Part shown: in pieces, positions 1 to 64,000 of the stretch | Layout of the letters: each line of letters begins with the position of its first letter | Numbering within the stretch: position 1 is the stretch's first letter | Assembly (NCBI GenBank): GCA_963849405.1 | Contig: CAWKHG010000006.1 | Location: forward strand, 490,350 to 554,349 | Source: an uncultured Chloroflexia bacterium | GTDB taxonomy: Bacteria > Chloroflexota > Limnocylindria > Limnocylindrales > CSP1-4 | DNA: 64,000 nucleotides | Reading direction: 5' to 3' | The notes under the pieces: model-generated | What the model saw: the letters and a program-made list of their open reading frames with translations, nothing else | Told to the model about the DNA's origin: nothing | Database searches by the model: none | Translations under genes and position numbers: made by a program

Positions 1-1818
1 CGATAGCGTCTTCCGGAGACCCGACGGCGGCTCATCTCAACCTCGCGCGAGAATGCAACGCCTTCAGTTCGGGCTGGTTCCGGATCGACGAGATCGCCTG
101 GTCGGGCTCCACCCTCGACAAGCTTTCGGTCGACATCGTCTGCGTCCCCGAGGATGGGTTCCCGGTCGCAGCGCAGTTCCGCTACCACTCGCAGCGGCCG
201 ATCGTCGACATGACCCAGAGCGTGGACGAGCTGCATTTCCCGGTGACGCCCGTTGGCCAGGTGTCTGCCCCACAGTCCGTCACGCTGCGCAACCGTGGTG
301 GCGTAGCCATCGTGGTGGCCACGTCTGGCATCGCCCATGTCGACCCGCTGTCGCCGAACTTCGACGACGTCACGGACTTCGCGGTCGTCGCCGACGGTTG
401 CCGGGGTCGGACCCTCGCACCGGGGGACACCTGTTCGATCAGCGTCCGCTTCGCGCCCCACGACCGACGGCTCGTCCAGCGCTTCGCTTTCCTCGAGATC
501 AACGACAGTACCGTGAGCGGGGTGCGCAGGGTGGGACTCTTCGGCCAGGCACTCCGGGCGACACGTCTCACGATCGCCCCGGATGCCCCGGTCAGTGTGC
601 GCACCGAAGCCGAGGCGCCGATCCGGCCGCTCCTCGACACGGGCGTCGGGTCGGATTGCTGGTTCGTGCCGCAGTTCACCTGGTACGTGGATGGGACGCT
701 GTACGGCACGAGCTCGAACATCGACGCGGACCGCGCCGCGATCACCGTCCAGCCGCTCGGGGAGCACAGGATCCGGGCTCAGTACGGGGGAAGCCAATAC
801 TGCGCCGCTGCGACCAGCAACGAGATCACGCTGCTGGTGGTCTCGAAGCCCCAGATCGAGTGGTCCGTCTACGAAGAAGCCGACGACCCGGGCACCTTCT
901 GGATCCAGACGTATCCGTCTGCGGTCGTCGACCTTGCCCACCCGGACACCGGCGCGATGTTCACGCTTCGCGATGACAGCACCGGCGAGATCCTCGCCGA
1001 GATCGTGCTTCCGTCGTTCTCGACCGGCGGTCGGGGCATCTCGCTGCGGCACGTGCCGATCGTGGGCACCCACACCCTCCGGGCGACGTACAGCGGCGTC
1101 GCCCCCTTGTACCTTCCTTCCGAGTCGACCTACATCGTGAGCGGCGAACCCGACCTCGTTGCTCCGACCGCCACCGCTGCCGGTCGCGTCGCTGGTCGGC
1201 AAGGTGGTCGCCGGCACGACATCGGTACCCGTGAAACTCGCCTGGACCGGCACGGACGGGGATTCTGGAGTCGCCGGCTACGACCTCGAGCAGCGGATCG
1301 ACGGCGGTGGGTGGACGGCGCTCACCACCAACACGCGCGCTCGGTCTGTCACCCTGCCGCTGAACTTCGGCCACACGTACGACGTGCGCGTTCGAGCGAC
1401 CGATGGCTCGGGCAATGTCGGCGTCTGGGTGCAGGGCGCCCCGATCCTCCTCAGCGGGTTCTCGGAGCGCAGCGCACGGATCGCCTACCGCGGCAACTGG
1501 CGGGACGCGCGGTCCGCCTCGTTCCAGGGCGGCGCCGACCGTTATGCGACGACGAGCACGGCGCGGGCAACGTTCCGCTTCGTCGGCCGCTCGGTCGAGT
1601 GGGTCTCGGCCATCGGCCCCACCCGTGGGACGGCGCGCATCTTCGTGGACGGCATCTACGTCGGTACCGTCAACCTCCATGCCGTGAAGAGCGGCGCGCG
1701 CCGGATCGTGTGGTCCAGGTCATGGAGCAGCGCAGGCACCCACACGGTGGTCATCCGAGTCGGCGCCACGTCGGGTCACCCACGAACCGACCTCGACACG
1801 CTCGTTGTGTTGAACTGA
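1..1818 (+). pseudogene. 5'-partial secreted/cell-surface multidomain protein (ASH/choice-of-anchor-D-like Ig domains, FN3-like segment, C-terminal ~110-aa domain shared with the 4697-6490 gene). Reading frame breaks near 1140-1200.
   Basis: The frame of ORF 210..1901 is open from base 3 and gives real-looking protein up to ~1140, then degenerates to Arg/Gly noise. The conserved sequence continues in ORF 1159..1818 (KLAWTGTDGDSGVAGYDLEQRIDGG...TVVIRVGATSG). That C-terminal block is paralogous to the C-terminus of 4697..6490. Confidence 0.55.
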
Positions 1819-1842
1819 GGGTCTGCTTCTTCGGATTCGCGA

Positions 1843-3246
1843 CTACGGCGCGATGTTGTGGTTCAGGTGGAAGACGTTGTCGGGATCCCAGGCCCGCTTG
1901 AGGGCCGTGAGCCGCTCGAGCTTCGCGTCGCCGTAGATGGCGCGCGTCACCTCGGGCCCGGTCTCGGCGTTCTCGTTCGCGTAGCGGCCGGCGACCCGGC
2001 GGGTGTCGGGCTCGACGATCGCCATCGCCCGGCGCACCCAGCCGACCTGCATCTCGTCGTCGGCGGGGTCCTCCCACGCCGTGTCGGCGCTCACGTCGAA
2101 CCGGGCGTTCCTGCCGGTGAACGCCATCGCATCATCCGGGACGCGTCCGATGGCGCCGCCCTGGACCGTGATCGAGAAGGAGCACCCTTCGGGCCCGCGG
2201 GCGACGTGCTCCACGATCGCGTCGAGGGCCTCCGGGCGGACGTCGTCGGCATAGGCGCCCAGGATGTAGGTCCGGTGGCCCGGTCCCATCGCGAGGTCGT
2301 TCGCAGTCTGCACCTCCAGGTACGGCTGGCTCCCGCCGGTGAGCGAGACCGGCTCGGGACCCTTCAGGATCGGGCCGAGATCGCGATCGACGGCGGCGGC
2401 GTCGCCACTGTGGTTGTAGCCGACGACCACGATCGGCTTGCCGGCGACCGACCCGGGGTACTCCTCGGCAGGCTCCGCGCGGCTGATGGCCAGGATCAGC
2501 GAGACCGTGTCCGGCAGGGCGCGCGGCGTACTCGCGGACGATCGGCCATACCTCATGGACCTGCGATGCGGGGTGGATCCGCGCCCCGCGGTGGAGCAGC
2601 GGACCGAACTCGCGCAGGCCGAACTCGAACGCCGTGACCACCCCGAAGTTGGGACCGGCGCCCCGGATGCCCCAGAAGAGCTCGGGCTCCTCGGTCTCGC
2701 TCGCCCGGATCGTGCGGCCGTCGGCCGTCACGAGCTCGACCGCCTGCAGGTTGTCGATCGTCAGGCCGAAATTGCGCTGGAGCCGGCCCACGCCGCCTCC
2801 GAGGGTGAGGCCGGCGACCCCGGTATGGCCGATCACGCCGATCGGGCACACGAGGCCGTGCGCCTGCGCGGCGACGTCGAGCTCGCCGAGGAGCGCGCCG
2901 CCGTTCGCACGGGCGATCGCGCCGCGTCGGCGTCCACGGTCACGCCGCGCATCCCGGACATGTCGATCACGAGGCCACCGTCCGTCGTCGAGTGTCCGCT
3001 CGCGCTGTGGCCGCCCGACCGGACGGCGATCTCGAGGTCGTGCTCCCGCCCGAACCGGATCGCCGTGGCCACATCGCCGACGCTCGCGGGCCGGACGAGG
3101 AGCGCGGGCCGCCGGTCGAACACCGCGTTCCAGACGCGGCGCGCCTCGTCGTAGACCGCGTCGCTCGGCGTGATGACCTGGCCGCCGCAGGCCTGGCGCA
3201 GGCGGTCGAGATGTCCCGGATCGAGCCCCATCAGCGCTTCGGCCAT
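1843..3246 (-). pseudogene. FAD-binding oxidoreductase, berberine-bridge/PCMH type (FAD_binding_4 + BBE C-terminal), split into three frames
   Basis: ORFs 2833..3246 ([15 protein letters not shown]-binding N-term), 2132..2851 (GVAGLTLGGGVG...LFWGIRGAGPNFGVVT) and 1843..2556 (C-term ...RAWDPDNVFHLNHNIAP) are consecutive parts of one protein in different frames. Confidence 0.6.
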
Positions 3247-3374
3247 GCCTTCGGCCTCCGTTCGTCGCGGTTCGGATCGTCAGGAGCGACCTTACCCGCT
3301 CGCCCGATCGCGCGCGCGACAGGCGGGCGAGAACGAGGCGTCCGCCCTCGGCGCGGGGCGGCGGGAGTGGGCCG

Positions 3375-4614
3375 TCAGGCGGTGTCGCCGGCGTGGACGA
3401 TATGGTCGAACTGCCGCCACAGGATGGCGACGAGCAGCGCCGAGCCGATGAACCCGAACCAGAACGGGGCCGTGATCCCGAACGTACGCGCCAGCAGCCC
3501 CCCGATCGGTGTCCCGATCACCATCCCGCCGACGATCGCGACCCGATAAACGCCGCCCACCCGTCCAAGGAGCTCGTCGGGGACCGCGCGCTGGCGGACG
3601 ACGGTCGAGGTGGTGCCCCACACGAACTCGTGCGCGCCGAAGACCACCAGGGTCGCGAGCGCGACCGCCGCCGACGTCGTCAGGGCCAATACGAGATGCG
3701 TGGCGGTCTCGATGAGGAGGCCAACGCGCATGATGTCGGCCAGCGAGAAGCGCCGCTCCAGGCGCCCGTAGATCGCGAGCCCGATGAGGCCGCCGATGGC
3801 GGCGGCGGTCGTCAGGAGCCCGAATCCGACCTCGTCCATGCCGAGGCGCTCGATCGCGTACAGCACGAGCACCGACCAGGCTGCGCCGAACGTGACGTTG
3901 AACATGACGATCGTGAGTGCCAGCGTCCGCATCGGCGGATGCGCGACGAGCCAGCGGATCCCTTCCACCATCTCGGCCCGCAGGCTGCTCGTCGCTCCCC
4001 GACCGCTCGCGGGCGCCCGTGACGACGCGCGAAACGAGCACCGCGCCGAGCGCGAAGCACGCCGCGTTCGTCGCGAATGGCAGGAACATGCCCGCAGCGA
4101 ACAGGAACGCGCCGATCGGCGGCGCCAGGAGCTGGTTGGTGAGGACGGACGCGCCCTGCATCCGGGCATTGGCGATGCCCAGGTCCTCGCGAGCAACGAG
4201 ACTCGGTATCAGCGTGCTGCCCGCGGCGTCCGCGAAGTTCTCCGCCGTCCCGAGGATGAACAGGACGATCAGGACGACCGCGATATTGACGGTACCCGAG
4301 ACGATCACCGCCACCAGGGCCGTCAGGACCACCGCGCGGCCGATGTTCACCACGATGACCATCCGCTGGCGGTCGAACCGGTCCGCCAGGGCCCCGCTCA
4401 GGACGCCGAAGAGCAGGGCCGGCAGGTATTCGCTCAGGAGCGCCATCGAGACGAGGAACGGATCGCGCGTCTGCGACGCGACGAGCAGCGGGCCGGCCGA
4501 GATCACGACCCCGTCGCCGACGTTGTTGATGACCGTCGCGGCCAGGAGCCAGCGGAAGCTCCGCCCGAGCCTCCGCGGCGCGATGGCCTCGGTCAGCCGC
4601 TCGGTCGGTCGCAC
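3375..4614 (-). pseudogene. MFS transporter (frameshift near 4000-4060)
   Basis: ORF 3292..4614 carries the N-terminal MFS helices (LLAATVINNVGDGVVISAGPLLV...). ORF 3375..4196 carries the C-terminal helices (LALTIVMFNVTFGAAWSVLVLYAIE...). Confidence 0.6.
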
Positions 4615-4696
4615 GCGGGAGAGGGTATCAACGCCCGGCTGCGCCGGTCAGGTTACGGCCCGTGGCGGTCGGGTCGCCCGGCGCGATGAGCCTGGG

Positions 4697-6490
4697 TCAG
4701 CGCCAGCCGATCGCGTCGATCGTGATCACCGGTCGTCCGGACGTCGCGAGGTTCGTGATGACGACCGTGTGCGCACCGGCGCTCAGCCACTTCGAGAGGA
4801 GCAGCTCGCGGTAGTGCGTCGAGGTCGCCCGTCGACCGCCATGGAGACCGGAGTCCACGATGTAGCTCTTCCCGTCGATCGTGACCCGCATCTTGCCCTT
4901 GCTCACGCCGGTCGTTCCGATGAGATAGAAGCGATCGCCGGTGAAGTGCACGACCATCGTGGCGCCCGCGCGGCTGGTCGAGGTCTCCGTGCCGCGGAAG
5001 GCTGCCGAGTTGTGGCGCCGGACTGTCCCGAGGTCGAACTGGAAGGAGCGGTCATCCCTGGGGACGATGACCTTGACCTCCTTCCATGCTGTGACATTGC
5101 CGATGGCGTCGCGGGCGGCCACGGCGATGTACCAGGTGCCCGCGCCGAGGTTCGCGAACGTCCGCGAACGTCCGGCCTGGGAGGTGACGGACGACCACGT
5201 GCCCGTCGCGCCCTTCTTGGTCTTGATGAGGTAGCGGGTCACGGCCTTGTTGTCGGTCGCCCGGAAGTTGACGACGAAGGAGCCGTTCGCCGAGCGCACG
5301 AGCAGTGGAGCGGAGAGTTCGCGCATCACCGGGACGCTCGCGTCCACGACGACGTCGATGTACCGCCAGGCCGACCAGTTCCCGGCGGCGTCCGTCGCCC
5401 GGACGCCGATCCGCCACGACCCGCTCGCGAGGCTGAGGACGCCCGCCGCCGGCATGGCCACGGGCGCCGACCACGAGTGCGTGCCCCGCCGGGTCCGTAC
5501 CTGGTAGCCGGTGACCCCGAGGTTGTCCTTGGCCGAGAAATGGATCTGGAACCGGCCGGGGACCTTCGCCGGGGCGTTGAGGCCGGTCATCTTCGGCACG
5601 GCGTCGTCCGGCAGGAGGGTCATCACGGCGGTGATGTTCCGGAGGTACTGGAGGTGGCGAGTGCTTCCCTCGTGAGTGCCCAGCCAGTGGGCGCTTGCCT
5701 GGCTGATGGTCACGTAGCCGGCCCCGTCGTACACGACGACCAGGTGCGCGAAGGCCTTGACTCCAGCCAGCCAGCTCGGGAACCTGGCGTACGTGTAGCC
5801 GTTGCCCGGGGCGTAAGGCGTGGCGCCGTACACGTCCTGCCACGAGTGGTAGAGCATGTTGCCCCAGTTCAGGGTCGTCCTCGCGTAGCCCTTCGTGCCG
5901 GAGGCGCTCTCGGCCTGGAAGAGCCCCAGCGCGAATGCCGGGTTGACGCCGCTGCTCAGGAGCTCGCTGTAGATCGCGGAACCGGACGAGTACGCGGGCG
6001 AGTTCGTCGCGCGCAGGCGATCGATGAACGAGGCCCGGGTGATCGTGGGCCCGGCGAGGATGTGGTCGGCGGCGTGATTGGCGGTCGGCGGGGCCGGACA
6101 GAGCGAGCGGTTGAGGGTCGCGCTCGCCGTGCCGGTGACTCCGTCGGCGTCGGTGATCGTGACGGTCACGCTCTGCGTGGTGATCGAACAGTTGTTGACG
6201 AGGCGCTTGGTCAGGACCGCGGCGGTGGCGTTCCCACTGGCCTTCGCGACGCCGCGCACGGAGAACACGTAGTGGTAGGGCGCGGTGAAGCCGGCGAAGT
6301 GCCCGGTGACGTCAACGCTCTCGAGGTTCGTGGGGCCGATGCTCACCGCCGCCTGGGTGATCGACACGGTGATCGGGCCGGCGGCCGCGGTGGACGCGGG
6401 AGCGGCCAGCGACCCCAGCGCGACGAGGGTCACGAATGCGGTTGCCAGGATGCGTCGGAGTGCGCCAGGGACGCCGGAATTCAGGAACAC
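4697..6490 (-). CDS. secreted cell-wall hydrolase candidate: signal peptide, Ig-like region, glucosaminidase-like domain, three FN3-like repeats, C-terminal domain shared with 1..1818
   Basis: N-terminal signal peptide MFLNSGVPGALRRILATAFVTLVALGSLAAPASTAAA. Glucosaminidase-like motif FALGLFQAESASGTKGY...TTLNWGNM. Repeated GVTGYQV/TRYLIKT FN3-like blocks. Intact 597-aa ORF. Confidence 0.65.
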   Translation of the reverse strand: MFLNSGVPGALRRILATAFVTLVALGSLAAPASTAAAGPITVSITQAAVSIGPTNLESVDVTGHFAGFTAPYHYVFSVRGVAKASGNATAAVLTKRLVNNCSITTQSVTVTITDADGVTGTASATLNRSLCPAPPTANHAADHILAGPTITRASFIDRLRATNSPAYSSGSAIYSELLSSGVNPAFALGLFQAESASGTKGYARTTLNWGNMLYHSWQDVYGATPYAPGNGYTYARFPSWLAGVKAFAHLVVVYDGAGYVTISQASAHWLGTHEGSTRHLQYLRNITAVMTLLPDDAVPKMTGLNAPAKVPGRFQIHFSAKDNLGVTGYQVRTRRGTHSWSAPVAMPAAGVLSLASGSWRIGVRATDAAGNWSAWRYIDVVVDASVPVMRELSAPLLVRSANGSFVVNFRATDNKAVTRYLIKTKKGATGTWSSVTSQAGRSRTFANLGAGTWYIAVAARDAIGNVTAWKEVKVIVPRDDRSFQFDLGTVRRHNSAAFRGTETSTSRAGATMVVHFTGDRFYLIGTTGVSKGKMRVTIDGKSYIVDSGLHGGRRATSTHYRELLLSKWLSAGAHTVVITNLATSGRPVITIDAIGWR

Positions 6491-6670
6491 GTGCAGCTGC
6501 GGTCGAGTCCGCCCTCCAGATGGTGAGCCTCTGAGGTGTCTCGTTCAGGTCGCGTGCGACCGGCGACAAGGGTAACCCGGGTGCGCAACCCGGTCGACAG
6601 TACTCATGTAAGGCGTTGCGGCCGGTATGCTGGTCCGAAGAGAAGAGACCTGCACGGAACGGAGAACCGC

Positions 6671-7042
6671 ATGGATTTCAACAGCATCCTCATCGGGTCG
6701 GAGGACCCGCAACGGCTCGTGGAGTACTACAGCAAGGTCCTTGGCGCGCCGACGTTCTCGGACGGCGGCTACACGGGCTGGCAGATCGGATCCGGGTTCG
6801 TGACGGTCGGGCCCCACAGCGAGGTCAAGGGCCGCAACGCCGCGCCCGGCCGGCTCATCTGGAACATCGAGTCCAAGGACGTCGCCGGCGACTTCGCGCG
6901 GATGAAGGCGGCCGGAGCGATCGTCATCGCCGAGCCGTACAGCTTCGAGGGCGCGCCCGGCTCATCGATCGCGACGTTCGCCGATCCGGACGACAACTAC
7001 TTCCAGGTCATGACCGCGATGGAGCCGCCGCCCGGCAGCTAG
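6671..7042 (+). CDS. VOC (glyoxalase/bleomycin-resistance fold) family protein
   Basis: MDFNSILIGSEDPQRLVEYYSKVLG...ADPDDNYFQVM. Start taken at the internal Met of ORF 6536..7042. Confidence 0.65.
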   Translation: MDFNSILIGSEDPQRLVEYYSKVLGAPTFSDGGYTGWQIGSGFVTVGPHSEVKGRNAAPGRLIWNIESKDVAGDFARMKAAGAIVIAEPYSFEGAPGSSIATFADPDDNYFQVMTAMEPPPGS

Positions 7043-8049
7043 CCCGGCCCGACCGCCGCGGGGCCGTCGATCGTGACGATGACCTTGCCCTTCGCGTGGC
7101 CGTCATCCACCCAGCGGAGGGCGTCCACGACCTCGCTCAGCGGGTAGCGCCGGTCGATGGACGGCTTGACCAGGCCACCCGCGATCAGCTGCTTGAGCGT
7201 GGCCACGTCCTCAGGGTCGAACGGCTTCCACCACAACAGGAGGCCGCTCCAGCGATCACTGAATTGCGAGATCAGCGGCCCGACGATGAGCGCCGCGAGG
7301 ATCGGCAGGGACGTCCCGCCGAGCGTGACGTAGACGCCATTGGGCTTCAGCGAGCGCCGGACGCGCAGGATCGAATGGTGCGAGTCCGTGTCGACGATCC
7401 AGTCGTACTTCTCGCCGGTCTTCGTGTAGTTCACGCGCTTGTAGTCGATCACGTGATCGGCGCCGAGCGACCGGACGAAGTCCACCTTGTCCGTGCTGCA
7501 GACGCCGGTCACCTCGGCCCCCAGCGCCTTGGCGACCTGGACCGCGAACGGGCCGACGTTGCCGGACGCCCCGTCGATGAGGACGCGGTCGCCCGGCTTG
7601 ACCGTCCGGCCGTTCCTGAGGCGCAGGCCCTGGAGGGCCAGGATCGCGGAATGCGGGAGAGCAGCGGCCTCCTCGAGCGACATGCCGGCCGGGATCGTCT
7701 GGAAGGCCCTCTCCGTGGCGCACACGTACTCGGCGAACGCACCCTGACCGCGGTAGGCGAACATGTCGCCGAACACCTGGTCGCCCGGCCTGAAGCGGGT
7801 CACGTTGGGCCCGACGGCCTCCACGACACCGGCCGCATCGAGGCCGATCCGATGGTCCCGGGGTGCGCGAACACCCATGAACAGGCGCACGAACTGCGGT
7901 CGCGGCGTGAGCCCGTCGAGATCGGCCCGGTTGACGGACGCGGCGTGCACGCGCACGAGCACCTGGTCCTCCGCAGGTTCGGGACGGTCCACGTCCGTCA
8001 CGTGCACCACGTCTGTCGAGCCGTACCGCTCGTAGACCGCAGCCTTCAT
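7039..8049 (-). CDS. NAD(P)-dependent alcohol dehydrogenase / quinone oxidoreductase (MDR superfamily)
   Basis: MKAAVYERYGS...GASGNVGPFAVQVAKALGAEVTGV Rossmann motif. Intact 336 aa. Confidence 0.75.
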   Translation of the reverse strand: MKAAVYERYGSTDVVHVTDVDRPEPAEDQVLVRVHAASVNRADLDGLTPRPQFVRLFMGVRAPRDHRIGLDAAGVVEAVGPNVTRFRPGDQVFGDMFAYRGQGAFAEYVCATERAFQTIPAGMSLEEAAALPHSAILALQGLRLRNGRTVKPGDRVLIDGASGNVGPFAVQVAKALGAEVTGVCSTDKVDFVRSLGADHVIDYKRVNYTKTGEKYDWIVDTDSHHSILRVRRSLKPNGVYVTLGGTSLPILAALIVGPLISQFSDRWSGLLLWWKPFDPEDVATLKQLIAGGLVKPSIDRRYPLSEVVDALRWVDDGHAKGKVIVTIDGPAAVGPG

Positions 8050-8071
8050 GCAGGAAGGGTACCGCCGCGAA

Positions 8072-8467
8072 TCAGTGCGCCTTCGCGATCTCCCAGATAT
8101 GGCCGGCCGGGTCGCGGAAGCTGGCCGTCCGGATGCCCCACGGGCGGTCCATCGGCCCGTTGAGCAGCTCCACGCCGCGCTGGGTCAGGTCCGCGCACAT
8201 GGCGTCCACGTCATCGACATCGATCGTGAACTGCATCCTTGCGCCGGCGTCGGGCGGCGCGACCACGGCCGGCGCGATGAGCTCGGGAGCAGCGTCCGTC
8301 TTGAGCAGGTTGATGAGCGTGTTCCGGAAGTGGAACACGGCCGACGCGTCGTCCTCGAACATGATCGGCAGGCCGAAGGCGCGCCCGTAGAACTGCTTGG
8401 CTGCGTCGAGGTCCTCGACGAACAGGGTGATCGCGCTGATACCGCTCGGCCACGAGGCCATGGTCAC
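8072..8467 (-). CDS. VOC family protein
   Basis: ITLFVEDLDAAKQFYGRAFG...RDPAGHIWEI. Confidence 0.65.
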   Translation of the reverse strand: MTMASWPSGISAITLFVEDLDAAKQFYGRAFGLPIMFEDDASAVFHFRNTLINLLKTDAAPELIAPAVVAPPDAGARMQFTIDVDDVDAMCADLTQRGVELLNGPMDRPWGIRTASFRDPAGHIWEIAKAH

Positions 8468-8568
8468 GTCCTTCCTTTGGTCGACGGCCGATCCGGCCTC
8501 GCCCTAGAGACACCGTTCGGACCAAAAGCTCATCGGCACGAAACCGTCGCTCGGCCTATCGTGATGCC

Positions 8569-9985
8569 ATGGCACTCACGGCGTCCCCTCCCCCGCACGC
8601 GGACCGGCATCGGGTCCTGATCGTCGGCGGCGGGTTCGGCGGCCTGTACGCGGCGCGCAAGCTGAGCCGCGACGAGCGGGTCACGGTCACGCTCGTGGAC
8701 CGGCGCAACTTCCATCTCTTCCAGCCGCTGCTCTACCAGGTCGCGACCGGCGCGCTCAGCCCGGGCGAGATCGCCCAGCCGCTGCGCTCGATCTTCCGCA
8801 AGCGCCCGAACACGACCGTGCTGCTCGGCGAGGCGGTCGCGCTCGATCCGGTCAAGCGCGAGGTCGGCATGTCCGACGGCGGGCCGATCGGCTACGACTC
8901 GCTCATCGTCGCGACCGGCACGCGGCACTCGTACTTCGGGCACGACGAGTGGGCGAAGGACGCGCCGGGCCTCAAGTCGATCGACGACGCGCTCGAGATC
9001 CGCCGGCGGATCCTCATCGCCTTCGAGGCGGCCGAACGGGAAGCCGACCCGAAGCGGCGGGCCGAATGGATGACGTTCGTCGTCGTTGGCGCCGGACCGA
9101 CCGGGCGCGGAGCTGGCCGGCGCGCTCGGCGAGATCGCCAAGGACACCCTGAAGCGCGACTTCCGCTCCATCGACCCGACCCACTCGCGGATCGTCCTGA
9201 TCGAGGCGATGGAACGCGTCCTGCCGCCGTACCCGAAGGATCGCTCGGCCTCGGCGCGGCGCCAGCTCGAGCGACTCGGGGTCACGGTCCGGACGGACAC
9301 GAAGGTCGTCGGGATCGACGACCGCTCGGTCCATCTCGAGGTCGACGGCAAGGAGGAGGTGCTGCCCGCGCGGACCGTCCTCTGGGCGGCCGGCGTCCAG
9401 GCCTCGAGCTTCGCCCGCGTCGTCTCCCAGGCGACCGGCGCCGAGACGGACCGCAACGGCCGGATCGTCGTGGGTCCGACCTGTCGATCCCCGGTCATCC
9501 CGAGATCTTCGTCGTCGGCGACGTCGCATCGCGGCTGCGGCGCGACGGCCGGCCGGTGCCGGGCGTCGCCCAGGGGGCGATCCAGGGCGGGTCGTACGCC
9601 GCCGGCGCGATCCTGCGCCGCCTCGACGGCGAGCCCACGAAGCCGTTCAAGTACTCGAACCGCGGCGAGGTCGCCGATCATCGGGCGGCTGTCCGGCGTC
9701 ACCGACATCCCCTGGCTCGGGCCCTTCGGCCGCCAGAGCGGCTTCATCGCCTGGCTGCTGTGGCTGGGCATCCACATCGCGTACCTCATCGGGTTCGCCA
9801 ATCGGATCGTCGTGCTCACGCGGTGGGCCTGGTCGTTCGTGACCCACGGACGTGGCTCGCGGTTGATCACGGGCGAGCCGCACCTGCCGCCCATCGAGGC
9901 GCCAGAACCGCCGGCGACTCAGACGGCGTCCGCGTCAGCGTCCGAACCGACAGCGAAGGAGCGTGATCCATCACTCGTGGGGTGA
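8569..9985 (+). pseudogene. ndh: type II NADH:quinone oxidoreductase (NDH-2), at least 3 frame shifts
   Basis: ILIVGGGFGGLYAARKL dinucleotide motif in ORF 8569... Continuation (LAGALGEIAKDTLKRDF..., IFVVGDVASRL..., C-terminal membrane-anchor helices) alternates between ORF 8569..9966 and ORF 9086..9985. Confidence 0.65.
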
Positions 9986-10100
9986 GGCCGGCGCGGCGGG
10001 TTCCCAGGCCGTCGGGACACGTCGACCGATGAGTACGCGGCGCTGATCCGGTCTGATCGGTAGCGGACCACGCATCGAAGCCGCGAAGGAGGAACCTACC

Positions 10101-10934
10101 GTGACGACGACCGAACAGGCACAAGCAGCCCAGGGTGCCGGCACATACGCCGAGATCAACGGCATCCGCCTCTACTACGAGATCCACGGCTCTGGTCGGC
10201 CCGTGATCTTGCTGCACGGCGGCCTCATGTCCGGCGAGGCGTTCGGGCCACTCCTCCCGGCGCTCGCCGCCGGCCACAAGGTGATCGTGCCCGACCTCCA
10301 GGGGCACGGCCGAACGGCCGACATCGACCGGCCGATCGACCCGCGCCTGATGGCCGGCGACATCGTCGCGCTCATCGGCCACCTCGGGCTCGACAAGCCC
10401 GATCTCGTTGGGTACTCGCTGGGTGGCGGCGTCGCGTTCCATGCAGCGGTCGCGCACCCGGAGCTGGTCCGGCGCCTCGCGATCGCGTCGACGAATGTCA
10501 CGCGCAACGCGATCTATCCGGCGATGCTCGGCCAGCAGGGCCAGGTGAGTGCCGCGGCGGCCGAGTTCATGAAGCAGACGCCGATGTACCAGCTCTACGC
10601 GCGGGTGGCGCCAAGGCCGGAGGACTTCCCGCGACTCCTCGAGAAGATGGGCCAGTCGATGGCCAAGGACTTCGACTTCCGCGAGGAGGTCCGCGGCATC
10701 AAGGTGCCGATGCTGTTCGCCGCCGCGGACGCCGACATGTTCCCGCCGAGCCATGCGGTCGAGGTCTGGGAGCTGCTCGGCGGCGGCCAGCGTGACGCCG
10801 GCTGGCAGGGCGAGGACCGACCGGCGGGCGGGCACGCCTTGGCGATCATCCCGGGCGCCACGCACTACAACATGCCCGAGTCTCCCGTCCTGGCGGCAGC
10901 GGTGCTGGCCTTCCTCGACGCCCCAGAGGCCTGA
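10101..10934 (+). CDS. alpha/beta hydrolase
   Basis: HGGLMSGEAF...LVGYSLGGGVA nucleophile elbow (GYSLGG). Intact. Confidence 0.75.
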   Translation: MTTTEQAQAAQGAGTYAEINGIRLYYEIHGSGRPVILLHGGLMSGEAFGPLLPALAAGHKVIVPDLQGHGRTADIDRPIDPRLMAGDIVALIGHLGLDKPDLVGYSLGGGVAFHAAVAHPELVRRLAIASTNVTRNAIYPAMLGQQGQVSAAAAEFMKQTPMYQLYARVAPRPEDFPRLLEKMGQSMAKDFDFREEVRGIKVPMLFAAADADMFPPSHAVEVWELLGGGQRDAGWQGEDRPAGGHALAIIPGATHYNMPESPVLAAAVLAFLDAPEA

Positions 10935-10944
10935 GGCGCGCTCA

Positions 10945-11985
10945 TCACTCTTCGACCACGCCGAGCCTCGCCCGGACCGCGTCCACCGAGACGGGTTCGT
11001 CGTAGCGCCACTCGATGAGCCGGATGCCGGCCCGCAGGCAGGCGTCACGCTTGCGCTCGTCGAGCTCGCGGCGGTCGGCCAGCCCTGCCTCGCCGCCCCA
11101 GTGCTCGAGGGCAAGGTAGTGCTGCTCGCCCTGGTACTCGATGGCGACCTCGAGCGACGGGATGAGGATGTCGAGGGACTGGCGTGACCCGAGCCACGGC
11201 GGACGGGCCTGGCGAACGATCTCGACGTCGGGCAGGGCCGCCTCGACGCAGCGCACGAGGTGGACCTCGCTGACCAGTCCCTCGCCGCGCGCCGGGAGTC
11301 CGAGCTCGGCCCGGTAGCGAGCCTCCATCTCGACGAAGAACTCGGCCTGGTCGCCCTCGTCGAACCACTCCCCGGCGTCCGGGTGTGGAGCGACCTGCCC
11401 GCCGGGCATCGTGGTCGCGTCGTCCTGCCACCAGCCGGCCGGCGGTTCGGAGCCGAACCGCGCCACGAATTGTTCGTGCCACCAGGCCTGGCCGTCGCGC
11501 TCGACGATCGAGGCGATCCCGTCGCGGTGACGTGCGAAGAAGCTCGCACCGTCTGGTCGGGGTCCGCCCCGGGCCGCTTCACGGCGGGCGAGGTCGGCCG
11601 CGGGCGGACTCAGCTCGGATCCGGTCGCTTCCTGCGCGCGGCGCAGGCTTGCGGCCAGTGGGTCGAGCGCGGCGCGCCGGGCGTTCGGCGACGCCTCCTC
11701 CTCGTCCAGGCGCTCTTCGATGGCGGCGTGGGCCACGACGGCCGCAGCCACCCACCCGTCGAGTGCCGCTACCCGATCAGCGTGTGCCTCGGCGATCCAG
11801 GTCAGGTGCTCGCGGGCGCGCAGGTCCGCCACGTGGGCGTGGATCAGGTCGGCCGTCGCTCGCGGGTCCGCGGTGGCGACGAGCTGGGCGGCGAGCTCGG
11901 CCTCAGTGCGGTGGTCGCCGGCGTCGCACGCCTCGCGGATGGCCCGGTCGAGCCGATCGAAGGCCTGTCGTCGGGGATCGGCCAT
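10945..11985 (-). CDS. hypothetical protein with C-terminal DUF559/Vsr-like PD-(D/E)xK endonuclease-like domain
   Basis: C-terminal LDILIPSLEVAIEYQGEQHY...RDACLRAGIRLIEWRY resembles the DUF559 fold. N-terminal ~230 aa unassigned. Confidence 0.45.
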   Translation of the reverse strand: MADPRRQAFDRLDRAIREACDAGDHRTEAELAAQLVATADPRATADLIHAHVADLRAREHLTWIAEAHADRVAALDGWVAAAVVAHAAIEERLDEEEASPNARRAALDPLAASLRRAQEATGSELSPPAADLARREAARGGPRPDGASFFARHRDGIASIVERDGQAWWHEQFVARFGSEPPAGWWQDDATTMPGGQVAPHPDAGEWFDEGDQAEFFVEMEARYRAELGLPARGEGLVSEVHLVRCVEAALPDVEIVRQARPPWLGSRQSLDILIPSLEVAIEYQGEQHYLALEHWGGEAGLADRRELDERKRDACLRAGIRLIEWRYDEPVSVDAVRARLGVVEE

Positions 11986-12024
11986 CTACCTCGCGGGCAA
12001 CAAAACGCCCGAAGAAATCTGTTG

Positions 12025-12077
12025 ATCACTAGTTGTTCCTGCACATGTAAACACACGCAAGATCACTAGATGTTCGC
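12025..12077. promoter_or_regulatory. two 15-bp direct repeats GATCACTAG(T/A)TGTTC, 38 bp apart, inside a low-GC island in the divergent intergenic region between 10945..11985(-) and the metX-like gene(+)
   Basis: ttGATCACTAGTTGTTCc at 12025-12039 and aaGATCACTAGATGTTCg at 12063-12077. Local GC ~45% versus ~70% elsewhere in the window. Confidence 0.4.
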
Positions 12078-12199
12078 TAGACCCCTCCGGGCAAAAATGA
12101 CTATAGGCCACGCGGACGGGCCGCGTCCATACCGGAATTCGCGGCCCACATCGCAACGGCGTGTCAGCCCCCTGCCGGCACGTAGACAGCCCGCAGCGG

Positions 12200-12286
12200 C
12201 CGATCTCATCACCGGGCCCGGTGACCTGCCACGATGAGGGCCGCCCGGGCAACCGACCACGCCGGGCACTGAGCCGAGGAGCGCAC
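12200..12286 (+). ncRNA. candidate SAM-type riboswitch (SAM-I/IV-like core) in the 5' leader of the metX-like gene. Tentative.
   Basis: CUCAUC...GAUGAG P1-like pairing encloses a UCACCGGG/CCCGGUGA hairpin. Followed by the GCCCGGGCAACC element (compare the conserved GGCAACC of SAM-I/IV aptamers). Confidence 0.25.
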
Positions 12287-13316
12287 GTGGATTGGCCGAC
12301 GCACACCGGGATCTTCGCGGCGGGCGACACCCCGCTGGCCTCGGGCGAGGTGCTGCGGGACGCCCGGCTGTCCTGGAAGACCCACGGCACGCTCTCGCTG
12401 GCCCGCGACAACGTCGTCGCTCTACCCCTGCAGCTACTCCGCCCAGCACACGGACCTCGAGTGGCTGATCGGGCCGGACGGCGTGCTCGACCCGGCGCGC
12501 TGGTTCATCGTCATCCCCGACATGTTCGGCAACGGCCTGTCGTCGAGCCCGTCGAACACGCCGGACTACCCGTACCTCGTGACCATCCGCGGACAACGTC
12601 CGGCTCCAGCGCCGGCTCCTCACCGAGCATTTCGGCGTCGACCGGCTGGCCGGCGTCTACGGCTGGTCGATGGGCGCGCATCCAGGCCTATCACTGGGCG
12701 GCGCTGTTCCCCGACGCGGTCGAGCGGGCGATCGTGGTATGCGGCGGCGCCCGGACCGCCGATGCACAACCGGTCTTCCTCGCCGGCCTGATGGCGACGC
12801 TGGAGGCCGCGCCGGAGCACCTCGGCGGCGGCCGGTTCTCGGCCGAGCCGGCGGCGGCCAAGCGGGCGTTCGGGCGCATCTACGCGGGCTGGGCGCTGAG
12901 CCAGGACTTCTACCGGGCGGGGCTGCACCTGCACCGGCCGCCGCAACTGGGCGCGCCGGACCTCGACACGTTCATCCGGACGCGACTGGGAGGAGGCGTT
13001 CGAGCGCCGTCGGCCGCCAACCTCTACGCCCAGCTGCGCGACCTGGGAGACGGCCGACATCAGCGCCAACGCCCTCTATCGGCGGCGACCTGGAGCCGGG
13101 CACTGCGGCGCGATCCGCGCGCGCGTGCTGCTGATGCCCGGCGCGACCGACCTCTACTTCCGGGTCGCCGACAACGAGGCCGAGCTGCCCCACCTGCGCC
13201 ACGCCGAGCTGCGGCCGATCCCGAGCATCTGGGGCCACCGGGCCGGCAACCCGAAGGAGAACCCCGAGGACATCGCGTTCCTCCGGACGGTAGTCCGCAG
13301 GTGGATGGACCGCTAG
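12287..13316 (+). pseudogene. homoserine O-acetyltransferase family (MetX-like alpha/beta hydrolase), multiple frame shifts
   Basis: YSAQHTDLEWLIGPDGVLDPARWFIVIPDMFGNGLSSSPSN plus later VYGWSMGA...AIVVCGGARTA and C-terminal LLMPGATDLYF...WGHRAGNPKENPEDIAFL. Pieces spread over ORFs 12161.., 12483.., 13125.. Confidence 0.55.
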
Positions 13317-13397
13317 GCGTCCGACCAGGCGCGAGCGTCCGGCCCTTCCCGGCCAAGTCTGAGAACATCGGGCCATGACGTCCCCTCGGCGGTCCCG

Positions 13398-14297
13398 ATG
13401 ACGCGGCGCGGCCTGATCCTGTTCGGGCTCATGTCGGTCATCTGGGGCATCCCGTACCTGTTCATCCGCATCGCTGTCGACGAGATCTCGCCGGCCACGC
13501 TCGTCTTCGTGCGCACGCTGATCGGGGCGGCGATCCTCCTGCCGATCGCGCTCCTGCGGGTCGACCTCCGGCCGGTGCTCCGGCGCTGGCGCTGGCTCGT
13601 GGCGTTCGCCGCGGTCGAGATCGCCCTGCCGTGGTTCTTTCTGGCGTCCGCCGAGCAGCACATCTCGAGCTCGCTGGCCGGCCTCCTGATCGCCGGGGTC
13701 CCACTCGTCGGCACGGCAATCGCGCTCGCGACCGGGGGCGCCGATCGCCTGGGTCGGACCGCCGTGTTCGGGCTGCTCCTCGGGCTGGTCGGGGTGGTCG
13801 CGATCGTGGGCGTCGACTTCCAGGCCTCGGATGCGACGGCGTTCGTGCAGATCCTGCTCGTCGTGATCGGCTACGCCGTGGGCCCGGCCATCCTGGCGCG
13901 CCGGCTGGCCGACCTTCCCTCGATCGGGGTCATGGCCCTGTCACTGACGATGTCGGCCGTGGTCTATGCGCCGATCGCCATCGTCCAGTGGCCCACCGTC
14001 GTCCCCTCCCCCAATGCCCTCTTCGCGGTCGCGATCCTCGCGATCGTCTGCACGGCGCTGGCGTTCCAGCTCTTTGCCGCCCTGATCGCGGAGGTCGGTC
14101 CGGTCCGCGCGACGGTCATCACCTACATCAACCCGGCCGTGGCCGCGGTCCTCGGCGTGCTCGTGCTGCACGAGACGCTGACGGTGGCGATGGGCGTCGG
14201 GTTCGTGCTGGTGATCCTGGGGTCGGCGTTCGCGACGCGCCGGTCGCGCGGCGACGCCCCGGCGGCGGCTCCGGAGCCGAGCCTGACCGCGGGTTGA
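13398..14297 (+). CDS. DMT/EamA family transporter
   Basis: 10-TM profile, duplicated EamA-like halves. Intact 299 aa. Confidence 0.75.
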   Translation: MTRRGLILFGLMSVIWGIPYLFIRIAVDEISPATLVFVRTLIGAAILLPIALLRVDLRPVLRRWRWLVAFAAVEIALPWFFLASAEQHISSSLAGLLIAGVPLVGTAIALATGGADRLGRTAVFGLLLGLVGVVAIVGVDFQASDATAFVQILLVVIGYAVGPAILARRLADLPSIGVMALSLTMSAVVYAPIAIVQWPTVVPSPNALFAVAILAIVCTALAFQLFAALIAEVGPVRATVITYINPAVAAVLGVLVLHETLTVAMGVGFVLVILGSAFATRRSRGDAPAAAPEPSLTAG

Positions 14298-14320
14298 GCG
14301 CTGCCGCGGCACGATCTCGT

Positions 14321-14596
14321 TCAGTGCGTTCGCCGTCCGTGGTGTCGCCGCGATTGGCCCAGGTGCCAAAGGTCGCAGAAGGCGCAGTGGTAGGGCGAGA
14401 CCTGGCCGTCCGCGTGGCGGCCATGGCGAGCGAGCGATCGTGCCTCGGCGCGCGACACGTAGGCGGCCTTCGACCCGCAGCCACGCTCGCGAAGCGGGAA
14501 ATCGCGATCGATGAGGAGCCGGTACGCACCTTGAGTGGCACGAGTGGACGATGATCGCGTGAAACGGGTCAAGGACGGAGGGCAGCGTGACGACAC
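14321..14596 (-). CDS. small hypothetical protein with C-terminal Cys/His cluster (YHCAFCDLWHLG)
   Basis: 91-aa ORF. Possible Zn-binding motif. Overlaps divergently by 10 bp with the 14587 gene start. Confidence 0.3.
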   Translation of the reverse strand: MSSRCPPSLTRFTRSSSTRATQGAYRLLIDRDFPLRERGCGSKAAYVSRAEARSLARHGRHADGQVSPYHCAFCDLWHLGQSRRHHGRRTH

Positions 14597-15258
14597 CGGG
14601 CTACCAGTCGGGACAGGCCCTGGTCCTGCTGTGGGCCGGCGTGCTCGCGCCGGTGCTGTTCACCGGTGTCTACCTCGTGGCTGGAGCGACTCGGGCCGGG
14701 TACGACCCGCTCCGACACCAGGTGAGCCTGCTCAGCCTCGGCGACGGTGGCTGGGTCATGGTCGCGAACTTCCTGGCCACCGGGACGCTCCTCACCATGT
14801 TCGCCGTCGCGCTGCGAACGCGCCTCCGTGACGGCCCGGGCTCCCTTGCCGGACCGGTGGCGCTCGGGTTCGTGGGACTCGGGCTCATCCTCGCCGGGCT
14901 CTTCAGCACGCAGCCGCTCTTCGGCTATCCCCCAGGCACGCCCGAAGGGATGGCGACCGACGTCTCGCCGACGTCGGTGCTGCACGTCCTCGGCGCGTTC
15001 CTGCTCGTGTTCGGTCTCATCGCCGCGACGTTCGTCCTGGCCCGCCGCTTCCGGCGCGAGGGACGAGCTGGCTGGGCAATCGGTTCGGCCATCGTGGGCC
15101 TGGTCGTATTCGTGTTCTTCGGTGCATCCGGAGGCGGCCCGTCCGGCCAGCTGATGTTCCCGGCGATCAGTGGACTCCTGCAGCGGATCTCGTTGATCGC
15201 CGGGCTGGGTTGGGTGGCGGCCATCGCCCTGTCCGAGATCCGGTCTTCGAGGACGTGA
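14587..15258 (+). CDS. DUF998-family integral membrane protein
   Basis: 6 predicted TM helices. Sequence typical of DUF998. Confidence 0.6.
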   Translation: MTTPGYQSGQALVLLWAGVLAPVLFTGVYLVAGATRAGYDPLRHQVSLLSLGDGGWVMVANFLATGTLLTMFAVALRTRLRDGPGSLAGPVALGFVGLGLILAGLFSTQPLFGYPPGTPEGMATDVSPTSVLHVLGAFLLVFGLIAATFVLARRFRREGRAGWAIGSAIVGLVVFVFFGASGGGPSGQLMFPAISGLLQRISLIAGLGWVAAIALSEIRSSRT

Positions 15259-15261
15259 GGG

Positions 15262-15876
15262 ATGGCTGACCGCGTTCATGGGCGGCCACCCCCGCCAACG
15301 ACCTCGACGTTCGACGTCGCCTCCTGGGGCGACACGTCGTTCTCCGGGACACGTCATGAGGCCGTGCTCTTCGTCGGCACCGATCTCACCGATGTCGACG
15401 AGCGGGGAGCCTCGTTCACCAACTGCACGTTCCGAGATGTCCGGTTCAATGCCTCGACGCATACGGACGCCTCGTTCACCAACTGCACGTTCGTCATGTG
15501 CCGGTTCTTCGAGACCCGGTTCGTCCGGTGCAAGCTCGTCGGCAGCATGTTCGACCAATGCACGTACTCGCTTCTGATCGTCGAGGGCGGCGACTGGTCG
15601 CTCGTCGGCATGCCGGGAGCCGACCTGCGCAAGGCGTCGTTCACAGGCGTGAAGCTGCGCGAGGCGGATCTCACCGGGACCCGATTCGACAAGGCGACGA
15701 TCCGCGACGCCGACCTTTCGGGCGCCCTGCTCCACAAGGCGTCGTTCCATGGAGCCGACCTGCGGGGCAGCGACCTGTCCGCTGTGGATCCACTCAACGT
15801 GGATGTCCGTGACGCCCGGATCGACTACGACCAGGCAACGGTGATCGCTGAGTCGCTGGGACTCAAGGTCGGATAG
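15262..15876 (+). CDS. pentapeptide-repeat protein (MfpA/Qnr-like fold)
   Basis: Tandem A(D/N)LxG-type pentapeptides (ADLRKASFTGVKLREADLTGTRFDKATIRDADLSGALLHKASFHGADLRGSDLS). 204 aa. Confidence 0.7.
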   Translation: MADRVHGRPPPPTTSTFDVASWGDTSFSGTRHEAVLFVGTDLTDVDERGASFTNCTFRDVRFNASTHTDASFTNCTFVMCRFFETRFVRCKLVGSMFDQCTYSLLIVEGGDWSLVGMPGADLRKASFTGVKLREADLTGTRFDKATIRDADLSGALLHKASFHGADLRGSDLSAVDPLNVDVRDARIDYDQATVIAESLGLKVG

Positions 15877-15916
15877 CGTGCTCGTGTCGGATCACAGGGG
15901 CCGGTAGACTCGGGGC

Positions 15917-16735
15917 ATGTCCACGATCCGCATCGCGGTCGCATCGACGCCATTGACCGCGACGCTCGACGAAGCGGTACCGGCGGCCATCGCGGCCGTC
16001 GACGAGGCTGGCCGGCTCGGAGCGGAGATCGTCTGCCTGCCCGAGACCGGCCTGCCCGGCCACCGCGTCCAGGCGCGGTCCGTCCCGGACGTCTCGAGGG
16101 CCGAACTCGACGATGCCCTCGCGGAGGTCGCCCTCGCGGCGCGCGCGCGCCAGGGTCGTCACGATCGTCGGCACCGAACGGCCCGATGCCGGGTGGCCGC
16201 GAGATCGTCTCGGTCGTCATCGGCGCCGACGGGACGACGCTCGGCGAGCAGGTCAAGACCCAGATCGATCCCACCGAGGAGGCCGACTACGTGCCGGGAA
16301 CCGGCCGCCGGGTCTTCACGGCCGCGGGCGCGACGTTCGGCATCGCGATCTGCCACGAGGCGTTCCGCTACCCGGAGATCGCCCGCTCGCTCGTCCTCGC
16401 AGGGGCGCAGATCGTGTTCGTGCCCCACTTCGTGACGACCGATGACGGCTCCCTGCCCGCTCGCTGGTGCGACGCCCCGAACCCGTACAACGAGAAGGCG
16501 ATCCTGTGCCGGGCGCTCGAGAACACGGTCTACGTCGCCGCGTCCAACGTGGCCGGCCCGGACCAGGGCTCCCTCACCTGCATCATCGCCCCGGACGGGC
16601 GGCTGGTCGCGAGCCTGCCCTACGGGACGGTCGGCGTCGTCGGCGGCCGACATCGACCTCGACGCGGCCGACCGCCGGCTCGCCCTCCGCTGGGCACCCG
16701 AGCGCAACGCCCAGCCGGTCGGAGAGATGGCCTAG
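15917..16735 (+). pseudogene. carbon-nitrogen hydrolase (nitrilase superfamily), two frame shifts
   Basis: IAVAS...EIVCLPE (Glu), FGIAICHEAFRYPE (catalytic Cys). Pieces in ORFs 15917.., 16186.., 16442.. Confidence 0.6.
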
Positions 16736-17121
16736 GTTCGGCGAGGCCCGGCCGGGCGACGCTCGGCGGCGGCGTTCTCGGCCACCCGGATCCGGACGAT
16801 CCTCGTCACGAGCTCGGCCGGGATGGGCTGACCGGCCGGGAACCGGATCGTCCCCTTCCCCGCCAGGAACGGCGAGATCTCGTCCCCGAGGGCCTCCACG
16901 ACGGCCCCGCTGGCCGGGAACAGGCTGTAGTGGCGCTTGTACGCGTCGTAGGACACGAGGAACTGGTCGCCGTGGCTCCGGAACGCGGGCATGTTGTAGG
17001 CCAGGGACTCGGTCGCCTCGGGTGCGCCGGCCCGGATCGCCTTCCGCAGCACCTCCATGTCGGCGCGCCGCTCGTCCGGGAGCGTGGCCAGGTACTCGTC
17101 GACGGTGCTCGGTTGGGCCAT
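16732..17121 (-). CDS. DUF1801 (YdhG-like) domain protein
   Basis: MAQPSTVDEYLATLPDERRADMEVLRKAIRAGAPEATE... Confidence 0.65.
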   Translation of the reverse strand: MAQPSTVDEYLATLPDERRADMEVLRKAIRAGAPEATESLAYNMPAFRSHGDQFLVSYDAYKRHYSLFPASGAVVEALGDEISPFLAGKGTIRFPAGQPIPAELVTRIVRIRVAENAAAERRPAGPRRT

Positions 17122-17150
17122 GGCTGTCTCGGGCCGCCCTCAGCGGGCGA

Positions 17151-19215
17151 TCAGCCGACCCGGTCCTGTCCGGCCGGGACCGATGTGGCGGCCGGCGTCT
17201 CTTCCTCGGGGCCCTGGGCGAGCCGCAGCTCGGCGATGGACGTCGCCGGAGGTAGCGGCGCATCGTCAGGCGGTCCTTCGTCGCGAGGTCCCAGTGGCAG
17301 CGGCAGAGGCCCCGCGGGCATCCGGCGTGGGGCAGGCGCGGCGAGCGGAGCTCCGTGCTGATCCTGGCGACGAGGCGATCGTCGCCCCGGCAGATGTCGC
17401 AGCAACGAGCGCTCACGAGCTCGGCATCCCTGGCGATCGCCGCGACCCCGCGCAGCTCGGCCGCCACGCCGTCCCGGAAGATCGCGATGACCTCATCCGG
17501 TGGCTGGGCCGGCGAACCGGCGAACCGGTACAGGACGGCGGCCTCGTCGCGCCGCAGTCGGGACGCTTCGTCCCAGTCGCCCTCGTTGCGCGCCGTCCGG
17601 AACGCCCGATCGACGGTGTTCAGGTACAGCTTGCGCGCCGCGCTCACGACCTCCGCGGAGAGTCGCGCGACGGCGAGCTGCGCCATGCGTTCGGCCGGCG
17701 CGCCGGCGGCGGCGGCGTGCTGGAGCCAGCGATCCCGATCACGGGCCCAGCGAACCGAGGCCATGACCCGTCGGCGCTCGGCCTCGAAGACGAGCACGGC
17801 GGCTTCGGTCAGGTAGACCGCGGTCCCGTCGATGCGCTTCACGACGATCCGCTGGCGGCAGCGATCGCAGCGGCGGCTCGCGGTCGGCGCGGGATCCAGG
17901 AGCTTGGCGCAGTACGGGCAGTAGGCCGTAGGGGCGGCCGCCGGAACGGAGCGGGTCTTCCCCGCGGACCGCTTGCTTGCGGCGGATCCCGGCTTCGCCG
18001 CCGGTCGGGCCTTCGCCGCCGGTCGTGCCTTCGCCGCGGGCGGAGGCGGCGACACCCGGGCACTCGCCGGCTCGACGCGAGCCTCTGGTGCGGGCGGAAG
18101 CGCCGGTGCCACCCGGGCCGTGGTCGGCTCGACCCGGGCCTCGGTCGGCTCGGGCTTCGGCGCCGGTCGCGTCTTCGGGGCGGTAGCCCGCCTGGGGCGT
18201 TCGGTCGGGGCCGGACGTGGGGCCGTGGCTCGCCGTTCGGCCGAGGCGGACCCCGTTCGCTGTCGGGTCTCGCGTGCAGGCGCAGCCGGCGACGTGGCAG
18301 CGGAGCTCTCGGCCTGGGCCCTGGTGACGACGGGGCGGGTGCGCGGCACACGGCCCGGCGTCGCGGCCACGGTCGAAGTGGAGCGCTCCACCACGCGCCG
18401 GATCGCGGCATCGCGGACCGGCTTCGTGCGCACAAGCGATGCCAACTCTTCGTCGACCCGTTCCTCGTGGGGCTCCTGCTTGGCGAACACGTGCGCTGCC
18501 GGTGGCAGGCCCGGGGCCGCCGGGACTGCGCGCACGAGCACGGGGACCGGTTCAGGCGCAACTTCGGGCAGGCGCCAGGTGTCGTCGCCGACAGCGTCGC
18601 CGGCTCGAGCCATCACGCCGATCGGCTTGGCGGGTCCGGCCTCGTCCGGCTCGGCCATGACCGGGGTGAGCTTCGGCTCGCCATCGCCGGCGCTTGCGAG
18701 GCCGATCGGCTTCGCCGGGACGATGATGTGCTCGGCGACGACCGTCTCGGCTGCAACGACCACGATAGGGTCGGCTGGCGTCGGCGGCTCGGGAGCGGCC
18801 GGGACCTCGGCCGGCGGGGTCGCCGCGATGATCGTGGGCGGCGGAGAGTCGCCGAGATGATCGTGGGCGGGGTGGCTCCGATGATCGTCGGCTGGACCGG
18901 TCCGGTCTTCGGCAACACCGAGACGATGTCGGACACGCCGACCACGACGATGGGCGGCCGCGGACCGCCCGGCCATGGCCCCGGACCGACCACGATCGTG
19001 GAGGGATCGGGCGCGCCATCGGCGTCCTTCGCCTTGTCCCGGGCAGCCTTGTCCTTGGCCGCTGGGTCGCCATCCGATGGGAAGAGATCGCCGAGCCGGG
19101 CGGCAGTCCGCATCTGGGCGATCGCCCACTCGGCGTCGTCGATCTTTGGCTTTCCCCGCATGAATCCGCGCATCTTCGGCATGCTGTTCTCTCGTCGTGC
19201 CCTTTGGCGAGCCAC
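17151..19215 (-). pseudogene. large Cys-rich protein A: N-terminal domain, Pro/Ala-rich tandem-repeat linker, zinc-ribbon (CPYC...CDRC), helical region, C-terminal CCxxCR...PRLPHxGCPRGLCxC motif. Paralog of 20105..20881.
   Basis: N-terminus in ORF 18613..19215 (GTG at 19215; alternative ATG+RBS at 19182, MPKMRGFMRGKPKIDDAEW). Body in ORF 16583..19129 after a shift inside the PTII repeat (~18840-18900). Probable C-terminus in ORF 17151..17405, acidic tail as in the paralog. About 50% identity to gene B over ~210 aa. Confidence 0.5.
17990..18170 (-). repeat. in-frame tandem DNA repeats (18-bp unit x3 encoding AKARPAAKARPAAKP, plus ~58-bp repeat encoding EARVEP..ARV) inside gene A linker
   Basis: cttcgccgccggtcg(g/t)gc x3 at 17992-18047. 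cggctcgac(g/c)cg(a/g)gcctc(t/g)gt at ~18067 and ~18125. Confidence 0.6.
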
Positions 19216-19350
19216 AGTCCGCTCTGAATCCTTGGACGGGCAGATTACTCCCTACCTACCCAAACTCGTCCAGACCTCAACAGTTCCGTTGCATCTTGGC
19301 ACCGGGACCGGGCGAGGACAACGGGTTTGCACGCCCGGTGGTCGACTCCT

Positions 19351-19983
19351 TTAGAGGACGCCCCGCCCACGGGCCATCATCGCCGGCTGGAGCTCCGTGG
19401 CCGCGACGATGTGGCGACGGTTCAGGACCGCGAAACCGTATCGGGAGATCACGCGCCGGTCGGCGAGCGAGCGGGTGCGCACGTCGGTCATGGGGACCCA
19501 CATCGGATCGCGCGATTCGATGAACACGGAGAGCACCGCTTCGGGATTCAGGTGGACGGCCCCGGTCAGGGTGTGACCAGGCGTCACGACGATCAGATGG
19601 GAGGCCTGCTTCTGGCGGTACTCCATCCCGATCGAGTCCTTCTCGGCGACGTTGCTCATCTCGCAGATGAGCGTCACCTCGTCGGGGTTCACCCAGATGC
19701 TCGGCGACGTGACCTTGGTCGGGTCGCCGTTCCGCCGCAGGACGGTCACGTCTCGCAGCTTGATGAGTCCCTCGTGGTTGTTCACGAAGTCGGACAGCCG
19801 GCTGTGGTAGCCGAGGCTGACGGTCCCCGACAGCCGGAGGTGCTGGCCGACGAGCTCCAGGGGTACGCCCTCGGCGCGCTCAGCGGGCTGAGGGAGCGGG
19901 ACGGCGACGAGCCCGAGCGCTTCGAGGTGTGTCGCGGCATCGCCGTCGACGATCTCGTTCTCGGGGAGTTGCTCCTCGATCAT
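19351..19983 (-). CDS. hypothetical protein with internal duplication (two ~60-aa [LS]G[TA]V-L...SDF/SVF...V...TEL-type halves)
   Basis: 210-aa ORF. GGAG 7-8 nt upstream of ATG at 19983. Sits between the two Cys-rich paralogs on the same strand. Confidence 0.5.
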   Translation of the reverse strand: MIEEQLPENEIVDGDAATHLEALGLVAVPLPQPAERAEGVPLELVGQHLRLSGTVSLGYHSRLSDFVNNHEGLIKLRDVTVLRRNGDPTKVTSPSIWVNPDEVTLICEMSNVAEKDSIGMEYRQKQASHLIVVTPGHTLTGAVHLNPEAVLSVFIESRDPMWVPMTDVRTRSLADRRVISRYGFAVLNRRHIVAATELQPAMMARGRGVL

Positions 19984-20104
19984 GGTCTGGCTCCGTGGTG
20001 AGTGCGTGAGCAAGGCCGGGAGGTGTCCAACGGCCCGGAACGTGGGATCCGGACACCGCGCCTCCGGATTGTAGCCGGACTCGTCATCCGGCCCGGAACG
20101 TCCT

Positions 20105-20881
20105 TCAGGGCTCCTCGAGGTCGTCCGATAGCTCCTCGGCCGAAGGGGCAGCGGGATCGACCGCGGCCGCGGTCACGGTCCCGGATGGTCGGCGACGACG
20201 ACGCTTTGGCAAGGCCTGGACGGCGGGCCACCAGTCGCAGGCGCACAGGCCGCGCGGGCAACCCTCGTGCGGCAGGCGCGGGGTGCGCAGCTCGTCGACG
20301 ATCTTGAACACCTTCTCGTTGTCGGCACGGCACGCCGTACAGCACGCCGCCCCGACGAGCTCCACGTTGCGGGCGACGGCCGATACCTCCCGGAGCGTCG
20401 CCGCGAGCGCGTCGCGGTGGAGCGCCACGACCTCGTCCGATGGCGGCGGGCTGCTGCCGGCCTCCTCGTAGAGCGCGGCGGCCTGCTGCCGGCGGAGGCG
20501 CGCTACGACGTCCCAGTGCTTGTCGCGACGGGCTTCCCGGACGGCCCGTTCCACCGCCACCAGGTACAGGGTCCGGGCCGCCTGGACGCTGGCCGCGGAG
20601 AGCTGCGCGTCGGCGATCCGCTGGCGACGGTCCGGTGCGGCGCCGACCAACCGTCCGAGGGCGAGCCAGTCGCGACGCTGGCGCGTCCACGTCTGCTCGA
20701 GGGCGGTCCGGAACCGCTCGGCCTCGAAGACCTCGACCGCGGATTCGGTGAGGTAGAGCGTCCGCCCCTCGAATCGGCGGACGACGATCCGGCGCCGGCA
20801 GCGCGGGCACAGGCGGGTGCTCGTGGGCGGTGGATCGAGCACGACCCCGCAGTTCGGGCACGCGACGACGGCCGGCGCCAC
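20105..20881 (-). CDS. Cys-rich protein B: N-terminal zinc ribbon (CPNC...CPRC), helical region, C-terminal CCTACR...PRLPHEGCPRGLCACDWW. Paralog of gene A C-terminal half.
   Basis: Intact 258-aa ORF, GTG start. Motif-by-motif alignment with gene A (VYLTE-AV-VFEAER, LYL--V-RA-R-AR, CC--CR, GCPRGLC-C). Confidence 0.55.
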   Translation of the reverse strand: MAPAVVACPNCGVVLDPPPTSTRLCPRCRRRIVVRRFEGRTLYLTESAVEVFEAERFRTALEQTWTRQRRDWLALGRLVGAAPDRRQRIADAQLSAASVQAARTLYLVAVERAVREARRDKHWDVVARLRRQQAAALYEEAGSSPPPSDEVVALHRDALAATLREVSAVARNVELVGAACCTACRADNEKVFKIVDELRTPRLPHEGCPRGLCACDWWPAVQALPKRRRRRPSGTVTAAAVDPAAPSAEELSDDLEEP

Positions 20882-21148
20882 GGGTGCGGGCGCCGGCGCC
20901 TCGACCGCGGGGGGCGGGGTCAGGAGGACCGGCGTCGCCCGTGTATCGGCGTCAGAGTCCAGGCCAAGGAGCCGGCGCAGGAACCCGATCTGGTCACCTC
21001 GCTTCGTCGGGCCACGGACCGCGCCGGGTCAAGCCTGAAGTCGCCAGTGCCCGGGCGCCACTTCCCTGGTCCGTGGTCCGCACAGGGTACTCCGCGCTCC
21101 CACGGAGGCAAGTACGCGGGAGCATGGGCGGCGACTGTGCTTGGCGGA

Positions 21149-21634
21149 TCAGGCGGGCACGCCCTCGTATGCCTCGCGCAGCTTCTCGACGTCGATCTTG
21201 GTCATCTCGAGCATGGCCTCCATGGCCCTGGCCGCACCGGCCCGGTCGCTGCCGTCGAAGTAGCGCTCGATCGCCTTCGGGATCACCTGCCACGAGACGC
21301 CGTATCGGTCCTTGAGCCAGCCACAGACGCTGTGCTCACCGCCGCCGGCGACGAGGCCGTCCCAGTACCGGTCGACCTCGGCCTGGTCCTCGCAGTCGAT
21401 GCTGAACGAGATGGCCTCGTTGAACTTGAAGTCCGGACCGCCGTTCAGGCCGATGAACTTTTGTCCGGACAGAGTGAAGTCGACCGTCAGGACGGCCCCG
21501 GCGGGCGTGCTCGGGTTGTCGGCCGGCGAGCGGTGGACCTTGTCGATCCGGCTGTCCGGGAACAGGGACGTGTAGAACTGGGCCGCCTGCTCGGCCTCTC
21601 CGTCGAACCACAGGCACGGGGTGATGTTCGGCAT
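21149..21634 (-). CDS. VOC family protein (PhnB / 3-demethylubiquinone-9 methyltransferase-like domain)
   Basis: MPNITPCLWFDGEAEQAAQFY...SGQKFIGLNGGPDFKFNEAISF. Confidence 0.7.
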   Translation of the reverse strand: MPNITPCLWFDGEAEQAAQFYTSLFPDSRIDKVHRSPADNPSTPAGAVLTVDFTLSGQKFIGLNGGPDFKFNEAISFSIDCEDQAEVDRYWDGLVAGGGEHSVCGWLKDRYGVSWQVIPKAIERYFDGSDRAGAARAMEAMLEMTKIDVEKLREAYEGVPA

Positions 21635-21749
21635 GGTTGCTCCTCTGGGCTGGTTCTCAACGAGGCCACCCTACACGGGCGTGGGGCCAGCCCGGACAAC
21701 GGTGGTCCCCGGGCCGCCTTTCAGGACCCTTGCGGGTCCTAAGCCGCCA

Positions 21750-21995
21750 TCACGAGCCCCTTGCGGGGAGTCCCTCGCGCTCCTCGTTGGTGGCGATCAC
21801 CTGGTCGATGAGGCGCTCGATCTCCCGATCGGACAGCTTCCGGCCGGCCTCGGCTTCGATGCGCTCACGGGCCAGGCGGAGGACCTCGGCCTTCGGGACA
21901 CGAAAGCCGCCGGGCAGGCGGACGCCCTCGATCTCACCGGCCCGGATCATCCCGCGGATGGAACCCGCCGAGCGATCAAGGACCCAGGACATCTC
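21750..21995 (-). CDS. helix-turn-helix DNA-binding protein (excisionase/MerR-type HTH_17)
   Basis: MSWVLDRSAGSIRGMIRAGEIEGVRLPGGFRVPKAEVLRL. Confidence 0.5.
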   Translation of the reverse strand, partial: EMSWVLDRSAGSIRGMIRAGEIEGVRLPGGFRVPKAEVLRLARERIEAEAGRKLSDREIERLIDQVIATNEEREGLPARGS

Positions 21996-22011
21996 CTTCG
22001 TCGAGAGGGTT

Positions 22012-22766
22012 TCATCCACCACTGGATCCTCCGGATGCAGGGACGGGCTCGGGCGGACCCAGGGGCGACCAACCAAGGACGGCCTTCGCCTTCGCGTTCG
22101 AGACCGGCCCGTCGTCGTCGACGATGTTGAAGGTTCCCGGATCGCCGCGGTGATCGGCAGCCAGGAGAGCTGCCCAGGCGGCCGCGCGGATGTGCACGGT
22201 CGGGGGCTTGCCCGGTCGGTCGGTCCCCGCCCCCGGGCCGTACAGAAGGCCGTAGCGGAGGACGGTCCCCTTGATGCCCGGAGTCATGGTGACCGATCGC
22301 TCGAGGGCGACGATCCCAGGCAACGTGATCCTGGTCCACGGCGCGGTCACCCCGAGCGGATCCGCTTCGCCGTGCGGCTCCGGTCCGTGCGCGTAGAGCA
22401 TCGCGATGCTCTGGGCGACGATCCGTCCGGCACCGGCGGCGATCGCCGCTCGGACGAGGTTGGGCGTGCCGTCCATGCGAAGGCGTGCCGTCCGGGCGAG
22501 CTGTTCGTCCGTGAGCTCTCCACCGGACCCGCCGCCCAGATCGGTGAGCTGGTGGATCACGACATCGGGCCCGGCCGCGACGACGGCGGCGGCGAGCCGT
22601 GCGGCATCGAAGACGTCGACAACGACCGCGTGGGCACCGGCGGCCTCGAGGTCCGCGACCCGAGCCACCGAGCGGGTCGTCCCCGTGACCTCATACCCGG
22701 CGGCGACCAGCATCGGGACGAGTTGGCGGCCGATGGCGCCGGTCGCGCCCGCCAGGAAGATCCGCA
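22012..22766 (-). CDS. NAD(P)-dependent epimerase/dehydratase (NmrA/SDR-like)
   Basis: MRIFLAGATGAIGRQLVPMLVAAGYEVTG Rossmann N-terminus. Confidence 0.65.
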
Positions 22767-22792
22767 TCGTCGGGATCAGTCCGGCGCGATGC

Positions 22793-23482
22793 TCAACGGG
22801 CTCGTTGACGCTTGAGCGCGGCGAGGTCGACCAGGATCGGCCGGTCGTCGCCGTCCACGAGACGCCAGCGGACGCCGACGGTCGTGTCCTGGCCATCGGC
22901 GAGGATCCGGACCGCATCGAGGACGGTCGCGTCCTTACCCAGTGCCGCGATCTCCCGGGCGATCGCGAAGGAGGCCACGGCCGGGACCTTGCCGACGATG
23001 TCGCGCCGGGCCATCCCCTCCGGATCCGGGGCCCCGGCTGCGGTGAGCCGCTGGACGAGCTGTCGCGCCGCGCGCCGGTCGGCCGGTTCCAGGTCCTTGA
23101 TCCAGCGTGGCTCGGTGGGCGGTTCCTCGCGGGCCGGCGCCTTCTTCGCAGGGGTCGCCTTGGCCGCTGCCGGGCGCTTCGATGACGGGGCGGCTTCCTT
23201 CGCGGGCGCCGCCGGTGGCCGCTCACGTGCCCTGGCCAGCTGGGCGGCCAGAGGCGATTCGGCCGGCTCGGACTGCCGGGCCGCTCCGATCGCCTCCTTG
23301 GCTGCGGTCAGGCTGCCGAACGGCCCGCGGACGCGGGGAAGGCCGAGATCGTCGGTCTGCTCCGCGTCGACGACCACCCATGTCCCGGACTGCGGCTCGA
23401 TCGTGAACCGTTCGTCGCGCGTCTGCCAGCGCCCGCCGCCCAGGCGCTTGAGGGAACCGTCATCGTCCGCGGGCTTGGCCAT
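22793..23482 (-). CDS. hypothetical protein with Ala/Lys/Pro-rich central linker
   Basis: ORF 22793..23611. Probable start at MAKPADDDG. Confidence 0.4.
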   Translation of the reverse strand: MAKPADDDGSLKRLGGGRWQTRDERFTIEPQSGTWVVVDAEQTDDLGLPRVRGPFGSLTAAKEAIGAARQSEPAESPLAAQLARARERPPAAPAKEAAPSSKRPAAAKATPAKKAPAREEPPTEPRWIKDLEPADRRAARQLVQRLTAAGAPDPEGMARRDIVGKVPAVASFAIAREIAALGKDATVLDAVRILADGQDTTVGVRWRLVDGDDRPILVDLAALKRQRAR

Positions 23483-23600
23483 GACGCCCACGATACCCCG
23501 GCCTTCGCGCTCGATGTCGCGCATCGTTGCGGCCGACCGTGACGGGACGAACGCGTGCATCCTGTTGTTCGACCATGCGGCGACGCCATAGCATTCCCGC

Positions 23601-24761
23601 GTGACCTCCACGCGAGACGCATCCGCGCCGGGCGCGGCGCTGACGCTCGAGCAGCTCGACGGGGACCCCTACGGTGCGCTGGCCCGCCTCCGGGAGACCG
23701 CGCCTGTCGCGTGGGTCCCGGTGCTCGATGGCTGGCTCGTCACCCGCCGGGACCTGTGCATCGAAGTCATGCGGGACGCCGGCCGGTTCACCGTGGACGA
23801 CCCGCGCTTCTCGACCGCGCAGGTCGTCGGCCCGAGCATGCTGTCGCTCGACGGCGACGAACACCGCCGTCATCGCGACCCGTTCGCCCAGGCCTTCCTG
23901 CGGCCGGAGGCGCGGAGCCGCTTCACGGAACGTGTCCAGCGAGAGGCTCGCGGGCTCGTCGACGCGCTTGTCCCGGCGGGCAAGGCGGAGATCCGCCGGG
24001 ACCTGGCCGGACCGCTGGCCGTCCGGGTCGTCGCGAGCGCGCTCGATCTGCTCGACGTGTCGCCCGCGGTCGTCCTCGGTTGGTACGACGAGATCGTGGC
24101 CGCCGTCGACCGGGTGTCCGTCGGCGGCGAGATCGGTCCCCGGGCCCGCGACGCGGTGAGCGCGCTGAGCGGCCAGGTAGCCGGCACGATCGAGCAGGGC
24201 CGGGGCGTCCTCGCCGATGCGACGGTGACGCTCGCGCCGCCCGAGGTCGTCTCCAACGCCGCGGTGATGATGTTCGGCGGCATCGAGACCAGCGAGGGCA
24301 TGACCACCTCGCTCTTCTGGCATCTGCTCAGCGATCCGGACCAGATGGCCGCCGTGCGCGCCGACCGATCGCTGGTCGTCAATGCCGTGGAGGAGTCGCT
24401 CCGGCTGGAGCCGGCGGCAGCGCGCGTGGACCGCTACGCGACAGCGGATACGGAGCTGGCCGGCGCCGCGATCAAGCGCAGCGACCTCGTCATCGTCTCG
24501 CTCACGGCCGCCAACCGCGACCCGGCGACGTTCCCCGATCCGGACCGGTACGACCTGTCCCGGCCGAACTCGCGATCGCACCTGGCCTTCGCCCAGGGGC
24601 CGCACGCCTGCGTCGGGATCCACCTGGCCCGGCTGGAAGCCCAGTCGGCCCTCGAAGCCGTGCTCGACGGGTGGCCCGGAGTCCGCATCGATGCCGGCTC
24701 CACGCCGCCCAGCGGCGTCGTGTTCCGGAAGCCGCGCTCACTGCCGGTCAGCTGGGACTAG
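23601..24761 (+). CDS. cytochrome P450
   Basis: Heme loop FAQGPHACVG, ExxR (ESLRLE), I-helix AVMMFGGIETSE. Intact 386 aa. Confidence 0.85.
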   Translation: MTSTRDASAPGAALTLEQLDGDPYGALARLRETAPVAWVPVLDGWLVTRRDLCIEVMRDAGRFTVDDPRFSTAQVVGPSMLSLDGDEHRRHRDPFAQAFLRPEARSRFTERVQREARGLVDALVPAGKAEIRRDLAGPLAVRVVASALDLLDVSPAVVLGWYDEIVAAVDRVSVGGEIGPRARDAVSALSGQVAGTIEQGRGVLADATVTLAPPEVVSNAAVMMFGGIETSEGMTTSLFWHLLSDPDQMAAVRADRSLVVNAVEESLRLEPAAARVDRYATADTELAGAAIKRSDLVIVSLTAANRDPATFPDPDRYDLSRPNSRSHLAFAQGPHACVGIHLARLEAQSALEAVLDGWPGVRIDAGSTPPSGVVFRKPRSLPVSWD

Positions 24762-24769
24762 CGACCGAA

Positions 24770-25246
24770 TCAGCGCATCGCGTCGCGCAGCGCCTCCTCA
24801 GCCTCGCTGTCGAGGTTCGTCTGGATCACGTCGCCGCGGTACGGCCGGAGGGCGGCCATGACCGCATCGGCTTCGGCCTGCTTCACCACGAGGAAGAGGG
24901 CCGAGCGGCCAGGGCGCAGCGTCGTCTTGACGTCGTCGATGAAGTCGCCGCTGACGCCCGTATCGAGGCTCGTGCCGACGGCCGCTCCGAGCGCCGCCCC
25001 GATCGCCATGCCAAGGGGCGGGAACGCGAAGGTCACGAGGCTGCCGATGACCGCGCCGACGAGCGCGGCGGTCTCGGTCGTGCCACTGACCTCGTTCTTG
25101 ACGTGGACGGTGCCATCCGGGTCCCGCTCGACGATCGCGGTGTCCTCGAACCGGATCCGACCGGCGTGCTCGAGGTTCCGGAGGGCCTTCATGGCGGTCC
25201 GGGCGTCATCGAAGTGATCGAACGCGATGACCATGAGCTGGTTCAC
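24770..25246 (-). CDS. DUF1269 domain membrane protein
   Basis: MNQLMVIAFDHFDDARTAMKALRNLEHAGRI... Confidence 0.6.
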   Translation of the reverse strand: MNQLMVIAFDHFDDARTAMKALRNLEHAGRIRFEDTAIVERDPDGTVHVKNEVSGTTETAALVGAVIGSLVTFAFPPLGMAIGAALGAAVGTSLDTGVSGDFIDDVKTTLRPGRSALFLVVKQAEADAVMAALRPYRGDVIQTNLDSEAEEALRDAMR

Positions 25247-25360
25247 GCGGATCCTCCTGCGCGCCGCGCGGGAAGCCCTGGCTGGCGATCCCTGCGTCCT
25301 CTTGCGCGCGACGATCGTAATCCTCCGGCGGGTTGCCGGCGTCTGTATGCGTCGGCTGCC

Positions 25361-25980
25361 TCAGCGCCCCTTGGCGGTGATCGCCCGGCGGACGATGGGC
25401 CGGGGCGTCGAGGTGGCGGTCGCCTGGCGCATCGCTGCGACCTCGAACCCGGCCCGCCCGAACATCGAGAGCGTGCCCTTGAACGCAACCTCGGCGGAGA
25501 TCCGGCGACCGCCGGTGTCCACGGGATATGCCTCCAGCAGGGTCGCGCCGTGCGCCCGCGCGTAATCGATGGCGGCGTTCAGCAGCGCGTGGGCCACGCC
25601 CTGTCCACGCTCCGCACGGCCAACGACGAAGCACACGATCGACCAGACCGGCTTGTCGTCCAGCGGAGCAAGGACGGTCGAGCGGGACAACCGCTCGAAG
25701 TCCTTTCGCGGTCCGAGGCTGACCCAACCCACCGCGCGATCGTCCCGGTACGCGACGAGGCCGGGCGCCGGCGTCCGTTCCGCCAGCTCGTCGAGGTACG
25801 CCTGCCTGTCGGCCTTTTTCGATTTCGAGAACGCCTGGTTCGGGAGGCGGAACCAGGTGCACCAGCACTGTTTCGGGTCGCCGCCCTGGTCGAAGAGCGA
25901 CGCGAGGTCGCCAAGGCGATCGGGCGTGAGCGGCTCGATCGTCAGGTCTCCGGCCGTGGCCTTCGCTGTCGTCACGAGAC
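25361..25980 (-). CDS. GNAT family N-acetyltransferase
   Basis: VGRAERGQGVAHALLNAAIDYARAHGATLLEAYPVD (acetyl-CoA binding motif). Start uncertain. Confidence 0.6.
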
Positions 25981-26138
25981 GATGGTCGCACGACGACCGC
26001 CAGGAGTTGGCATGTTCCCGGGGGCTCGATTCGCCTTGGTCCGCCTCGGCCGTCAGATCGTGACCTTTGGCCCTGCGCGAGCCGGGCGCCCAGGGCCACT
26101 GTGGGGCCACAAGAACCGCTTTTCGAGGCGAAACCAGA

Positions 26139-27244
26139 TGACTGCCATCGCCGAAACCTTCCGTCCCGGATCCATGACGTCCGACACGATGCGCGCGACC
26201 GTGTTCCACGGCCCGAACGACATCCGTGTCGAGTCCGTCCCCAAGCCACGCCCGGGGGTCGGCGAGGCCGTCATCCGGGTCACGACGACGACGATCTGTG
26301 GCACGGACATCCATATCCTCAAGGGCGAGTACCCGGTCCGGCCGGGGCTGGTCATCGGCCACGAGCCAGTCGGTGTCATCGACGAGCTCGGCCCGGGCGT
26401 CACCGGCTATGAGATCGGCCAGCGCGTGCTCGTCGGGGCGATCACCCCGTGCGGCCAATGCCGGGCATGCCTCTCGGGCAATCTCAGCCAGTGCGGCCAC
26501 GGCGACGGCTTCGAGGCCCTCGGCGGGTGGCGCTTCGGCAACACGATCGACGGCGCGCAGGCGGAGTACCTCCTCGTCCCGTCCGCCCAGGCGAACCTCA
26601 CGCCCATCCCGGATGGCGTGACTGACGAACAGGTCGTGCTCCTCGCCGACATCGCTTCGACCGGCTTCAGCGGCCCTGAGTCGGGCGGCGTGAAGATCGG
26701 CGACGCGGTCGTCGTGTTCGCGCAGGGCCCGATCGGCCTGTGCGCCACCGCGGGCGCCAAGCTGATGGGTGCATCACTCGTCATCGGGGTCGACAGCGAC
26801 CCGGTCCGACTCGCCACGTCCCGGCGCATGGGCGCGGACGTCGCCCTCGACTTCACCCAGGTCGATGTCGTCGCCGAAGTCAAGCGGCTCACCGGCGGCG
26901 GGGCGGACGTCACCGTCGAAGCCCTCGGTACCCAAGGGACGTTCGAGAATGCCCTGCGCTGCCTGCGGCCGGGAGGCACGCTCTCGAGCCTCGGCGTGTA
27001 CTCGGGCAAGCTCGAGATGCCCTACGACGCGTTCGCTGCCGGGCTCGGCGGTCACCGGATCGTGACGACCCTTTGCCCGGGCGGCAAGGAGCGGATGCGC
27101 CGGCTGATCGCCACGGTGGCATCGGGACGCTTCGATCCGCTGCCCCTCATCACCCACCGGTTCGCCATGGACGACATCGTCGAGGCGTACGACCTCTTCA
27201 GCCATCGCCGCGACGGCGTGCTCAAGGTGGCGATCCGACCCTGA
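26139..27244 (+). CDS. zinc-dependent alcohol dehydrogenase
   Basis: CGTDIHILKG, GHEPVGVIDELG, CGQCRACLSGNLSQC structural-Zn motif, GPIGLCATAGAKLMGA. This is the only genuine part of the 1229-aa ORF 23555..27244. Confidence 0.8.
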
Positions 27245-27260
27245 CCCGGACGACCACTTT

Positions 27261-27293
27261 CACTCCCCTCGTCCGATCCGGGCGGGGGGAGTG
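27261..27293 (+). terminator. candidate intrinsic terminator hairpin after the ADH gene
   Basis: CACTCCCC-n17-GGGGAGTG stem followed by TCGATTCC. Confidence 0.35.
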
Positions 27294-27377
27294 TCGATTC
27301 CTGCCCACGCCGTTCGTTGTATGGGCGAAGGGCAGAAGAGGCGACCCAGACCTCCGTCCCGCAGAGGAGAACCGACC

Positions 27378-27722
27378 ATGACAGAGCCGCGCGTCATCCA
27401 CTTCGAGATCCTGGGCAATGACCAGAAGGCGCTCCAGGAGTTCTGGAGCGGCGTCTTCGGCTGGAAGTTCGACACCAGCAATCCCGGTGGCTACGGCATG
27501 ACCGATCCGGCCACCACGGGCATCGTCGTCGGCGTCGGCGAGAAGCGCGGCCCGGCCGGCCACGTCACCGGCTACGTGCGCGTCGCCGACATCAACGCCA
27601 CTGCGGCCAAGGCGGTCGAGCTCGGCGGATCGGTGATCATGCCCCGGTTCAGCGCCGGGCCGGACGCGTGGCTCGGCGTCATCGCCGACGCAGAGGGTCA
27701 CGTCGTCGGCATCAGCGAGTAG
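27378..27722 (+). CDS. VOC family protein
   Basis: MTEPRVIHFEILGNDQKALQEFWSGVFGWKFD. Confidence 0.65.
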   Translation: MTEPRVIHFEILGNDQKALQEFWSGVFGWKFDTSNPGGYGMTDPATTGIVVGVGEKRGPAGHVTGYVRVADINATAAKAVELGGSVIMPRFSAGPDAWLGVIADAEGHVVGISE

Positions 27723-27849
27723 CCGCCCCGGCTTCGGCCGGGCGACAACCGTGGAGGCCGCCGGGTTCGACCGGCGGCCTCTTCATGCACCCGACGCGGG
27801 TCCTGACCGATGATTGGCAACGAGCGAGCATGGACCGCGGAGGCGAGCA

Positions 27850-28743
27850 ATGAAGATCGGCGCGATCATCCCCCAGGGCTGGGTCGGTGAGTACGATGGC
27901 TGGGAGCCACTGAAGGCGTGGCAGCGGACGAGCGCGGTCGCCCGCCAGGCGGAGCGTCTGGGGTTCGAATCGATCTGGCTGTACGACCACTTCCAGACCG
28001 TCCCGCGACCGACGGACGAGATCACCTTCGAGTCGTTCACGACGCTGGCCGCCCTTGCGGCCCAGACAGAGCGCGTCCGGCTCGGGCACATCGTCATCTG
28101 CACCGCGTTCCGCAACCCCGCCCTGACGGCGAAGATGATCTCGACGATGGACACGATCAGCGGCGGCCGGATGGAGCTCGGCATCGGAGCCGGCTGGAAG
28201 CGGGACGAGTGGCTGGCCTACGGCTACGGCTTCCCGGAGACGGCGGAACGGCTTGCCCGGCTCGGGGACGACCTGGGGGTCATCAGCGCGATGCTGGCCG
28301 GGGACAAGCACGACCACGCCACGTTCGAGGGCACCCACTCCCACGTCCGGAATGCGATCAACGTCCCCAAGCCCATCCAGCAGCCGCGCGTGCCGATCAT
28401 GGTCGGTGGCAACGGTCCGAACGTGACCTGGCGCCTGGCCGCGCGGTACGCCGACGAGCTCAACGTCGACGGCTTCTCCCCCGCCGAGGTCGGTGAGGCA
28501 CTCCCGGTGATCGCCAGCCGCTGCGAGGAGATCGGCCGGGACCCGGCGACCCTTCCGGTGTCGGTGCACGTCGACAGAGCGGCGATCGAAGAGGTGGGCG
28601 CAGCACGGGTCGACCGGCTCGCCGAATACCGCGACCTGGGCGTCAGCCGGGTGATGGGCCTCGTCCGCGATTCGGTCCGCACAGATGAGGCCCTCGAGGC
28701 GCTGGTGGCCGACGCGCGCGCCGCGGGGGTCGAATTCGCCTAG
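27850..28743 (+). CDS. LLM-class F420-dependent oxidoreductase
   Basis: MKIGAIIPQG...FESIWLYDHF...TISGGRMELGIGAGW. Confidence 0.75.
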   Translation: MKIGAIIPQGWVGEYDGWEPLKAWQRTSAVARQAERLGFESIWLYDHFQTVPRPTDEITFESFTTLAALAAQTERVRLGHIVICTAFRNPALTAKMISTMDTISGGRMELGIGAGWKRDEWLAYGYGFPETAERLARLGDDLGVISAMLAGDKHDHATFEGTHSHVRNAINVPKPIQQPRVPIMVGGNGPNVTWRLAARYADELNVDGFSPAEVGEALPVIASRCEEIGRDPATLPVSVHVDRAAIEEVGAARVDRLAEYRDLGVSRVMGLVRDSVRTDEALEALVADARAAGVEFA

Positions 28744-28840
28744 CGGGCCACGGCACGACACCTACGGCAGATAGTTGCTGAGGCAACCATCGTCGTGTAG
28801 GATGGGCAGGCCACCCATCATCGGAGTCAACATGCAATTC

Positions 28841-29962
28841 GGAGTCTTCACGGTCGGCGACGTCACGACCGACCCCACCACCGGCCACACGGTGAGCGAG
28901 GAAGAGCGGATCAGGATCATGGTCGCCGTCGCCCTCAAGGCGGAGGAGATCGGCCTGGACGTGTTCGCGACGGGCGAGCACCACAACCCGCCGTTCGTCC
29001 CCTCCTCCCCCACCACGATGCTCGGCTACATCGCCGCGAAGACCGAACGGCTCATCCTGTCGACGGCCACGACGCTCATCACGACCAACGACCCGGTCAA
29101 GATCGCCGAGGACTACGCGATGCTCCAGCATCTCGCGGACGGCCGGGTCGACCTGATGATGGGCCGCGGCAACATGGGTCCGGTCTACCCCTGGTTCGGC
29201 CAGGACATCCGCAACGGGCATCCCGCTCGCGGTCGAGAACTACGCCCTCCTCCACCGCCTGTGGCGCGAGGACGTCGTCGACTGGGAAGGCCGCTTCCGC
29301 ACGCCGCTGACCGGCTTCACCTCGACGCCCCGGCCGCTCGACGGGGTGCCGCCGTTCGTGTGGCACGGCTCCATCCGCAGCCCGGAGATCGCCGAGCAGG
29401 CGGCGTACTACGGCGACGGCTTCTTCCACAACAACATCTTCTGGCCGAAGGACCACGTCCAGCGGATGGTCGAGCTCTACCGCCGCCGCTTCGAGCACTA
29501 CGGCCACGGACCGGCCGACCAGGCCATCGTCGGGCTCGGCGGGCAGGTGTTCATGCGCCCGAACTCCCAGGACGCGATCCGCGAGTTCCGGCCGTACTTC
29601 GATCACGCGCCGGTCTACGGCGGCGGGCCGTCGCTCGAGGACTACATGGACCAGACGCCGCTGACGGTCGGCAGCCCCAGCAGGTCATCGACCGGACGCT
29701 CGGCGTTCCGCGAGATCGTCGGCGACTACCAGCGCCAGCTGTTCCTCGTGGACCACGCGGGCCTGCCGCTCAAGACGGTCCTGGAGCAGATGGACATCCT
29801 GGGCGAGCAGGTCGTGCCCGTGCTCCGCACAGGAGTTCGCCGAGCGCCGGCCGGCGCACGTGCCGGACGCGCCGCTCCACCCGCGCGTCCTGGCGGCGCG
29901 GACGCCGAGCCAGGACGTGCTCGGCCCGACGGCCGCCCCGCACCGAACCGGTGCCCGCGTGA
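28841..29962 (+). pseudogene. LLM-class flavin-dependent monooxygenase (CE1758-like), frame shifts
   Basis: MQFGVFTVGDV...DVFATGEHHNPPF...MMGRGN. Continuation in ORF 29346.. (PPFVWHGSIRSPEIAEQAAYYGDGFF). Confidence 0.6.
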
Positions 29963-30619
29963 GCGAGGCGGCTGCCCCGACCCCGCGGTCGCTCGTCGTC
30001 GTCAGCGCGGGCCTGAGCCAGCCCTCGTCGACCCGGCTGCTGGCCGACCGCCTGGCCGCGGCCACGGATCGGCACCTTCGCGACGGCGGCGTCGCGCCCG
30101 ACGTTCGAGGTGATCGAGCTGCGCGACCACGCCCAGGACCTGATCGAACAACCTGCTGACCGGCTTTCCCAGCCCCGAGGCTCCAGGCGGCGCATCGACG
30201 CGGTCCTGGCGGCCGACGGCCTGATCGCGGTCACGCCGATCTTCAGCGCCTCGTACAGCGGCCTGTTCAAGATGTTCTTCGACGTCATCGAGCGCGACGG
30301 GCTGGCCGGCAAGCCGGTGCTCATCGCGGCGACCGGCGGCACGGCCCGCCACTCGCTGGCGCTCGAGCACGCGATGCGGCCGCTGTTCGCCTACCTCAAC
30401 GCCGCCGTCGTCGCCGACGGCCGTCTACGCCGCGACCGAGGACTGGGGCGGCGGCGGGATCGGTGCCGATGGCGGCCTCGTGGAGCGCATCGACCGGGCG
30501 GCCCGCGAGCTCGCCGGCGCGATCGCCGGGCGCGTCACGCCCGTCCGCGGCGACCCCTTCGCGGACCCCGTGCCGTTCGACCGGCTGCTCCGCTCGAGCC
30601 GGGACGCGTCCGCCGACTA
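29959..30619 (+). pseudogene. NADPH-dependent FMN reductase (CE1759-like), frame shifts. GTG start overlaps LLM stop (GTGA).
   Basis: SLVVVSAGLSQPSSTRLLADRL... in ORF 29860... AVTPIFSASYSGLFKMFFDV...IAATGGTARHSLALE in ORF 30110... Confidence 0.55.
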
Positions 30620-30716
30620 GGCTATTCATCGGACCACCGATGAGTTCTGGCCAGGCCCGTCGTTACATCTCCAGAAGATCGGTCAGACCGACCGATCGCC
30701 CCTTGGAGGATCCATC

Positions 30717-31137
30717 GTGGACTGGACACTCGAACTCATCGTCGTACCCGTGGCGGACGTGGACCGGGCCAAGGCGTTCTACGCCGACCGGTTGGGCTGG
30801 GACGTGATCGCCGATCACAGCGCCGGCGAGGACTTCCGTGTCGTGCAGCTCGGTGCCGCCCGGATCGGCCTGCGCGATCGCGCTCCTGAAGAAGCAGGAG
30901 ATGAAGCCGGGCTCGCTGCACGGCCTGCACCTGTGCGTCTCGGACATCGAGGCGGCCCGGGCCCAGCTCGTCGAGGATGGCACGGATGCCAGCGACTACT
31001 TCCACTTCGGGGCGCAGGGCCAGCAGGCGGGCCTGTCGCCGGGCCGCGGGAGCTACGAGACCTTCCTGTCGTTCCACGATCCCGACGGCAACACCTGGCT
31101 GGTCCAGGAAGTCAAGCGCGGAGCGGCCCAGGCGTGA
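30717..31137 (+). pseudogene. VOC family protein (frameshift ~30880)
   Basis: MDWTLELIVVPVADVDRAKAFYADRLGWDV then HGLHLCVSDIEAARAQL...FHDPDGNTWLVQE in ORF 30838... Paralog of 39468..39871. Confidence 0.55.
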
Positions 31138-32090
31138 CCGCGACGCTGCCAGGCACGGAGGCCGCCTTCGGTGGCCTGACCGAGCGCCACCGACGGGAGT
31201 TGCACGTCCACTGCTACCGCATGCTGGCCTCGTTCGACGAGGCCGAGGACGCCGTGCAGGAGACGCTCCTCCGGGCCTGGCGGAGCCGGGACACGTTCGA
31301 TGGCAGCTCCCAGTTCCGTGCCTGGCTGTATCGCATCGCGACGAACGTCTGCCTCGACATGCTCCGGCGGAGCGCGCGCCGGCTGACCTCGATGCACACG
31401 CTCGCCGAGGTGCCCTGGCTCCAGCCGTACCCGGACGCGCTCCTCGACGAGGTCGCGCCGAGCGACCAGCAGCCGGACGCCGTCGTCGTGGAGCGCGAGA
31501 CGATCGAGCTCGCGTTCCTCGCGGCCATGCAGCTCCTGCCACCCCGGCAACGGGCTGCCCTGATCGCGAGCGACGTCCTCGGGTGGTCGGCCCGGGAGAC
31601 GGCGTCCGTGCTTGAGACGACCGTGGCCGCGTCCAACAGTGCCCTCCAGCGGGCCCGGGCCACGATGCAGGCGCACCTGCCCGCCCAACGTGCCGAATGG
31701 TCCGCGGGCGAACCGAGCGACGAGGACCGCGCCCTCCTGGCTGGGTTCATCGACGCCCACGAGCGCGGTGACGCCAGGGCGGCCGTCGCGATCGCGGCCC
31801 GGGACATCCGGATCACGATGCCGCCGTATCCCTACGTCTTCGAGGGCATCGGCGTGATCGGGCCGCTCATCGAGAAGGCCATGAGCGTCGAGGACGGGGG
31901 CGACTGGCGACTGGTCCCGACATGGGCCAACCGGATGCCGACCGCCGCGAGCTACCTGCGACGGCCGGGCGACACCGAGTTTCGCGCCCAGAAGTTCGAC
32001 GTCATGCGGATCCGGGACGGGCTGATCGCCGAGATCACGACGTTCGGTCCCGAGCTCTTCCCGGCGTTCGGGCTCGCCCCGACGCTCTGA
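31134..32090 (+). CDS. ECF sigma-70 factor with C-terminal SnoaL-like extension (SigJ-type). GTG overlaps VOC stop.
   Basis: [29 protein letters not shown] (region 2), [34 protein letters not shown] (region 4). Confidence 0.7.
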   Translation: MTATLPGTEAAFGGLTERHRRELHVHCYRMLASFDEAEDAVQETLLRAWRSRDTFDGSSQFRAWLYRIATNVCLDMLRRSARRLTSMHTLAEVPWLQPYPDALLDEVAPSDQQPDAVVVERETIELAFLAAMQLLPPRQRAALIASDVLGWSARETASVLETTVAASNSALQRARATMQAHLPAQRAEWSAGEPSDEDRALLAGFIDAHERGDARAAVAIAARDIRITMPPYPYVFEGIGVIGPLIEKAMSVEDGGDWRLVPTWANRMPTAASYLRRPGDTEFRAQKFDVMRIRDGLIAEITTFGPELFPAFGLAPTL

Positions 32091-32097
32091 GCGCGGG

Positions 32098-32478
32098 TCA
32101 GCTCGTGGTCAGCACCGAGAGGATGTTGCCGGCCGGGTCCTTGAACCAGGCGATCGTCGGACCCCGGGGATCCCGCACGATGCCCTTCGGGTCGGCCTCC
32201 ATCTCCGGATAGCGCTCCATCCTGATCCCCGCCGCGACAAGCTTGTCCACGGCGGCATCGATGTCGGACACGATGAAGTTGAGGACCGTGAAGTTCGCCG
32301 GGGCGTGGTCGGGCTTCGGGTAGATGGTCACGGGCAGGCCCTCGCCGACGTGGAGCTCGATGAGGCCCGGCTGCTCCCCGTCGCGGACGTCGAGGCCCAG
32401 CGTTCCGCCGTAGAACGACCGCGCGGCGTCGATGTCGGGCACGGCGAAGGTGGAGAACACCTGGCTGTCCTTGAACAT
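32098..32478 (-). CDS. VOC family protein
   Basis: [31 protein letters not shown]...[11 protein letters not shown]. Confidence 0.65.
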
Positions 32479-32888
32479 GGATCCCTCCTCGAGCGGGTTG
32501 GGGCGGGCCGCGGTCCGGTGACCCGGCATCCGGCGCGCACGGGCGTCCGGTACATGGTGACGACGTAGCTGTTCCGGTGCATCAACCGTGCGGTTCCGTG
32601 CGTGAACGATCGGTTGCAGTTCCGGTGGCGCGTGCGTCCGGGTGGTGCGGGCAGGTCCCGCCCCGCGCACCGGTACCACTGGGCGGGGCACAGGAACGCC
32701 CTCCGGGTGCACAATCTCCCTGGACGTGCAGCATGTCCGCACGGGGCACACATCGAGCCTCGCCGCCACCGGCAGGTCCGGATCCACGCTCACCGTGACG
32801 ATCCCATGGCCACCCCGTCCACTCCTGCCCGGCGGCTCGTTCATCGGCGCCGCGCGATCCGCGGCGTTCCGACGGGAGGAGGAAGACA

Positions 32889-33737
32889 TTGCGTGTTTCC
32901 AACGGCGCCCATAGGGCGTCACAACTGATCGTCGGCCTGCGGGCGCTCGTCCTGGCAGGCATGCTCGTCGGCCTGATCGGGATCGTCTCGGCCCCGGCCG
33001 CATCGGCCGCCACCACGCAGGTGAAGGTCGTCATCGTCGTGGGGCCCACCGGTTCCGGGACCTCGCACAACATCTCCGACGCGCGATCGCTCGCCGCCCA
33101 GGCGCGGAGCGCCGGCGCGAAGGTGATCGAGATCTACAGCCCGAACGCGACGTTCTACAAGGTCCGGATCGCGGCGACCGGCGCCAACGTCCTGATCTAC
33201 ATGGGTCACGGCAGCGGATGGCCGAGCCCGTATGCGCCGTTCAACGCGGACCGCAAGGACGGCATGGGCCTGAACGCGGCCGCCGGCCACGGCAACCTGA
33301 ACGTCAAGTACTACGGCGAGACGTACCTCAAGAAGTACATCCACCTGCGTCCCAACGCCGTCGTGCTCCTTCGTGGACTGTGCTACTCGGCCGGCAACTC
33401 CGAGCCGGGCAAGGCCGCCCCGAGCGCTACGGTGGGCCGGGCCCGCGTCGACAACTACTCGGCCGGCTTCCTCCGGACGGGCGCGAAGGCGGTCTTCGCC
33501 GAGCCCTACGGGAGCGTCAGCTACGTCCTCGACTGGGTCTTCCACGGCAGCTCCACCGTTCGTGACGTGTTCATGAGCGGCGGCAACAGCTGGGGATCCT
33601 CGGGCTCGATGAGCTCGACCGTGTTCACGTCCAAGCGCAACACCTGGGCCACCGCGATCTCGCAGCGAGACAGCAGCGGCAAGTTCCGGCGCTCGGTCGT
33701 CGGCAACCTCAACCTCAACGCGAGCTCGGTCCGCTAG
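32889..33737 (+). CDS. secreted protein of unknown function (signal peptide; possible His/Cys-dyad hydrolase)
   Basis: Signal peptide [22 protein letters not shown]. Conserved-looking IYMGHGSG and [10 protein letters not shown] motifs. Confidence 0.45.
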
Positions 33738-33774
33738 GGACCACGAGCTCGGCCGCGAGGCCCCGGGAATCCTC

Positions 33775-33806
33775 AACGAGGCGTCGGATCGATCCGGCGC
33801 CTCGTT
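33775..33806 (+). terminator. candidate intrinsic terminator after 32889..33737
   Basis: AACGAGGCG-tcggatcgatccg-CGCCTCGTT perfect 9-bp stem, followed by CGTTCGGG. Confidence 0.4.
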
Positions 33807-33846
33807 CGTTCGGGCCGGCCCGGCCCATGCCCGGTAGGATGTTGCC

Positions 33847-34844
33847 ATGAGCGACGTCCTCACCCAGCCCGTTGCCCCACCCGTCGCGCCCGACATCGCC
33901 ATGCAGTTCGAGCGCTACCGGGTCGAGCTCACCGGATACTGCTACCGGATGCTTGGCTCCGCGTTCGAGGCGGAGGACGCCGTCCAGGAGACGTTCGTCC
34001 GGGCCTGGAACGGCTTCGCCAAGTTCGAGGGCCGCGCTGCGGTCCGTTCGTGGCTCTACCGGATCGCGACGAACGTGTGCCTGAACATGCTCGGCGCGCC
34101 ACAGCGCCGGGCACGGCCGATGGACCTGGGGCCGGCCAGGTCGGCCGACTCGCAGCTGGGAACCCCGCTCCCCGAGAACCGCTGGGTCGAGCCGGCCCCG
34201 GACGACCGCCTCGTGCCCACGGGTGGCGACCCTGCCGACGTTGCCATCGCGCGCGAGTCGATCCGCCTCGCGTTCGTCGCCGCACTCCAGCATCTGCCGC
34301 CGCGCCAGCGGGCGGTCCTCATCCTGCGTGAGGTCCTCAACTGGAAGGCCGACGAGGTTGCCGAGCTGCTCGACACGACCGTGGCGTCGGTGAACAGCGC
34401 GCTCCAGCGGGCGCGGGCGACGCCTGCCGAACGGGACATGAGCGACGCAGATCGCCGGACGCGATGGACGCCGACCAGCAGGCCCTGCTCGAGCGCTACG
34501 TCGCCGCCTTCGAGCAGTACGACATGGACGCCCTCACCGCCCTGCTCCACGAGGACGCGACCTGGAACATGCCGCCATACGAGCTCTGGCTGCAGACCCA
34601 CGAGGACATCGTGAAGTGGTGCCTCGGCCCGGGCATCGGCTGCCGCGGTTCGCGCCTCATCCCCATCACGGCCAACGGCTCGCCCGCCTTCGGCCAGTAC
34701 AAGCCGTCGCCGGACGGCGGCCTGGAGCCGTGGTCGATCCAGGTCATGGAGATGGCCGAGGACCGGATCGCCGGCATCACGTTCTTCCTGGACACCGCCA
34801 GGTTCTTCCCGCTCTTCGGGCTACCGGCGCGCCTCGACGCCTGA
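33847..34844 (+). pseudogene. ECF sigma-70 factor with SnoaL-like C-terminal extension (frameshift ~34450)
   Basis: [61 protein letters not shown]-terminal domain in ORF 34464..34844. Confidence 0.6.
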
Positions 34845-35066
34845 GTCCCCGGGACACGGCAGCACCTCGCTGAGGCCGGCCAGGCCGATCAGCTCGCGGA
34901 CGGCCGCCGGCGCGTGGCAGCAGCTCGAGCCGGCAGTCCAGCCGCGCCGCGAGCGAGCCAGACGCGCGAGGGCGTCCACGGTCTGCAGGTCGGGCTTCGT
35001 GAGGGTGCCCAGGTCGCAGACGATGCGGTCTGCGTTCGCCGGTCGCAACGCCGCCGGCTCGGCCAT
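34821..35066 (-). CDS. STAS-domain protein (anti-sigma-factor antagonist-like)
   Basis: MAEPAALRPANADRIVCDLGTLTKPDLQTVDALARLAR. Confidence 0.45.
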   Translation of the reverse strand: MAEPAALRPANADRIVCDLGTLTKPDLQTVDALARLARSRRGWTAGSSCCHAPAAVRELIGLAGLSEVLPCPGDSGVEARR

Positions 35067-35315
35067 GAGCGGCCCTCCTGTCGGCTGCCCCGGGTGTCGG
35101 AGGCGCCGGTGGAGCATCTTCGAGCGTTCCACCGGCGCCATGTGTTAGACATGGGCCGACCCGAAAACTCATCGGTCGCCCGGATGGCAGCGCGAAAGGC
35201 TCCGCACACGAGCACGCGCCGCGCTCGACCGATAAATCCCGCGCCGCCGCCCGGTCTGATAGTCGAACGCTGAAAGAGCCTGACCCCGTCCGGTCGGCAT
35301 CGAAGGAGGACCTCA

Positions 35316-36714
35316 TGCAGACCACATCCGCCTCGACCCTCTCGATCCCGGAGCTGCGCGCCACCATCCATGGCCGGGTCATCGCCCCCGACGACGGTGG
35401 ACTACGACGAGGCCCGCGATGGTCATGTTGGGCGGCGTCGACCCACGCCCGCCGTGATCGTCCGCGTCGCGGATGAAGCCGACGTCGTGGCCGTGATCGC
35501 GCTGGCCCGCGAGACCGGGCTGGACCTGGCCGTCCGAAGCGGCGGCCACAGCGGCGCGGGCCACAGCACCGCGGACGGCGGGATCGTCCTCGACGTGCGC
35601 GACCTGACCTCGCCTGGACATCGATGTCGACGGGCAGGACCGCGTGGGCCGGGACCGGGCCTGACCGCCGCCGGACTCAACGACGGCGCTCGACGCCGCA
35701 CGGGCTGGCCGTCGGGTTCGGCGATACCGGGTCGGTCGGGGATCGGCGGGATCACGCTCGGGGGCGGCATCGGCTACCTGGTCCGCCTGTACGGCATGAC
35801 GATCGATTCCCTGCTCGCGGCGGAGATCGTCACGGCGGACGGCGAGGTGCTGCGCGTCGACGCGGAAAACCACCCGGATCTGTTCTGGGCGATCCGCGGC
35901 GGCGGCGGCAACTTCGGGGTCGCGACGCGGTTCCAGTTCCGCCTCTCGAGGTGCCCGTGATTCGTCGGCGGCATGCTCATCCTGCCGGCGAACGCCGGAG
36001 ACCATCGCGGCGTTCATCGCGCGCCGCCGAGGCGGCGCCCGAGGACGCTCTCGACGATCGCCAACGTCATGCCGGCACCGCCGATGCCGTTCCTGCCCGA
36101 GGAGGTGCACGGGCAGCCGGTCATCCTGGGCATGCTCGCGTTCGTCGGCGACGAGGCCGCCGCTCGGGCCGCCCTGGCGCCGTTCCGGGCGCTCGCCACC
36201 CCGCTCGCCGACATGGTGCGGCCGATCGACCTACCCGGAGATGTTCCCGCCCGGAGGACGACTCGTACCACCCGACCGCGGTGGCGCGAACGATGTTCAT
36301 CGACCGGGTGGACCGCGATGTCGCGACCACCATCGATCGAGTACCTCCGGGCGTCCGACGCCACGATGCGGGCCGCCCAGCTGCGGGTGCTCGGCGGGGC
36401 GATGGCCCGCGTCGCCGTCGACGCGACGGCGTTCGCCCATCGAACCGATCCGGATCATGGTCAACGTCGCGGCGTTCTACAACGGCCCCGAGGATCGAGG
36501 TCGTCCGCCGGGCGTGGGTCGAGGAGTTCGCGGAGGCCCTGCGACCAGGGCGACGATGCCGCGTACGTCAACTTCCTCGGCGACGAGGGCCCGGCGCGGG
36601 TCCATGACGCGTACCCGGGCAGCGACCTGGCACCGGCTGGCGGCCGTCAAGGCGCGCTACGACCCCGAGAACCTGTTCCACCGGAACCAGAACATCCCGC
36701 CTGCGACGACCTAG
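35316..36714 (+). pseudogene. FAD-binding oxidoreductase, BBE-like, several frame shifts
   Basis: VRSGGHSGAGHSTADGGIVLDVRDL, GGITLGGGIGYLVRLYG, LFWAIRGGGGNFGVATRF, C-term RYDPENLFHRNQNIPPATT, spread over ORFs 35370.., 35624.., 35973.., 36241.. Confidence 0.55.
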
Positions 36715-36723
36715 CGCCGGGCG

Positions 36724-38335
36724 CTATCGGGGTGGATCGGCGGCGTCTTGTCGGCGCCGCGACATGGCCTCGTCCACGGCGGCGATGAAATCCCTGGACG
36801 GCACCGGCTTCGAGACGAACACGGCGCCGCCGGCGACGAGTGCCTGGAGGTCGAGCGCCTCGGCCAGGTACCCGGAGACCAGCACGAGCCCAACCTCCGG
36901 GTTGCGCTCCCGCACGTCCTCGGCGAGCCTGATGCCGGAGATGCCCGGCATGACCACGTCGGTGACGAGCACGTCGATATCGCCCCGGCCCTCTGAGATG
37001 TACGCCTGCGCGGCAGCACCATCGGCCATCGCCACGACCCTGTAGCCGGCACGCTCCAGGAGCTTGGTGCCCATCTGCCGGACGGTGTCCTCGTCCTCGA
37101 CGAGCATGACCCGGCCTTCGCGGCGCGTCGGTCGTCCGCCGCCGGGGCAGCGCCTCCGTGACGTCCGCGGCATGCGTCGGGAAGTACAGCTTGAACGTCG
37201 AGCCCTGACCTGGTTCCGAGTAGACCCAGATGTGGCCGCCGGCCTGGCGCACGATGCCGTAGATCGTGGCGAGCCCGAGCCCGGTCCCCTTCCCCACATC
37301 CTTGGTCGTGAAGAACGGCTCGAAGATGTGCTCCCGGGTCTCGCGATCCATCCCGACGCCCGTATCGCTCACGATGAGCTGGGCATACGTGCCCGACGCG
37401 ACCTGGAAGTGTCCCGCCGGGGCTTCGTCGTCGAACGTCACGCTCTGCGTGGCGATGGTGACCGAGCCGCCTTCGGTGATCGCATCTCGCGCGTTGACGA
37501 CCAGGTTGACGAGGATCTGGTCGAGCTGGCCGGGGTCGACCAGGACCGCGCCGATCTCGGCACCCAGCGCCATCGTCAGCCTGATGTCCGCCCCGATCAG
37601 CCGACGGAGCATCGGCTCGATCGCCTCGACCGATCGATTCAGGTCGGTCGACCGGGGGCTCACCAGCTGCCGGCGGCCGAAGGCGAGCAACTGAGCCGTC
37701 AGGACGGACGCGCGGTCGGCGGCCACATTGATCGTCGCGACGCTGGCGAGCGCCGCTTCGTGATCGAAGAACGGCCGGTTCTCGGGCGCGAGATCCTCGG
37801 CCAGCATGTCCGCGAATCCGCGGATCGCGAACAGCATGTTGTTGAAGTCGTGGGCGATCCCGCCCGCGAGCCGACCGATCGACTCCAGCTTCTGCGCCTG
37901 GAGCAGCTCCGCTTCGATGGTCTTGCGTGCGCTGATGTCGCGCGCGACCGACGATGCCCCCAGGATCCGGCCCTCGACGTCGCGGATCGGCGAGATCGTG
38001 AGCGACACGTCGACGAGCGACCCATCCCGGCGCGCACGGACCGTCTCGAAGTGGAGGATGCGCTCACCTGCGGCGATCCGGGCAAGGAGGGCCGGGATCT
38101 CATCCGGCTGATCGGGCGGCGCGAGGATGCCGACGTTCCTGCCGATGATGTCGCCCGCCGTGTATCCGTAAAGCCGTTCCGCCCCGGCGTTCCAGCTCGC
38201 GATCGTCCCATCGAGGCTCTTGGTGAAGATCGCATCGTCGGCCGACTGGACGATCGCTTCATACAGCGATGCCGTTGCCGGGAGCGCGAGGACGGGGTCC
38301 GGGGACGGTTGGGAGCGCGCCTTCGCCTTGGTCAC
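36724..38335 (-). pseudogene. hybrid sensor histidine kinase/response regulator with PAS domains (frameshift ~37130)
   Basis: PAS blocks, H-box GGIAHDFNNML, G-boxes DTGVGM / GKGTGLGLATIYGIV, then receiver domain VMLVEDEDTVR...DVVMPGISG in ORF 36724..37299. Confidence 0.6.
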
Positions 38336-38530
38336 CCGCTCGTCGTCCGGGCGTCGGGACGAGCCGCCGCGCCGTCTGGGGGCGCTTCACGGCTCGAGGT
38401 GCGGGTCTGGATCGGCCGGTGACGCTGGGGATCCTATGTCGACGCCAGTTCGTGAGGTCTCTTGACCGATCACGGTACTCCGGTCGCGATCTCTGTCAAG
38501 GAAGCGCCCCGCGGCGATCCTCGCTTCGGA

Positions 38531-38908
38531 TCAGCTCCGGCGGCGGCGGTTCAGGTCCTCGATCAGGCGCTTCGGCGCCCGCGAGCGCCAGCCGTCGGTG
38601 ATCAGCCGCTCGAGGAGGTCGGGCCGGACCAGCGGCAGCCGGACCATGATCGCCGGGTAGCCGTCGTAGTGACGCTCCGTGAAGAACACGTTCGGGTCCA
38701 TCCCGATGAGCGCGTCCTTGTCCGACTCGTCCGCGACGCGCACGGTGATGACCTCGGCGTTGGGAACCCGGGCCTTCTTGGGGTCGACCCGCTCGAGCCA
38801 CGACCACAGGAAGGCCTTGCCCTCGACGAAGAACCGGAAGCTGAGCGGGTCCTCGGTCGTCTCGGGCAGCGCCAGCGCGATCCGGCGGACATCATCCTGG
38901 GTCGCCAT
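38531..38908 (-). CDS. MmcQ/YjbR family DNA-binding protein
   Basis: MATQDDVRRIALALPETTEDPLSFRFFVEGKAFLW. Confidence 0.6.
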   Translation of the reverse strand: MATQDDVRRIALALPETTEDPLSFRFFVEGKAFLWSWLERVDPKKARVPNAEVITVRVADESDKDALIGMDPNVFFTERHYDGYPAIMVRLPLVRPDLLERLITDGWRSRAPKRLIEDLNRRRRS

Positions 38909-38937
38909 GGATACGATCGTACCCGGTCGGTCGACCC

Positions 38938-39444
38938 CGATCAGCGCGCCCGGCGCGCCGCGATCGCCTCGAGCGCCCGCTCCAGCACGGCGTTGGCCTG
39001 CCGGAGTTGACGCTCACCCACCGCGGCACCCAGCTCGTTCGCCCACGGCCGCTGGCTCGCCTGGATCCGGGAGAGGGTCGCCCTCCCCTGCTCGCGTCAG
39101 CGTCACGAGCCGCGCCCGCCGGTGGCGCGGGTTGTCCTCGTACGTGACGAGCCGTCCCGTTCGAGCACGTCGGCCACGCGCTGGACGCTCTGGCGGGCCA
39201 GCCCGAGCTGCGGGCGATCTGGGCGACCGTGAGCGGCGCGTCCTCGGCGCTCGCCAGGACCTGCCATCGGGCGGTCGTCTGGCCCGCCGGGCGCGGCAAG
39301 CTCCTCTCCTTCCGCCGCGATCAGCCCGTTGAGCCGGAACAGGCGCACGACGAGGCCGCTGAACGCGTCGCCGGCGGGCGTGCGGACGCCGTTGTCGGGT
39401 AGCCGACTCTTGACAGTATCCTGTCGTCTTGGTACCTTACTCAT
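38938..39444 (-). pseudogene. MarR family transcriptional regulator (two frame shifts), divergent from VOC gene
   Basis: LVVRLFRLNGLIAAEGEELAAPGG / QTTARWQVLASAEDAPLTVAQIARSSG / LARQSVQRVADVLERDG split between ORFs 39103.. and 38892.. Confidence 0.5.
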
Positions 39445-39467
39445 GACAGCATTCTGTCATATCGGCC

Positions 39468-39871
39468 CAGGAATGCAAGCGTCCCGAAGGAGGCCCATCG
39501 TGGATTGGAAGCTCGAGCTGGTGGCGGTCCCGGTCTCCGATGTCGACCGCGCCAAGGCGTTCTATGCGGACCAGGTCGGCTTCAACGTCGACCACGACCA
39601 CAAGGTCAGCGATGAGCTTCGCTTCGTCCAGCTCACCCCTCCGGGATCGGCCTGCTCCATCGCCATCGGCAAGGGGCTCTCCGACGCGAAGCCGGGTTCC
39701 GTGGGCGGCCTCCAGATCGTCGTGTCGGACGTGGCCGCCGCCCGGGCCGAGCTCGATGGCCGGGGCGTCGCGGTGACCGAGGTCCAGGAGTTCCCGTGGG
39801 GCAAGTTCGTCTTCTTCAAGGATCCCGACGGCAACGGCTGGGCCCTCCAGGAGCTCATGCCCCGCCCCTGA
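39468..39871 (+). CDS. VOC family protein
   Basis: VDWKLELVAVPVSDVDRAKAFYADQVGFNV...FFKDPDGNGWALQE. Confidence 0.65.
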
Positions 39872-39883
39872 GCCCCGGTCGAT

Positions 39884-40376
39884 CTACTCGGGCGTCCAGT
39901 AGGTGTCGTGGCGCAGGTAGAACGCGACCTTCTCCTCGTCGCTCAGAACGAGACCCTCGCTCACCCGGGCGAGGGTCTCGAAGTAATCCTCGCGGGGCGC
40001 GCCGGGCGCGAACAGGATGAGCATGGACGCCGGGCCCGCCTCGTTGCGGAAGGCGTGGATGCCACCCTCCGGGACGAACAGGAAGTCGCCGGCCGTGGTC
40101 TCGATCCAGCGCCGGCCGTCGAAGAGCCGGATCGTCCCGGACAGGACGTAGAACGACTCCGAGATCGTCCGGTGGAAGTGCGGCCCGGGGCCGCTCGGAG
40201 CGTCGGCCATCTCCCATCGATACAGCCCGAACTGGCCGTTCGTCGACGCGCCGGTCGCGAGGTAGCGCGCCGTGCCGCCCGAGGCGTAGCGCACCTCGGG
40301 TGCTCGATCGGCCGGCCGATAGACCGCGTTCTTGAGGCCCGGCTCGCCCAGGTACACGGGATCCGGGTACGACATC
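39884..40376 (-). CDS. cupin domain protein
   Basis: GPGPHFHRTISESFYVLSGTIRLFDGRRW...GDFLFVPEGGIHAFRN. Confidence 0.65.
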
Positions 40377-40475
40377 AGCCTCCACCCTCCGCGACGTTCC
40401 TTTGACGTGCGAGGGTAGCGCGGATGGCCGACGCCGGACGGCGGCGCTGCCGTGATAGTCCGAGAGAGGCGCCCC

Positions 40476-41360
40476 TCAGAGCTGGGCGTTGAAGGTGTCG
40501 CAGCCCTTCTCGGTGCCGCCCTGGAAGCCGTTCGTGAACCAGGTCCGCCGCTGCGCCGCGGAGCCGTGGGTCCACGTCTCGGGGTCACCCGGCCCTGGGT
40601 CTCGCTGCTGGATCCGGTCGTCGCCGACCGCCGACGCCGCGTCGAGCGCGTCGGCGATCTCGGCCTCGGTGAGGCTGGCTCGAGGAAGCCCGTGGCTGCG
40701 GCGTGCTTGGCCCACATGCCGGCGAAGCAGTCGGCCTGGAGCTCGGTGCGCACCGACGTCCCCGTGGCGCCCTGCGAGCCGGGCGCCGCCCTGAGCGTGC
40801 CGAGCGAGGTCCTGGACGTGGTGGCCGTACTCGTGGGCGAGCACATACGCCTCCGCGAACGGCCCGCCGGTGCGCGCCGAACTTGTCGCGCAGGTCGTCG
40901 AAGAAGCCGAGGTCGATGTAGACGTGCTCGTCGTTCGGGCAGTAGAACGGGCCGACGTCGGCGGTCGCCAGGCCGCAACCCGTGTCCGGGAGCCGGTGAA
41001 GAAGCGTGTGGTGGCGGGCTGGTACTGCCGCCCGCTGTCCTGGAAGGACTTCTGCCAGAACGCCTGGACGCTGTTCACGTAACCCAGGATCCGGCAATCC
41101 TCCTTGGCATTGGCGTCGACGCCCGTCTTGCAATCGTCCAGCGTGGACGCCGCCGGCCCACCCCCGCCCCCGCCCGCAGCCGGGCCCCCGGCCCCACCGA
41201 GATCGCCCGGGTTGCCGCCGAGGAGCACGTAGATGATCACGAGCACGAGGCCGATGCCGCCGCCGCCGACGGCGATGCCCGTGCCACGGCCGCCGCCGCT
41301 CGACCCGCGCATGTCCTCGACCTGGGACGGGTCGAGTTTGGCCCCTGGTTGGAATGTCAC
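40476..41360 (-). pseudogene. YpfJ-family putative neutral zinc metallopeptidase (frame shifts)
   Basis: N-terminal VEDMRGSSGGG + TM helix, CRILGYVNSVQAFW, GPFYCPNDEHVYIDLGFFDDLRDKFGA (ORF 40585..), HEYGHHVQDL zinc motif. Confidence 0.55.
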
Positions 41361-41443
41361 GTCCGCATGATGGCCGCGCGCTGGGTCAGCGCCCGATTGC
41401 GGGCGCGGGCGCTGGCCTCTCAGACGCGTAACGTTCCCGGGGC

Positions 41444-42142
41444 TCAGACGAGCAGGAAGATCCCCAGCGCGATCAGCCAGAGCGACCACGCGATGTAGGC
41501 GATGGGCACGATCGTGCCGGCCAGCGGCCAGCCGTCGCGCTCGTTCGGCCCCACGAACTCGAGCGTGCCGATGAGCAGCGCGACGCCGATCGGCAGCCCG
41601 ACGATCCCCAGCCAGGCCGGGAGGATGGCGGTCGCGAGGACGGACCACGCCACGAGGAGCGTCCACAGGCCGGTGAACAGGTAGCCGAGGTGCTCGCCGA
41701 TGCCGACGCCGAACAGCCGGTGGAGCACCGCGAAGACGACTTCCACGCTGTGACGCGTCGCGTCGCCGCCCGGCCCGTCCTCCGCCGCCACGTAGCGGCG
41801 GGCCAGCTCCGGGACGGCGAACGGCCAGCGCACGAGCCCCACGGCCTGGACGAGGGCCGCAGCGGCCCCGGTGACGAGCGCGAGGGCCGTCAGGGCGAGG
41901 GGCGCCCCCAGGACGACGGCAAGCAGCGTGGAGAGCGGCATCATCGCCAGAGCACTGATCAGCAGCGCCTGCCAGCGCAGGATGAGCCCGGAACCTCCGG
42001 CGGCGAAGCGGCGCAGGATCTCGTCGGGTTCCTTGCGCAGGATGTTCGGGTAGTCGAAGGCCCGGCCGAGCTCGAAGAAGGCGAGGTTGAACGCGATCGG
42101 CACGACGATGAGCAGCACTGCGCAGACCGTTTCGACCGTCAC
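41444..42142 (-). CDS. DUF4386 domain membrane protein
   Basis: Multi-TM protein. Sequence typical of DUF4386. Confidence 0.55.
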   Translation of the reverse strand: MTVETVCAVLLIVVPIAFNLAFFELGRAFDYPNILRKEPDEILRRFAAGGSGLILRWQALLISALAMMPLSTLLAVVLGAPLALTALALVTGAAAALVQAVGLVRWPFAVPELARRYVAAEDGPGGDATRHSVEVVFAVLHRLFGVGIGEHLGYLFTGLWTLLVAWSVLATAILPAWLGIVGLPIGVALLIGTLEFVGPNERDGWPLAGTIVPIAYIAWSLWLIALGIFLLV

Positions 42143-42195
42143 GCGGGATGCCCCGATGCTCTGTCCATGCCCATCAGTCTAGGCGCGCCGGCCGG

Positions 42196-42584
42196 TCAGA
42201 AATCGCGCCGGCCCTCGAAGCTGGCCTCGACGCCGGGGCGCGAGAGCTCGTAGATCGCCAGCCGCTGCCCGCCGGGCGCGCGAACGAGCACACCGGACCC
42301 TGCGGGATCTCCAGCGTGTGCCCGCGTTTCCACCCGCGCCCCTCCAGCTCCGCGATCGAGGCGTCGAGGTCGTCGACCCGGTAGACGAGCACCGGCCGGT
42401 CGCCGTCGAGATGGCCGGCCAGGAGGATCCGTGGCGGTTCCGCCGTCAGCTCGACCATCGCCACGCGCGTGCCCATCCCCTCCACGGCGAACACGAGGCG
42501 GCCGCCCAGGACGTCGGTGAAGTACGCGACGTCGGCCGCCACGTCCGTGCTCGGCATGTAGATGTAGTCGAGCCGTTCGAACAT
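42196..42584 (-). pseudogene. VOC family protein (3'-proximal frameshift)
   Basis: MFERLDYIYMPSTDVAADVAYFTDVLGGRL. C-terminus (IYELSRPG) in ORF 42196..42591 frame. Confidence 0.5.
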
Positions 42585-42624
42585 GGCCCACGTCCTCTCT
42601 CGCGGTAGCGCCGCCAGCTCGCCC

Positions 42625-43071
42625 TCAGGCGCGGCCTTCCCGCAGCGACGCCACGGACTTCTCGATGCGGCGCTGGCGCGTCTCCGGCGCCTTGGCGGCC
42701 TCGACCGCGAGGACGTGGCGCTGGCGGTTGCTGTACGAGAGGCCGTCGAAGAAGCGCGCGGCGGCCGGCTCGGCGTCCAGGGCCGTCCGGAAGTCGGGCG
42801 GCACGATCACCTCGCGCGGCTGGGTGTCGAGCTCGATCTCGAGGTCGACCGTGTCGCCCGCCGCGACGCCCGCCTTGACCCGGTTCTCGTTGCTGATCCC
42901 GACCATGTACGCCCCGTTGATCGTCGCGATCGTGCTCCGATACGTGAAGTCGCCGATGGTCAGGCGGACGGGCGGCTTCCGGCCCGCCCCGAGCGCCTCC
43001 ACGACGTCCGGCGGGATCTCCATGCCGGCGGCGGTCTTGCCGGCACCCTGGATCAGGACGCGGATCTTCAT
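42625..43071 (-). CDS. DUF1905 + YdeI/OmpD-associated domain protein
   Basis: MKIRVLIQGAGKTAAGMEIPPDVVEALGAGRKPPVRLTIGDFTYRSTIATINGAYMVGI. Confidence 0.6.
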   Translation of the reverse strand: MKIRVLIQGAGKTAAGMEIPPDVVEALGAGRKPPVRLTIGDFTYRSTIATINGAYMVGISNENRVKAGVAAGDTVDLEIELDTQPREVIVPPDFRTALDAEPAAARFFDGLSYSNRQRHVLAVEAAKAPETRQRRIEKSVASLREGRA

Positions 43072-43121
43072 GGTCGAAGTATGACGTGCGGCGCCACGGG
43101 CCAAGGCCGTAGCATCAGGCG

Positions 43122-44290
43122 ATGAGGCCCCCGAGCATGGCGAACGCGTGCCGCGACCGCCCTCGCGATCGCCAGCGTCGCCCTCGCCTCGTGCGCGGGA
43201 CCGGTCGTGCCGCCGTCGCCGACCCAGCGCGACGCCGATCGTCACCTCAAGCCCGACGGGCACGTCGACGGTCTCACCGGCGTCGCTTCCGGCCGGATCC
43301 ATCACCCCGAAGCCGACGGTCCCCGACCTCGGCGTCGCGCCGGGGCCTCCCCTTCCGGCGCACGTGTTCGCGCCGTACATGCAGATGTATGCGGGCGACA
43401 CGGTGCATGAAGTCGCGAACGCCTCCGGCGCCCGTCACATGACGCTCGCGTTCCTGGAGACGAACGGGACCGACTCGTGCGAGCTCGGCTGGAACGGCGC
43501 CACAGGCTTCGGCGACATCATGAGCCTCCAGCTCATCGTCGACACCGCATCGCTCCGGAGGGCAGGCGGCGACGTCATCCCTTCGTTCGGTGGGTACTCG
43601 GCCGACAACAGCGGGCGCGAGATCGGCGACTCGTGCGCCGATCCGGAGGCGATCGCAGACGGCTACGCCTCGATCGTGACGATGCTCGGCGCCACCCGGC
43701 TGGACATGGACGTGGAAGTCGAGTCGCTCGAGCGTCCCGAGGGGATCGACCGGCGCAACAAGGCGTTGCGCATCCTCCAGGACCGGCTGGCGACGCAGGG
43801 TCGCGCCGTGCAGATCCAGTACACCCTGCCGGCGAGCCCGAACGGCCTCGATGCGGGCGGTCTTGCCGTCCTCCAGAACGCCGTGGCCAACGGGACGCGC
43901 GTCGACATCGTGAACATCATGACCTTCGACTACTACGACGGGACCACGACCGACATGGCCGTCGCGGCGATCCTGGCCGCCAAGGGCCTGCACGCGCAGC
44001 TGGCGAAGCTCTACCCGGACCGGTCGGCGGCCCAGCTGTGGGCGATGGTCGGGATCACCCTCATGCCCGGCATCGACGACTACCCCCAGAAGACGGAGCT
44101 CACGACGCTGGCCCACGCCCGGAAGGTCCTGGCGTTCGCTCGCGACCGCGGCATCGCCAGCCTGTCGATGTGGGCGCTCCAGCGCGACCATGGGACGTGC
44201 CCGGGCGAGGCAGGCAACGACGACTGTTCGGGGATCGAGCAGGCCGACTGGGCCTTCACGAAGCTGTTGAGCGGCTTCACCGGACCCTGA
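43122..44290 (+). pseudogene. glycoside hydrolase family 18 (class III chitinase-like) lipoprotein, two N-terminal frame shifts
   Basis: Lipobox LAIASVALASC in an alternate frame near 43150. Catalytic region MTLAFLE...DMDVEV (DxDxE-type) in ORF 43148..44290. Confidence 0.6.
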
Positions 44291-44300
44291 CGGGCGTCGC

Positions 44301-45056
44301 TCAGGGCGTCGTCCAGATCCGGAGCGGCCCCAGGCGCTCGAAGCCGAGCTCCACCATCGCGTCGAGCTCCGTGCCCCGCTCGTAGCCGACGACGGCCAGA
44401 TCGGGGAACGTCGACATGACCGCCGCGACCGCGCCGGCGCGATGGGCGTCCCGAGCGTCCTCCGGAAGCACGAGGTTCGAGAGGCCCACGACCGGTCCGG
44501 ACCCGTCGTCCGACCGGTTCGCCACGACGAGGCCCAAGGTCTCCGTGTCGCGACGGGCGGCGAGGAGGACGATGTCGGGATCCTCGAGCAGGTCCGGCAT
44601 GAACACGCGCTCCGGACTCTCCGCGGACAGGGCGTGGCCGTGAGCGGCGCGCCAGGCGGCCTCCCAGGCCGCGAGACCGTCAGCGGAGCTCACCGGCTCC
44701 CACACCACGCCGGAGCGGTCGGCGCCGAACAGGGAGCGGCCCGCCGGCAGGCCCAGCCACTCGGCCTCGAACAGCACGTCGAGGCCAAGCCCGGCGAGAT
44801 CGAGCGCGCTGAACGAATCCTTGTGGGTCCAGCCACTGGGCAGGCCGGCCTCGACCATCTCGCCGATCCGTCGCAACTGGTTCTCGGTGCCGGCCCGACT
44901 GAGCGAGATCGCGTTCGGATAGAACGGCGGGGACGTCCCGGAGTTGATCCACAGGTCGTCGACGAAGTCCGTGTCACAACCCAGGGCCTGGCACACGGCA
45001 TCGCACCAGACGGCGTTGTTGAACACCGCGGCGGCGATCAGGTCGGGGTCCGGCAC
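44301..45056 (-). CDS. hypothetical protein
   Basis: Intact 251-aa ORF. No family recognised. Confidence 0.4.
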   Translation of the reverse strand: MPDPDLIAAAVFNNAVWCDAVCQALGCDTDFVDDLWINSGTSPPFYPNAISLSRAGTENQLRRIGEMVEAGLPSGWTHKDSFSALDLAGLGLDVLFEAEWLGLPAGRSLFGADRSGVVWEPVSSADGLAAWEAAWRAAHGHALSAESPERVFMPDLLEDPDIVLLAARRDTETLGLVVANRSDDGSGPVVGLSNLVLPEDARDAHRAGAVAAVMSTFPDLAVVGYERGTELDAMVELGFERLGPLRIWTTP

Positions 45057-45071
45057 GCGCGCTCCCTCGCC

Positions 45072-46460
45072 TCAGCCGGATGACGCCGGCGGGATGTTGA
45101 GGTTGTAGCGGAAGGCGTTGTCCGGGTCGTACCGGCGCTTGATCCGGGCCAGGCGTGCATGGCGCTCTGCGCCGAATGCCGCCACCACGCGCTCGGGAGT
45201 CTCGTCGACGGGCGAGTAGTTCGCGTACCCTGCGCCGCTGAGGGATGACGGGCGCAGCGCATCGGTGAAGGTCCGGGCCCAGCCGATGTGGATCGGGTCC
45301 TCCGCGACGTCCTCCCAGACGGCGATCGAGCTGATGTTCCACTCGGCCGCACGCTGGCCGAAGGCCGCCCCGCCGGCGGGCTCGCGACGGGCCGCCCCGG
45401 TGATCGCCTCGAGGAGCACGAACGAGGACCCAGCGGCACGGCTCATGCCCTCGATGACCGTGTCGATCGTCGGCGCGTCGAGCGTCCGGACGAAGTGGCC
45501 CTTCCAGTAGTGCCGGAGGCCGAACGCCATCCGGCCGCTCATCTCCTGCGTCTCGACATAGGTCTTCTGGCTGAGGCTGCTGCTGAGCCGGGGCAAGGCC
45601 AGGATGGGCCGGATGAACGGCTCTGCCTCCTCGGCCGAGCCCTGGTAGACCGTGGTGATCCAGAACCCGATCGGGGCACCGACTTTTGGCTCGTCCGCAC
45701 CGTCCTCGATCAAGGGAGAGGGGCCGCCCGCGAAGATCGCGAGCTCGGGCGGGGCCGTGCGAGTCACCTCGGCGATCACGCGCATGGCCTCGGCCGCGTG
45801 CTCGATCGGCACGGCCACGTCCCCGGCCCACAGCGTCCCGACCGGCTGGAGCGCGAACTCGAACTCGGTCACGACGCCGAAGTTGCCGCCACCACCGCGC
45901 AACGCCCAGAGGAGCTCGGGGTCGCCGCCCTCGCCGGCGATGACGACCGATCCGTCGGCGGTCACGACTTCCGCGCGCACGAGCGTGTCGCAGGTGAGCC
46001 CCGAGGTGCCCATCAGCCAGCCGATGCCGCCGCCGAGGGTCAGGCCGGCGACGCCCGTGTCACCGAACGTGCCGCCCGGCATCGCGAGGCCCTGGGCGGT
46101 CGTTGCCGCGTCCACGTCCTCCCACAAGGCTCCACCGGCGACCCGTGCCCTTCGCCTGCCGGCATCCACGGCGACCGCGCGCATGCCCCGCAGGTCGACG
46201 ACCAGCGCGCCGTCGGCCACCGCATGGCCGGCCACGTTGTGCCCGCCGCCACGGACGGCGATCGGCATCCCGGCGTCATGGGCCCAGCGGACCGCCGCCG
46301 CGACCTCGTCCGTGGAGCGGGGCATGACGATCGCCGCCGGACGCCGGTCGACCGTCGCGTTGAAGGTGGCCCGCGTCTCGTCGTACGTCGCGTCGTCGGG
46401 CAGGACCACGTCGCAGGCCATGGCCGCGCGCAGCGTGTCGATCCGGATCTCGATCGTCAT
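45072..46460 (-). CDS. FAD-binding oxidoreductase (BBE-like), intact
   Basis: VRGGGHNVAGHAVADGALVVDLRGM, GVAGLTLGGGIGWLMG, LLWALRGGGGNFGVVT, C-term RYDPDNAFRYNLNIPP. Confidence 0.8.
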   Translation of the reverse strand: MTIEIRIDTLRAAMACDVVLPDDATYDETRATFNATVDRRPAAIVMPRSTDEVAAAVRWAHDAGMPIAVRGGGHNVAGHAVADGALVVDLRGMRAVAVDAGRRRARVAGGALWEDVDAATTAQGLAMPGGTFGDTGVAGLTLGGGIGWLMGTSGLTCDTLVRAEVVTADGSVVIAGEGGDPELLWALRGGGGNFGVVTEFEFALQPVGTLWAGDVAVPIEHAAEAMRVIAEVTRTAPPELAIFAGGPSPLIEDGADEPKVGAPIGFWITTVYQGSAEEAEPFIRPILALPRLSSSLSQKTYVETQEMSGRMAFGLRHYWKGHFVRTLDAPTIDTVIEGMSRAAGSSFVLLEAITGAARREPAGGAAFGQRAAEWNISSIAVWEDVAEDPIHIGWARTFTDALRPSSLSGAGYANYSPVDETPERVVAAFGAERHARLARIKRRYDPDNAFRYNLNIPPASSG

Positions 46461-46556
46461 CGGCTCTCCTGTGGGTCGGTCCCCGGAGCATGACGGGCGG
46501 ATGGCCGCGTGGTCAACGGCCAGCGCCGGCCGGCCCACCCGGGTAACGTTTCGGGC

Positions 46557-47042
46557 ATGGACGACACGGATCGCGCGAGGCTGGACGGAGCGGTGCGGCC
46601 CCTCGGCGTGGAGTACGAGCTGTTCCCGTGCGACCCGGCCCTGGCCGATACGGCCCAGTTCTGCGCCGCCTATGAGTTCGACCTCGACGAATCGGCCAAC
46701 ACGATCGTGGTCGTGGGCAAGGCCGACCCGCGCGTCTATGCCGCGTGCATCGTGCTGGCGCCCCACCGGCTCGACGTGAACCACGCCGTGAAGGCCCGCC
46801 TCGGCACGCGGAAGGCCTCGTTCGCCGGGGCCGACGAGACGCGCGAGCTCACGGGCATGGAGATCGGCGGCGTGACGCCCTTCGGCCTGCCGGCCGACCT
46901 GCCGGTGCTCGTGGATGCGGCCGTCATGCAGAGGCCCCGGATCGTGCTCGGTGGCGGCAGCCGGAGCTGGAAGGTCATCGCGCCGCCGTCGATCCTGCTG
47001 GCGCTCCCGAACGTCGAGGTCGTCGAGGGCCTGGCGAGCTAG
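46557..47042 (+). CDS. YbaK/EbsC-type aminoacyl-tRNA deacylase domain protein
   Basis: ELTGMEIGGVTPFGLPADLPVLVDAAV. Confidence 0.6.
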   Translation: MDDTDRARLDGAVRPLGVEYELFPCDPALADTAQFCAAYEFDLDESANTIVVVGKADPRVYAACIVLAPHRLDVNHAVKARLGTRKASFAGADETRELTGMEIGGVTPFGLPADLPVLVDAAVMQRPRIVLGGGSRSWKVIAPPSILLALPNVEVVEGLAS

Positions 47043-48178
47043 TCGCCAGCGGCCGCCGGGGACGCGGGCCAGGGCGGTCCCATCGTGACCTCCCGGGTCG
47101 TCGCGTCGTCCGCGACGAATGCGACGAGCGCCTCGCCCTCGCGCGCGAGCGCCTCTGCGTCGGCCCCCGAGAGCGGGACCAGCGGCCTGATCACCAGCCG
47201 GGCGTGGCGCCGCTCACGCTCGATCTGCCACGTCCCCGCGACGAAGCCGTCGATCAGGTAGGTGCTGATCGACTCGTTCTGACGGACGACGATGTTCCGG
47301 ACCCGCTCCGGCAGGATCGCCCGGGATCGATCGGCGTACGAGAGCAGCATGTTCTCGTAGTCGTACAGGAAGCGCGGCGGCGCCGGGATCTCGGGATCCG
47401 GACGCGGCGCGTCGGGCAGGTCGAACAGCTCGCGGCCCTGCTCGTCACGGAACGCGAGGAGCTGGGGCCGGAGGCGCTCGAAGACCTCCTTCAGCCTCGT
47501 CAACCCGCACCACATCTGGGCGTCCATCACGCTGGCCGGCCCGAACGCCCGCAGGTAGCGCAGGACCAGCTCATCGAGCGTGAGCCACGCCGGGGGTGCG
47601 TCGCCCAGCCAGGCCTCGATCGAGGTGTGGGCGACCGGACCGCTTCGCCCCCACAGGCCACGGGGCGGCACCTGGACGAGCGGCACGCCCGTCCGGACCG
47701 TCATCTCGAGCGCCAGGTGGTCGTGGCCCGGCCAGCGTTCCAGGAGGTGGGCGCCGAGCGCCTTGAACGTCTGCGGCTCGAGGTCGAGGAACGCCCGCCC
47801 GGCCGCAACGACAGCCGACGTGTCCACGTCCTGGAGGCGTCGCCCGAACTGGCCCTGGTGCATCCGGTCGTGCACGACCTGGATGAGCGGCCGCAGCGCC
47901 CAGGCGTCGCGCGCCGTGACCAGGAAGATCGTGGAGCGCATGAGGGCGATCCGCACGACCTGGCGGTCGAGGAGGAGGTCCGAGAGCTCGCCGGCGCGGA
48001 ACCCCTGCAGCCGCGTCCAGAGGCCGACGTAGGCCGTGTGGGGCGTCTGCGCCTGCATCCCGACCAGGTGCTCGAGGACCTCGGGGACCGACATCGTCGA
48101 GCGTTCGAGCAGGAGTTGGCGGGCCAGGGTCGCCCGGTTGAGCGCGCGCCGCGTCAGGACCGGAGCCTGAGCACCCAT
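47039..48178 (-). CDS. winged-helix DNA-binding domain protein (AlkZ-like DNA glycosylase family)
   Basis: RRALNRATLARQLLLERS...GMQAQTPHTAYVGLWTRL...RSTIFLV. Confidence 0.6.
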   Translation of the reverse strand: MGAQAPVLTRRALNRATLARQLLLERSTMSVPEVLEHLVGMQAQTPHTAYVGLWTRLQGFRAGELSDLLLDRQVVRIALMRSTIFLVTARDAWALRPLIQVVHDRMHQGQFGRRLQDVDTSAVVAAGRAFLDLEPQTFKALGAHLLERWPGHDHLALEMTVRTGVPLVQVPPRGLWGRSGPVAHTSIEAWLGDAPPAWLTLDELVLRYLRAFGPASVMDAQMWCGLTRLKEVFERLRPQLLAFRDEQGRELFDLPDAPRPDPEIPAPPRFLYDYENMLLSYADRSRAILPERVRNIVVRQNESISTYLIDGFVAGTWQIERERRHARLVIRPLVPLSGADAEALAREGEALVAFVADDATTREVTMGPPWPASPAAAGD

Positions 48179-48328
48179 CACGCCTCCTCTCCACCCACAC
48201 CAGCCGCCAGCACTCGTCAGCGACGAGTCTGGGCGATAGGCACGGCGCGTGCCAACCTGCCCGACGCACATCGGCCCTGCGTTCCTGCCACACTCCGTCC
48301 GACAACTGATACTTGACCACTCAACGGG

Positions 48329-49275
48329 GTGAGCGTGCCGTCTCCGACCATCCACGTCGCGCGCGACCAGGTCCGGTTCGGGTGGGACCGCAGCTTCGAG
48401 CCGTCGCACTCGGTCCGCAGCGGGGACGAGATCGTCGTCGAGACCCAGGACGCCTCAGCCGGCCAGATCCGGCGCGACGCGACCGTCGAGACCGTCCGGA
48501 CCCTGGACTTCGAGCGGGTCAATCCCGTCTCCGGGCCGATCCTGGTCGAAGGTGCGCGACCGGGCGACGTCCTCCAGGTCGACCTGCTCGACGTGGTCCC
48601 CGGCGACTTCGGCTGGACGGCCCAGATCCCGGGCTTCGGACTGCTGGCCGACGAATACCCGGAGCCGTGGCTGCACCTGTGGACCCTCGAGGCGGACCGG
48701 GCCTCGTTCCGGCCGGGCATCTCGGTGCCGCTGGAGCCGTTCTGCGGCGTCATCGGCGTCGCGCCCGCCGAGCCCGGCCTCCACAGCGTCGTCCCGCCCC
48801 GGCGGGTCGGCGGCAACATGGACATCCGCCAGCTCGGCGCGGGCGCCACGCTCTACCTGCCGGTCGAGGTCGAAGGCGCGCTGCTGGGCATCGGCGACAC
48901 GCACGGCGCCCAGGGCGACGGCGAGGTGTGCGGGACCGCGATCGAGTCCGCGATGACCGTCCGGGCCCGGATCACGCGTGCGCCGGGACATGGCCATCGA
49001 CGGCGCCAGAGTTCGAGGTGCGCCGCCCGCTGGAGCGTCCGAGCGCGGCCGCGGCCGGCTATCACGTCACGACAGGGATCGCGCCGGACCTGCTCGAGGC
49101 GGCGCGGACGGCCGTCCGCCGGATGATCGCCTACCTCGGGAGCGACGCGGGACCTCAGTCCGGCCGATGCCTACGGGCTCTGCTCGGTCGCGGTCGACCT
49201 GAAGATCAGCGAGGTCGTGGACGCCCCGAACTGGGTGGTCTCGGCCTTCCTGCCCGGGGATCTGTTCAGCGACTG
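48329..49275 (+). pseudogene. acetamidase/formamidase family protein (frame shifts ~48990-49150)
   Basis: VNPVSGPILVEGARPGD...GNMDIRQLGAGATLYLPVEVEGALLGIGDTHGAQGDGEVCGTAIE. C-terminus in other frames. Confidence 0.6.
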
Positions 49276-49415
49276 ACTTCCGGCTCCTGCTAGGCTCCTC
49301 GTACGCCGGGCACGCCCCGAGCGAAGGAGCAAGACTCCCGAGCGAAGGCGCCGCGGTGGCGCGGCGCACGACCCGGCGCACGCGATAGACATACTGCCGA
49401 TCTCCCTCGAGGAGC

Positions 49416-50642
49416 ATGTGCCCGATGCCCGATCTCGCGGTCACGATCCAGGCCACGGGTGTGCTGGTCGCGCCAGGTTCGAGCACGTCGTTCACGGTCG
49501 AGGTCACCAATCTCGGCACGGTCGTGGACCGCTACCGCTGCGAGATCGTGGGCATGGACCCGAGCTGGGTGACGGTCACGCCCGCGTCGATGGAGTTGTT
49601 CCCCCAGGCCGGCGACGCGCGCCCGCGCCCGGACTCCCCGCCGTCGGTCGGCCGGTTCACGATCACGCTCCACCCACCACGCGTCCCGGCGGCGGTCGCC
49701 GGTCCATGGCCGATCGGCGCCCGGGTCACGAGCGAGCACGATCCGGCCAGCCGGCGGGTCGAGGAGACGATCGTCGCGATCCTGCCATTCGGCGCCCTCG
49801 ACGCGAAGCTGCATCCGTCGATCGCGGGCGGCCGCCTGGGCGCCAAGGCGAACATCCAGGTCACCAATCAGGGCAACCGGCCCGAGGCCGTCACGATCCT
49901 GGGCTCCGATCCGGCCGACAAGCTCTCGTTCGAGTTCCGGCCGCCAACCGCGAACCTGGGTCCGGGCGACTCGCTCGGCGTCGTGGCGCGCCTGGCCGGC
50001 GGAGGCATCAAGCTGTTCGGCGGGACCGAGACGCGCCCGTTCAAGCTCGACGTCCGCGCCTCGTCGAGCGACACCGAGCCCCAGGTCCTGAGCGGCACGT
50101 TCGAGCGGCGGGCGCTCGTCCCGTCCGGGCTGGGCGCCGCCCTGGCGGTCATCGCCGCGCTGGCGCTCGGCGCCGTGGCCGTCTTCGGGCTCACCCGGCC
50201 GCCCGCCCCCGTGGCCACGCCGCCTCCGGGAGCCACGCCGCTCGTCCTGGTCGTCACGGCACCGCCGACCGACGCACCACCTACGGCCCCGCCGACCGCG
50301 CCGCCGACCGAAGCCCCGCCCAGCTCTGCACCCCCCACTGAGCCTCCCCCGACGGCGCCGCCGATCGATCCGAACACGTGCATCCCCGGCTACGTCTGGC
50401 GGGAGGCCTTCGAAGGCGACGTCGTGTGCGTCACCCCGGACGAGCGGCAGCGAGCCGCGGACGACAATGCCGCCGCGGCGTCGAGGATCGATCCGGGCGG
50501 CGCCTACGGCCCGAACACGTGCATCGCAGGTTTCGTGTGGCGCGTGGCGCGCCCGGAGGACGTCGTCTGCGTCCTCCCGGAGGAGCGCCAGCGCGTGGCG
50601 GACGACAACGCAGCGGCCTCCTCGCGCCGGGTCGGCCCCTGA
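49416..50642 (+). CDS. membrane protein: two CARDB/Ig-like N-terminal domains, one TM helix, Pro-rich linker, duplicated C-terminal Cys motif (NTCIxG(Y/F)VWR-A---DVVCV-P-ERQR-ADDNAAA)
   Basis: Intact 408 aa. TM LGAALAVIAALALGAVAVFGL. Linker PPTDAPPTAPPTAPPTEAPP. Two 42-aa repeats at the C-terminus. Confidence 0.55.
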   Translation: MCPMPDLAVTIQATGVLVAPGSSTSFTVEVTNLGTVVDRYRCEIVGMDPSWVTVTPASMELFPQAGDARPRPDSPPSVGRFTITLHPPRVPAAVAGPWPIGARVTSEHDPASRRVEETIVAILPFGALDAKLHPSIAGGRLGAKANIQVTNQGNRPEAVTILGSDPADKLSFEFRPPTANLGPGDSLGVVARLAGGGIKLFGGTETRPFKLDVRASSSDTEPQVLSGTFERRALVPSGLGAALAVIAALALGAVAVFGLTRPPAPVATPPPGATPLVLVVTAPPTDAPPTAPPTAPPTEAPPSSAPPTEPPPTAPPIDPNTCIPGYVWREAFEGDVVCVTPDERQRAADDNAAAASRIDPGGAYGPNTCIAGFVWRVARPEDVVCVLPEERQRVADDNAAASSRRVGP

Positions 50643-50652
50643 GGCTGAGGGC

Positions 50653-52800
50653 TCAGACGGCCACGATGCGGTTGCGGCCTGCCCGCTTGGCCATCGAGAG
50701 CGCCACATCCGCCGAACGGATCAGGGATTCCGGCGTCGTCTCCCCGACCTCGGCCTCCGCGCACCCGGCCGACACGGTCACCGGGGACTTCTTGCCGATC
50801 GCGTCGACCATCGGCGCCGCCTCGAGCGCGCCCCGGATCTCCTCCGCGATCCGGCAGGCGTCCGCCCGCGAAGCGCCCTGGAGGATCGCGATGAACTCCT
50901 CGCCGCCATAGCGCCCGACCAGGTCGGCCTCGCGCAGGCGCCCCTGGAGCAGCTTCCCGAACGTTCGCAGCACGTCGTCGCCGGCCAGGTGGCCGTGGAG
51001 CTTGTTGAACGCCCCGAAGTGGTCCAGGTCGAACAGGATGATCGAGAGCGGCTGGCGCTCGCCCTCGGCGAGCCGGGTGCGTGCCGCGGTGAGCGTGCGG
51101 AACGCCTCATCCAGGAAGCGCCGGTTGTGGAGGCCGGTCAGGGGGTCGCGGATCGCCAGCTCCGCGACCTCGCCGTGGAGCAGGGCGTTGCTCACGGCCA
51201 GGGTGATCTCGCCGGCCAGCAGCTCGAGGGCCTCGAGCTCGAGGTCGGTGAACGGCCGGTCGTGGTCCGCCCGGGCGACCGTCAGGGCGCCGAGGATGCC
51301 CCCGTCCCCGATGAGCGGCACTCCCAGGGCCCAGCCGTATTCGTCGAGGGCGTTGCCGCCCCGCAGGGTGCTCGGGTAGTCCGCGCGACGGAAGTGTTCC
51401 ACGCGGACGAGCTTGCCCTCCTTGATCGCGCGGCCGGCCATCCCCTCCCCCGGTTCGATGACGTTGCCGCTGGCACCCGTGCTGCCCTGCACCGCACGCG
51501 CGATGTACGAGCCCGACGAGTTGCGCACGATCACGGCGACGAGCTGGGCCGGGACGACGTCGTCGACGGCATTCACGATCACGTCGTACAGCTCGTCGGC
51601 CGCGAGCACCGAGCTGACCTTGGCCGAGAACGAGACGATCCGCTGGAAGACGCGGGCGCGCTCGGCCAGGTTCGCCCGTTCGATGGCCAGGGCGAGCGTG
51701 ACGGCGACCCGGTCGGCGACCACGCTGACGGCGGCGAGGTCGTGCTCGTCGAGCGGAGTCGGGCTCTCCACGTTGAGCACCCCGAGGAAGGCTCCGTGGG
51801 CCAGGAGCGGGACCGAGATCTCGCTCTGGATGCCCGGGTCCGCGCTGATGTAGTCGGGATCGACCGACACGTCCGGCAGGAACGCCGCCTCGCGGGTCCG
51901 GGCGACGCGGCCGATGACGCCCTTCGATGGCTCGAACTCGTAGATCGGGTTCGCGTAGCCGCGCTGCGCGCCGAGTCGGAGGATGGCGCCATCGCTCGTG
52001 TAGATCGAGGGATAGGTGTAGCCGAAGGTGTCCACGAGCAGGCCGACGACACCGTCGAGGGTCTCCTCCGTCGGACCCTGTTCGGCCAGGGCGCGACCGA
52101 TGGCCTCCATCCCGCGGAGCTGGCCGAGGGTCACCTCGGCGCGCCGGCTCGCCGCCCGGAGGTCGCGGCGTCGCTCGTGGGCGGATCGGGTCTGTTCGAC
52201 CACCCGGCGACGCGTCGTCCCGAGCAGGGCCTGGCCGACGAGGCTGATGATCCCGCCAAGGGCGAAGCCGGTCAGGAGGCCGACTCGCTCGCGATCGATC
52301 GCCGTGTTGTCGCCGCCGGCCACGAAGACGCCCGCCAGCAGGGCCGCGCCGGCCGCGAGCCAGACCAGGTGCTGGCGTGTCCCCCACGGTACGAACAGGA
52401 TGAGGGCCATCGGCAGCATGCCGACGAGGGAGACCGCGTAATCGGAGACACCCGGCGACTCGGTGACGACGGCGCCCAGGATCCCCGCCAGGCCGAAGAA
52501 CCCGAACACGCCGGCCAGCGCCGACAGCCAGCGGTCGGGGAACCGGCTCGCCAGGACCCACAAGCCGGCGAAGACGATGCCGACGCCGAGCGCGACCATC
52601 GTCGTGGCACTGGGCGCGCCGAGGACGACGTGGACCACCGCCGAGCCGAGCGAGAGCCCGGAGGCGATGATCGCCGCGACCTTGAGGCCGCGCCGCAGCT
52701 GGCGCGCCTCGGCGCGGCGCAGCACCTTGTCGTCCTCGGACATGGGCGGCCGCAGGGCACGCCCGGATGCGTCCGGCGGGACGGATTCCGAGACTGTCAC
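50653..52800 (-). CDS. membrane-anchored GAF-domain diguanylate cyclase (GGDEF)
   Basis: 6 N-terminal TM helices, two GAF-like regions, RYGGEEF active-site motif, DLDHFGAFNKLHGHLAGD. Confidence 0.8.
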   Translation of the reverse strand: MTVSESVPPDASGRALRPPMSEDDKVLRRAEARQLRRGLKVAAIIASGLSLGSAVVHVVLGAPSATTMVALGVGIVFAGLWVLASRFPDRWLSALAGVFGFFGLAGILGAVVTESPGVSDYAVSLVGMLPMALILFVPWGTRQHLVWLAAGAALLAGVFVAGGDNTAIDRERVGLLTGFALGGIISLVGQALLGTTRRRVVEQTRSAHERRRDLRAASRRAEVTLGQLRGMEAIGRALAEQGPTEETLDGVVGLLVDTFGYTYPSIYTSDGAILRLGAQRGYANPIYEFEPSKGVIGRVARTREAAFLPDVSVDPDYISADPGIQSEISVPLLAHGAFLGVLNVESPTPLDEHDLAAVSVVADRVAVTLALAIERANLAERARVFQRIVSFSAKVSSVLAADELYDVIVNAVDDVVPAQLVAVIVRNSSGSYIARAVQGSTGASGNVIEPGEGMAGRAIKEGKLVRVEHFRRADYPSTLRGGNALDEYGWALGVPLIGDGGILGALTVARADHDRPFTDLELEALELLAGEITLAVSNALLHGEVAELAIRDPLTGLHNRRFLDEAFRTLTAARTRLAEGERQPLSIILFDLDHFGAFNKLHGHLAGDDVLRTFGKLLQGRLREADLVGRYGGEEFIAILQGASRADACRIAEEIRGALEAAPMVDAIGKKSPVTVSAGCAEAEVGETTPESLIRSADVALSMAKRAGRNRIVAV

Positions 52801-52918
52801 GTTGCGAGATGCCTCGCGGGAAGCTCGATCGGCCGACTATAGCGCCTTGCGTTCGGCGTGAACCTTACAGATCGCGCTGCGTGAGGCGGCGCCCGCGACG
52901 GTCGGTGACGGGCGATCG

Positions 52919-55300
52919 TCAGGCCGGGAAGGCCAGGAAGGTCCCGTCCTCCGCGCGCGGGATCGGCACGATACGGACCACGGCCTCGCGCGGGATCGAT
53001 CGGTAGATGTGCGGGAAGCGCCGTTCCTCGTCGTCGTAGCGCCAGTCGTCGCCGAGCCGGCCGAGGTCGATCGACGCCACGAGGAACGGCCGCGGGTCGT
53101 CGCGGTAGAAGCGATCGCCCGAGGCCCGCAGCCCTTCGACCCCGTCCGTGCAGTGGACGAAGCCCTCCGTCGCGAGCGACGCCGGTTCATAGTCGGCGCC
53201 GGGCTCGAGCGCATCCCAGGTCTCGGCGGCCACGAGGTGATAGGTGACGTGCGCGGTCGCGGCGGACGGTGCCGCGATCTCCGCCGCGGGAGTCGCCGTC
53301 TCCGTCGTGGGGGTGGCCTCCGAAGCGGAGACGTCCTCCTCGGACCTGGGCGGGGCATCCACGCTGGCCGGATGGTCGATCGAGACCCAGCGCCGGTCGA
53401 GCGGCAGGTGGATGACGGTCGGGCCATCGGCCACCAGCGCCTCGCGCAGGACCTCCTCGAACTTCGCGTCGTCCTCGACCAGGACGCCTCGCGCCCCGAA
53501 GCCCTCGGCGAGCTTCACGACGTCCAGCGGGCCGAGCTCGGTCCCGACGCCGAGACCCGTCCCGCGCAGCCCCTGGTGCATCCGGATCGTCCCGTAGCGC
53601 CGGTTGTCGAAGACGAGCAGCACGATCCGGCAGTGCTCGCGGACGGCCGTCTCGAGCTCGGCCATGGTCATGCCGAACCCGCCGTCCCCGGTCACCCCGA
53701 TCACGGCCCGCTCGTGGTGGACGAGCGAGGCCGCGATGGCCGCGGGTAAGGCGTAGCCCATCGCGCCGGACGTCGGACCAAGGAACGTGCCCGGCCGGCG
53801 GCAGCGATAGCCGCGGGCGAGCCATCCGGCGAAGTTGCCGGCGTCGGTGGCGACGATCGCCTCCGGCGGCAGGACCCGGTTCATGGTCGCCACGATCCGG
53901 CCGGGGTGCACGCCCGGGCCGTCCCACTCCCCACCGTCGACGACCGTCGCAGCCTCCCAGGCGGCCCGGTCCGTCGCGTTGGCGATCCGCCGGGCATCGA
54001 GGCTGTCCTTGTCGTGCACGGTGCCTGCGAGCAGGCGCGCCGCGACGCGCAGGAAGGTGCGTGCGTCGGCCTGGATCGCGAGGTCCGGCGGCCGGAGGCC
54101 CGCCTTGGCGGTCCGCGGCTCGACATCGACGTGGGTCCAGCGCTGGCGCTCGCCGGGTACCAGGTAGTCCATCGAGGTGGGCTCGTTGAGCCGACATCCG
54201 ACGACGAGCAGCTCATCCGCGTCGGTGAGCCGTTCGGCGAGCACCTCGGGGGCCGCATAGCCGGTCATGCCAAGGTACAGCGGATGGTCGTTCGGGAAGA
54301 CGTCCGCGCGCCGCCAGGACGCCACCACCGGCACCTCGAGGATCTCCGCGAGGCGCACGAGATCCGCGGTCGAGCGGGCCCGCAGCACACCGGCCCCGGC
54401 GACGATCAGCGGGCGCTTGCCTGCGGTCAGCCGCCGGATCGCCGTGCGCACGACATCCGGGTCGGGATCGGCCGGTCGGCTGCGGACGACGTGGGCGACC
54501 TCCGTGCCGTCGGGCATCGTCTCGTCCAGGACGTCCTCCGGCACCGCGATGACGACGGGGCCGGGCCGTCCACCGAGGGCCTGGCGGGTCGCTTCGGACA
54601 TCGCGGCGGGCAGCCGGGCCGGGTCGTCCACCTCGATGGCCCAGGTCGCGAGGCGGCCGATGGAGCCAGGCAGGTCGGCCTCCTGGAACGCTTCCCGGCC
54701 GCGAACGGCGCGCGGCACGTGGCCGAGCACGGCGAACATCGGCGTCGAGTCGGCCTTCGCCGTGTGGATCCCGATCGCGAGGTTGGATGCTCCGACCGCA
54801 CGGGTCGCGAGCGCGGCCGCAGGCCGGCCGGTCAGCTGGCCGTACGCCTCGGCCATGAACGCGGCGCCACCTTCGTGGCGGGTCGCGACGACGCGGATGC
54901 CGGCCGGCCCCAGCGCATCGAGGAGTCCGAGGAAGCTCTCGCCGGGCACGGTGAACGCGACACGGACGCCGGCCGCATGCAGCGCGTCCGCCAGGAAGCG
55001 ACCCGCCGTGCGCGGTGGGCCGGGCGGCGGCGGAGGCGGTTCGGGCGCGGGGGGCGGCCCGGCCGCCGGCTCGGGGGCGCTGGGCGGCGCAGGCGGCGCG
55101 GCGGGCGGCGCGTCCGCCGTCGACTCGTCGGGGGGCGCGATCGTAGCCGCCGCGGGCGCGGCACCGGCCGTCGCGGGCGCGGACTCGTCACGGAGCCCGT
55201 AGCCGGATGGGGGCGGGGCGGCGTCGCCCGACCGCTCCACCGCCGGCTCGTCTGCCGGGGGCGCGGGGGCCGTGCTGTCTTCGCTCCGGACGTCGGTCAC
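52919..55300 (-). CDS. thiamine-diphosphate enzyme (acetolactate-synthase-like) with Pro/Ala-rich N-terminus and C-terminal DUF952 fusion
   Basis: TPP_N (RFLADALHAAGVRVAFTVPGE), central and TPP-binding (GDGGFGMTMAELETAV..) domains. C-terminal HVTYHLVAAETWDALEPGADYEPASLATEGFVHCT...FPHIYRSIP matches DUF952. Confidence 0.7.
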   Translation of the reverse strand: MTDVRSEDSTAPAPPADEPAVERSGDAAPPPSGYGLRDESAPATAGAAPAAATIAPPDESTADAPPAAPPAPPSAPEPAAGPPPAPEPPPPPPGPPRTAGRFLADALHAAGVRVAFTVPGESFLGLLDALGPAGIRVVATRHEGGAAFMAEAYGQLTGRPAAALATRAVGASNLAIGIHTAKADSTPMFAVLGHVPRAVRGREAFQEADLPGSIGRLATWAIEVDDPARLPAAMSEATRQALGGRPGPVVIAVPEDVLDETMPDGTEVAHVVRSRPADPDPDVVRTAIRRLTAGKRPLIVAGAGVLRARSTADLVRLAEILEVPVVASWRRADVFPNDHPLYLGMTGYAAPEVLAERLTDADELLVVGCRLNEPTSMDYLVPGERQRWTHVDVEPRTAKAGLRPPDLAIQADARTFLRVAARLLAGTVHDKDSLDARRIANATDRAAWEAATVVDGGEWDGPGVHPGRIVATMNRVLPPEAIVATDAGNFAGWLARGYRCRRPGTFLGPTSGAMGYALPAAIAASLVHHERAVIGVTGDGGFGMTMAELETAVREHCRIVLLVFDNRRYGTIRMHQGLRGTGLGVGTELGPLDVVKLAEGFGARGVLVEDDAKFEEVLREALVADGPTVIHLPLDRRWVSIDHPASVDAPPRSEEDVSASEATPTTETATPAAEIAAPSAATAHVTYHLVAAETWDALEPGADYEPASLATEGFVHCTDGVEGLRASGDRFYRDDPRPFLVASIDLGRLGDDWRYDDEERRFPHIYRSIPREAVVRIVPIPRAEDGTFLAFPA

Positions 55301-55302
55301 GA

Positions 55303-55794
55303 TCAGCGGTAGTTCTGGAACTGGAGGGGCACGGCCTCGTCGAGCTCGCGCAACCGGCCGATGACCCGCTGCAGGTCGTCCTTGCTCTTCGCCGACACGC
55401 GCACGGCGTCACCCTGGATCTGCGACTTCACCCTGGGGAACTCGTCCCGGATGAGCTTGGTGACCTTGCGGGCGAGCTCGTCGCCGAGGCCGCGCTTGAG
55501 CGTGATGACCTGCTTGACCTTGTTGCCGCCGACCGGCTCGACCTTGCCCCAGTCGAAGATCTTGAGGCTCAGGTTGCGCCGGATCGCCTTCGTCTCGATC
55601 AGGTCCTTCACGGCGGTCGCCCGGTGCTCGTCGTCCGTGAGCAACGTGAGCTCGGTCTTCGCCTGGGTGAGATCGACGGTCACGCCCTTGAAGTCGAACC
55701 GCTGCTGGATCTCGCGACGCACCTGGTCCAGGGCGTTGCGCAGCTCCTGCTCGTCGAACTCGCTCACCACGTCGAATGAGACTTCGCCCGCCAT
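55303..55794 (-). CDS. YajQ-family (UPF0234) nucleotide/c-di-GMP-binding protein
   Basis: MAGEVSFDVVSEFDEQELRNALDQVRREIQQRFDFKGV. Confidence 0.8.
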   Translation of the reverse strand: MAGEVSFDVVSEFDEQELRNALDQVRREIQQRFDFKGVTVDLTQAKTELTLLTDDEHRATAVKDLIETKAIRRNLSLKIFDWGKVEPVGGNKVKQVITLKRGLGDELARKVTKLIRDEFPRVKSQIQGDAVRVSAKSKDDLQRVIGRLRELDEAVPLQFQNYR

Positions 55795-55932
55795 CCAACC
55801 TCCTCATCGCGGTGGTCGCGACCTGCCCGTCGCTCCCCTGCCCTGCACGGCCGGCCGCCATGGTACCCGCCCCCGGCGTACGGTGCCGTCGGCACCTGGC
55901 GTGTTGAAGCCACGCGAGCAGCCCTCGCGCGA

Positions 55933-57498
55933 TCAGGCGAGGCGCTCCAGGAGCAGTTCGCCGATGCGGTAGCTCCGCCCGCCACCCATGACGAGGACCG
56001 CGTCGCCCGGTCGCACGTGCGTCGTCAGCCATGCGGCGGTCGCCTCCACGGACCCGGTCGCGGCCACCTCGAGCCCCGGCCGGCGAGCCGCCACGGCACG
56101 GGCGAGGCCCTCCGGGGATGCGATCGTCGTGTCGGGATCGCGGCCCGCCCAGATGTCGGCGATGGCCACCGCGTCCGCCTCGGCCAGCGCGGTCGCGAAC
56201 CCGTCGAGGAGCGCCGCAGTCCGGTGGAAGGTCAGTGGCTCGTACACGGCCCAGACGCGCCGGCCGGGCTCCCGCTGGCGCACCGCCGCGAGCGTGGCCT
56301 GGATCGCCGTGGGGTGATGGCCGTAGTCGTCGTACACGACGACGCCGCGCGCCTCGCCCTTGCGCTCCAGGCGCCGGCCGATGCCGCCGAAGCTCGCCAG
56401 CCCCTCCATGGCCGCCCCGGCCTCCACGCCGACGGCGCGGGCCGCCGCGAGGACGAGCAGCGCGTTGGCGACGTTGTGGCGGCCGGCCGCGGCGATGTGC
56501 ACGGTCGTGGGCTCGTCCACGACGGACCGACCGAGGACTTCGACCGTGGATCCATCCGGGTCCGAGCGCGCGATCCGGCCGATGACGACCGCCGCCTCGC
56601 CCGCCGGCGTCGCGTACGCCTGGGCCATCCCCCTGGCGTAGCCGGCCATCTTCTGGAGCGGGGCGTCCACGAGGGCCGTGACGACGAGACGGCCAGGCCA
56701 CGTGGGGGCGAGGCGCCGGACGAGCTCCTCCCCGCCGGTGTCCGCCACGTTGGCGATGAGCGTCGATCCCGCGTTCGCGCCCTGACCGTCGCCCTCGATC
56801 CAGCCGGCGAATGCCTCGATGACGGCGGCCCGATCGGCGAATACGTCCGGGTGGTCCCACTCGACGTTCGTGACCACGGTCACAGCCGGCCGGTACGCAT
56901 CGAAGTTGCCGGCGTACTCGTCGGCCTCGACGACGAACGTGGAGCCCTTGCCCGAGCGCGCGGTGGCCGGCGGCCCGCCGGTGATCCCCGGCCCGAGGAG
57001 CGCGCCGACCAGCGCGGACGGATCGGCCCCGGCGGCTGTGAGCACGTGCACGAGCCAGCCCGCGGTCGTGCTCTTGCCGTGCGTGCCGGCCACCGCCACG
57101 AGCGTCCTGCCCGCGGCGGCATCGGCCACGAGCTGCTGCCACGACTCGAGCGGGATGCCGGCCCGCCGCGCGGCCGCCAGCTCGGGGTGGTCCGGGGCGA
57201 TCGCCGTGAGCGCCTTGGTGACGGCCAGGCGCTGGGGCGGGTTCGGTCCCGTGACATGGGCGGCGTCGTGACCGGCCGCGACAGGTATCCCCGCGGCCGT
57301 CAATGCCGGTGTGTACGACGATTCGCCACCTTCGTCGCAGGCGCTGACCTTGGCGCCCGCGGCGGCGGCCAGCAACGCCGCCCCGCTCGCCCCGGCGCCA
57401 CCGGCCCCGACGACATGGATGCGCTCCCCGGCGGGGATCGGACGGGCCGCCCTGGGCGCCGCGAGGCCGGCCCCGATCTCGGCGGCCGTGCGGGTCAT
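55933..57498 (-). CDS. murC: UDP-N-acetylmuramate--L-alanine ligase
   Basis: IHVVGAGGAGASGAA, AVAGTHGKSTT (P-loop), Mur ligase C-domain. Confidence 0.75.
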   Translation of the reverse strand: MTRTAAEIGAGLAAPRAARPIPAGERIHVVGAGGAGASGAALLAAAAGAKVSACDEGGESSYTPALTAAGIPVAAGHDAAHVTGPNPPQRLAVTKALTAIAPDHPELAAARRAGIPLESWQQLVADAAAGRTLVAVAGTHGKSTTAGWLVHVLTAAGADPSALVGALLGPGITGGPPATARSGKGSTFVVEADEYAGNFDAYRPAVTVVTNVEWDHPDVFADRAAVIEAFAGWIEGDGQGANAGSTLIANVADTGGEELVRRLAPTWPGRLVVTALVDAPLQKMAGYARGMAQAYATPAGEAAVVIGRIARSDPDGSTVEVLGRSVVDEPTTVHIAAAGRHNVANALLVLAAARAVGVEAGAAMEGLASFGGIGRRLERKGEARGVVVYDDYGHHPTAIQATLAAVRQREPGRRVWAVYEPLTFHRTAALLDGFATALAEADAVAIADIWAGRDPDTTIASPEGLARAVAARRPGLEVAATGSVEATAAWLTTHVRPGDAVLVMGGGRSYRIGELLLERLA

Positions 57499-58067
57499 GA
57501 GCGGGCGGCGGCCGTCCCCGCTGGTTCGGGTGCCGCTGCATCCGGAGCCGCCGCGTCGGCCGCGGCGAGGAGCAGCTCCAGGGCCAGGCCGGCGCTCGAC
57601 CATTTGTTCGCGTTGCGGTCGCCCGTCCAGATCACGCGGCGGACCTCCATACCGGCGGGACCGGTGACCGCCAGGTAGGTGAGACCGACGGGCTTGGCCG
57701 GCGTTCCGCCGTCGGGTCCGGCGATCCCGGTGATCGAAACCGCGAGGCTCGTGGCGAGCGCGGCACGGACGCCCTCGGCCATCGCCCGGGCCACCTGGGC
57801 GCTCACCGCCCCGTGCGCGTCGAGGACGGCCTGGGGCACGCCGAGCTGGCTCACCTTCACCGCGTCGGAGTACGCGACGACCCCGCCGAGGAGGTAGCCG
57901 GACGAGCCCGAGACCTGGGTGATGCAGTGGGCGACGAGGCCGCCCGTGCACGACTCGGCGGTCGCGACCGTGAGTCCGGCCGCGATGCAGCGGGCCTGGA
58001 GCCGCTCGGCGAGGGCGGAGAGCCCGGCCTCCGGGCCTTCGGTCGCCGGCGTCACGCCCTCGTCCAT
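57495..58067 (-). CDS. CinA C-terminal domain protein (nicotinamide-nucleotide amidohydrolase-like)
   Basis: LTVATAESCTGGLVAHCITQVSGSS. Confidence 0.7.
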   Translation of the reverse strand: MDEGVTPATEGPEAGLSALAERLQARCIAAGLTVATAESCTGGLVAHCITQVSGSSGYLLGGVVAYSDAVKVSQLGVPQAVLDAHGAVSAQVARAMAEGVRAALATSLAVSITGIAGPDGGTPAKPVGLTYLAVTGPAGMEVRRVIWTGDRNANKWSSAGLALELLLAAADAAAPDAAAPEPAGTAAARS

Positions 58068-58071
58068 CGGC

Positions 58072-59457
58072 CTACTTGTTCTGCGTCTGCTTGGGCTGCG
58101 CCCCGGCCGTGAACAGCCACGTCTCGGGGTTGAGCGACGTCCCGAGCTTGCCGAACGACACACCGTTCATCGTGAAGAACGTGGCCGCCGACGCGCCGGT
58201 CCGGACCTCCACCGACTGGTCGCCCGTGAAGGTGAGGACCTTGCCGTCGCCGAAGACCTTGCCGGCCGCTCCGATCGATGGGACGAGCACGCCATCGACC
58301 CAGACCTTGAGCCAGGCCCGGCCGTGGATCGTCACGACGACGCTCACCCCGTGGTAGGCGATCGTGACGTTCTTCGTGAGCGTCGTCTTGCGGCCTTCCG
58401 CGTTCGAGGCGGTGATCGTGACGAGCCAGCGGCCGTTGGCGAGCTCGTACGGCGTGTTGAACCGGCCGTCCGGCCCGACGGCGATGGTGACCGGCTGCGG
58501 CGCCGTGGGTGGCTTGGCCGTGGGCGTCGGCGACTTGCCGGGCTTGGGCGTCGCCTGCGGCCCGCCCGTCGCGCCGACATAGCTCGCGCTCACGACGACC
58601 TGGGTGGCGTTCGTAGCTGTCCCGGTGATGGGGATCGCCCCGTTCTGGAAGCTCGCCCCCTCGGCCGGCGAATCCACCTCCAGGGTGGGCGCCAGGACCG
58701 CCGAGATCGGCACGTTGACGATGTACGCGAGCGTCTGCTCGGAGTTCTTGCCCGTGTCCGGGTCGGTGGCGGAGATCTTGAAGTCGTTGCGCCCGCGGCG
58801 CAGCGGCACGACCTGGCTCCACAGGCCGATGCTGTCGGCCGTCGCCTGGAGCTGGTGGCCGGAGGAGTCGCTGATCGTCACAGTCCCGTGGGGGATCGTC
58901 GTGCCCCGGAACGTGTACTCGGTGTCGGTCTCGGACGTGTCGCTCACGGCGGTCGGCGGGTCCGACACCGCGATCGACGGCGGCTTCGCGAACCGCAGCA
59001 GCTGGATCGCGAGGTAGCCGACGAACAGGAGCAGGACGACCGTCATGAGGGCCGCGACGACGATCGCCGGCGAGAACGTCAGGCCCTGGCGCGGCGCCGT
59101 GAGCGGCCGGGGCAGGACGATCGATGGCGAGGTGTCGACCTTGCCCTCGCCCTTCTCGCGCCGCCACTGGAGGAGGATCTCGTCGGGGTCGAGGCCCAGG
59201 TACTGGGCGTAGTTGCGCAGGAAGCCCTTCGTGTAGACCGAGCCGGGCAGCTCGCGGTACTCGCCCCGCTCGAGGGCGCCAAGGTATCGCGCCCGGATCT
59301 TCGTATCGCGCTCGGCACGATACAGATCGACGCCTTTGCGTTCGCGGGCGGCGAGCAGTCGTTCGCCAAGGCCGGCCACCGGTTCGGCGACCGGCATCGG
59401 CCGGTTGGTCGCGGAACGGGCTTCGCTGCGGCGGCGGGCCTCGTCTCGGGTGGTCAT
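58072..59457 (-). CDS. RodZ-like protein: XRE-type HTH, TM helix, Pro/Thr-rich linker, C-terminal DUF4115
   Basis: GERLLAARERKGVDLYRAERDTKIRARYLGALERGEY. TM AIVVAALMTVVLLLFVGYLAI. C-term WLKVWVDG... Confidence 0.65.
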   Translation of the reverse strand: MTTRDEARRRSEARSATNRPMPVAEPVAGLGERLLAARERKGVDLYRAERDTKIRARYLGALERGEYRELPGSVYTKGFLRNYAQYLGLDPDEILLQWRREKGEGKVDTSPSIVLPRPLTAPRQGLTFSPAIVVAALMTVVLLLFVGYLAIQLLRFAKPPSIAVSDPPTAVSDTSETDTEYTFRGTTIPHGTVTISDSSGHQLQATADSIGLWSQVVPLRRGRNDFKISATDPDTGKNSEQTLAYIVNVPISAVLAPTLEVDSPAEGASFQNGAIPITGTATNATQVVVSASYVGATGGPQATPKPGKSPTPTAKPPTAPQPVTIAVGPDGRFNTPYELANGRWLVTITASNAEGRKTTLTKNVTIAYHGVSVVVTIHGRAWLKVWVDGVLVPSIGAAGKVFGDGKVLTFTGDQSVEVRTGASAATFFTMNGVSFGKLGTSLNPETWLFTAGAQPKQTQNK

Positions 59458-59557
59458 GCGGTCGGTCTGTCCTCAGGGGGCCCGAGCCGCGCGCTCCGGC
59501 GTCCGGTCCCGCGGTCAGGATACCCGACGTCGTCGACCGCCCCTCCTGGAAGGGCCG

Positions 59558-61852
59558 TCAGTGGCCGGGATCGTCGATGTCGGCGTGGCTCACGAGCCAG
59601 TTGTCCGGTCCATAGACGATCCGCGGCACGGCCGGGTTACGGGGGTCGCCCGGCCCGATGATGCCGTAGCGCTCCATCTCGTCCATGAGCCGGCTCGCCC
59701 GGCTGAAGCCGACCTTGAGCTTGGTCTGGAGCATCGAGGTCGACGCCTTGTTCAGGGTCGTCACGAGCTCGGCCGCCAGGACGACCATGTCGTCGTCGGC
59801 CATCGCCGCGAGCCACTTGAACTGGCCGTTGCCGCCGCCGTCCTCGGCGCTGAAGTCCATGAACGACTCGTCGTAGAACGTCCGGCCGCCGGCCAGGTCG
59901 AGCCAGTGCTTGCCGACGGCATTCACCTCCGCGTCGCTCACGAAAACGCCCTGGAGGCGCATGGGACGGGGCAGGTCGACGGGCTGGTAGAGCATGTCGC
60001 CCCGGCCGATGAGGTCCTCCGCCCCGGGCGCGTCGAGGACGGTCCGGCTGTCGATCATCGAGGCCATCGCGAAGGCCATCCGGGACGGCACGTTGGCCTT
60101 GATGAGGCCGGTCACGACGTTGACCGACGGTCGCTGCGTCGCGAGCACGAGGTGGATGCCCACGGCGCGCGCCTTCTGGGCGATCTTGACGATCGGCTCC
60201 TCGACCTTCTGGCCCTCGCGCATGATCAGGTCGGCCAGCTCGTCGATGATGATCACGATGTACGGGAGGCGCTCCTCGGCGGGGACGTCGGGGCTCGCGT
60301 TGAACGCGGCGATGTTGCGGACGCCCTTCGAGGCGAGGGCCTTGTAGCGCTCCTCCATCTGGCGCACGGCGCCGTTGAGGGCGGCCTTGGCGTTCGACGG
60401 CTCGACGATGACGGGCTGGAGCAGGTGCGGCAGCCGGTCGTACGGGGCGAGCTCGACCCGCTTGAGGTCGATGAGGATGAGCCGGACCTCCTCGGGCTTG
60501 GCGTGCATCAGGAGGCTCGTGATGAGCGCGTTGATGCAGACGCTCTTGCCCGAGCCGGTGGCCCCGGCCACGAGCAGGTGGGGCATCTTGGCGAGGTCGA
60601 CGGCATAGGCCTTGCCCGAGACGTCGCGCCCCAGCGCGAACGAGAGGCGGCTGTCGGCGTCGAGCATCTTGGTGTCCTCGACGAGCCGTCGGAAGCTCAC
60701 GATCTCCGACTTCACGTTGGGGATCTCGATGCCGACGACGTCCTTGCCCGGGATCGGCGCCTCGATCCGTATGGAGCGGGCCGCCAGGGCCATCGCCAGG
60801 TCGTCGGCCAGCGCCTCGATCCGGGAGAGCTTGATGTGGCGCTCCGGCCGGACCTCGTACTGGGTCACCACCGGGCCGGTGTTCGTCGCCACGACGGTGG
60901 CCGGGATCCCGAAGCTGTTGAGCTTGTCCTCGATGATCCGGATGTTGTCCTCGTGGTTCGCCCGTGTCGTGGTGACGGGTGGGTCGGGCACGACCGTCAG
61001 CAGGTCGATCGGCGGGAGGATCCACGTCGGGCCGTCGGGCAGGTAGCCGTCCTCGGCCTCGAGGAGGTCGACCGCCGTCGCCGACGGGGCCCGCAGTGCG
61101 CCGCCGCCACGGGCATCCGCCCCGCCCCGCAGGCCGCCCGACACGACGGTCTGGCTCATGGGGGCTTCGCTGGGTACCGGCGCCGGTGAGCGTCGCGGCG
61201 GGGCGATCTCGCCCGGATCGACCATCGTCGGGCGCCCGACTCCCCGATCGGCGGCGGCCTTGGCCTTGGCGGCCCGGGCAGCCGCGGCCTCGGGGGCCTC
61301 CGCGACCACCGTGCCGAGGCTCGTCAGGCCGCGCCGGAACGGGGCCACGAACTCGGCGAGGCGCAGGTTGGCGGTGATGAGGATGCCGCCGACGAACACG
61401 GCGGCCAGGACGATGAACGCCCCGGGCCGGGTGATCAGCGAGCCGAGCACGTCGGCGAGGAACGTCCCGATGCGCCCGCCGCCGCGCACCGGCAGGAACT
61501 CGAACAGGCCGAGGAGGGCGGCGTAGGAGACGATCGCCGCCACGAGCCGCGTCCGCCAGCCCGGACCGAGGGGCCGCCACTCGATGAGGCCGCCGGCGGT
61601 CAGCAGGAAGATCGGCAGCAGCCAGCGGCCGGTGCCGAAGTTGGGCAGGACGACGTTGCGGGCCCAGTCGGTGAGGGTCCCCTGCGAGCTCGGGATCGCC
61701 AGCATGATCAGCGTCAGGGCGCCCAGGACGAGGAGCGTCAGCCCGACGAGCGAGCGGACGACGTCCGGCGGGATGTTGACCGAGGGCATGCCCAGCCCGC
61801 CGCCCCGCCGGGGACGGCTGCGGCGCGCCGGTGCGCGTCGTCGGGAGCTCAC
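59558..61852 (-). CDS. ftsK: DNA translocase FtsK/SpoIIIE
   Basis: N-terminal TM segments. Walker A GATGSGKS. C-terminal gamma/winged-helix domain. Confidence 0.85.
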   Translation of the reverse strand: MSSRRRAPARRSRPRRGGGLGMPSVNIPPDVVRSLVGLTLLVLGALTLIMLAIPSSQGTLTDWARNVVLPNFGTGRWLLPIFLLTAGGLIEWRPLGPGWRTRLVAAIVSYAALLGLFEFLPVRGGGRIGTFLADVLGSLITRPGAFIVLAAVFVGGILITANLRLAEFVAPFRRGLTSLGTVVAEAPEAAAARAAKAKAAADRGVGRPTMVDPGEIAPPRRSPAPVPSEAPMSQTVVSGGLRGGADARGGGALRAPSATAVDLLEAEDGYLPDGPTWILPPIDLLTVVPDPPVTTTRANHEDNIRIIEDKLNSFGIPATVVATNTGPVVTQYEVRPERHIKLSRIEALADDLAMALAARSIRIEAPIPGKDVVGIEIPNVKSEIVSFRRLVEDTKMLDADSRLSFALGRDVSGKAYAVDLAKMPHLLVAGATGSGKSVCINALITSLLMHAKPEEVRLILIDLKRVELAPYDRLPHLLQPVIVEPSNAKAALNGAVRQMEERYKALASKGVRNIAAFNASPDVPAEERLPYIVIIIDELADLIMREGQKVEEPIVKIAQKARAVGIHLVLATQRPSVNVVTGLIKANVPSRMAFAMASMIDSRTVLDAPGAEDLIGRGDMLYQPVDLPRPMRLQGVFVSDAEVNAVGKHWLDLAGGRTFYDESFMDFSAEDGGGNGQFKWLAAMADDDMVVLAAELVTTLNKASTSMLQTKLKVGFSRASRLMDEMERYGIIGPGDPRNPAVPRIVYGPDNWLVSHADIDDPGH

Positions 61853-61855
61853 TGG

Positions 61856-63521
61856 CTAGACCTCCACGACGACCGGGAAGACCATCGGCCGCCGCTTCGT
61901 GCGCTCGTACAGGTGGCGCGAGACGGCGTCCTTGATCTGGACCTTGAGGAGCGCGATCTCGCTGATGTGGTCGCCCGGGTTCTCGATCGCCGCGACGACC
62001 CGGTCCGTCGTCGACTCGATGATCGGGTCGTTCTCGTTGGGCACGAAACCGCGGGTGATGATCTCCGGCCGGCCGATGACCGTGCCGGTCTGCTTGTCCA
62101 CGGTCACGACGATCATGAACATGCCGTCGTTGGCCAGGGCCCGCCGGTCGCGCAGGACGACCTCGCCGACCTCGCCGACGGAGAGGCCGTCCACGAACAC
62201 GTAGCCCCGCGACCACGGGCTGGCCGCGGCGGGCGGAGCCGTCGGGCAGGATCTCGATCGGCGTGCCGTTCTCGATGATGAACACGTTCTCGGGCAGGAC
62301 GCCGGTCTCGATCGCCAGGCGGCCGTGCTGGACCTGCATCCGGAACTCGCCGTGGATCGGGATGAAGTGCTTGGGCTTGGTGAGCCCGAGCATGAGCTTG
62401 AGCTCCTCCTGGCTGGCATGGCCCGAGACGTGGGCCCGCTTGATCGTGTGGTAGAAGACGTTCGCGCCGGCCTTGAACAGGTTGTCGATCGTCCGGCTCA
62501 CGTATTCCTCGTTGCCGGGGATCGGGCTGGCGCTGACGATGACCGTGTCGCCCGGGACGATCTCCACGAACCGGTGGTCGCGGTTGGCCATCCGGGCCAG
62601 GCCGGCCATCGGCTCGCCCTGGGCGCCCGTCGTCGCGATGCACAGCTTGTCGGCCGGGACCTCGCTGATCTTGTCCTTGGCCACGATCTGGGACGGCGGG
62701 TACTTCAGGTAGCCGAGGTCGGTCGCGATCCGGAAGTTCTGCTCCATCGACCGGCCGATGACGGTGACCTTGCGGTCGAACTGCGCCGCGGCGTCGAGCA
62801 CCTGCTGGACGCGGGCGATGTTGCTCGCGAACGTGGCCACGATGACCCGCCCGTCGAGCGGCTCCATGATCTCGCGGAACGCCTCGCCGACCGTCCGCTC
62901 GGATGGCGTGTAGCCGGGGTTCTCGGCGCGCGTGGAGTCCGAGAGCAGGCACACCACGCCTTCCTCGCCGAGCCGGGCCAGGATCGCGAAGTCGGACAGC
63001 TTGCCGTCGACCGGCGTGTGGTCGAACTTGAAGTCGCCGGTGTGCACGATCGTCCCGACCGGCGTCCGCAGGGCGATGCCCATCGCGTCGGGGATCGAGT
63101 GGCCGATGCGGAACGGGATGACCGTGAACGGGCCGATCGTGACCTCGTCCCCGGGCTCCAGGGCCAGCATCGGGTTGTTGTGGAGCTTGTGCTCCTTGAT
63201 CTTGTTGCCGAGCAGGCCCCGGGCGAGCGTGCTGGCGTAGACGGGCACGCCCGGGAACTCGGGCAGCACGTACGGCAGGCCGCCGACGTGGTCCTCGTGG
63301 GCGTGGGTGATGAGGAACGCCCGGACGTTGGCCCGGTGTTCCTTGAGATAGGTGATGTCGGGGATGACGAGGTCGATGCCGAACATCTCCTCGTCCGGGA
63401 ACATGAGCCCGCAGTCGATGACGACGATGTCGTCGCCGTACTCGAAGAGGTACATGTTCTTGCCGATCTCGCCCACCCCGCCGAGCGGGATGATGCGGAG
63501 CGGTCGGGTTTCGTCAACCAT
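61856..63521 (-). pseudogene. rnj: ribonuclease J (frameshift ~62220-62240)
   Basis: HAHEDHVGG metallo-beta-lactamase motif in the frame of ORF 59637... C-terminal domain (GYVFVDGLSVGEV...) in ORF 61856..62419. Confidence 0.7.
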
Positions 63522-63548
63522 GCGGGTAGTGGTCCGTTGCGGGTGTGG

Positions 63549-64000
63549 TCAGAAGATCGTTGCCTGCGCGAGTGGATCGGTCCCGGGTGCAGGATCCGGG
63601 GACTGGGCGGATGTCGGTGGGTCGCCGGCGGGGGCGTTAGCGGGGGACGGCGGCGACGCCGCCGGTGGGGCGGGTTCGCGCCGTTCGCGTGCCGCGACGA
63701 GGGCGCCGGGCACGCGGGCCATGTCGTCGAGGAGCGTCTGGCGGAGCGAGCCCTGGTGGAGGGCCGCGGCCGGATGGTACATGGCGAAGACCTGTGCCTC
63801 GCGGGCGCCCGTCTCGGGGTCGGCGGCCTTCGTCGTGCCGTGGACCTGGCCGATCCGGGCGCCCGGCATGAAGCGGCCCATCGAGTGGCGTCCGAGGGTC
63901 ACGACGAGGGCCGGGTCGAGGGTCTCGAGCTGGCGGCGCAGGAACGGCGCGCAGGCCGCGATCTCGTCCGGTTCGGGGTCCCGGTTGTCGGGCGGCCGGC
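63549..64000 (-). CDS. uracil-DNA glycosylase family 4 (3'-end only in window; N-terminus beyond window edge)
   Basis: [26 protein letters not shown]...VVTLGRHS...[11 protein letters not shown]. Confidence 0.6.

Follow-up and report, generated by a model that had tools for sequence, protein, structure and literature searches.

A Limnocylindria-specific gene cluster encoding two paralogous, putatively metal-binding proteins and a tandem-DUF6812 protein

Background

Three neighbouring genes of an uncultured Chloroflexota bacterium, all on the minus strand of the 64,000-nt stretch of DNA analysed here (the window), encode two Cys-rich proteins, A (long) and B (short), and a small protein, D, placed between them, and raise the question of what such a trio could be doing in the cell. 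The first-pass annotation had likened the arrangement to a regulatory or defence module and had recognised no named Pfam family in any of the three products, which holds for A and B but not for D, a protein with two DUF6812 domains. Limnocylindria are uncultured Chloroflexota that abound in soil and freshwater, and essentially nothing is known of their cell biology. The reading that we favour, with a probability of about one in three, is that A and B are membrane-tethered metal-binding adaptors predicted to work with DUF6812 proteins.

Results and discussion

Genes B and D

20105..20989, minus strand: gene B, short paralog (294 aa from ATC 20989-20987; 258 aa from GTG 20881)
19351..19983, minus strand: middle gene D, 210 aa, starting at ATG 19983 as in orthologs (the ORF list starts it at TTG 20013)

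The ORF first described for gene B is present and unbroken at 20105-20881 of the minus strand in the ORF list of the window. The true start of the gene is probably the ATC codon at 20989-20987, located 36 codons upstream of the start of the 258-aa ORF. In frame and upstream of that ORF a conserved peptide is encoded, and a serine codon switch (TCT/AGC) with respect to the related locus L003 indicates that this region is under coding constraint. Moreover, the ATC lies 4-7 nt after a Shine-Dalgarno-like sequence (GAGGTG/GGGAGAT) in 43 of the 48 B orthologs having the motif, and remote B orthologs carry an ATG at the same position. The encoded protein consists of an N-terminal (M)GFLRRLLGLD peptide, a Pro/Ala linker of about 30 aa, a C4 zinc ribbon, a five-helix bundle, a Cys/His cluster, a KRRRRR tract and an acidic tail.

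The gaps of 90 and 136 bp that had been given for the trio depend on the chosen starts, and amount to 121 and 168 nt with the starts of the orthologs (ATG 19983 for D, ATG 19182 for A). A scan of these gaps for promoters and terminators detected no terminator and no sigma-70-like promoter, and an Rfam scan of positions 16000-22500 rendered nothing credible.

Gene A is frame-broken in this window

18865..19182, minus strand: gene A segment 1 (frame 1), MPKMRGFMRGKPKIDDAEW… to …PTIIGAT, corresponding to ortholog residues 1-106 (tblastn of L003 A, 92% identity)
18813..18892, minus strand: 24-nt tandem repeat of PTII[G/S/A]AT units holding a frame-shifting 53-nt insertion (TRF: 3.1 copies, 12% indels)
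17234..18838, minus strand: gene A segment 2 (frame 2), corresponding to L003 A residues 98-616 (tblastn, 83% identity; paralogy to B)
about 17842-17920, minus strand: gene A zinc ribbon, within segment 2
about 17288-17404, minus strand: gene A Cys/His cluster, within segment 2
17151..17234, minus strand: gene A segment 3 (frame 3), …IAELRLAQGPEEETPAATSVPAGQDRVG then stop codon, last 27 codons (tblastn, L003 A residues 617-643)

Gene A had been taken as a single gene at 17151-19215, an interval of 2065 nt that is not a multiple of 3 and is not one ORF; three reading frames are needed to recover the protein. The first begins with MPKMRGF at ATG 19182 and extends to about 18865. The second, part of an ORF (16583-19129) that continues through a DUF1801 gene, encodes a disordered Pro/Ala/Arg-rich linker with short conserved motifs, followed by the ribbon, the helical bundle and the Cys/His cluster, and ends in RRYLRRRP. 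Compared with the intact 643-aa ortholog of L003, the window has a 53-nt insertion near 18850, inside the 24-nt tandem repeat, and lacks 1 nt in a C run at about 17238. The N-terminal extension with tandem repeats ascribed to A is a genuine feature of the protein, being about 395 aa long in the intact ortholog and encoded in part by arrays of 18-, 21- and 24-nt units, and no known domain was found in the long N-terminal extensions of A-type proteins.

Gene A is broken in the window either through assembly error or through recent inactivation. The two frame disruptions are independent, as in a genuine pseudogene, but each of them amounts to a net loss of one base, in the repeat and in the C run, as is typically seen with consensus errors of long reads. 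A 621-nt deletion near gene A has removed a SnoaL_2 gene present in relatives, and B and D occur without A in many lineages, whereas the out-of-frame downstream parts of A still code for ortholog sequence (83% and 74% amino-acid identity) without further decay. Most other genes of the window are intact, so that the assembly is not generally error-ridden; yet the same gene is split in assembly L004 and intact in its sister L005. Unbroken A orthologs of 643-680 aa occur in other assemblies. That A is a pseudogene here, only B and D being functional in this genome, is on this evidence a tentative reading that deserves real weight.

A and B share a zinc ribbon, a helical bundle and a candidate metal site

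20798..20860, minus strand: B zinc ribbon CPNC-x13-CPRC (C8, C11, C25 and C28 in 258-aa numbering), from conservation and sub-threshold ribbon matches
20228..20344, minus strand: B C-terminal candidate metal site CCtaCR-x19-LPHegCPrGlCaCDW, with six Cys and one His invariant in a 56-ortholog alignment

B is a paralog of the C-terminal domain encoded by the A reading frame, with 54% identity over 229 aa (E 4e-68), in line with the figure of about 50% claimed previously. Common to both are a C4 zinc ribbon, an Arg-rich five-helix bundle and a CCxxC…H..C….CxC site. The motifs listed by the first-pass annotation are present. Across 56 orthologs, C25, C28, C180, C181, C184, H205, C208, C213, C215 and W218 (258-aa B numbering) are invariant, as are R185, L203, P204, P209, G211 and D216, while the conservation of C8 and C11 reaches 90% or more. 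The AF2 model of B has a mean pLDDT of 81, exceeding 95 in the ribbon and the five-helix bundle and reaching only 50-60 at the C-terminal Cys/His site.

The two CxxC knuckles of a C4 ribbon, spaced 13-20 residues on beta hairpins, are found as CPNC-x13-CPRC in B and CPYC-x13-CDRC in A, and the strands predicted by AF2 in the ribbon have pLDDT values above 90. In this spacing (CPxC-x13/14-CxxC) and in the predicted hairpins, A and B resemble generic C4 ribbons such as those of TFIIB, RpoP/RPC12, LysW and DZR. A comparison with curated zinc-ribbon families rendered none above cutoff, the best being DUF7575, Zn_ribbon_FGT1_2, DZR and TFIIB, and weak matches of this kind recur across more than 10 Pfam zinc-ribbon families; the best Foldseek match was the LysW zinc ribbon, at E 1.1. 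Searches of Pfam, NCBIfam, PADLOC and PHROGs with A and B gave only generic zinc-ribbon matches below threshold, neither had a family match in the PDB, by sequence or by fold, and the B and D profiles produced only chance-level matches in a PDB sequence search. The C-terminal Cys/His site of B matched no Pfam family, and the helical domain did not superpose on the cyclin/TFIIB core. None of the comparisons made assigns A or B to a family or system already known.

The C-terminal motif (…kvFkI…PRLPHxGCPxGxCxC) is superficially like the C-terminal 'PPxHxxCRC' motif of phage Mu F / SPP1 gp7. PF04233 (Phage_Mu_F) gave no match at E <= 10 for the C-terminal segments of A and B or for any of the 56 orthologs, and there was no PHROGs or phage tblastn match, so this identity was rejected.

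The invariant CCxxC…H..C….CxC site would most likely bind a second metal (Zn, possibly an Fe-S cluster). Seven invariant potential ligands in 40 residues are more than one structural Zn needs, and the cluster might act as a thiol/zinc or Fe-S redox switch that responds to oxidants or metal status and governs whether the DUF6812 partner is bound, with a logic like that of zinc anti-sigma (ZAS) factors such as RsrA or of WhiB-like Fe-S proteins. These are likewise small cytoplasmic proteins, and the Cys/His cluster of A and B could gate partner binding; the two paralogs could be differently tuned sensors, and the conserved weak AUC start of B fits a low-abundance regulator. However, the HxxxCxxC motif of ZAS proteins is absent from both A and B, no sigma-factor gene (ECF type in the ZAS case) occurs among the called genes of the window or the recurrent flanking genes of related loci, and neither protein shows HMM similarity to these systems, with no Pfam match to the ZAS or Wbl families. 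The Cys cluster could also be purely structural, and we consider a redox switch unlikely.

The middle protein is a diverged tandem of DUF6812 domains

19687..19836, minus strand: D DUF6812 domain 1, residues 50-99 (30.1 bits, E 4.8e-7, profile positions 1-49 of 53)
19408..19569, minus strand: D DUF6812 domain 2, residues 139-192 (18.7 bits, E 0.0017, profile positions 2-53 of 53, below the Pfam cutoff)

Whole D matches Pfam DUF6812 (PF20660) with 45.3 bits and E 8.4e-12, passing the gathering threshold of 27.1, and consists of a conserved acidic N-terminal peptide, IVDGDAATHLEAL, and two DUF6812 domains. It had been described as two similar halves. Both halves do match the one Pfam model, but BLASTP detects no pairwise similarity between them, which indicates that the duplication is real but old. 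DUF6812 is a family without described function, from which D differs in being a tandem of two diverged copies and in its acidic peptide; our literature search found no paper mentioning the family. D is mildly acidic (pI 5.9), and its orthologs are 67-93% identical across the lineage. An AF2 model computed with 42 close orthologs had a pLDDT of 46 and was unusable. The relatives designated D' match DUF6812 weakly, and a search with D' for DUF6812 relatives outside the lineage listed almost entirely Limnocylindria proteins.

Distribution and linkage of the cluster

The homolog family comprises 595 clusters at 50% identity (E <= 0.001), the best 150 of which include 98 A-type proteins, 29 B-type proteins and 23 fragments. 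The source-named matches among the listed homologs correspond to Limnocylindria/Chloroflexota MAGs, except for a few records labelled as other phyla, and the same is true of all 70 genome loci with a B homolog. The cluster is specific to the Chloroflexota class Limnocylindria and probably inherited vertically.

A DUF6812 gene is located within 6 kb of the B homolog in 43 of the 70 GTDB species loci. Moreover, two assemblies (95% identical DNA) encode an intact in-frame fusion that joins a D'-like, DUF6812-like two-domain module to a complete A-type protein. The linkage of the paralogs to the middle gene, whose conservation had been put forward as a check on the trio, is thus borne out by both neighbourhood and fusion. 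On the other hand, at 24 of the 70 B loci neither D nor an A-type N-terminus is matched within 6 kb (some of the contigs being short), and D' is sometimes found apart from A and B, so that the linkage is not obligatory. The recurring gene orders are B-D-A, D-A-B, D-B and D'-D-B, and D and B can also be divergent. In the window A, B and D are all on the minus strand, as had been observed, and a single operon is plausible but unproven; the varying gene order between lineages suggests that the genes can be expressed separately. No conserved neighbours were found besides A, B, D and D', the trpE, GGDEF and adenylate-cyclase genes recurring within sub-clades only. The genes of the flanks are varied, with metabolic and housekeeping functions.

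With its unannotated proteins, its compact and co-directional layout and its paralog duplication, the cluster could have been a defence module, as the first-pass annotation had considered, of an anti-phage or toxin-antitoxin-like kind. This is very improbable: B and D matched none of the PADLOC-DB HMMs and A only DrmB, at E 0.06 and 9.9 bits; there was no PHROGs match; no nuclease, ATPase or other effector domain was found; and searches of 72,556 plasmids and 50,697 phage records detected no homolog. The confinement of the family to one class, the conservation of the D orthologs and the ordinary nature of the flanks, which are not defence islands, also argue against it.

It can also be the case that A, B and D form a soluble nucleic-acid-binding complex, in which the Arg-rich A and B would bind RNA or DNA, a small beta-rich DUF6812 protein would be an oligomeric partner resembling an RNA chaperone or nucleoid-associated factor, and the N-terminal peptide would dock D instead of anchoring the proteins to the membrane. 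A and B have basic domains (pI 9.2-9.9) that show invariant Arg at the ribbon/hairpin, and both carry tails of poly-Arg type (KRRRRR, RRYLRRRP), although their high Arg content is partly due to a GC content of about 71%. Nucleic-acid-binding proteins often contain zinc ribbons, and there are weak matches to TFIIB, RpoP and topoisomerase ribbons, but the searches assigned neither A nor B to a known family or fold of nucleic-acid binders. The very high conservation of D would be expected of a partner of core machinery, its fold not being established by the AF2 model; some loci adjoin ribosomal-protein, RF1 or tRNA-synthetase genes, but the neighbourhoods are not consistently translational. We regard such a complex as possible but not probable.

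A predicted membrane tether

The favoured reading, in which A and B are membrane-tethered adaptors, draws on their N-terminal peptides. Terminal amphipathic anchors are present in proteins such as SepF, Noc and FtsA. In a ZipA-type tether, a membrane anchor is followed by a long Pro-rich flexible linker and a globular binding domain; A likewise has a short anchor-like N-terminal helix, a disordered Pro/Ala-rich linker of about 400 aa that contains tandem repeats, and a folded domain at the C-terminus, but it lacks a transmembrane helix and resembles ZipA neither in sequence nor in fold. The N-terminal GFLRRLLGL of B, conserved in B orthologs and in a related form in A orthologs, closely resembles the membrane-targeting sequence of Escherichia coli MinD, KGFLKRLFGG (PMC5471200). 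The B peptide GFLRRLLGLD has a mean hydrophobicity (H) of 0.58 and a helical moment of 0.51, compared with 0.40 and 0.55 for the MinD sequence, and the two sequences match in residue pattern, hydrophobicity and helical moment; that of B is also terminal and followed by a flexible linker. The anchor is C-terminal in MinD and N-terminal in B, and the rest of B is unrelated to MinD and contains no ATPase.

GFLRRLLGLD thus has the character of a terminal basic amphipathic helix of 8-12 residues, which is weaker in the A-type proteins, whose peptides are far less hydrophobic (mean H 0-0.23). In the fusion protein, the A-type motif lies within the chain and not at its end. The helical moment of the N-terminal peptides was not significantly higher than that of shuffled versions, and the likeness of B to MinD, which rests on 9 residues, could be convergence or a docking motif. 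A twin-arginine signal was considered for 'FLRRLL' and rejected from the sequence, since no hydrophobic h-region follows it.

In the adaptor reading, A and B would be paralogous cytoplasmic metal-binding adaptors with D as their tandem-DUF6812 partner. The charges agree with this, the folded domains of A and B being basic (pI 9.2-9.8) and D mildly acidic. Their common layout would start with the short basic amphipathic helix, followed by a disordered spacer rich in Pro and Ala (of about 400 aa in A, against about 30 aa in B), the C4 ribbon with its beta hairpin, the Arg-rich five-helix bundle, the CCxxC…H..C….CxC site and a basic tail. The N-terminal helix would seat both proteins on the inner face of the membrane, and the two tether lengths would hold there a complex with DUF6812 proteins, or cargo bound by the basic ribbon and bundle. 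A bolder version, which we consider doubtful, would make of them a Limnocylindria-specific membrane scaffold, with two tethers of differing reach (linkers of about 30 and 400 aa), a MinD-like helix, a zinc ribbon and a Cys6His metal or Fe-S domain of a novel kind, that recruits DUF6812 oligomers to organise a core membrane process (e.g. division-site or nucleoid positioning), B being kept scarce by its conserved AUC start.

Conclusions

The cluster defines an uncharacterised protein family with a confidently predicted ribbon-plus-bundle fold that has no match to a solved structure, and with an invariant seven-ligand candidate metal site. It may be an ordinary lineage-specific housekeeping factor of Limnocylindria. 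The linkage of the paralogs to D-type genes, together with the gene fusion, provides the first functional lead for Pfam DUF6812.

Two paralogous Cys-rich proteins and a candidate DUF6812 partner

On the minus strand, gene B (20105-20881) forms an unbroken ORF of 258 aa. Its product and the C-terminal domain specified by the region of gene A (17151-19215, minus strand) are 54% identical across 229 aligned residues (E 4e-68), so that, judging by their sequences, the two are real paralogs, alike far beyond chance, as the first-pass annotation had proposed. An alignment of 56 B orthologs was used to compute residue conservation (numbering from GTG 20881). The second ribbon knuckle (C25 and C28) and a C-terminal set comprising C180, C181, C184, H205, C208, C213, C215, D216 and W218 are invariant, and conservation of the first knuckle (C8 and C11) is 90% or higher. 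The AlphaFold2 model of the 258-aa form starting at that GTG shows, at pLDDT >95, a bundle of five helices and a zinc ribbon that includes a beta hairpin; the pLDDT of the Cys/His region is only 50-60, as expected for a putative metal site modelled without its metal. Orthologs of A, 412-680 aa in length, begin with the conserved sequence M(A/P)K(M/L)RGFL..KPKIDDAEW…RTAARL..LF; a Pro/Ala-rich linker comes next, in which repeats and short conserved motifs occur, and the last part is the same folded domain as in B. The A/B family amounts to 595 clusters at 50% identity with E <= 0.001, the best 150 of these 595 representatives including 98 A-type proteins, 29 B-type proteins and 23 fragments.

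The 210-aa product of the gene between A and B, here called D, matches Pfam DUF6812 (PF20660; 45.3 bits), and does not therefore lack a named family, as had been thought. It had also been described as made of two similar halves: each half matches the DUF6812 model by itself (30.1 and 18.7 bits), but the two show no pairwise similarity. No mention of DUF6812 was found in the literature searched. D also carries a near-invariant acidic N-terminal peptide, IVDGDAATHLEAL (residues 10-22; window 19918-19956, minus strand). A variable linker lies between this peptide and the first DUF6812 domain, and the basic A/B domains could dock onto the peptide.

A and B themselves fit no named family, as initially stated: neither reached significance against Pfam, NCBIfam, PADLOC or PHROGs, where only sub-threshold hits to generic zinc ribbons were obtained, and the same was true of all 56 orthologs. 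No homologs were found by tblastn in plasmid and phage collections. What we took to be a Mu F-like motif in the C-terminal site was not borne out, there being no Pfam or PHROGs match and no tblastn hit in phages. The earlier analogy to a defence module was overrated: with no PADLOC or PHROGs match and no homolog on plasmids or phages, this explanation is disfavoured on every test available.

Integrity of gene A

The region of A had been taken as one gene, but its 2065 nt are not a multiple of three and it joins three different frames. The segments corresponding to an intact ortholog, and the adjacent gene, are as follows.

19182-18865, minus strand: residues 1-106 of A, in a frame of their own
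18838-17234, minus strand: residues 98-616 of A, in a second frame
17234-17154, minus strand: residues 617-643 of A, in a third frame
16732-17121, minus strand (as A): DUF1801 gene, in a frame other than that of the 848-aa ORF

Relative to L003, the contig of the closest relative in hand, A of the window presents a 53-nt insertion within a 24-nt tandem repeat encoding PTII(G/S/A)AT units and a 1-base gap in a C run directly past RRYLRRRP. This gap removes the proper stop, so that the main frame of A overruns the DUF1801 gene, and the resulting 848-aa ORF (16583-19129, minus strand) is an artefact. These lesions may be an assembly error, since each equals one missing base and the out-of-frame parts still code for the sequence of the ortholog. 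In addition, of two near-identical sister assemblies, L004 has A called as two pieces of 231 and 267 aa (9680-11721) and L005 has it intact, with 680 aa (9680-11722), which shows that indel errors do occur in the GC- and repeat-rich A gene of these long-read MAGs. On the other hand, A may have been recently inactivated: window genes other than A are mostly intact, and the window has lost, immediately beside A, a segment of 621 nt that carries a SnoaL_2 gene. L003 (11642-12262) and L005 have this segment, flanked by A and the DUF1801 gene; in the window it is absent, and only 29 nt (about 17122-17150) separate the stop of A from the DUF1801 start.

A nitrilase-like carbon-nitrogen hydrolase gene adjoins the cluster (15917-16735, plus strand). 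In the window it is spread across three reading frames. Since L003, too, yields no more than partial calls of this gene, it is probably a real pseudogene.

Translation start of gene B

The reading frame is open upstream of GTG 20881; the peptide that it encodes there, IGFLRRLLGLDSDAD…, agrees with the N-termini of orthologs, and this open stretch contains no in-frame ATG, GTG or TTG. In 43 of the 48 B orthologs carrying the motif, the N-terminal peptide begins with an ATC located 4-7 nt past a strong GAGGTG/GGGAGAT Shine-Dalgarno sequence; the GTG within GAGGTG is out of frame in several of them. Remote orthologs have ATG at that position.

about 20995-21000, minus strand: Shine-Dalgarno-like GAGGTG of B, 5' of the ATC at 20987-20989

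Within the upstream peptide a serine codon switches from TCT to AGC between the window and L003, which indicates selection on the protein. Taken together, the conserved in-frame peptide, the placement of ATC, the ATG of remote orthologs and the serine codons make a non-canonical AUC (20989-20987) the most likely start, giving a protein of 294 aa that gene callers would, with such a conserved ATC start, cut down to 258 aa.

Gene neighbourhood and lineage range

In a survey of 70 GTDB species loci, D was close to B in 43, which bears out the conservation of the neighbourhood. The arrangements found were D-A-B, B-D-A (the clade of the window), D-B, divergent D and B, and B alone within 6 kb. In some lineages the cluster is joined by another tandem DUF6812-like family, D', which is also found elsewhere in the genome, away from the cluster; no further conserved neighbour of the A/B/D/D' loci was found. 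One lineage has an in-frame fusion of a D' module with a whole A-type protein, and two assemblies that are 5% divergent at the DNA level both carry the fusion ORF intact.

L077, 6001-7713: D'::A-type fusion
L028, 3914-5623: D'::A-type fusion

The order there is a free-standing D' copy (70% identical), the fusion, B and a canonical D. This fusion is the strongest hint that DUF6812-type and A/B-type proteins may act together.

The GC content of the window is ca. 71%. Among the source-named matches listed, nearly all homologs of A, B and D belong to MAGs of 'Candidatus Limnocylindrales' or Chloroflexota, a single long-read soil survey having supplied many of these, and D' is almost wholly limited to Limnocylindria among the matches listed. 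Synteny between L003 and the window extends over ca. 16 kb, their B proteins being 95% identical.

Possible mode of action

The most concrete mechanistic lead is the N-terminal peptide of B, GFLRRLLGL, which is nearly identical to the membrane-targeting sequence of Escherichia coli MinD, KGFLKRLFGG (PMC5471200), and resembles it in hydrophobicity and helical moment. The corresponding A-type peptide is related and more polar. In SepF, Noc, ZipA and similar peripheral membrane tethers, an amphipathic helix at one end is joined by a flexible spacer to a folded binding domain, a design that A and B would share. Because of this peptide and this layout, A and B could be tethered to the membrane through a putative amphipathic N-terminal helix and would be candidate metal-binding adaptors of two different reaches, partnered with DUF6812 proteins. 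We give this reading about one chance in three, every functional step of the A/B/D mechanism being one that we infer. The folded domains of A and B are basic (pI 9.2-9.8), Arg-rich and ribbon-containing, and D is mildly acidic (pI 5.9); the character of the A/B domains suggests that the three proteins might instead form a soluble nucleic-acid-binding complex. As a further rival to the tethered adaptors, the Cys cluster of A and B might be a redox or metal switch.

Lineage-specific uncharacterised clusters are common in little-studied phyla, so that the significance of this one is moderate. It is a real, conserved, lineage-specific module, the essentials of which the first-pass annotation had recognised, and, since A and B fall outside every family and fold tested, it is formally new.

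Follow-up and report, generated by a model that had tools for sequence, protein, structure and literature searches.

A tandem cysteine repeat of an unnamed, multi-phylum family in the putative ectodomain of a Limnocylindria-class Chloroflexota membrane protein

What is the duplicated cysteine repeat found at the C-terminal end of a membrane protein encoded in a 64-kb window (the whole stretch of 64,000 nucleotides that was analysed), and what could such a repeat do? The first-pass annotation of this window had reported a protein with two CARDB/Ig-like domains, one transmembrane (TM) helix and two copies of a repeat that could not be assigned to a known domain. The explanation put forward here is that of a bitopic membrane protein, from a Chloroflexota bacterium of the class Limnocylindria, whose ectodomain would bind an envelope ligand; taken as a whole, it is considered slightly more probable than its opposite.

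The open reading frame announced at 49416-50642 is present. In the ORF list it lies on the plus strand and in its longest form has 408 aa (from ATG 49416), and its GC3 is 0.91, versus 0.60-0.70 in the overlapping alternative ORFs. Two of these, 49290-50708 on the minus strand and 49418-50341 on the plus strand, were rejected as shadow ORFs according to their codon-position GC. Translation probably begins at ATG 49425 rather than ATG 49416, since a GAGGAG motif is found 10 nt upstream of the former and only 1 nt upstream of the latter, and since M(P/S)xLAV (MPxLAV or MSxLAV) is the called start in most full-length relatives. One relative (P0121) is 97% identical to the window protein over the query. 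The features are given below; residues are numbered along the 408-aa ORF.

49409..49414, plus strand: GAGGAG, Shine-Dalgarno-like, read directly off the sequence; putative role in start choice.
49425..50642 (stop included), plus strand: membrane-protein coding sequence, 405 aa from ATG 49425.
49434..49781, plus strand: Ig-like beta-sandwich 1, predicted cytoplasmic, aa 7-122 (AlphaFold and Foldseek).
49797..50108, plus strand: Ig-like beta-sandwich 2, predicted cytoplasmic, aa 128-231 (AlphaFold and Foldseek).
50130..50192, plus strand: single TM helix, aa 239-259 (Kyte-Doolittle and AlphaFold).
50193..50369, plus strand: Pro/Thr/Ala-rich linker or stalk, about aa 260-318 (composition).
50370..50495, plus strand: Cys repeat unit 1, PNTCIPGYVWREAFEGDVVCVTPDERQRAADDNAAAASRIDP, aa 319-360 (BLASTP, AlphaFold and family consensus).
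50379-50381 and 50427-50429, plus strand: Cys codons of unit 1 (C322, C338).
50511..50636, plus strand: Cys repeat unit 2, PNTCIAGFVWRVARPEDVVCVLPEERQRVADDNAAASSRRVG, aa 366-407 (BLASTP, AlphaFold and family consensus).
50520-50522 and 50568-50570, plus strand: Cys codons of unit 2 (C369, C385).

The C-terminal part contains two copies of the repeat with two Cys each, as annotated: 29 of 39 residues are identical (74%; BLASTP E = 4e-20), as are 87 of 126 bases at the DNA level. The proposed length of 42 aa holds for the core only; a connector of 5 aa comes after it and brings the period to 47 aa. The AlphaFold model of the di-repeat (pLDDT 93.2, pTM 0.80) gives a beta-hairpin and a helix per unit, with helices at residues 29-45 (unit 1) and 76-92 (unit 2) of the model. 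Both units pack together into a compact body, and the two Cys of a unit are placed on adjacent hairpin strands or bridges. Each unit would consist of a short beta-hairpin (C-x2-G-[FY]-V-W-R ... D-x-V-C-V), for which a clamping intra-unit disulfide is probable, then of a helix of 17 residues in which an R and an N are conserved. Two 47-aa units would form one pseudo-symmetric extracytoplasmic module of ~90 residues.

The repeat is not peculiar to the window protein. A 92-aa di-repeat query gave 1,165 matches in 90% clusters (best E 8e-46). A profile search gave 2,564 clusters at 50% identity; E was <= 1e-30 for 1,193 of these. Among the matches listed in GTDB genomes, where a degenerate DNA motif scan biased to strict-motif units was used, the repeat is found in Actinomycetota, Chloroflexota, alpha-, beta- and gamma-Proteobacteria, Cyanobacteria and Acidobacteriota; further carriers among them are Gemmatimonadales, Deinococcus, Nitrospira, Eremiobacterota and Flavobacteriaceae. 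The unit motif of the family is (Y)GPxTC-x2-G-[FY]-V-W-R-x-A-x3-D-x-[VI]-C-V-x-P-x2-R-x6-N. Both Cys are conserved at 99-100% across 576 unique units, and the W, R, D and N positions are also near-invariant. Unit spacing peaks at 47-48 aa. The number of units is even in 374 of 409 family proteins (mostly 2, 4, 6 or 8), so the pair is the unit of the family. The conservation of the Cys fits a structural disulfide, and the mostly even counts fit a paired unit. The family occurs as small secreted proteins or lipoproteins, the commonest form being a stand-alone secreted two-repeat protein. The repeat is a new domain family, large and multi-phylum, without a name and ordinary in kind. The window protein is assigned to this Cys di-repeat family according to both its motif and its tandem pairing: its units carry all near-invariant positions (C, G, V, W, R, A, D, V, C, V, R, N) and follow each other at 47 aa.

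The rest of the protein corresponds largely to what had been annotated. It contains one TM helix (aa 239-259; Kyte-Doolittle peak 2.56 at aa 239-257; 236-256 in AlphaFold model numbering), flanked by RR on its N-terminal side and by one R on its C-terminal side. The Pro/Thr/Ala linker was likewise found: aa 258-318 (61 residues) include 24 P, 10 T and 10 A. It is presumed to be extended and wall-crossing. Relatives also have PTAS-rich tails, with a PTAS fraction of 0.6-0.8 over the first 70 residues. The two CARDB/Ig-like domains stand at the level of fold and weakly by sequence. In the AlphaFold model (pLDDT 88), which shows two sandwiches, strands of the first span E4-E119 and those of the second E125-E228, in model numbering. 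Foldseek matches the N-terminal half to HYDIN/CFA65/CEP192 (ASH-type) Ig domains at E 3e-11 to 1e-8. Pfam thresholds for CARDB, FixG_C or ASH membership were not reached: the window protein gave no Pfam family at E <= 0.05 for this half, and the matches of its 46 relatives (FixG_C in 15, best E 6e-4; CARDB in 3; Cep192_D3 in 3) fall below the curated cut-offs, as their E-values imply. Like the ASH/HYDIN/CEP192 and FixG_C/CARDB Ig domains, the half is made of seven- to eight-stranded beta-sandwiches (Foldseek E about 1e-11). Unlike them, it has no Pfam match in the window protein and belongs to a narrow family, about 45 clusters from Limnocylindria-like (Chloroflexota) genomes, in which charged residues are conserved unusually strongly.

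The window gene is one member of this small Limnocylindria paralogue family, in which the cytoplasmic Ig-like pair is kept and the ectodomain is varied. The ectodomain slot is occupied either by the Cys di-repeat, by two LGFP repeats (14 of the 46 relatives), by PASTA (e.g. P0316) or by other beta-rich modules, and some paralogues carry modules X, Y and Z of no assigned type. In one pair of tandem paralogues, the N-terminal halves are 97% identical and the ectodomains differ. Within the 64-kb window, no second copy of the N-terminal half or of the di-repeat was found.

Family proteins carry the repeat together with PASTA (5 of 73 proteins), SH3_3 (SH3b), LGFP, fn3 or Big domains. The repeat is also fused to TIR domains (5 of 73 and 4 of 94 proteins) and, via a single TM helix, to Ser/Thr kinase, Peptidase_C14 caspase, nSTAND1 or FHA domains. 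The genes of the repeat-bearing Ser/Thr kinases sit within arrays of paralogous kinases; a PknB-type cell-wall operon context was ruled out for them. Uncharacterised Caulobacter proteins (e.g. L019:1736-2797) come closest to the layout of the window protein: their N-terminal FixG_C/NEW3-like Ig domain lacks a signal peptide, a single TM helix and a Pro-rich spacer come next, and two Cys repeats form the C-terminal end. They differ by a single Ig-like domain instead of two, by an inserted PASTA and by their phylum. Homology between their Ig domain and the N-terminal half of the window protein was not significant (hhalign E 0.012, probability 3.5%).

From N to C terminus, the window protein would comprise two cytoplasmic Ig-like domains, one TM helix, a Pro/Thr/Ala stalk of ~60 residues and an ectodomain of ~90 residues. 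The ectodomain would bind an envelope ligand, the leading candidate being a cell-wall (peptidoglycan-associated) component. The stalk would place this module within or past the wall, and the conserved cytoplasmic Ig-like pair would serve as an intracellular interaction surface. The preferred reading, given a little better than even confidence, is that of an ectodomain which would bind a ligand of the envelope or cell wall and is carried by a cytoplasmic Ig-like scaffold. The idea of wall binding comes from the association with PASTA, LGFP and SH3b. PASTA domains bind muropeptides and lipid II (PMC3145798, PMC6428115), and the LGFP domains of MytA bind peptidoglycan-arabinogalactan, according to the summary in PMC11299179. 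The ectodomain slot need not be wall-binding, since paralogues carry modules X, Y and Z. In the family at large, receptor-like proteins also have the repeat as their ectodomain, with Ser/Thr kinase, TIR, FHA, STAND NTPase or Ig-like domains on the cytoplasmic side. A broader proposal is that of a pan-bacterial sensor of peptidoglycan or another envelope ligand, with a new fold and functionally equivalent to PASTA, which would link wall state to varied cytoplasmic outputs; the stand-alone secreted forms would be soluble binders of the same ligand. This proposal is tentative and rather less probable than not. The outputs in question are Ser/Thr kinases, TIR, caspase-like and STAND proteins, and here the Ig-like scaffold.

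The same partners fit a general sensor equally well, since the kinases are found in arrays and not in a PknB operon and since TIR, caspase and STAND partners are many. Instead of the cell's own wall, the di-repeat would then perceive a signal in solution, a foreign protein or a phage-derived cue and would pass this on through the membrane to the cytoplasmic module attached to it, here the Ig-like pair as an adaptor. The joining of such effectors, kinases and FHA domains included, through one TM helix speaks for this, as do tandem paralogues that differ in their ectodomains but hardly in their cytoplasmic halves, as in a repertoire of receptors. However, the near-invariance of W, R, D, N and Cys across phyla argues for one common ligand rather than for a variety of cues, most family members lack an output domain and are small secreted proteins, and the repeat both co-occurs with and replaces the wall-binding PASTA and LGFP. 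A general sensor is regarded as a rather unlikely reading.

A protein-protein or oligomerisation module, or a rigid cap, clustering its carriers on the membrane's outer face with no small-molecule or glycan ligand, is distinctly improbable. The pairwise packing with unit counts of mostly 2, 4, 6 or 8, the compactness of the two-unit model (pTM 0.80) and the many unrelated partner domains would suit such a module. Carrier clustering nevertheless explains poorly why secreted proteins with two repeats and nothing else are the form met most often, and the invariant polar R, D and N could make a binding site.

Could the repeat be instead a divergent copy of a described domain (PASTA, LGFP, a TNFR-like CRD, a lectin or a peptidoglycan-binding module), and nothing new? 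Its earlier description as unassignable held against Pfam, NCBIfam, the PDB and Foldseek. No significant match to the protein or to the isolated di-repeat was found in Pfam, NCBIfam, PHROGs or PADLOC, and neither single-sequence nor profile searches of the PDB gave a credible match (mL100, at E 0.0035, has no stretch passing alone). Foldseek searches of the di-repeat against the PDB and BFVD (viral structures) gave a best E above 2, none in the PDB being below 2.7. In the full-text literature, no paper was found with the motif strings GFVWREA, GYVWREA or their variants.

Three candidates were considered by name. The TNFR/RANK CRD (PF18278) was rejected: the RANK_CRD_2 match, which weakly favours a known domain, aligns 14 residues at E 0.021 and scores 15.4 bits versus a cut-off of 26.8. 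PASTA (PF03793; PknB/PrkC-type kinases, PBPs) was rejected in the absence of a Pfam match even at E <= 10 and of a PDB Foldseek match below E 2.7. Like the repeat, PASTA forms small alpha+beta tandem extracytoplasmic modules located C-terminal to the single TM helix of Ser/Thr kinases; it shares proteins with the Cys repeat (Caulobacter L019, Nocardia L061) and takes the same slot in the paralogue P0316. Unlike the repeat, its units have about 65-70 aa rather than 47, and the conserved Cys pair and two-unit pairing are proper to the repeat. Ligand binding is documented for PASTA, whereas for the Cys repeat a ligand is only proposed. LGFP (PF08310, the C-terminal wall-binding domain of Corynebacterium MytA), phase-shifted arrangements included, was also rejected: there was no Pfam match, and when the repeat was aligned by hhalign to the paralogues' LGFP tails the probability was 0.1% (E 0.54). 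LGFP resembles the repeat by its ~50-residue extracytoplasmic tandem units, made of a helix and a small sheet, by the Cys pair that it sometimes carries (PMC11299179) and by its slot in paralogues. It differs by its other conserved motifs and by the lack of a structural match in the PDB. The shared alpha+beta build of LGFP and PASTA would favour a divergent known domain. Against it, curated Pfam and NCBIfam thresholds were never reached, and structures of PASTA and of the MytA LGFP domain are in the PDB, yet none was retrieved. This alternative is very improbable.

Small extracytoplasmic repeats such as PASTA, LysM, SH3b and LGFP reveal how bacteria sense or hold their own envelope. The present repeat adds an envelope-type module that has no counterpart in Pfam, NCBIfam or the PDB, is predicted with confidence to fold compactly, occurs in at least 2,564 clusters and more than ten bacterial lineages, and is recurrently wired to kinases, TIR, caspase and STAND-type effectors. 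A domain name and a ligand would give an annotation to thousands of 'hypothetical' secreted proteins, many of them in Mycobacterium, Nocardia, Streptomyces and Micromonospora. A ligand would also give an input to orphan receptor kinases and membrane TIR proteins. The consequence for the window gene itself is smaller than for the family.

The N-in/C-out orientation proposed in the first-pass annotation is supported by the relatives. A signal peptide or anchor lies N-terminal to the repeats in 161 of 266 family proteins. One protein (L082) has a Pkinase domain at 16-265, a TM helix at 320-338, then six repeats; another (L025) has nSTAND1, a TM helix, then two repeats. TIR-TM-repeat and FHA-TM-repeat proteins were also found. 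Since the repeat follows a signal peptide or the TM helix of kinase, TIR, FHA or STAND proteins in these relatives, it is predicted to be extracytoplasmic, and this placement supports the orientation of the window protein. A signal peptide was found neither in the window protein, as annotated, nor in any of 40+ relatives of its N-terminal half. In the family of this half, every member with a complete tail has 2 or 4 Cys in its ectodomain, members with an incomplete tail have 0 or 1, and the N-terminal half usually has one. The reverse orientation, or a missed signal peptide exporting the Ig-like domains, would leave the Cys repeat in the cytoplasm and is hardly credible: bacteria have their Ig-like, CARDB and FixG_C-type domains more often outside the cytoplasm and the charge bias at the TM helix is modest (RR versus R), but the ORF begins at the first start codon past a stop, leaving no in-frame upstream extension, the structures that match the N-terminal half best are Ig domains of the intracellular ASH type, and neither the relatives without signal peptide, nor the outer location of the repeat in kinase, TIR, STAND and signal-peptide proteins, nor the pairing of Cys in the ectodomain alone is in accordance with it.

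Scans for promoters, terminators and tandem repeats around the gene gave nothing informative. No conserved operon was found around the window gene, its orthologues or the mycobacterial stand-alone members. The neighbours of the window gene encode a formamidase, a GGDEF protein and an AlkZ-like glycosylase, and this neighbourhood is kept in close relatives only.

The ORF at 49416..50642 (+) encodes 408 aa according to the ORF list, and its product (the window protein) ends in two Cys-containing units, as the first-pass annotation had described:

50370-50495, + strand: Cys unit 1, aa 319-360, C-terminal copy
50511-50636, + strand: Cys unit 2, aa 366-407, C-terminal copy

The units are identical at 29/39 residues (BLASTP E = 4e-20) and 87/126 bases. 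The repeat, previously given as 42 aa, has a core of this length; its period is 47 aa, including a 5-aa connector. Neither half of the protein recurs in the window according to a six-frame motif scan and tblastn. The + frame is considered coding because its GC3 is 0.91 (codon-position GC: 0.72/0.59/0.91) versus 0.60-0.70 in the overlapping ORFs of either strand, the window having ~71% GC. Translation likely starts at the second ATG (49425): GAGGAG (49409-49414) is located 10 nt before this codon and only 1 nt before the first ATG, and for most full-length relatives the start has been called at MPxLAV or MSxLAV.

One strong TM segment (aa 239-257, hydropathy scan) precedes a linker of 61 residues (24 Pro, 10 Thr, 10 Ala) and the Cys units; helix and Pro/Thr/Ala linker are as first annotated. 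The AlphaFold model of aa 4-262 (46 homologues as input; pLDDT 88) includes two beta-sandwiches (model residues 4-119 and 125-228), then a helix (model residues 236-256). Both sandwiches match Ig-like domains of the PDB in Foldseek; the best matches are ASH-type domains of HYDIN/CFA65-like ciliary proteins and CEP192 (E 3e-11 to 1e-8), which are intracellular. For the two CARDB/Ig-like domains initially proposed, the fold is thus retained, but the window protein itself has no hit in Pfam; FixG_C is matched weakly by 15/46 relatives, and CARDB, Cep192_D3 or HYDIN-like Ig by a few. In the model of aa 313-408 (123 sequences as input; pLDDT 93.2, pTM 0.80), each Cys unit consists of a short beta-hairpin, in which C..G.VW pairs with D.VCV, and then a 17-residue helix; both units together make up a single compact body.

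This Cys di-repeat belongs to a large, widespread family; neither its sequence family nor its predicted fold has a counterpart in the libraries searched. Nothing significant was found for the repeat in Pfam, NCBIfam, PHROGs and PADLOC; sequence and profile searches of the PDB gave no credible match, Foldseek of the di-repeat model against the PDB and viral predicted structures gave none with E < 2, and a full-text literature search with the motif strings found no paper. The earlier statement that the repeat is not assignable to a known domain therefore stands. The sole Pfam line, RANK_CRD_2, scores 15.4 bits for a cut-off of 26.8, over 14 residues. A 92-aa query matched 1,165 proteins among 5.8 billion clusters (best E 8e-46); its best matches are nearly all 'hypothetical proteins' of 95-160 aa in which a hydrophobic leader at the N-terminus is combined with two units. 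Against 1.84 billion representatives at 50% identity, a profile gave 2,564 proteins at E <= 1e-3 (1,193 at E <= 1e-30), a large family that none of the libraries searched describes. Matches listed from a degenerate DNA motif scan (one genome per GTDB species) include Actinomycetota (Micromonospora, Streptomyces, Nocardia, Mycobacterium and others), Chloroflexota, alpha-, beta- and gamma-Proteobacteria, Cyanobacteria, Acidobacteriota, Gemmatimonadales, Deinococcus, Nitrospira, Eremiobacterota and Flavobacteriaceae.

Searching with an HMM of the units yielded 576 unique units (consensus YGPxTCxxG[YF]VWREAxxGDxVCVTPxxRxQxAxDNAxAxxR), a set partly biased by the strict motif of the DNA scan; both Cys are conserved at 99-100% and G, V, W, R, A, D, V, R and N at 93-99%. 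Proteins carry two (n=248), four (n=115), six (n=8) or eight (n=3) units; odd counts are found in 35. The pair is therefore considered as the structural unit, as the AlphaFold model also indicates. The di-repeat is very probably a real, extracytoplasmic domain of a family absent from these libraries; on a bitopic membrane protein it is of an ordinary kind, i.e. a small extracytoplasmic tandem module. In Mycolicibacterium sp. HS_4_1 (L123/L124, ~80-6450), three separate di-repeat-encoding stretches within ~6.5 kb adjoin a large AAA_16/GerE (LuxR-type) regulator gene, pointing to paralogues of the small secreted form that are clustered at this locus.

Relatives of the N-terminal half number only ~45; the few with names belong to Candidatus Limnocylindria/Limnocylindrales (Chloroflexota), which is the likely source group of the window. 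None of the relatives has a signal peptide; all carry a linker rich in P/T/A/S and, near residue 235-245, a TM helix. The Ig-like pair has many invariant charged residues. Every relative with a complete tail has two or four Cys in the ectodomain (the module C-terminal of the linker), and usually one in the N-terminal half. The ectodomain is the Cys di-repeat in the closest relatives (69-97% identity), two LGFP repeats in 14 relatives, PASTA in P0316, PASTA-like by eye in P0318 and P0319, and unclassified beta-rich modules in others. P0141 (Cys di-repeat) is 97% identical over the first 230 aa to P0143 (unclassified module) and 86.5% identical to P0137 (LGFP). DNA identity of the P0141 and P0143 genes is 95-100% up to the end of the Pro/Thr linker and collapses beyond. 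Their contigs overlap, and the next paralogue begins ~57 nt after the 3' end of the Cys-type gene; the two genes are thus tandem paralogues that have a common chassis and differing ectodomains:

L127:327-1723 and L128:1-1799: Cys-di-repeat gene, then gene with an unrelated two-Cys beta-rich module

The LGFP-type genes are found at a separate locus, adjoining luciferase-like and CN-hydrolase genes. The exchanged modules are non-homologous, since hhalign did not relate the Cys repeat to the LGFP tails (probability 0.1%). LGFP-type paralogues (P0137, P0144-P0157; C-terminal ~135 aa; L002:8001-9338) end in a conserved hydrophobic stretch that follows a Cys pair (example: ...CFIIVHPSLKIFLPNP) and may act as a signal for sorting or anchoring. 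A zinc-ribbon plus PASTA protein (L126:7234-8424) adjoins the PASTA-type paralogue P0316, with a Ser/Thr kinase gene nearby.

In 161 of the 266 family proteins scanned, the repeats come directly after an N-terminal signal peptide or anchor (the leader threshold is crude and misses weaker leaders, e.g. P0166); 18 have a longer N-terminal region, then one TM helix.

Partner domains found by Pfam scans of longer family proteins (genomic ORFs, n=73; representatives, n=94). -, no entry.
PASTA: 5/73; 1/94
TIR_2: 5/73; 4/94
Pkinase: 2/73; 3/94
FixG_C Ig: 3/73; -
SH3_3: 2/73; 1/94
fn3: 2/73; 2/94
Big_7: 2/73; 2/94
Reprolysin-type metallopeptidase: -; 2/94
FHA: 1/73; -
nSTAND1: 1/73; -
Peptidase_C14: -; 1/94
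LGFP: -; 1/94
Inhibitor_I36: 1/73; 1/94
Cadherin_4, Cadherin_5 (cadherin-like): -; 1/94 each

Architectures of unambiguous topology are L082 (Pkinase 16-265, TM 320-338, six repeats at 422-689), L025 (nSTAND1 54-432, TM 498-516, two repeats), L088 (TIR, TM, two repeats) and L003 (FHA, TM, Ig-like domain, two repeats). All have the repeats outside; the predicted N-in/C-out topology, first proposed from the lack of a signal peptide, is therefore well supported. Caulobacter proteins (L019, 1736-2797; L033, 2186-3322; L111, 2825-3877) share the layout of the window protein with an added PASTA domain: FixG_C/NEW3-like Ig 30-108, TM 131-149, PASTA 157-217, two repeats. PASTA seems unusual in Caulobacter, an alphaproteobacterium. 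Repeat-bearing Ser/Thr kinases are encoded in arrays where paralogous kinase genes follow one another (three in L082:78-6194, two in L041:2955-6515), only one kinase per array carrying Cys repeats. In the Nocardia protein L061, the N-terminus is zinc-ribbon-like and is combined with a TM helix, four PASTA domains and a single Cys repeat.

Muropeptides and lipid II are ligands of PASTA ectodomains (PMC3145798, PMC6428115); LGFP domains of MytA bind peptidoglycan-arabinogalactan, as summarised in PMC11299179. The best reading is that the Cys di-repeat would bind a conserved envelope component, the leading candidate being a peptidoglycan-associated ligand, because it is located where paralogues have PASTA or LGFP, is found alongside PASTA, SH3b and LGFP elsewhere, and has a polar and aromatic core near-invariant across phyla. 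A real extracytoplasmic di-repeat of a family absent from these libraries together with a wall-component ligand is slightly favoured; the wall component as ligand, taken by itself, is a tentative proposal somewhat below an even chance. Extended, the ~60-residue stalk would reach ~15-20 nm (~0.3 nm per residue), placing the module in or beyond the wall, and the cytoplasmic Ig-like pair would be an intracellular interaction surface. A PASTA-like wall-sensing role across bacteria, including membrane TIR, caspase and STAND proteins, is doubtful. Slightly less likely is a general sensor ectodomain: associations with TIR, caspase, STAND and kinase arrays and a paralogue repertoire of differing ectodomains would fit, but the extreme conservation of the di-repeat and the dominance of stand-alone secreted forms speak against it. 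The pairing rule fits an oligomerisation or structural module, which accounts poorly for the stand-alone forms and is improbable. Reversed topology of the window protein is contradicted by all family evidence and is highly improbable.

The window gene is flanked by a formamidase gene and a convergent GGDEF gene, a synteny kept in close relatives only. The formamidase/acetamidase gene just upstream (48329-49276, +) has an internal stop when read through in a single frame, ~60 middle codons being in another frame; its orthologue in the relative locus L001 (6930-7868) is intact. The pattern resembles a pair of compensating frameshifts, either from assembly indel errors or in a pseudogene. The 1,294-aa ORF at 59637-63521 (-) has RNase J-type Lactamase_B, beta-CASP and RMMBL domains within the first ~413 residues only; the last ~880 residues have no match in Pfam at 1e-5, and the ORF may be an over-extended call or an unusual fusion. 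At 52919-55300 (-), one ORF encodes a thiamine-pyrophosphate enzyme (TPP_enzyme_N, M and C domains) with a C-terminal DUF952; this fusion is also called in L001.
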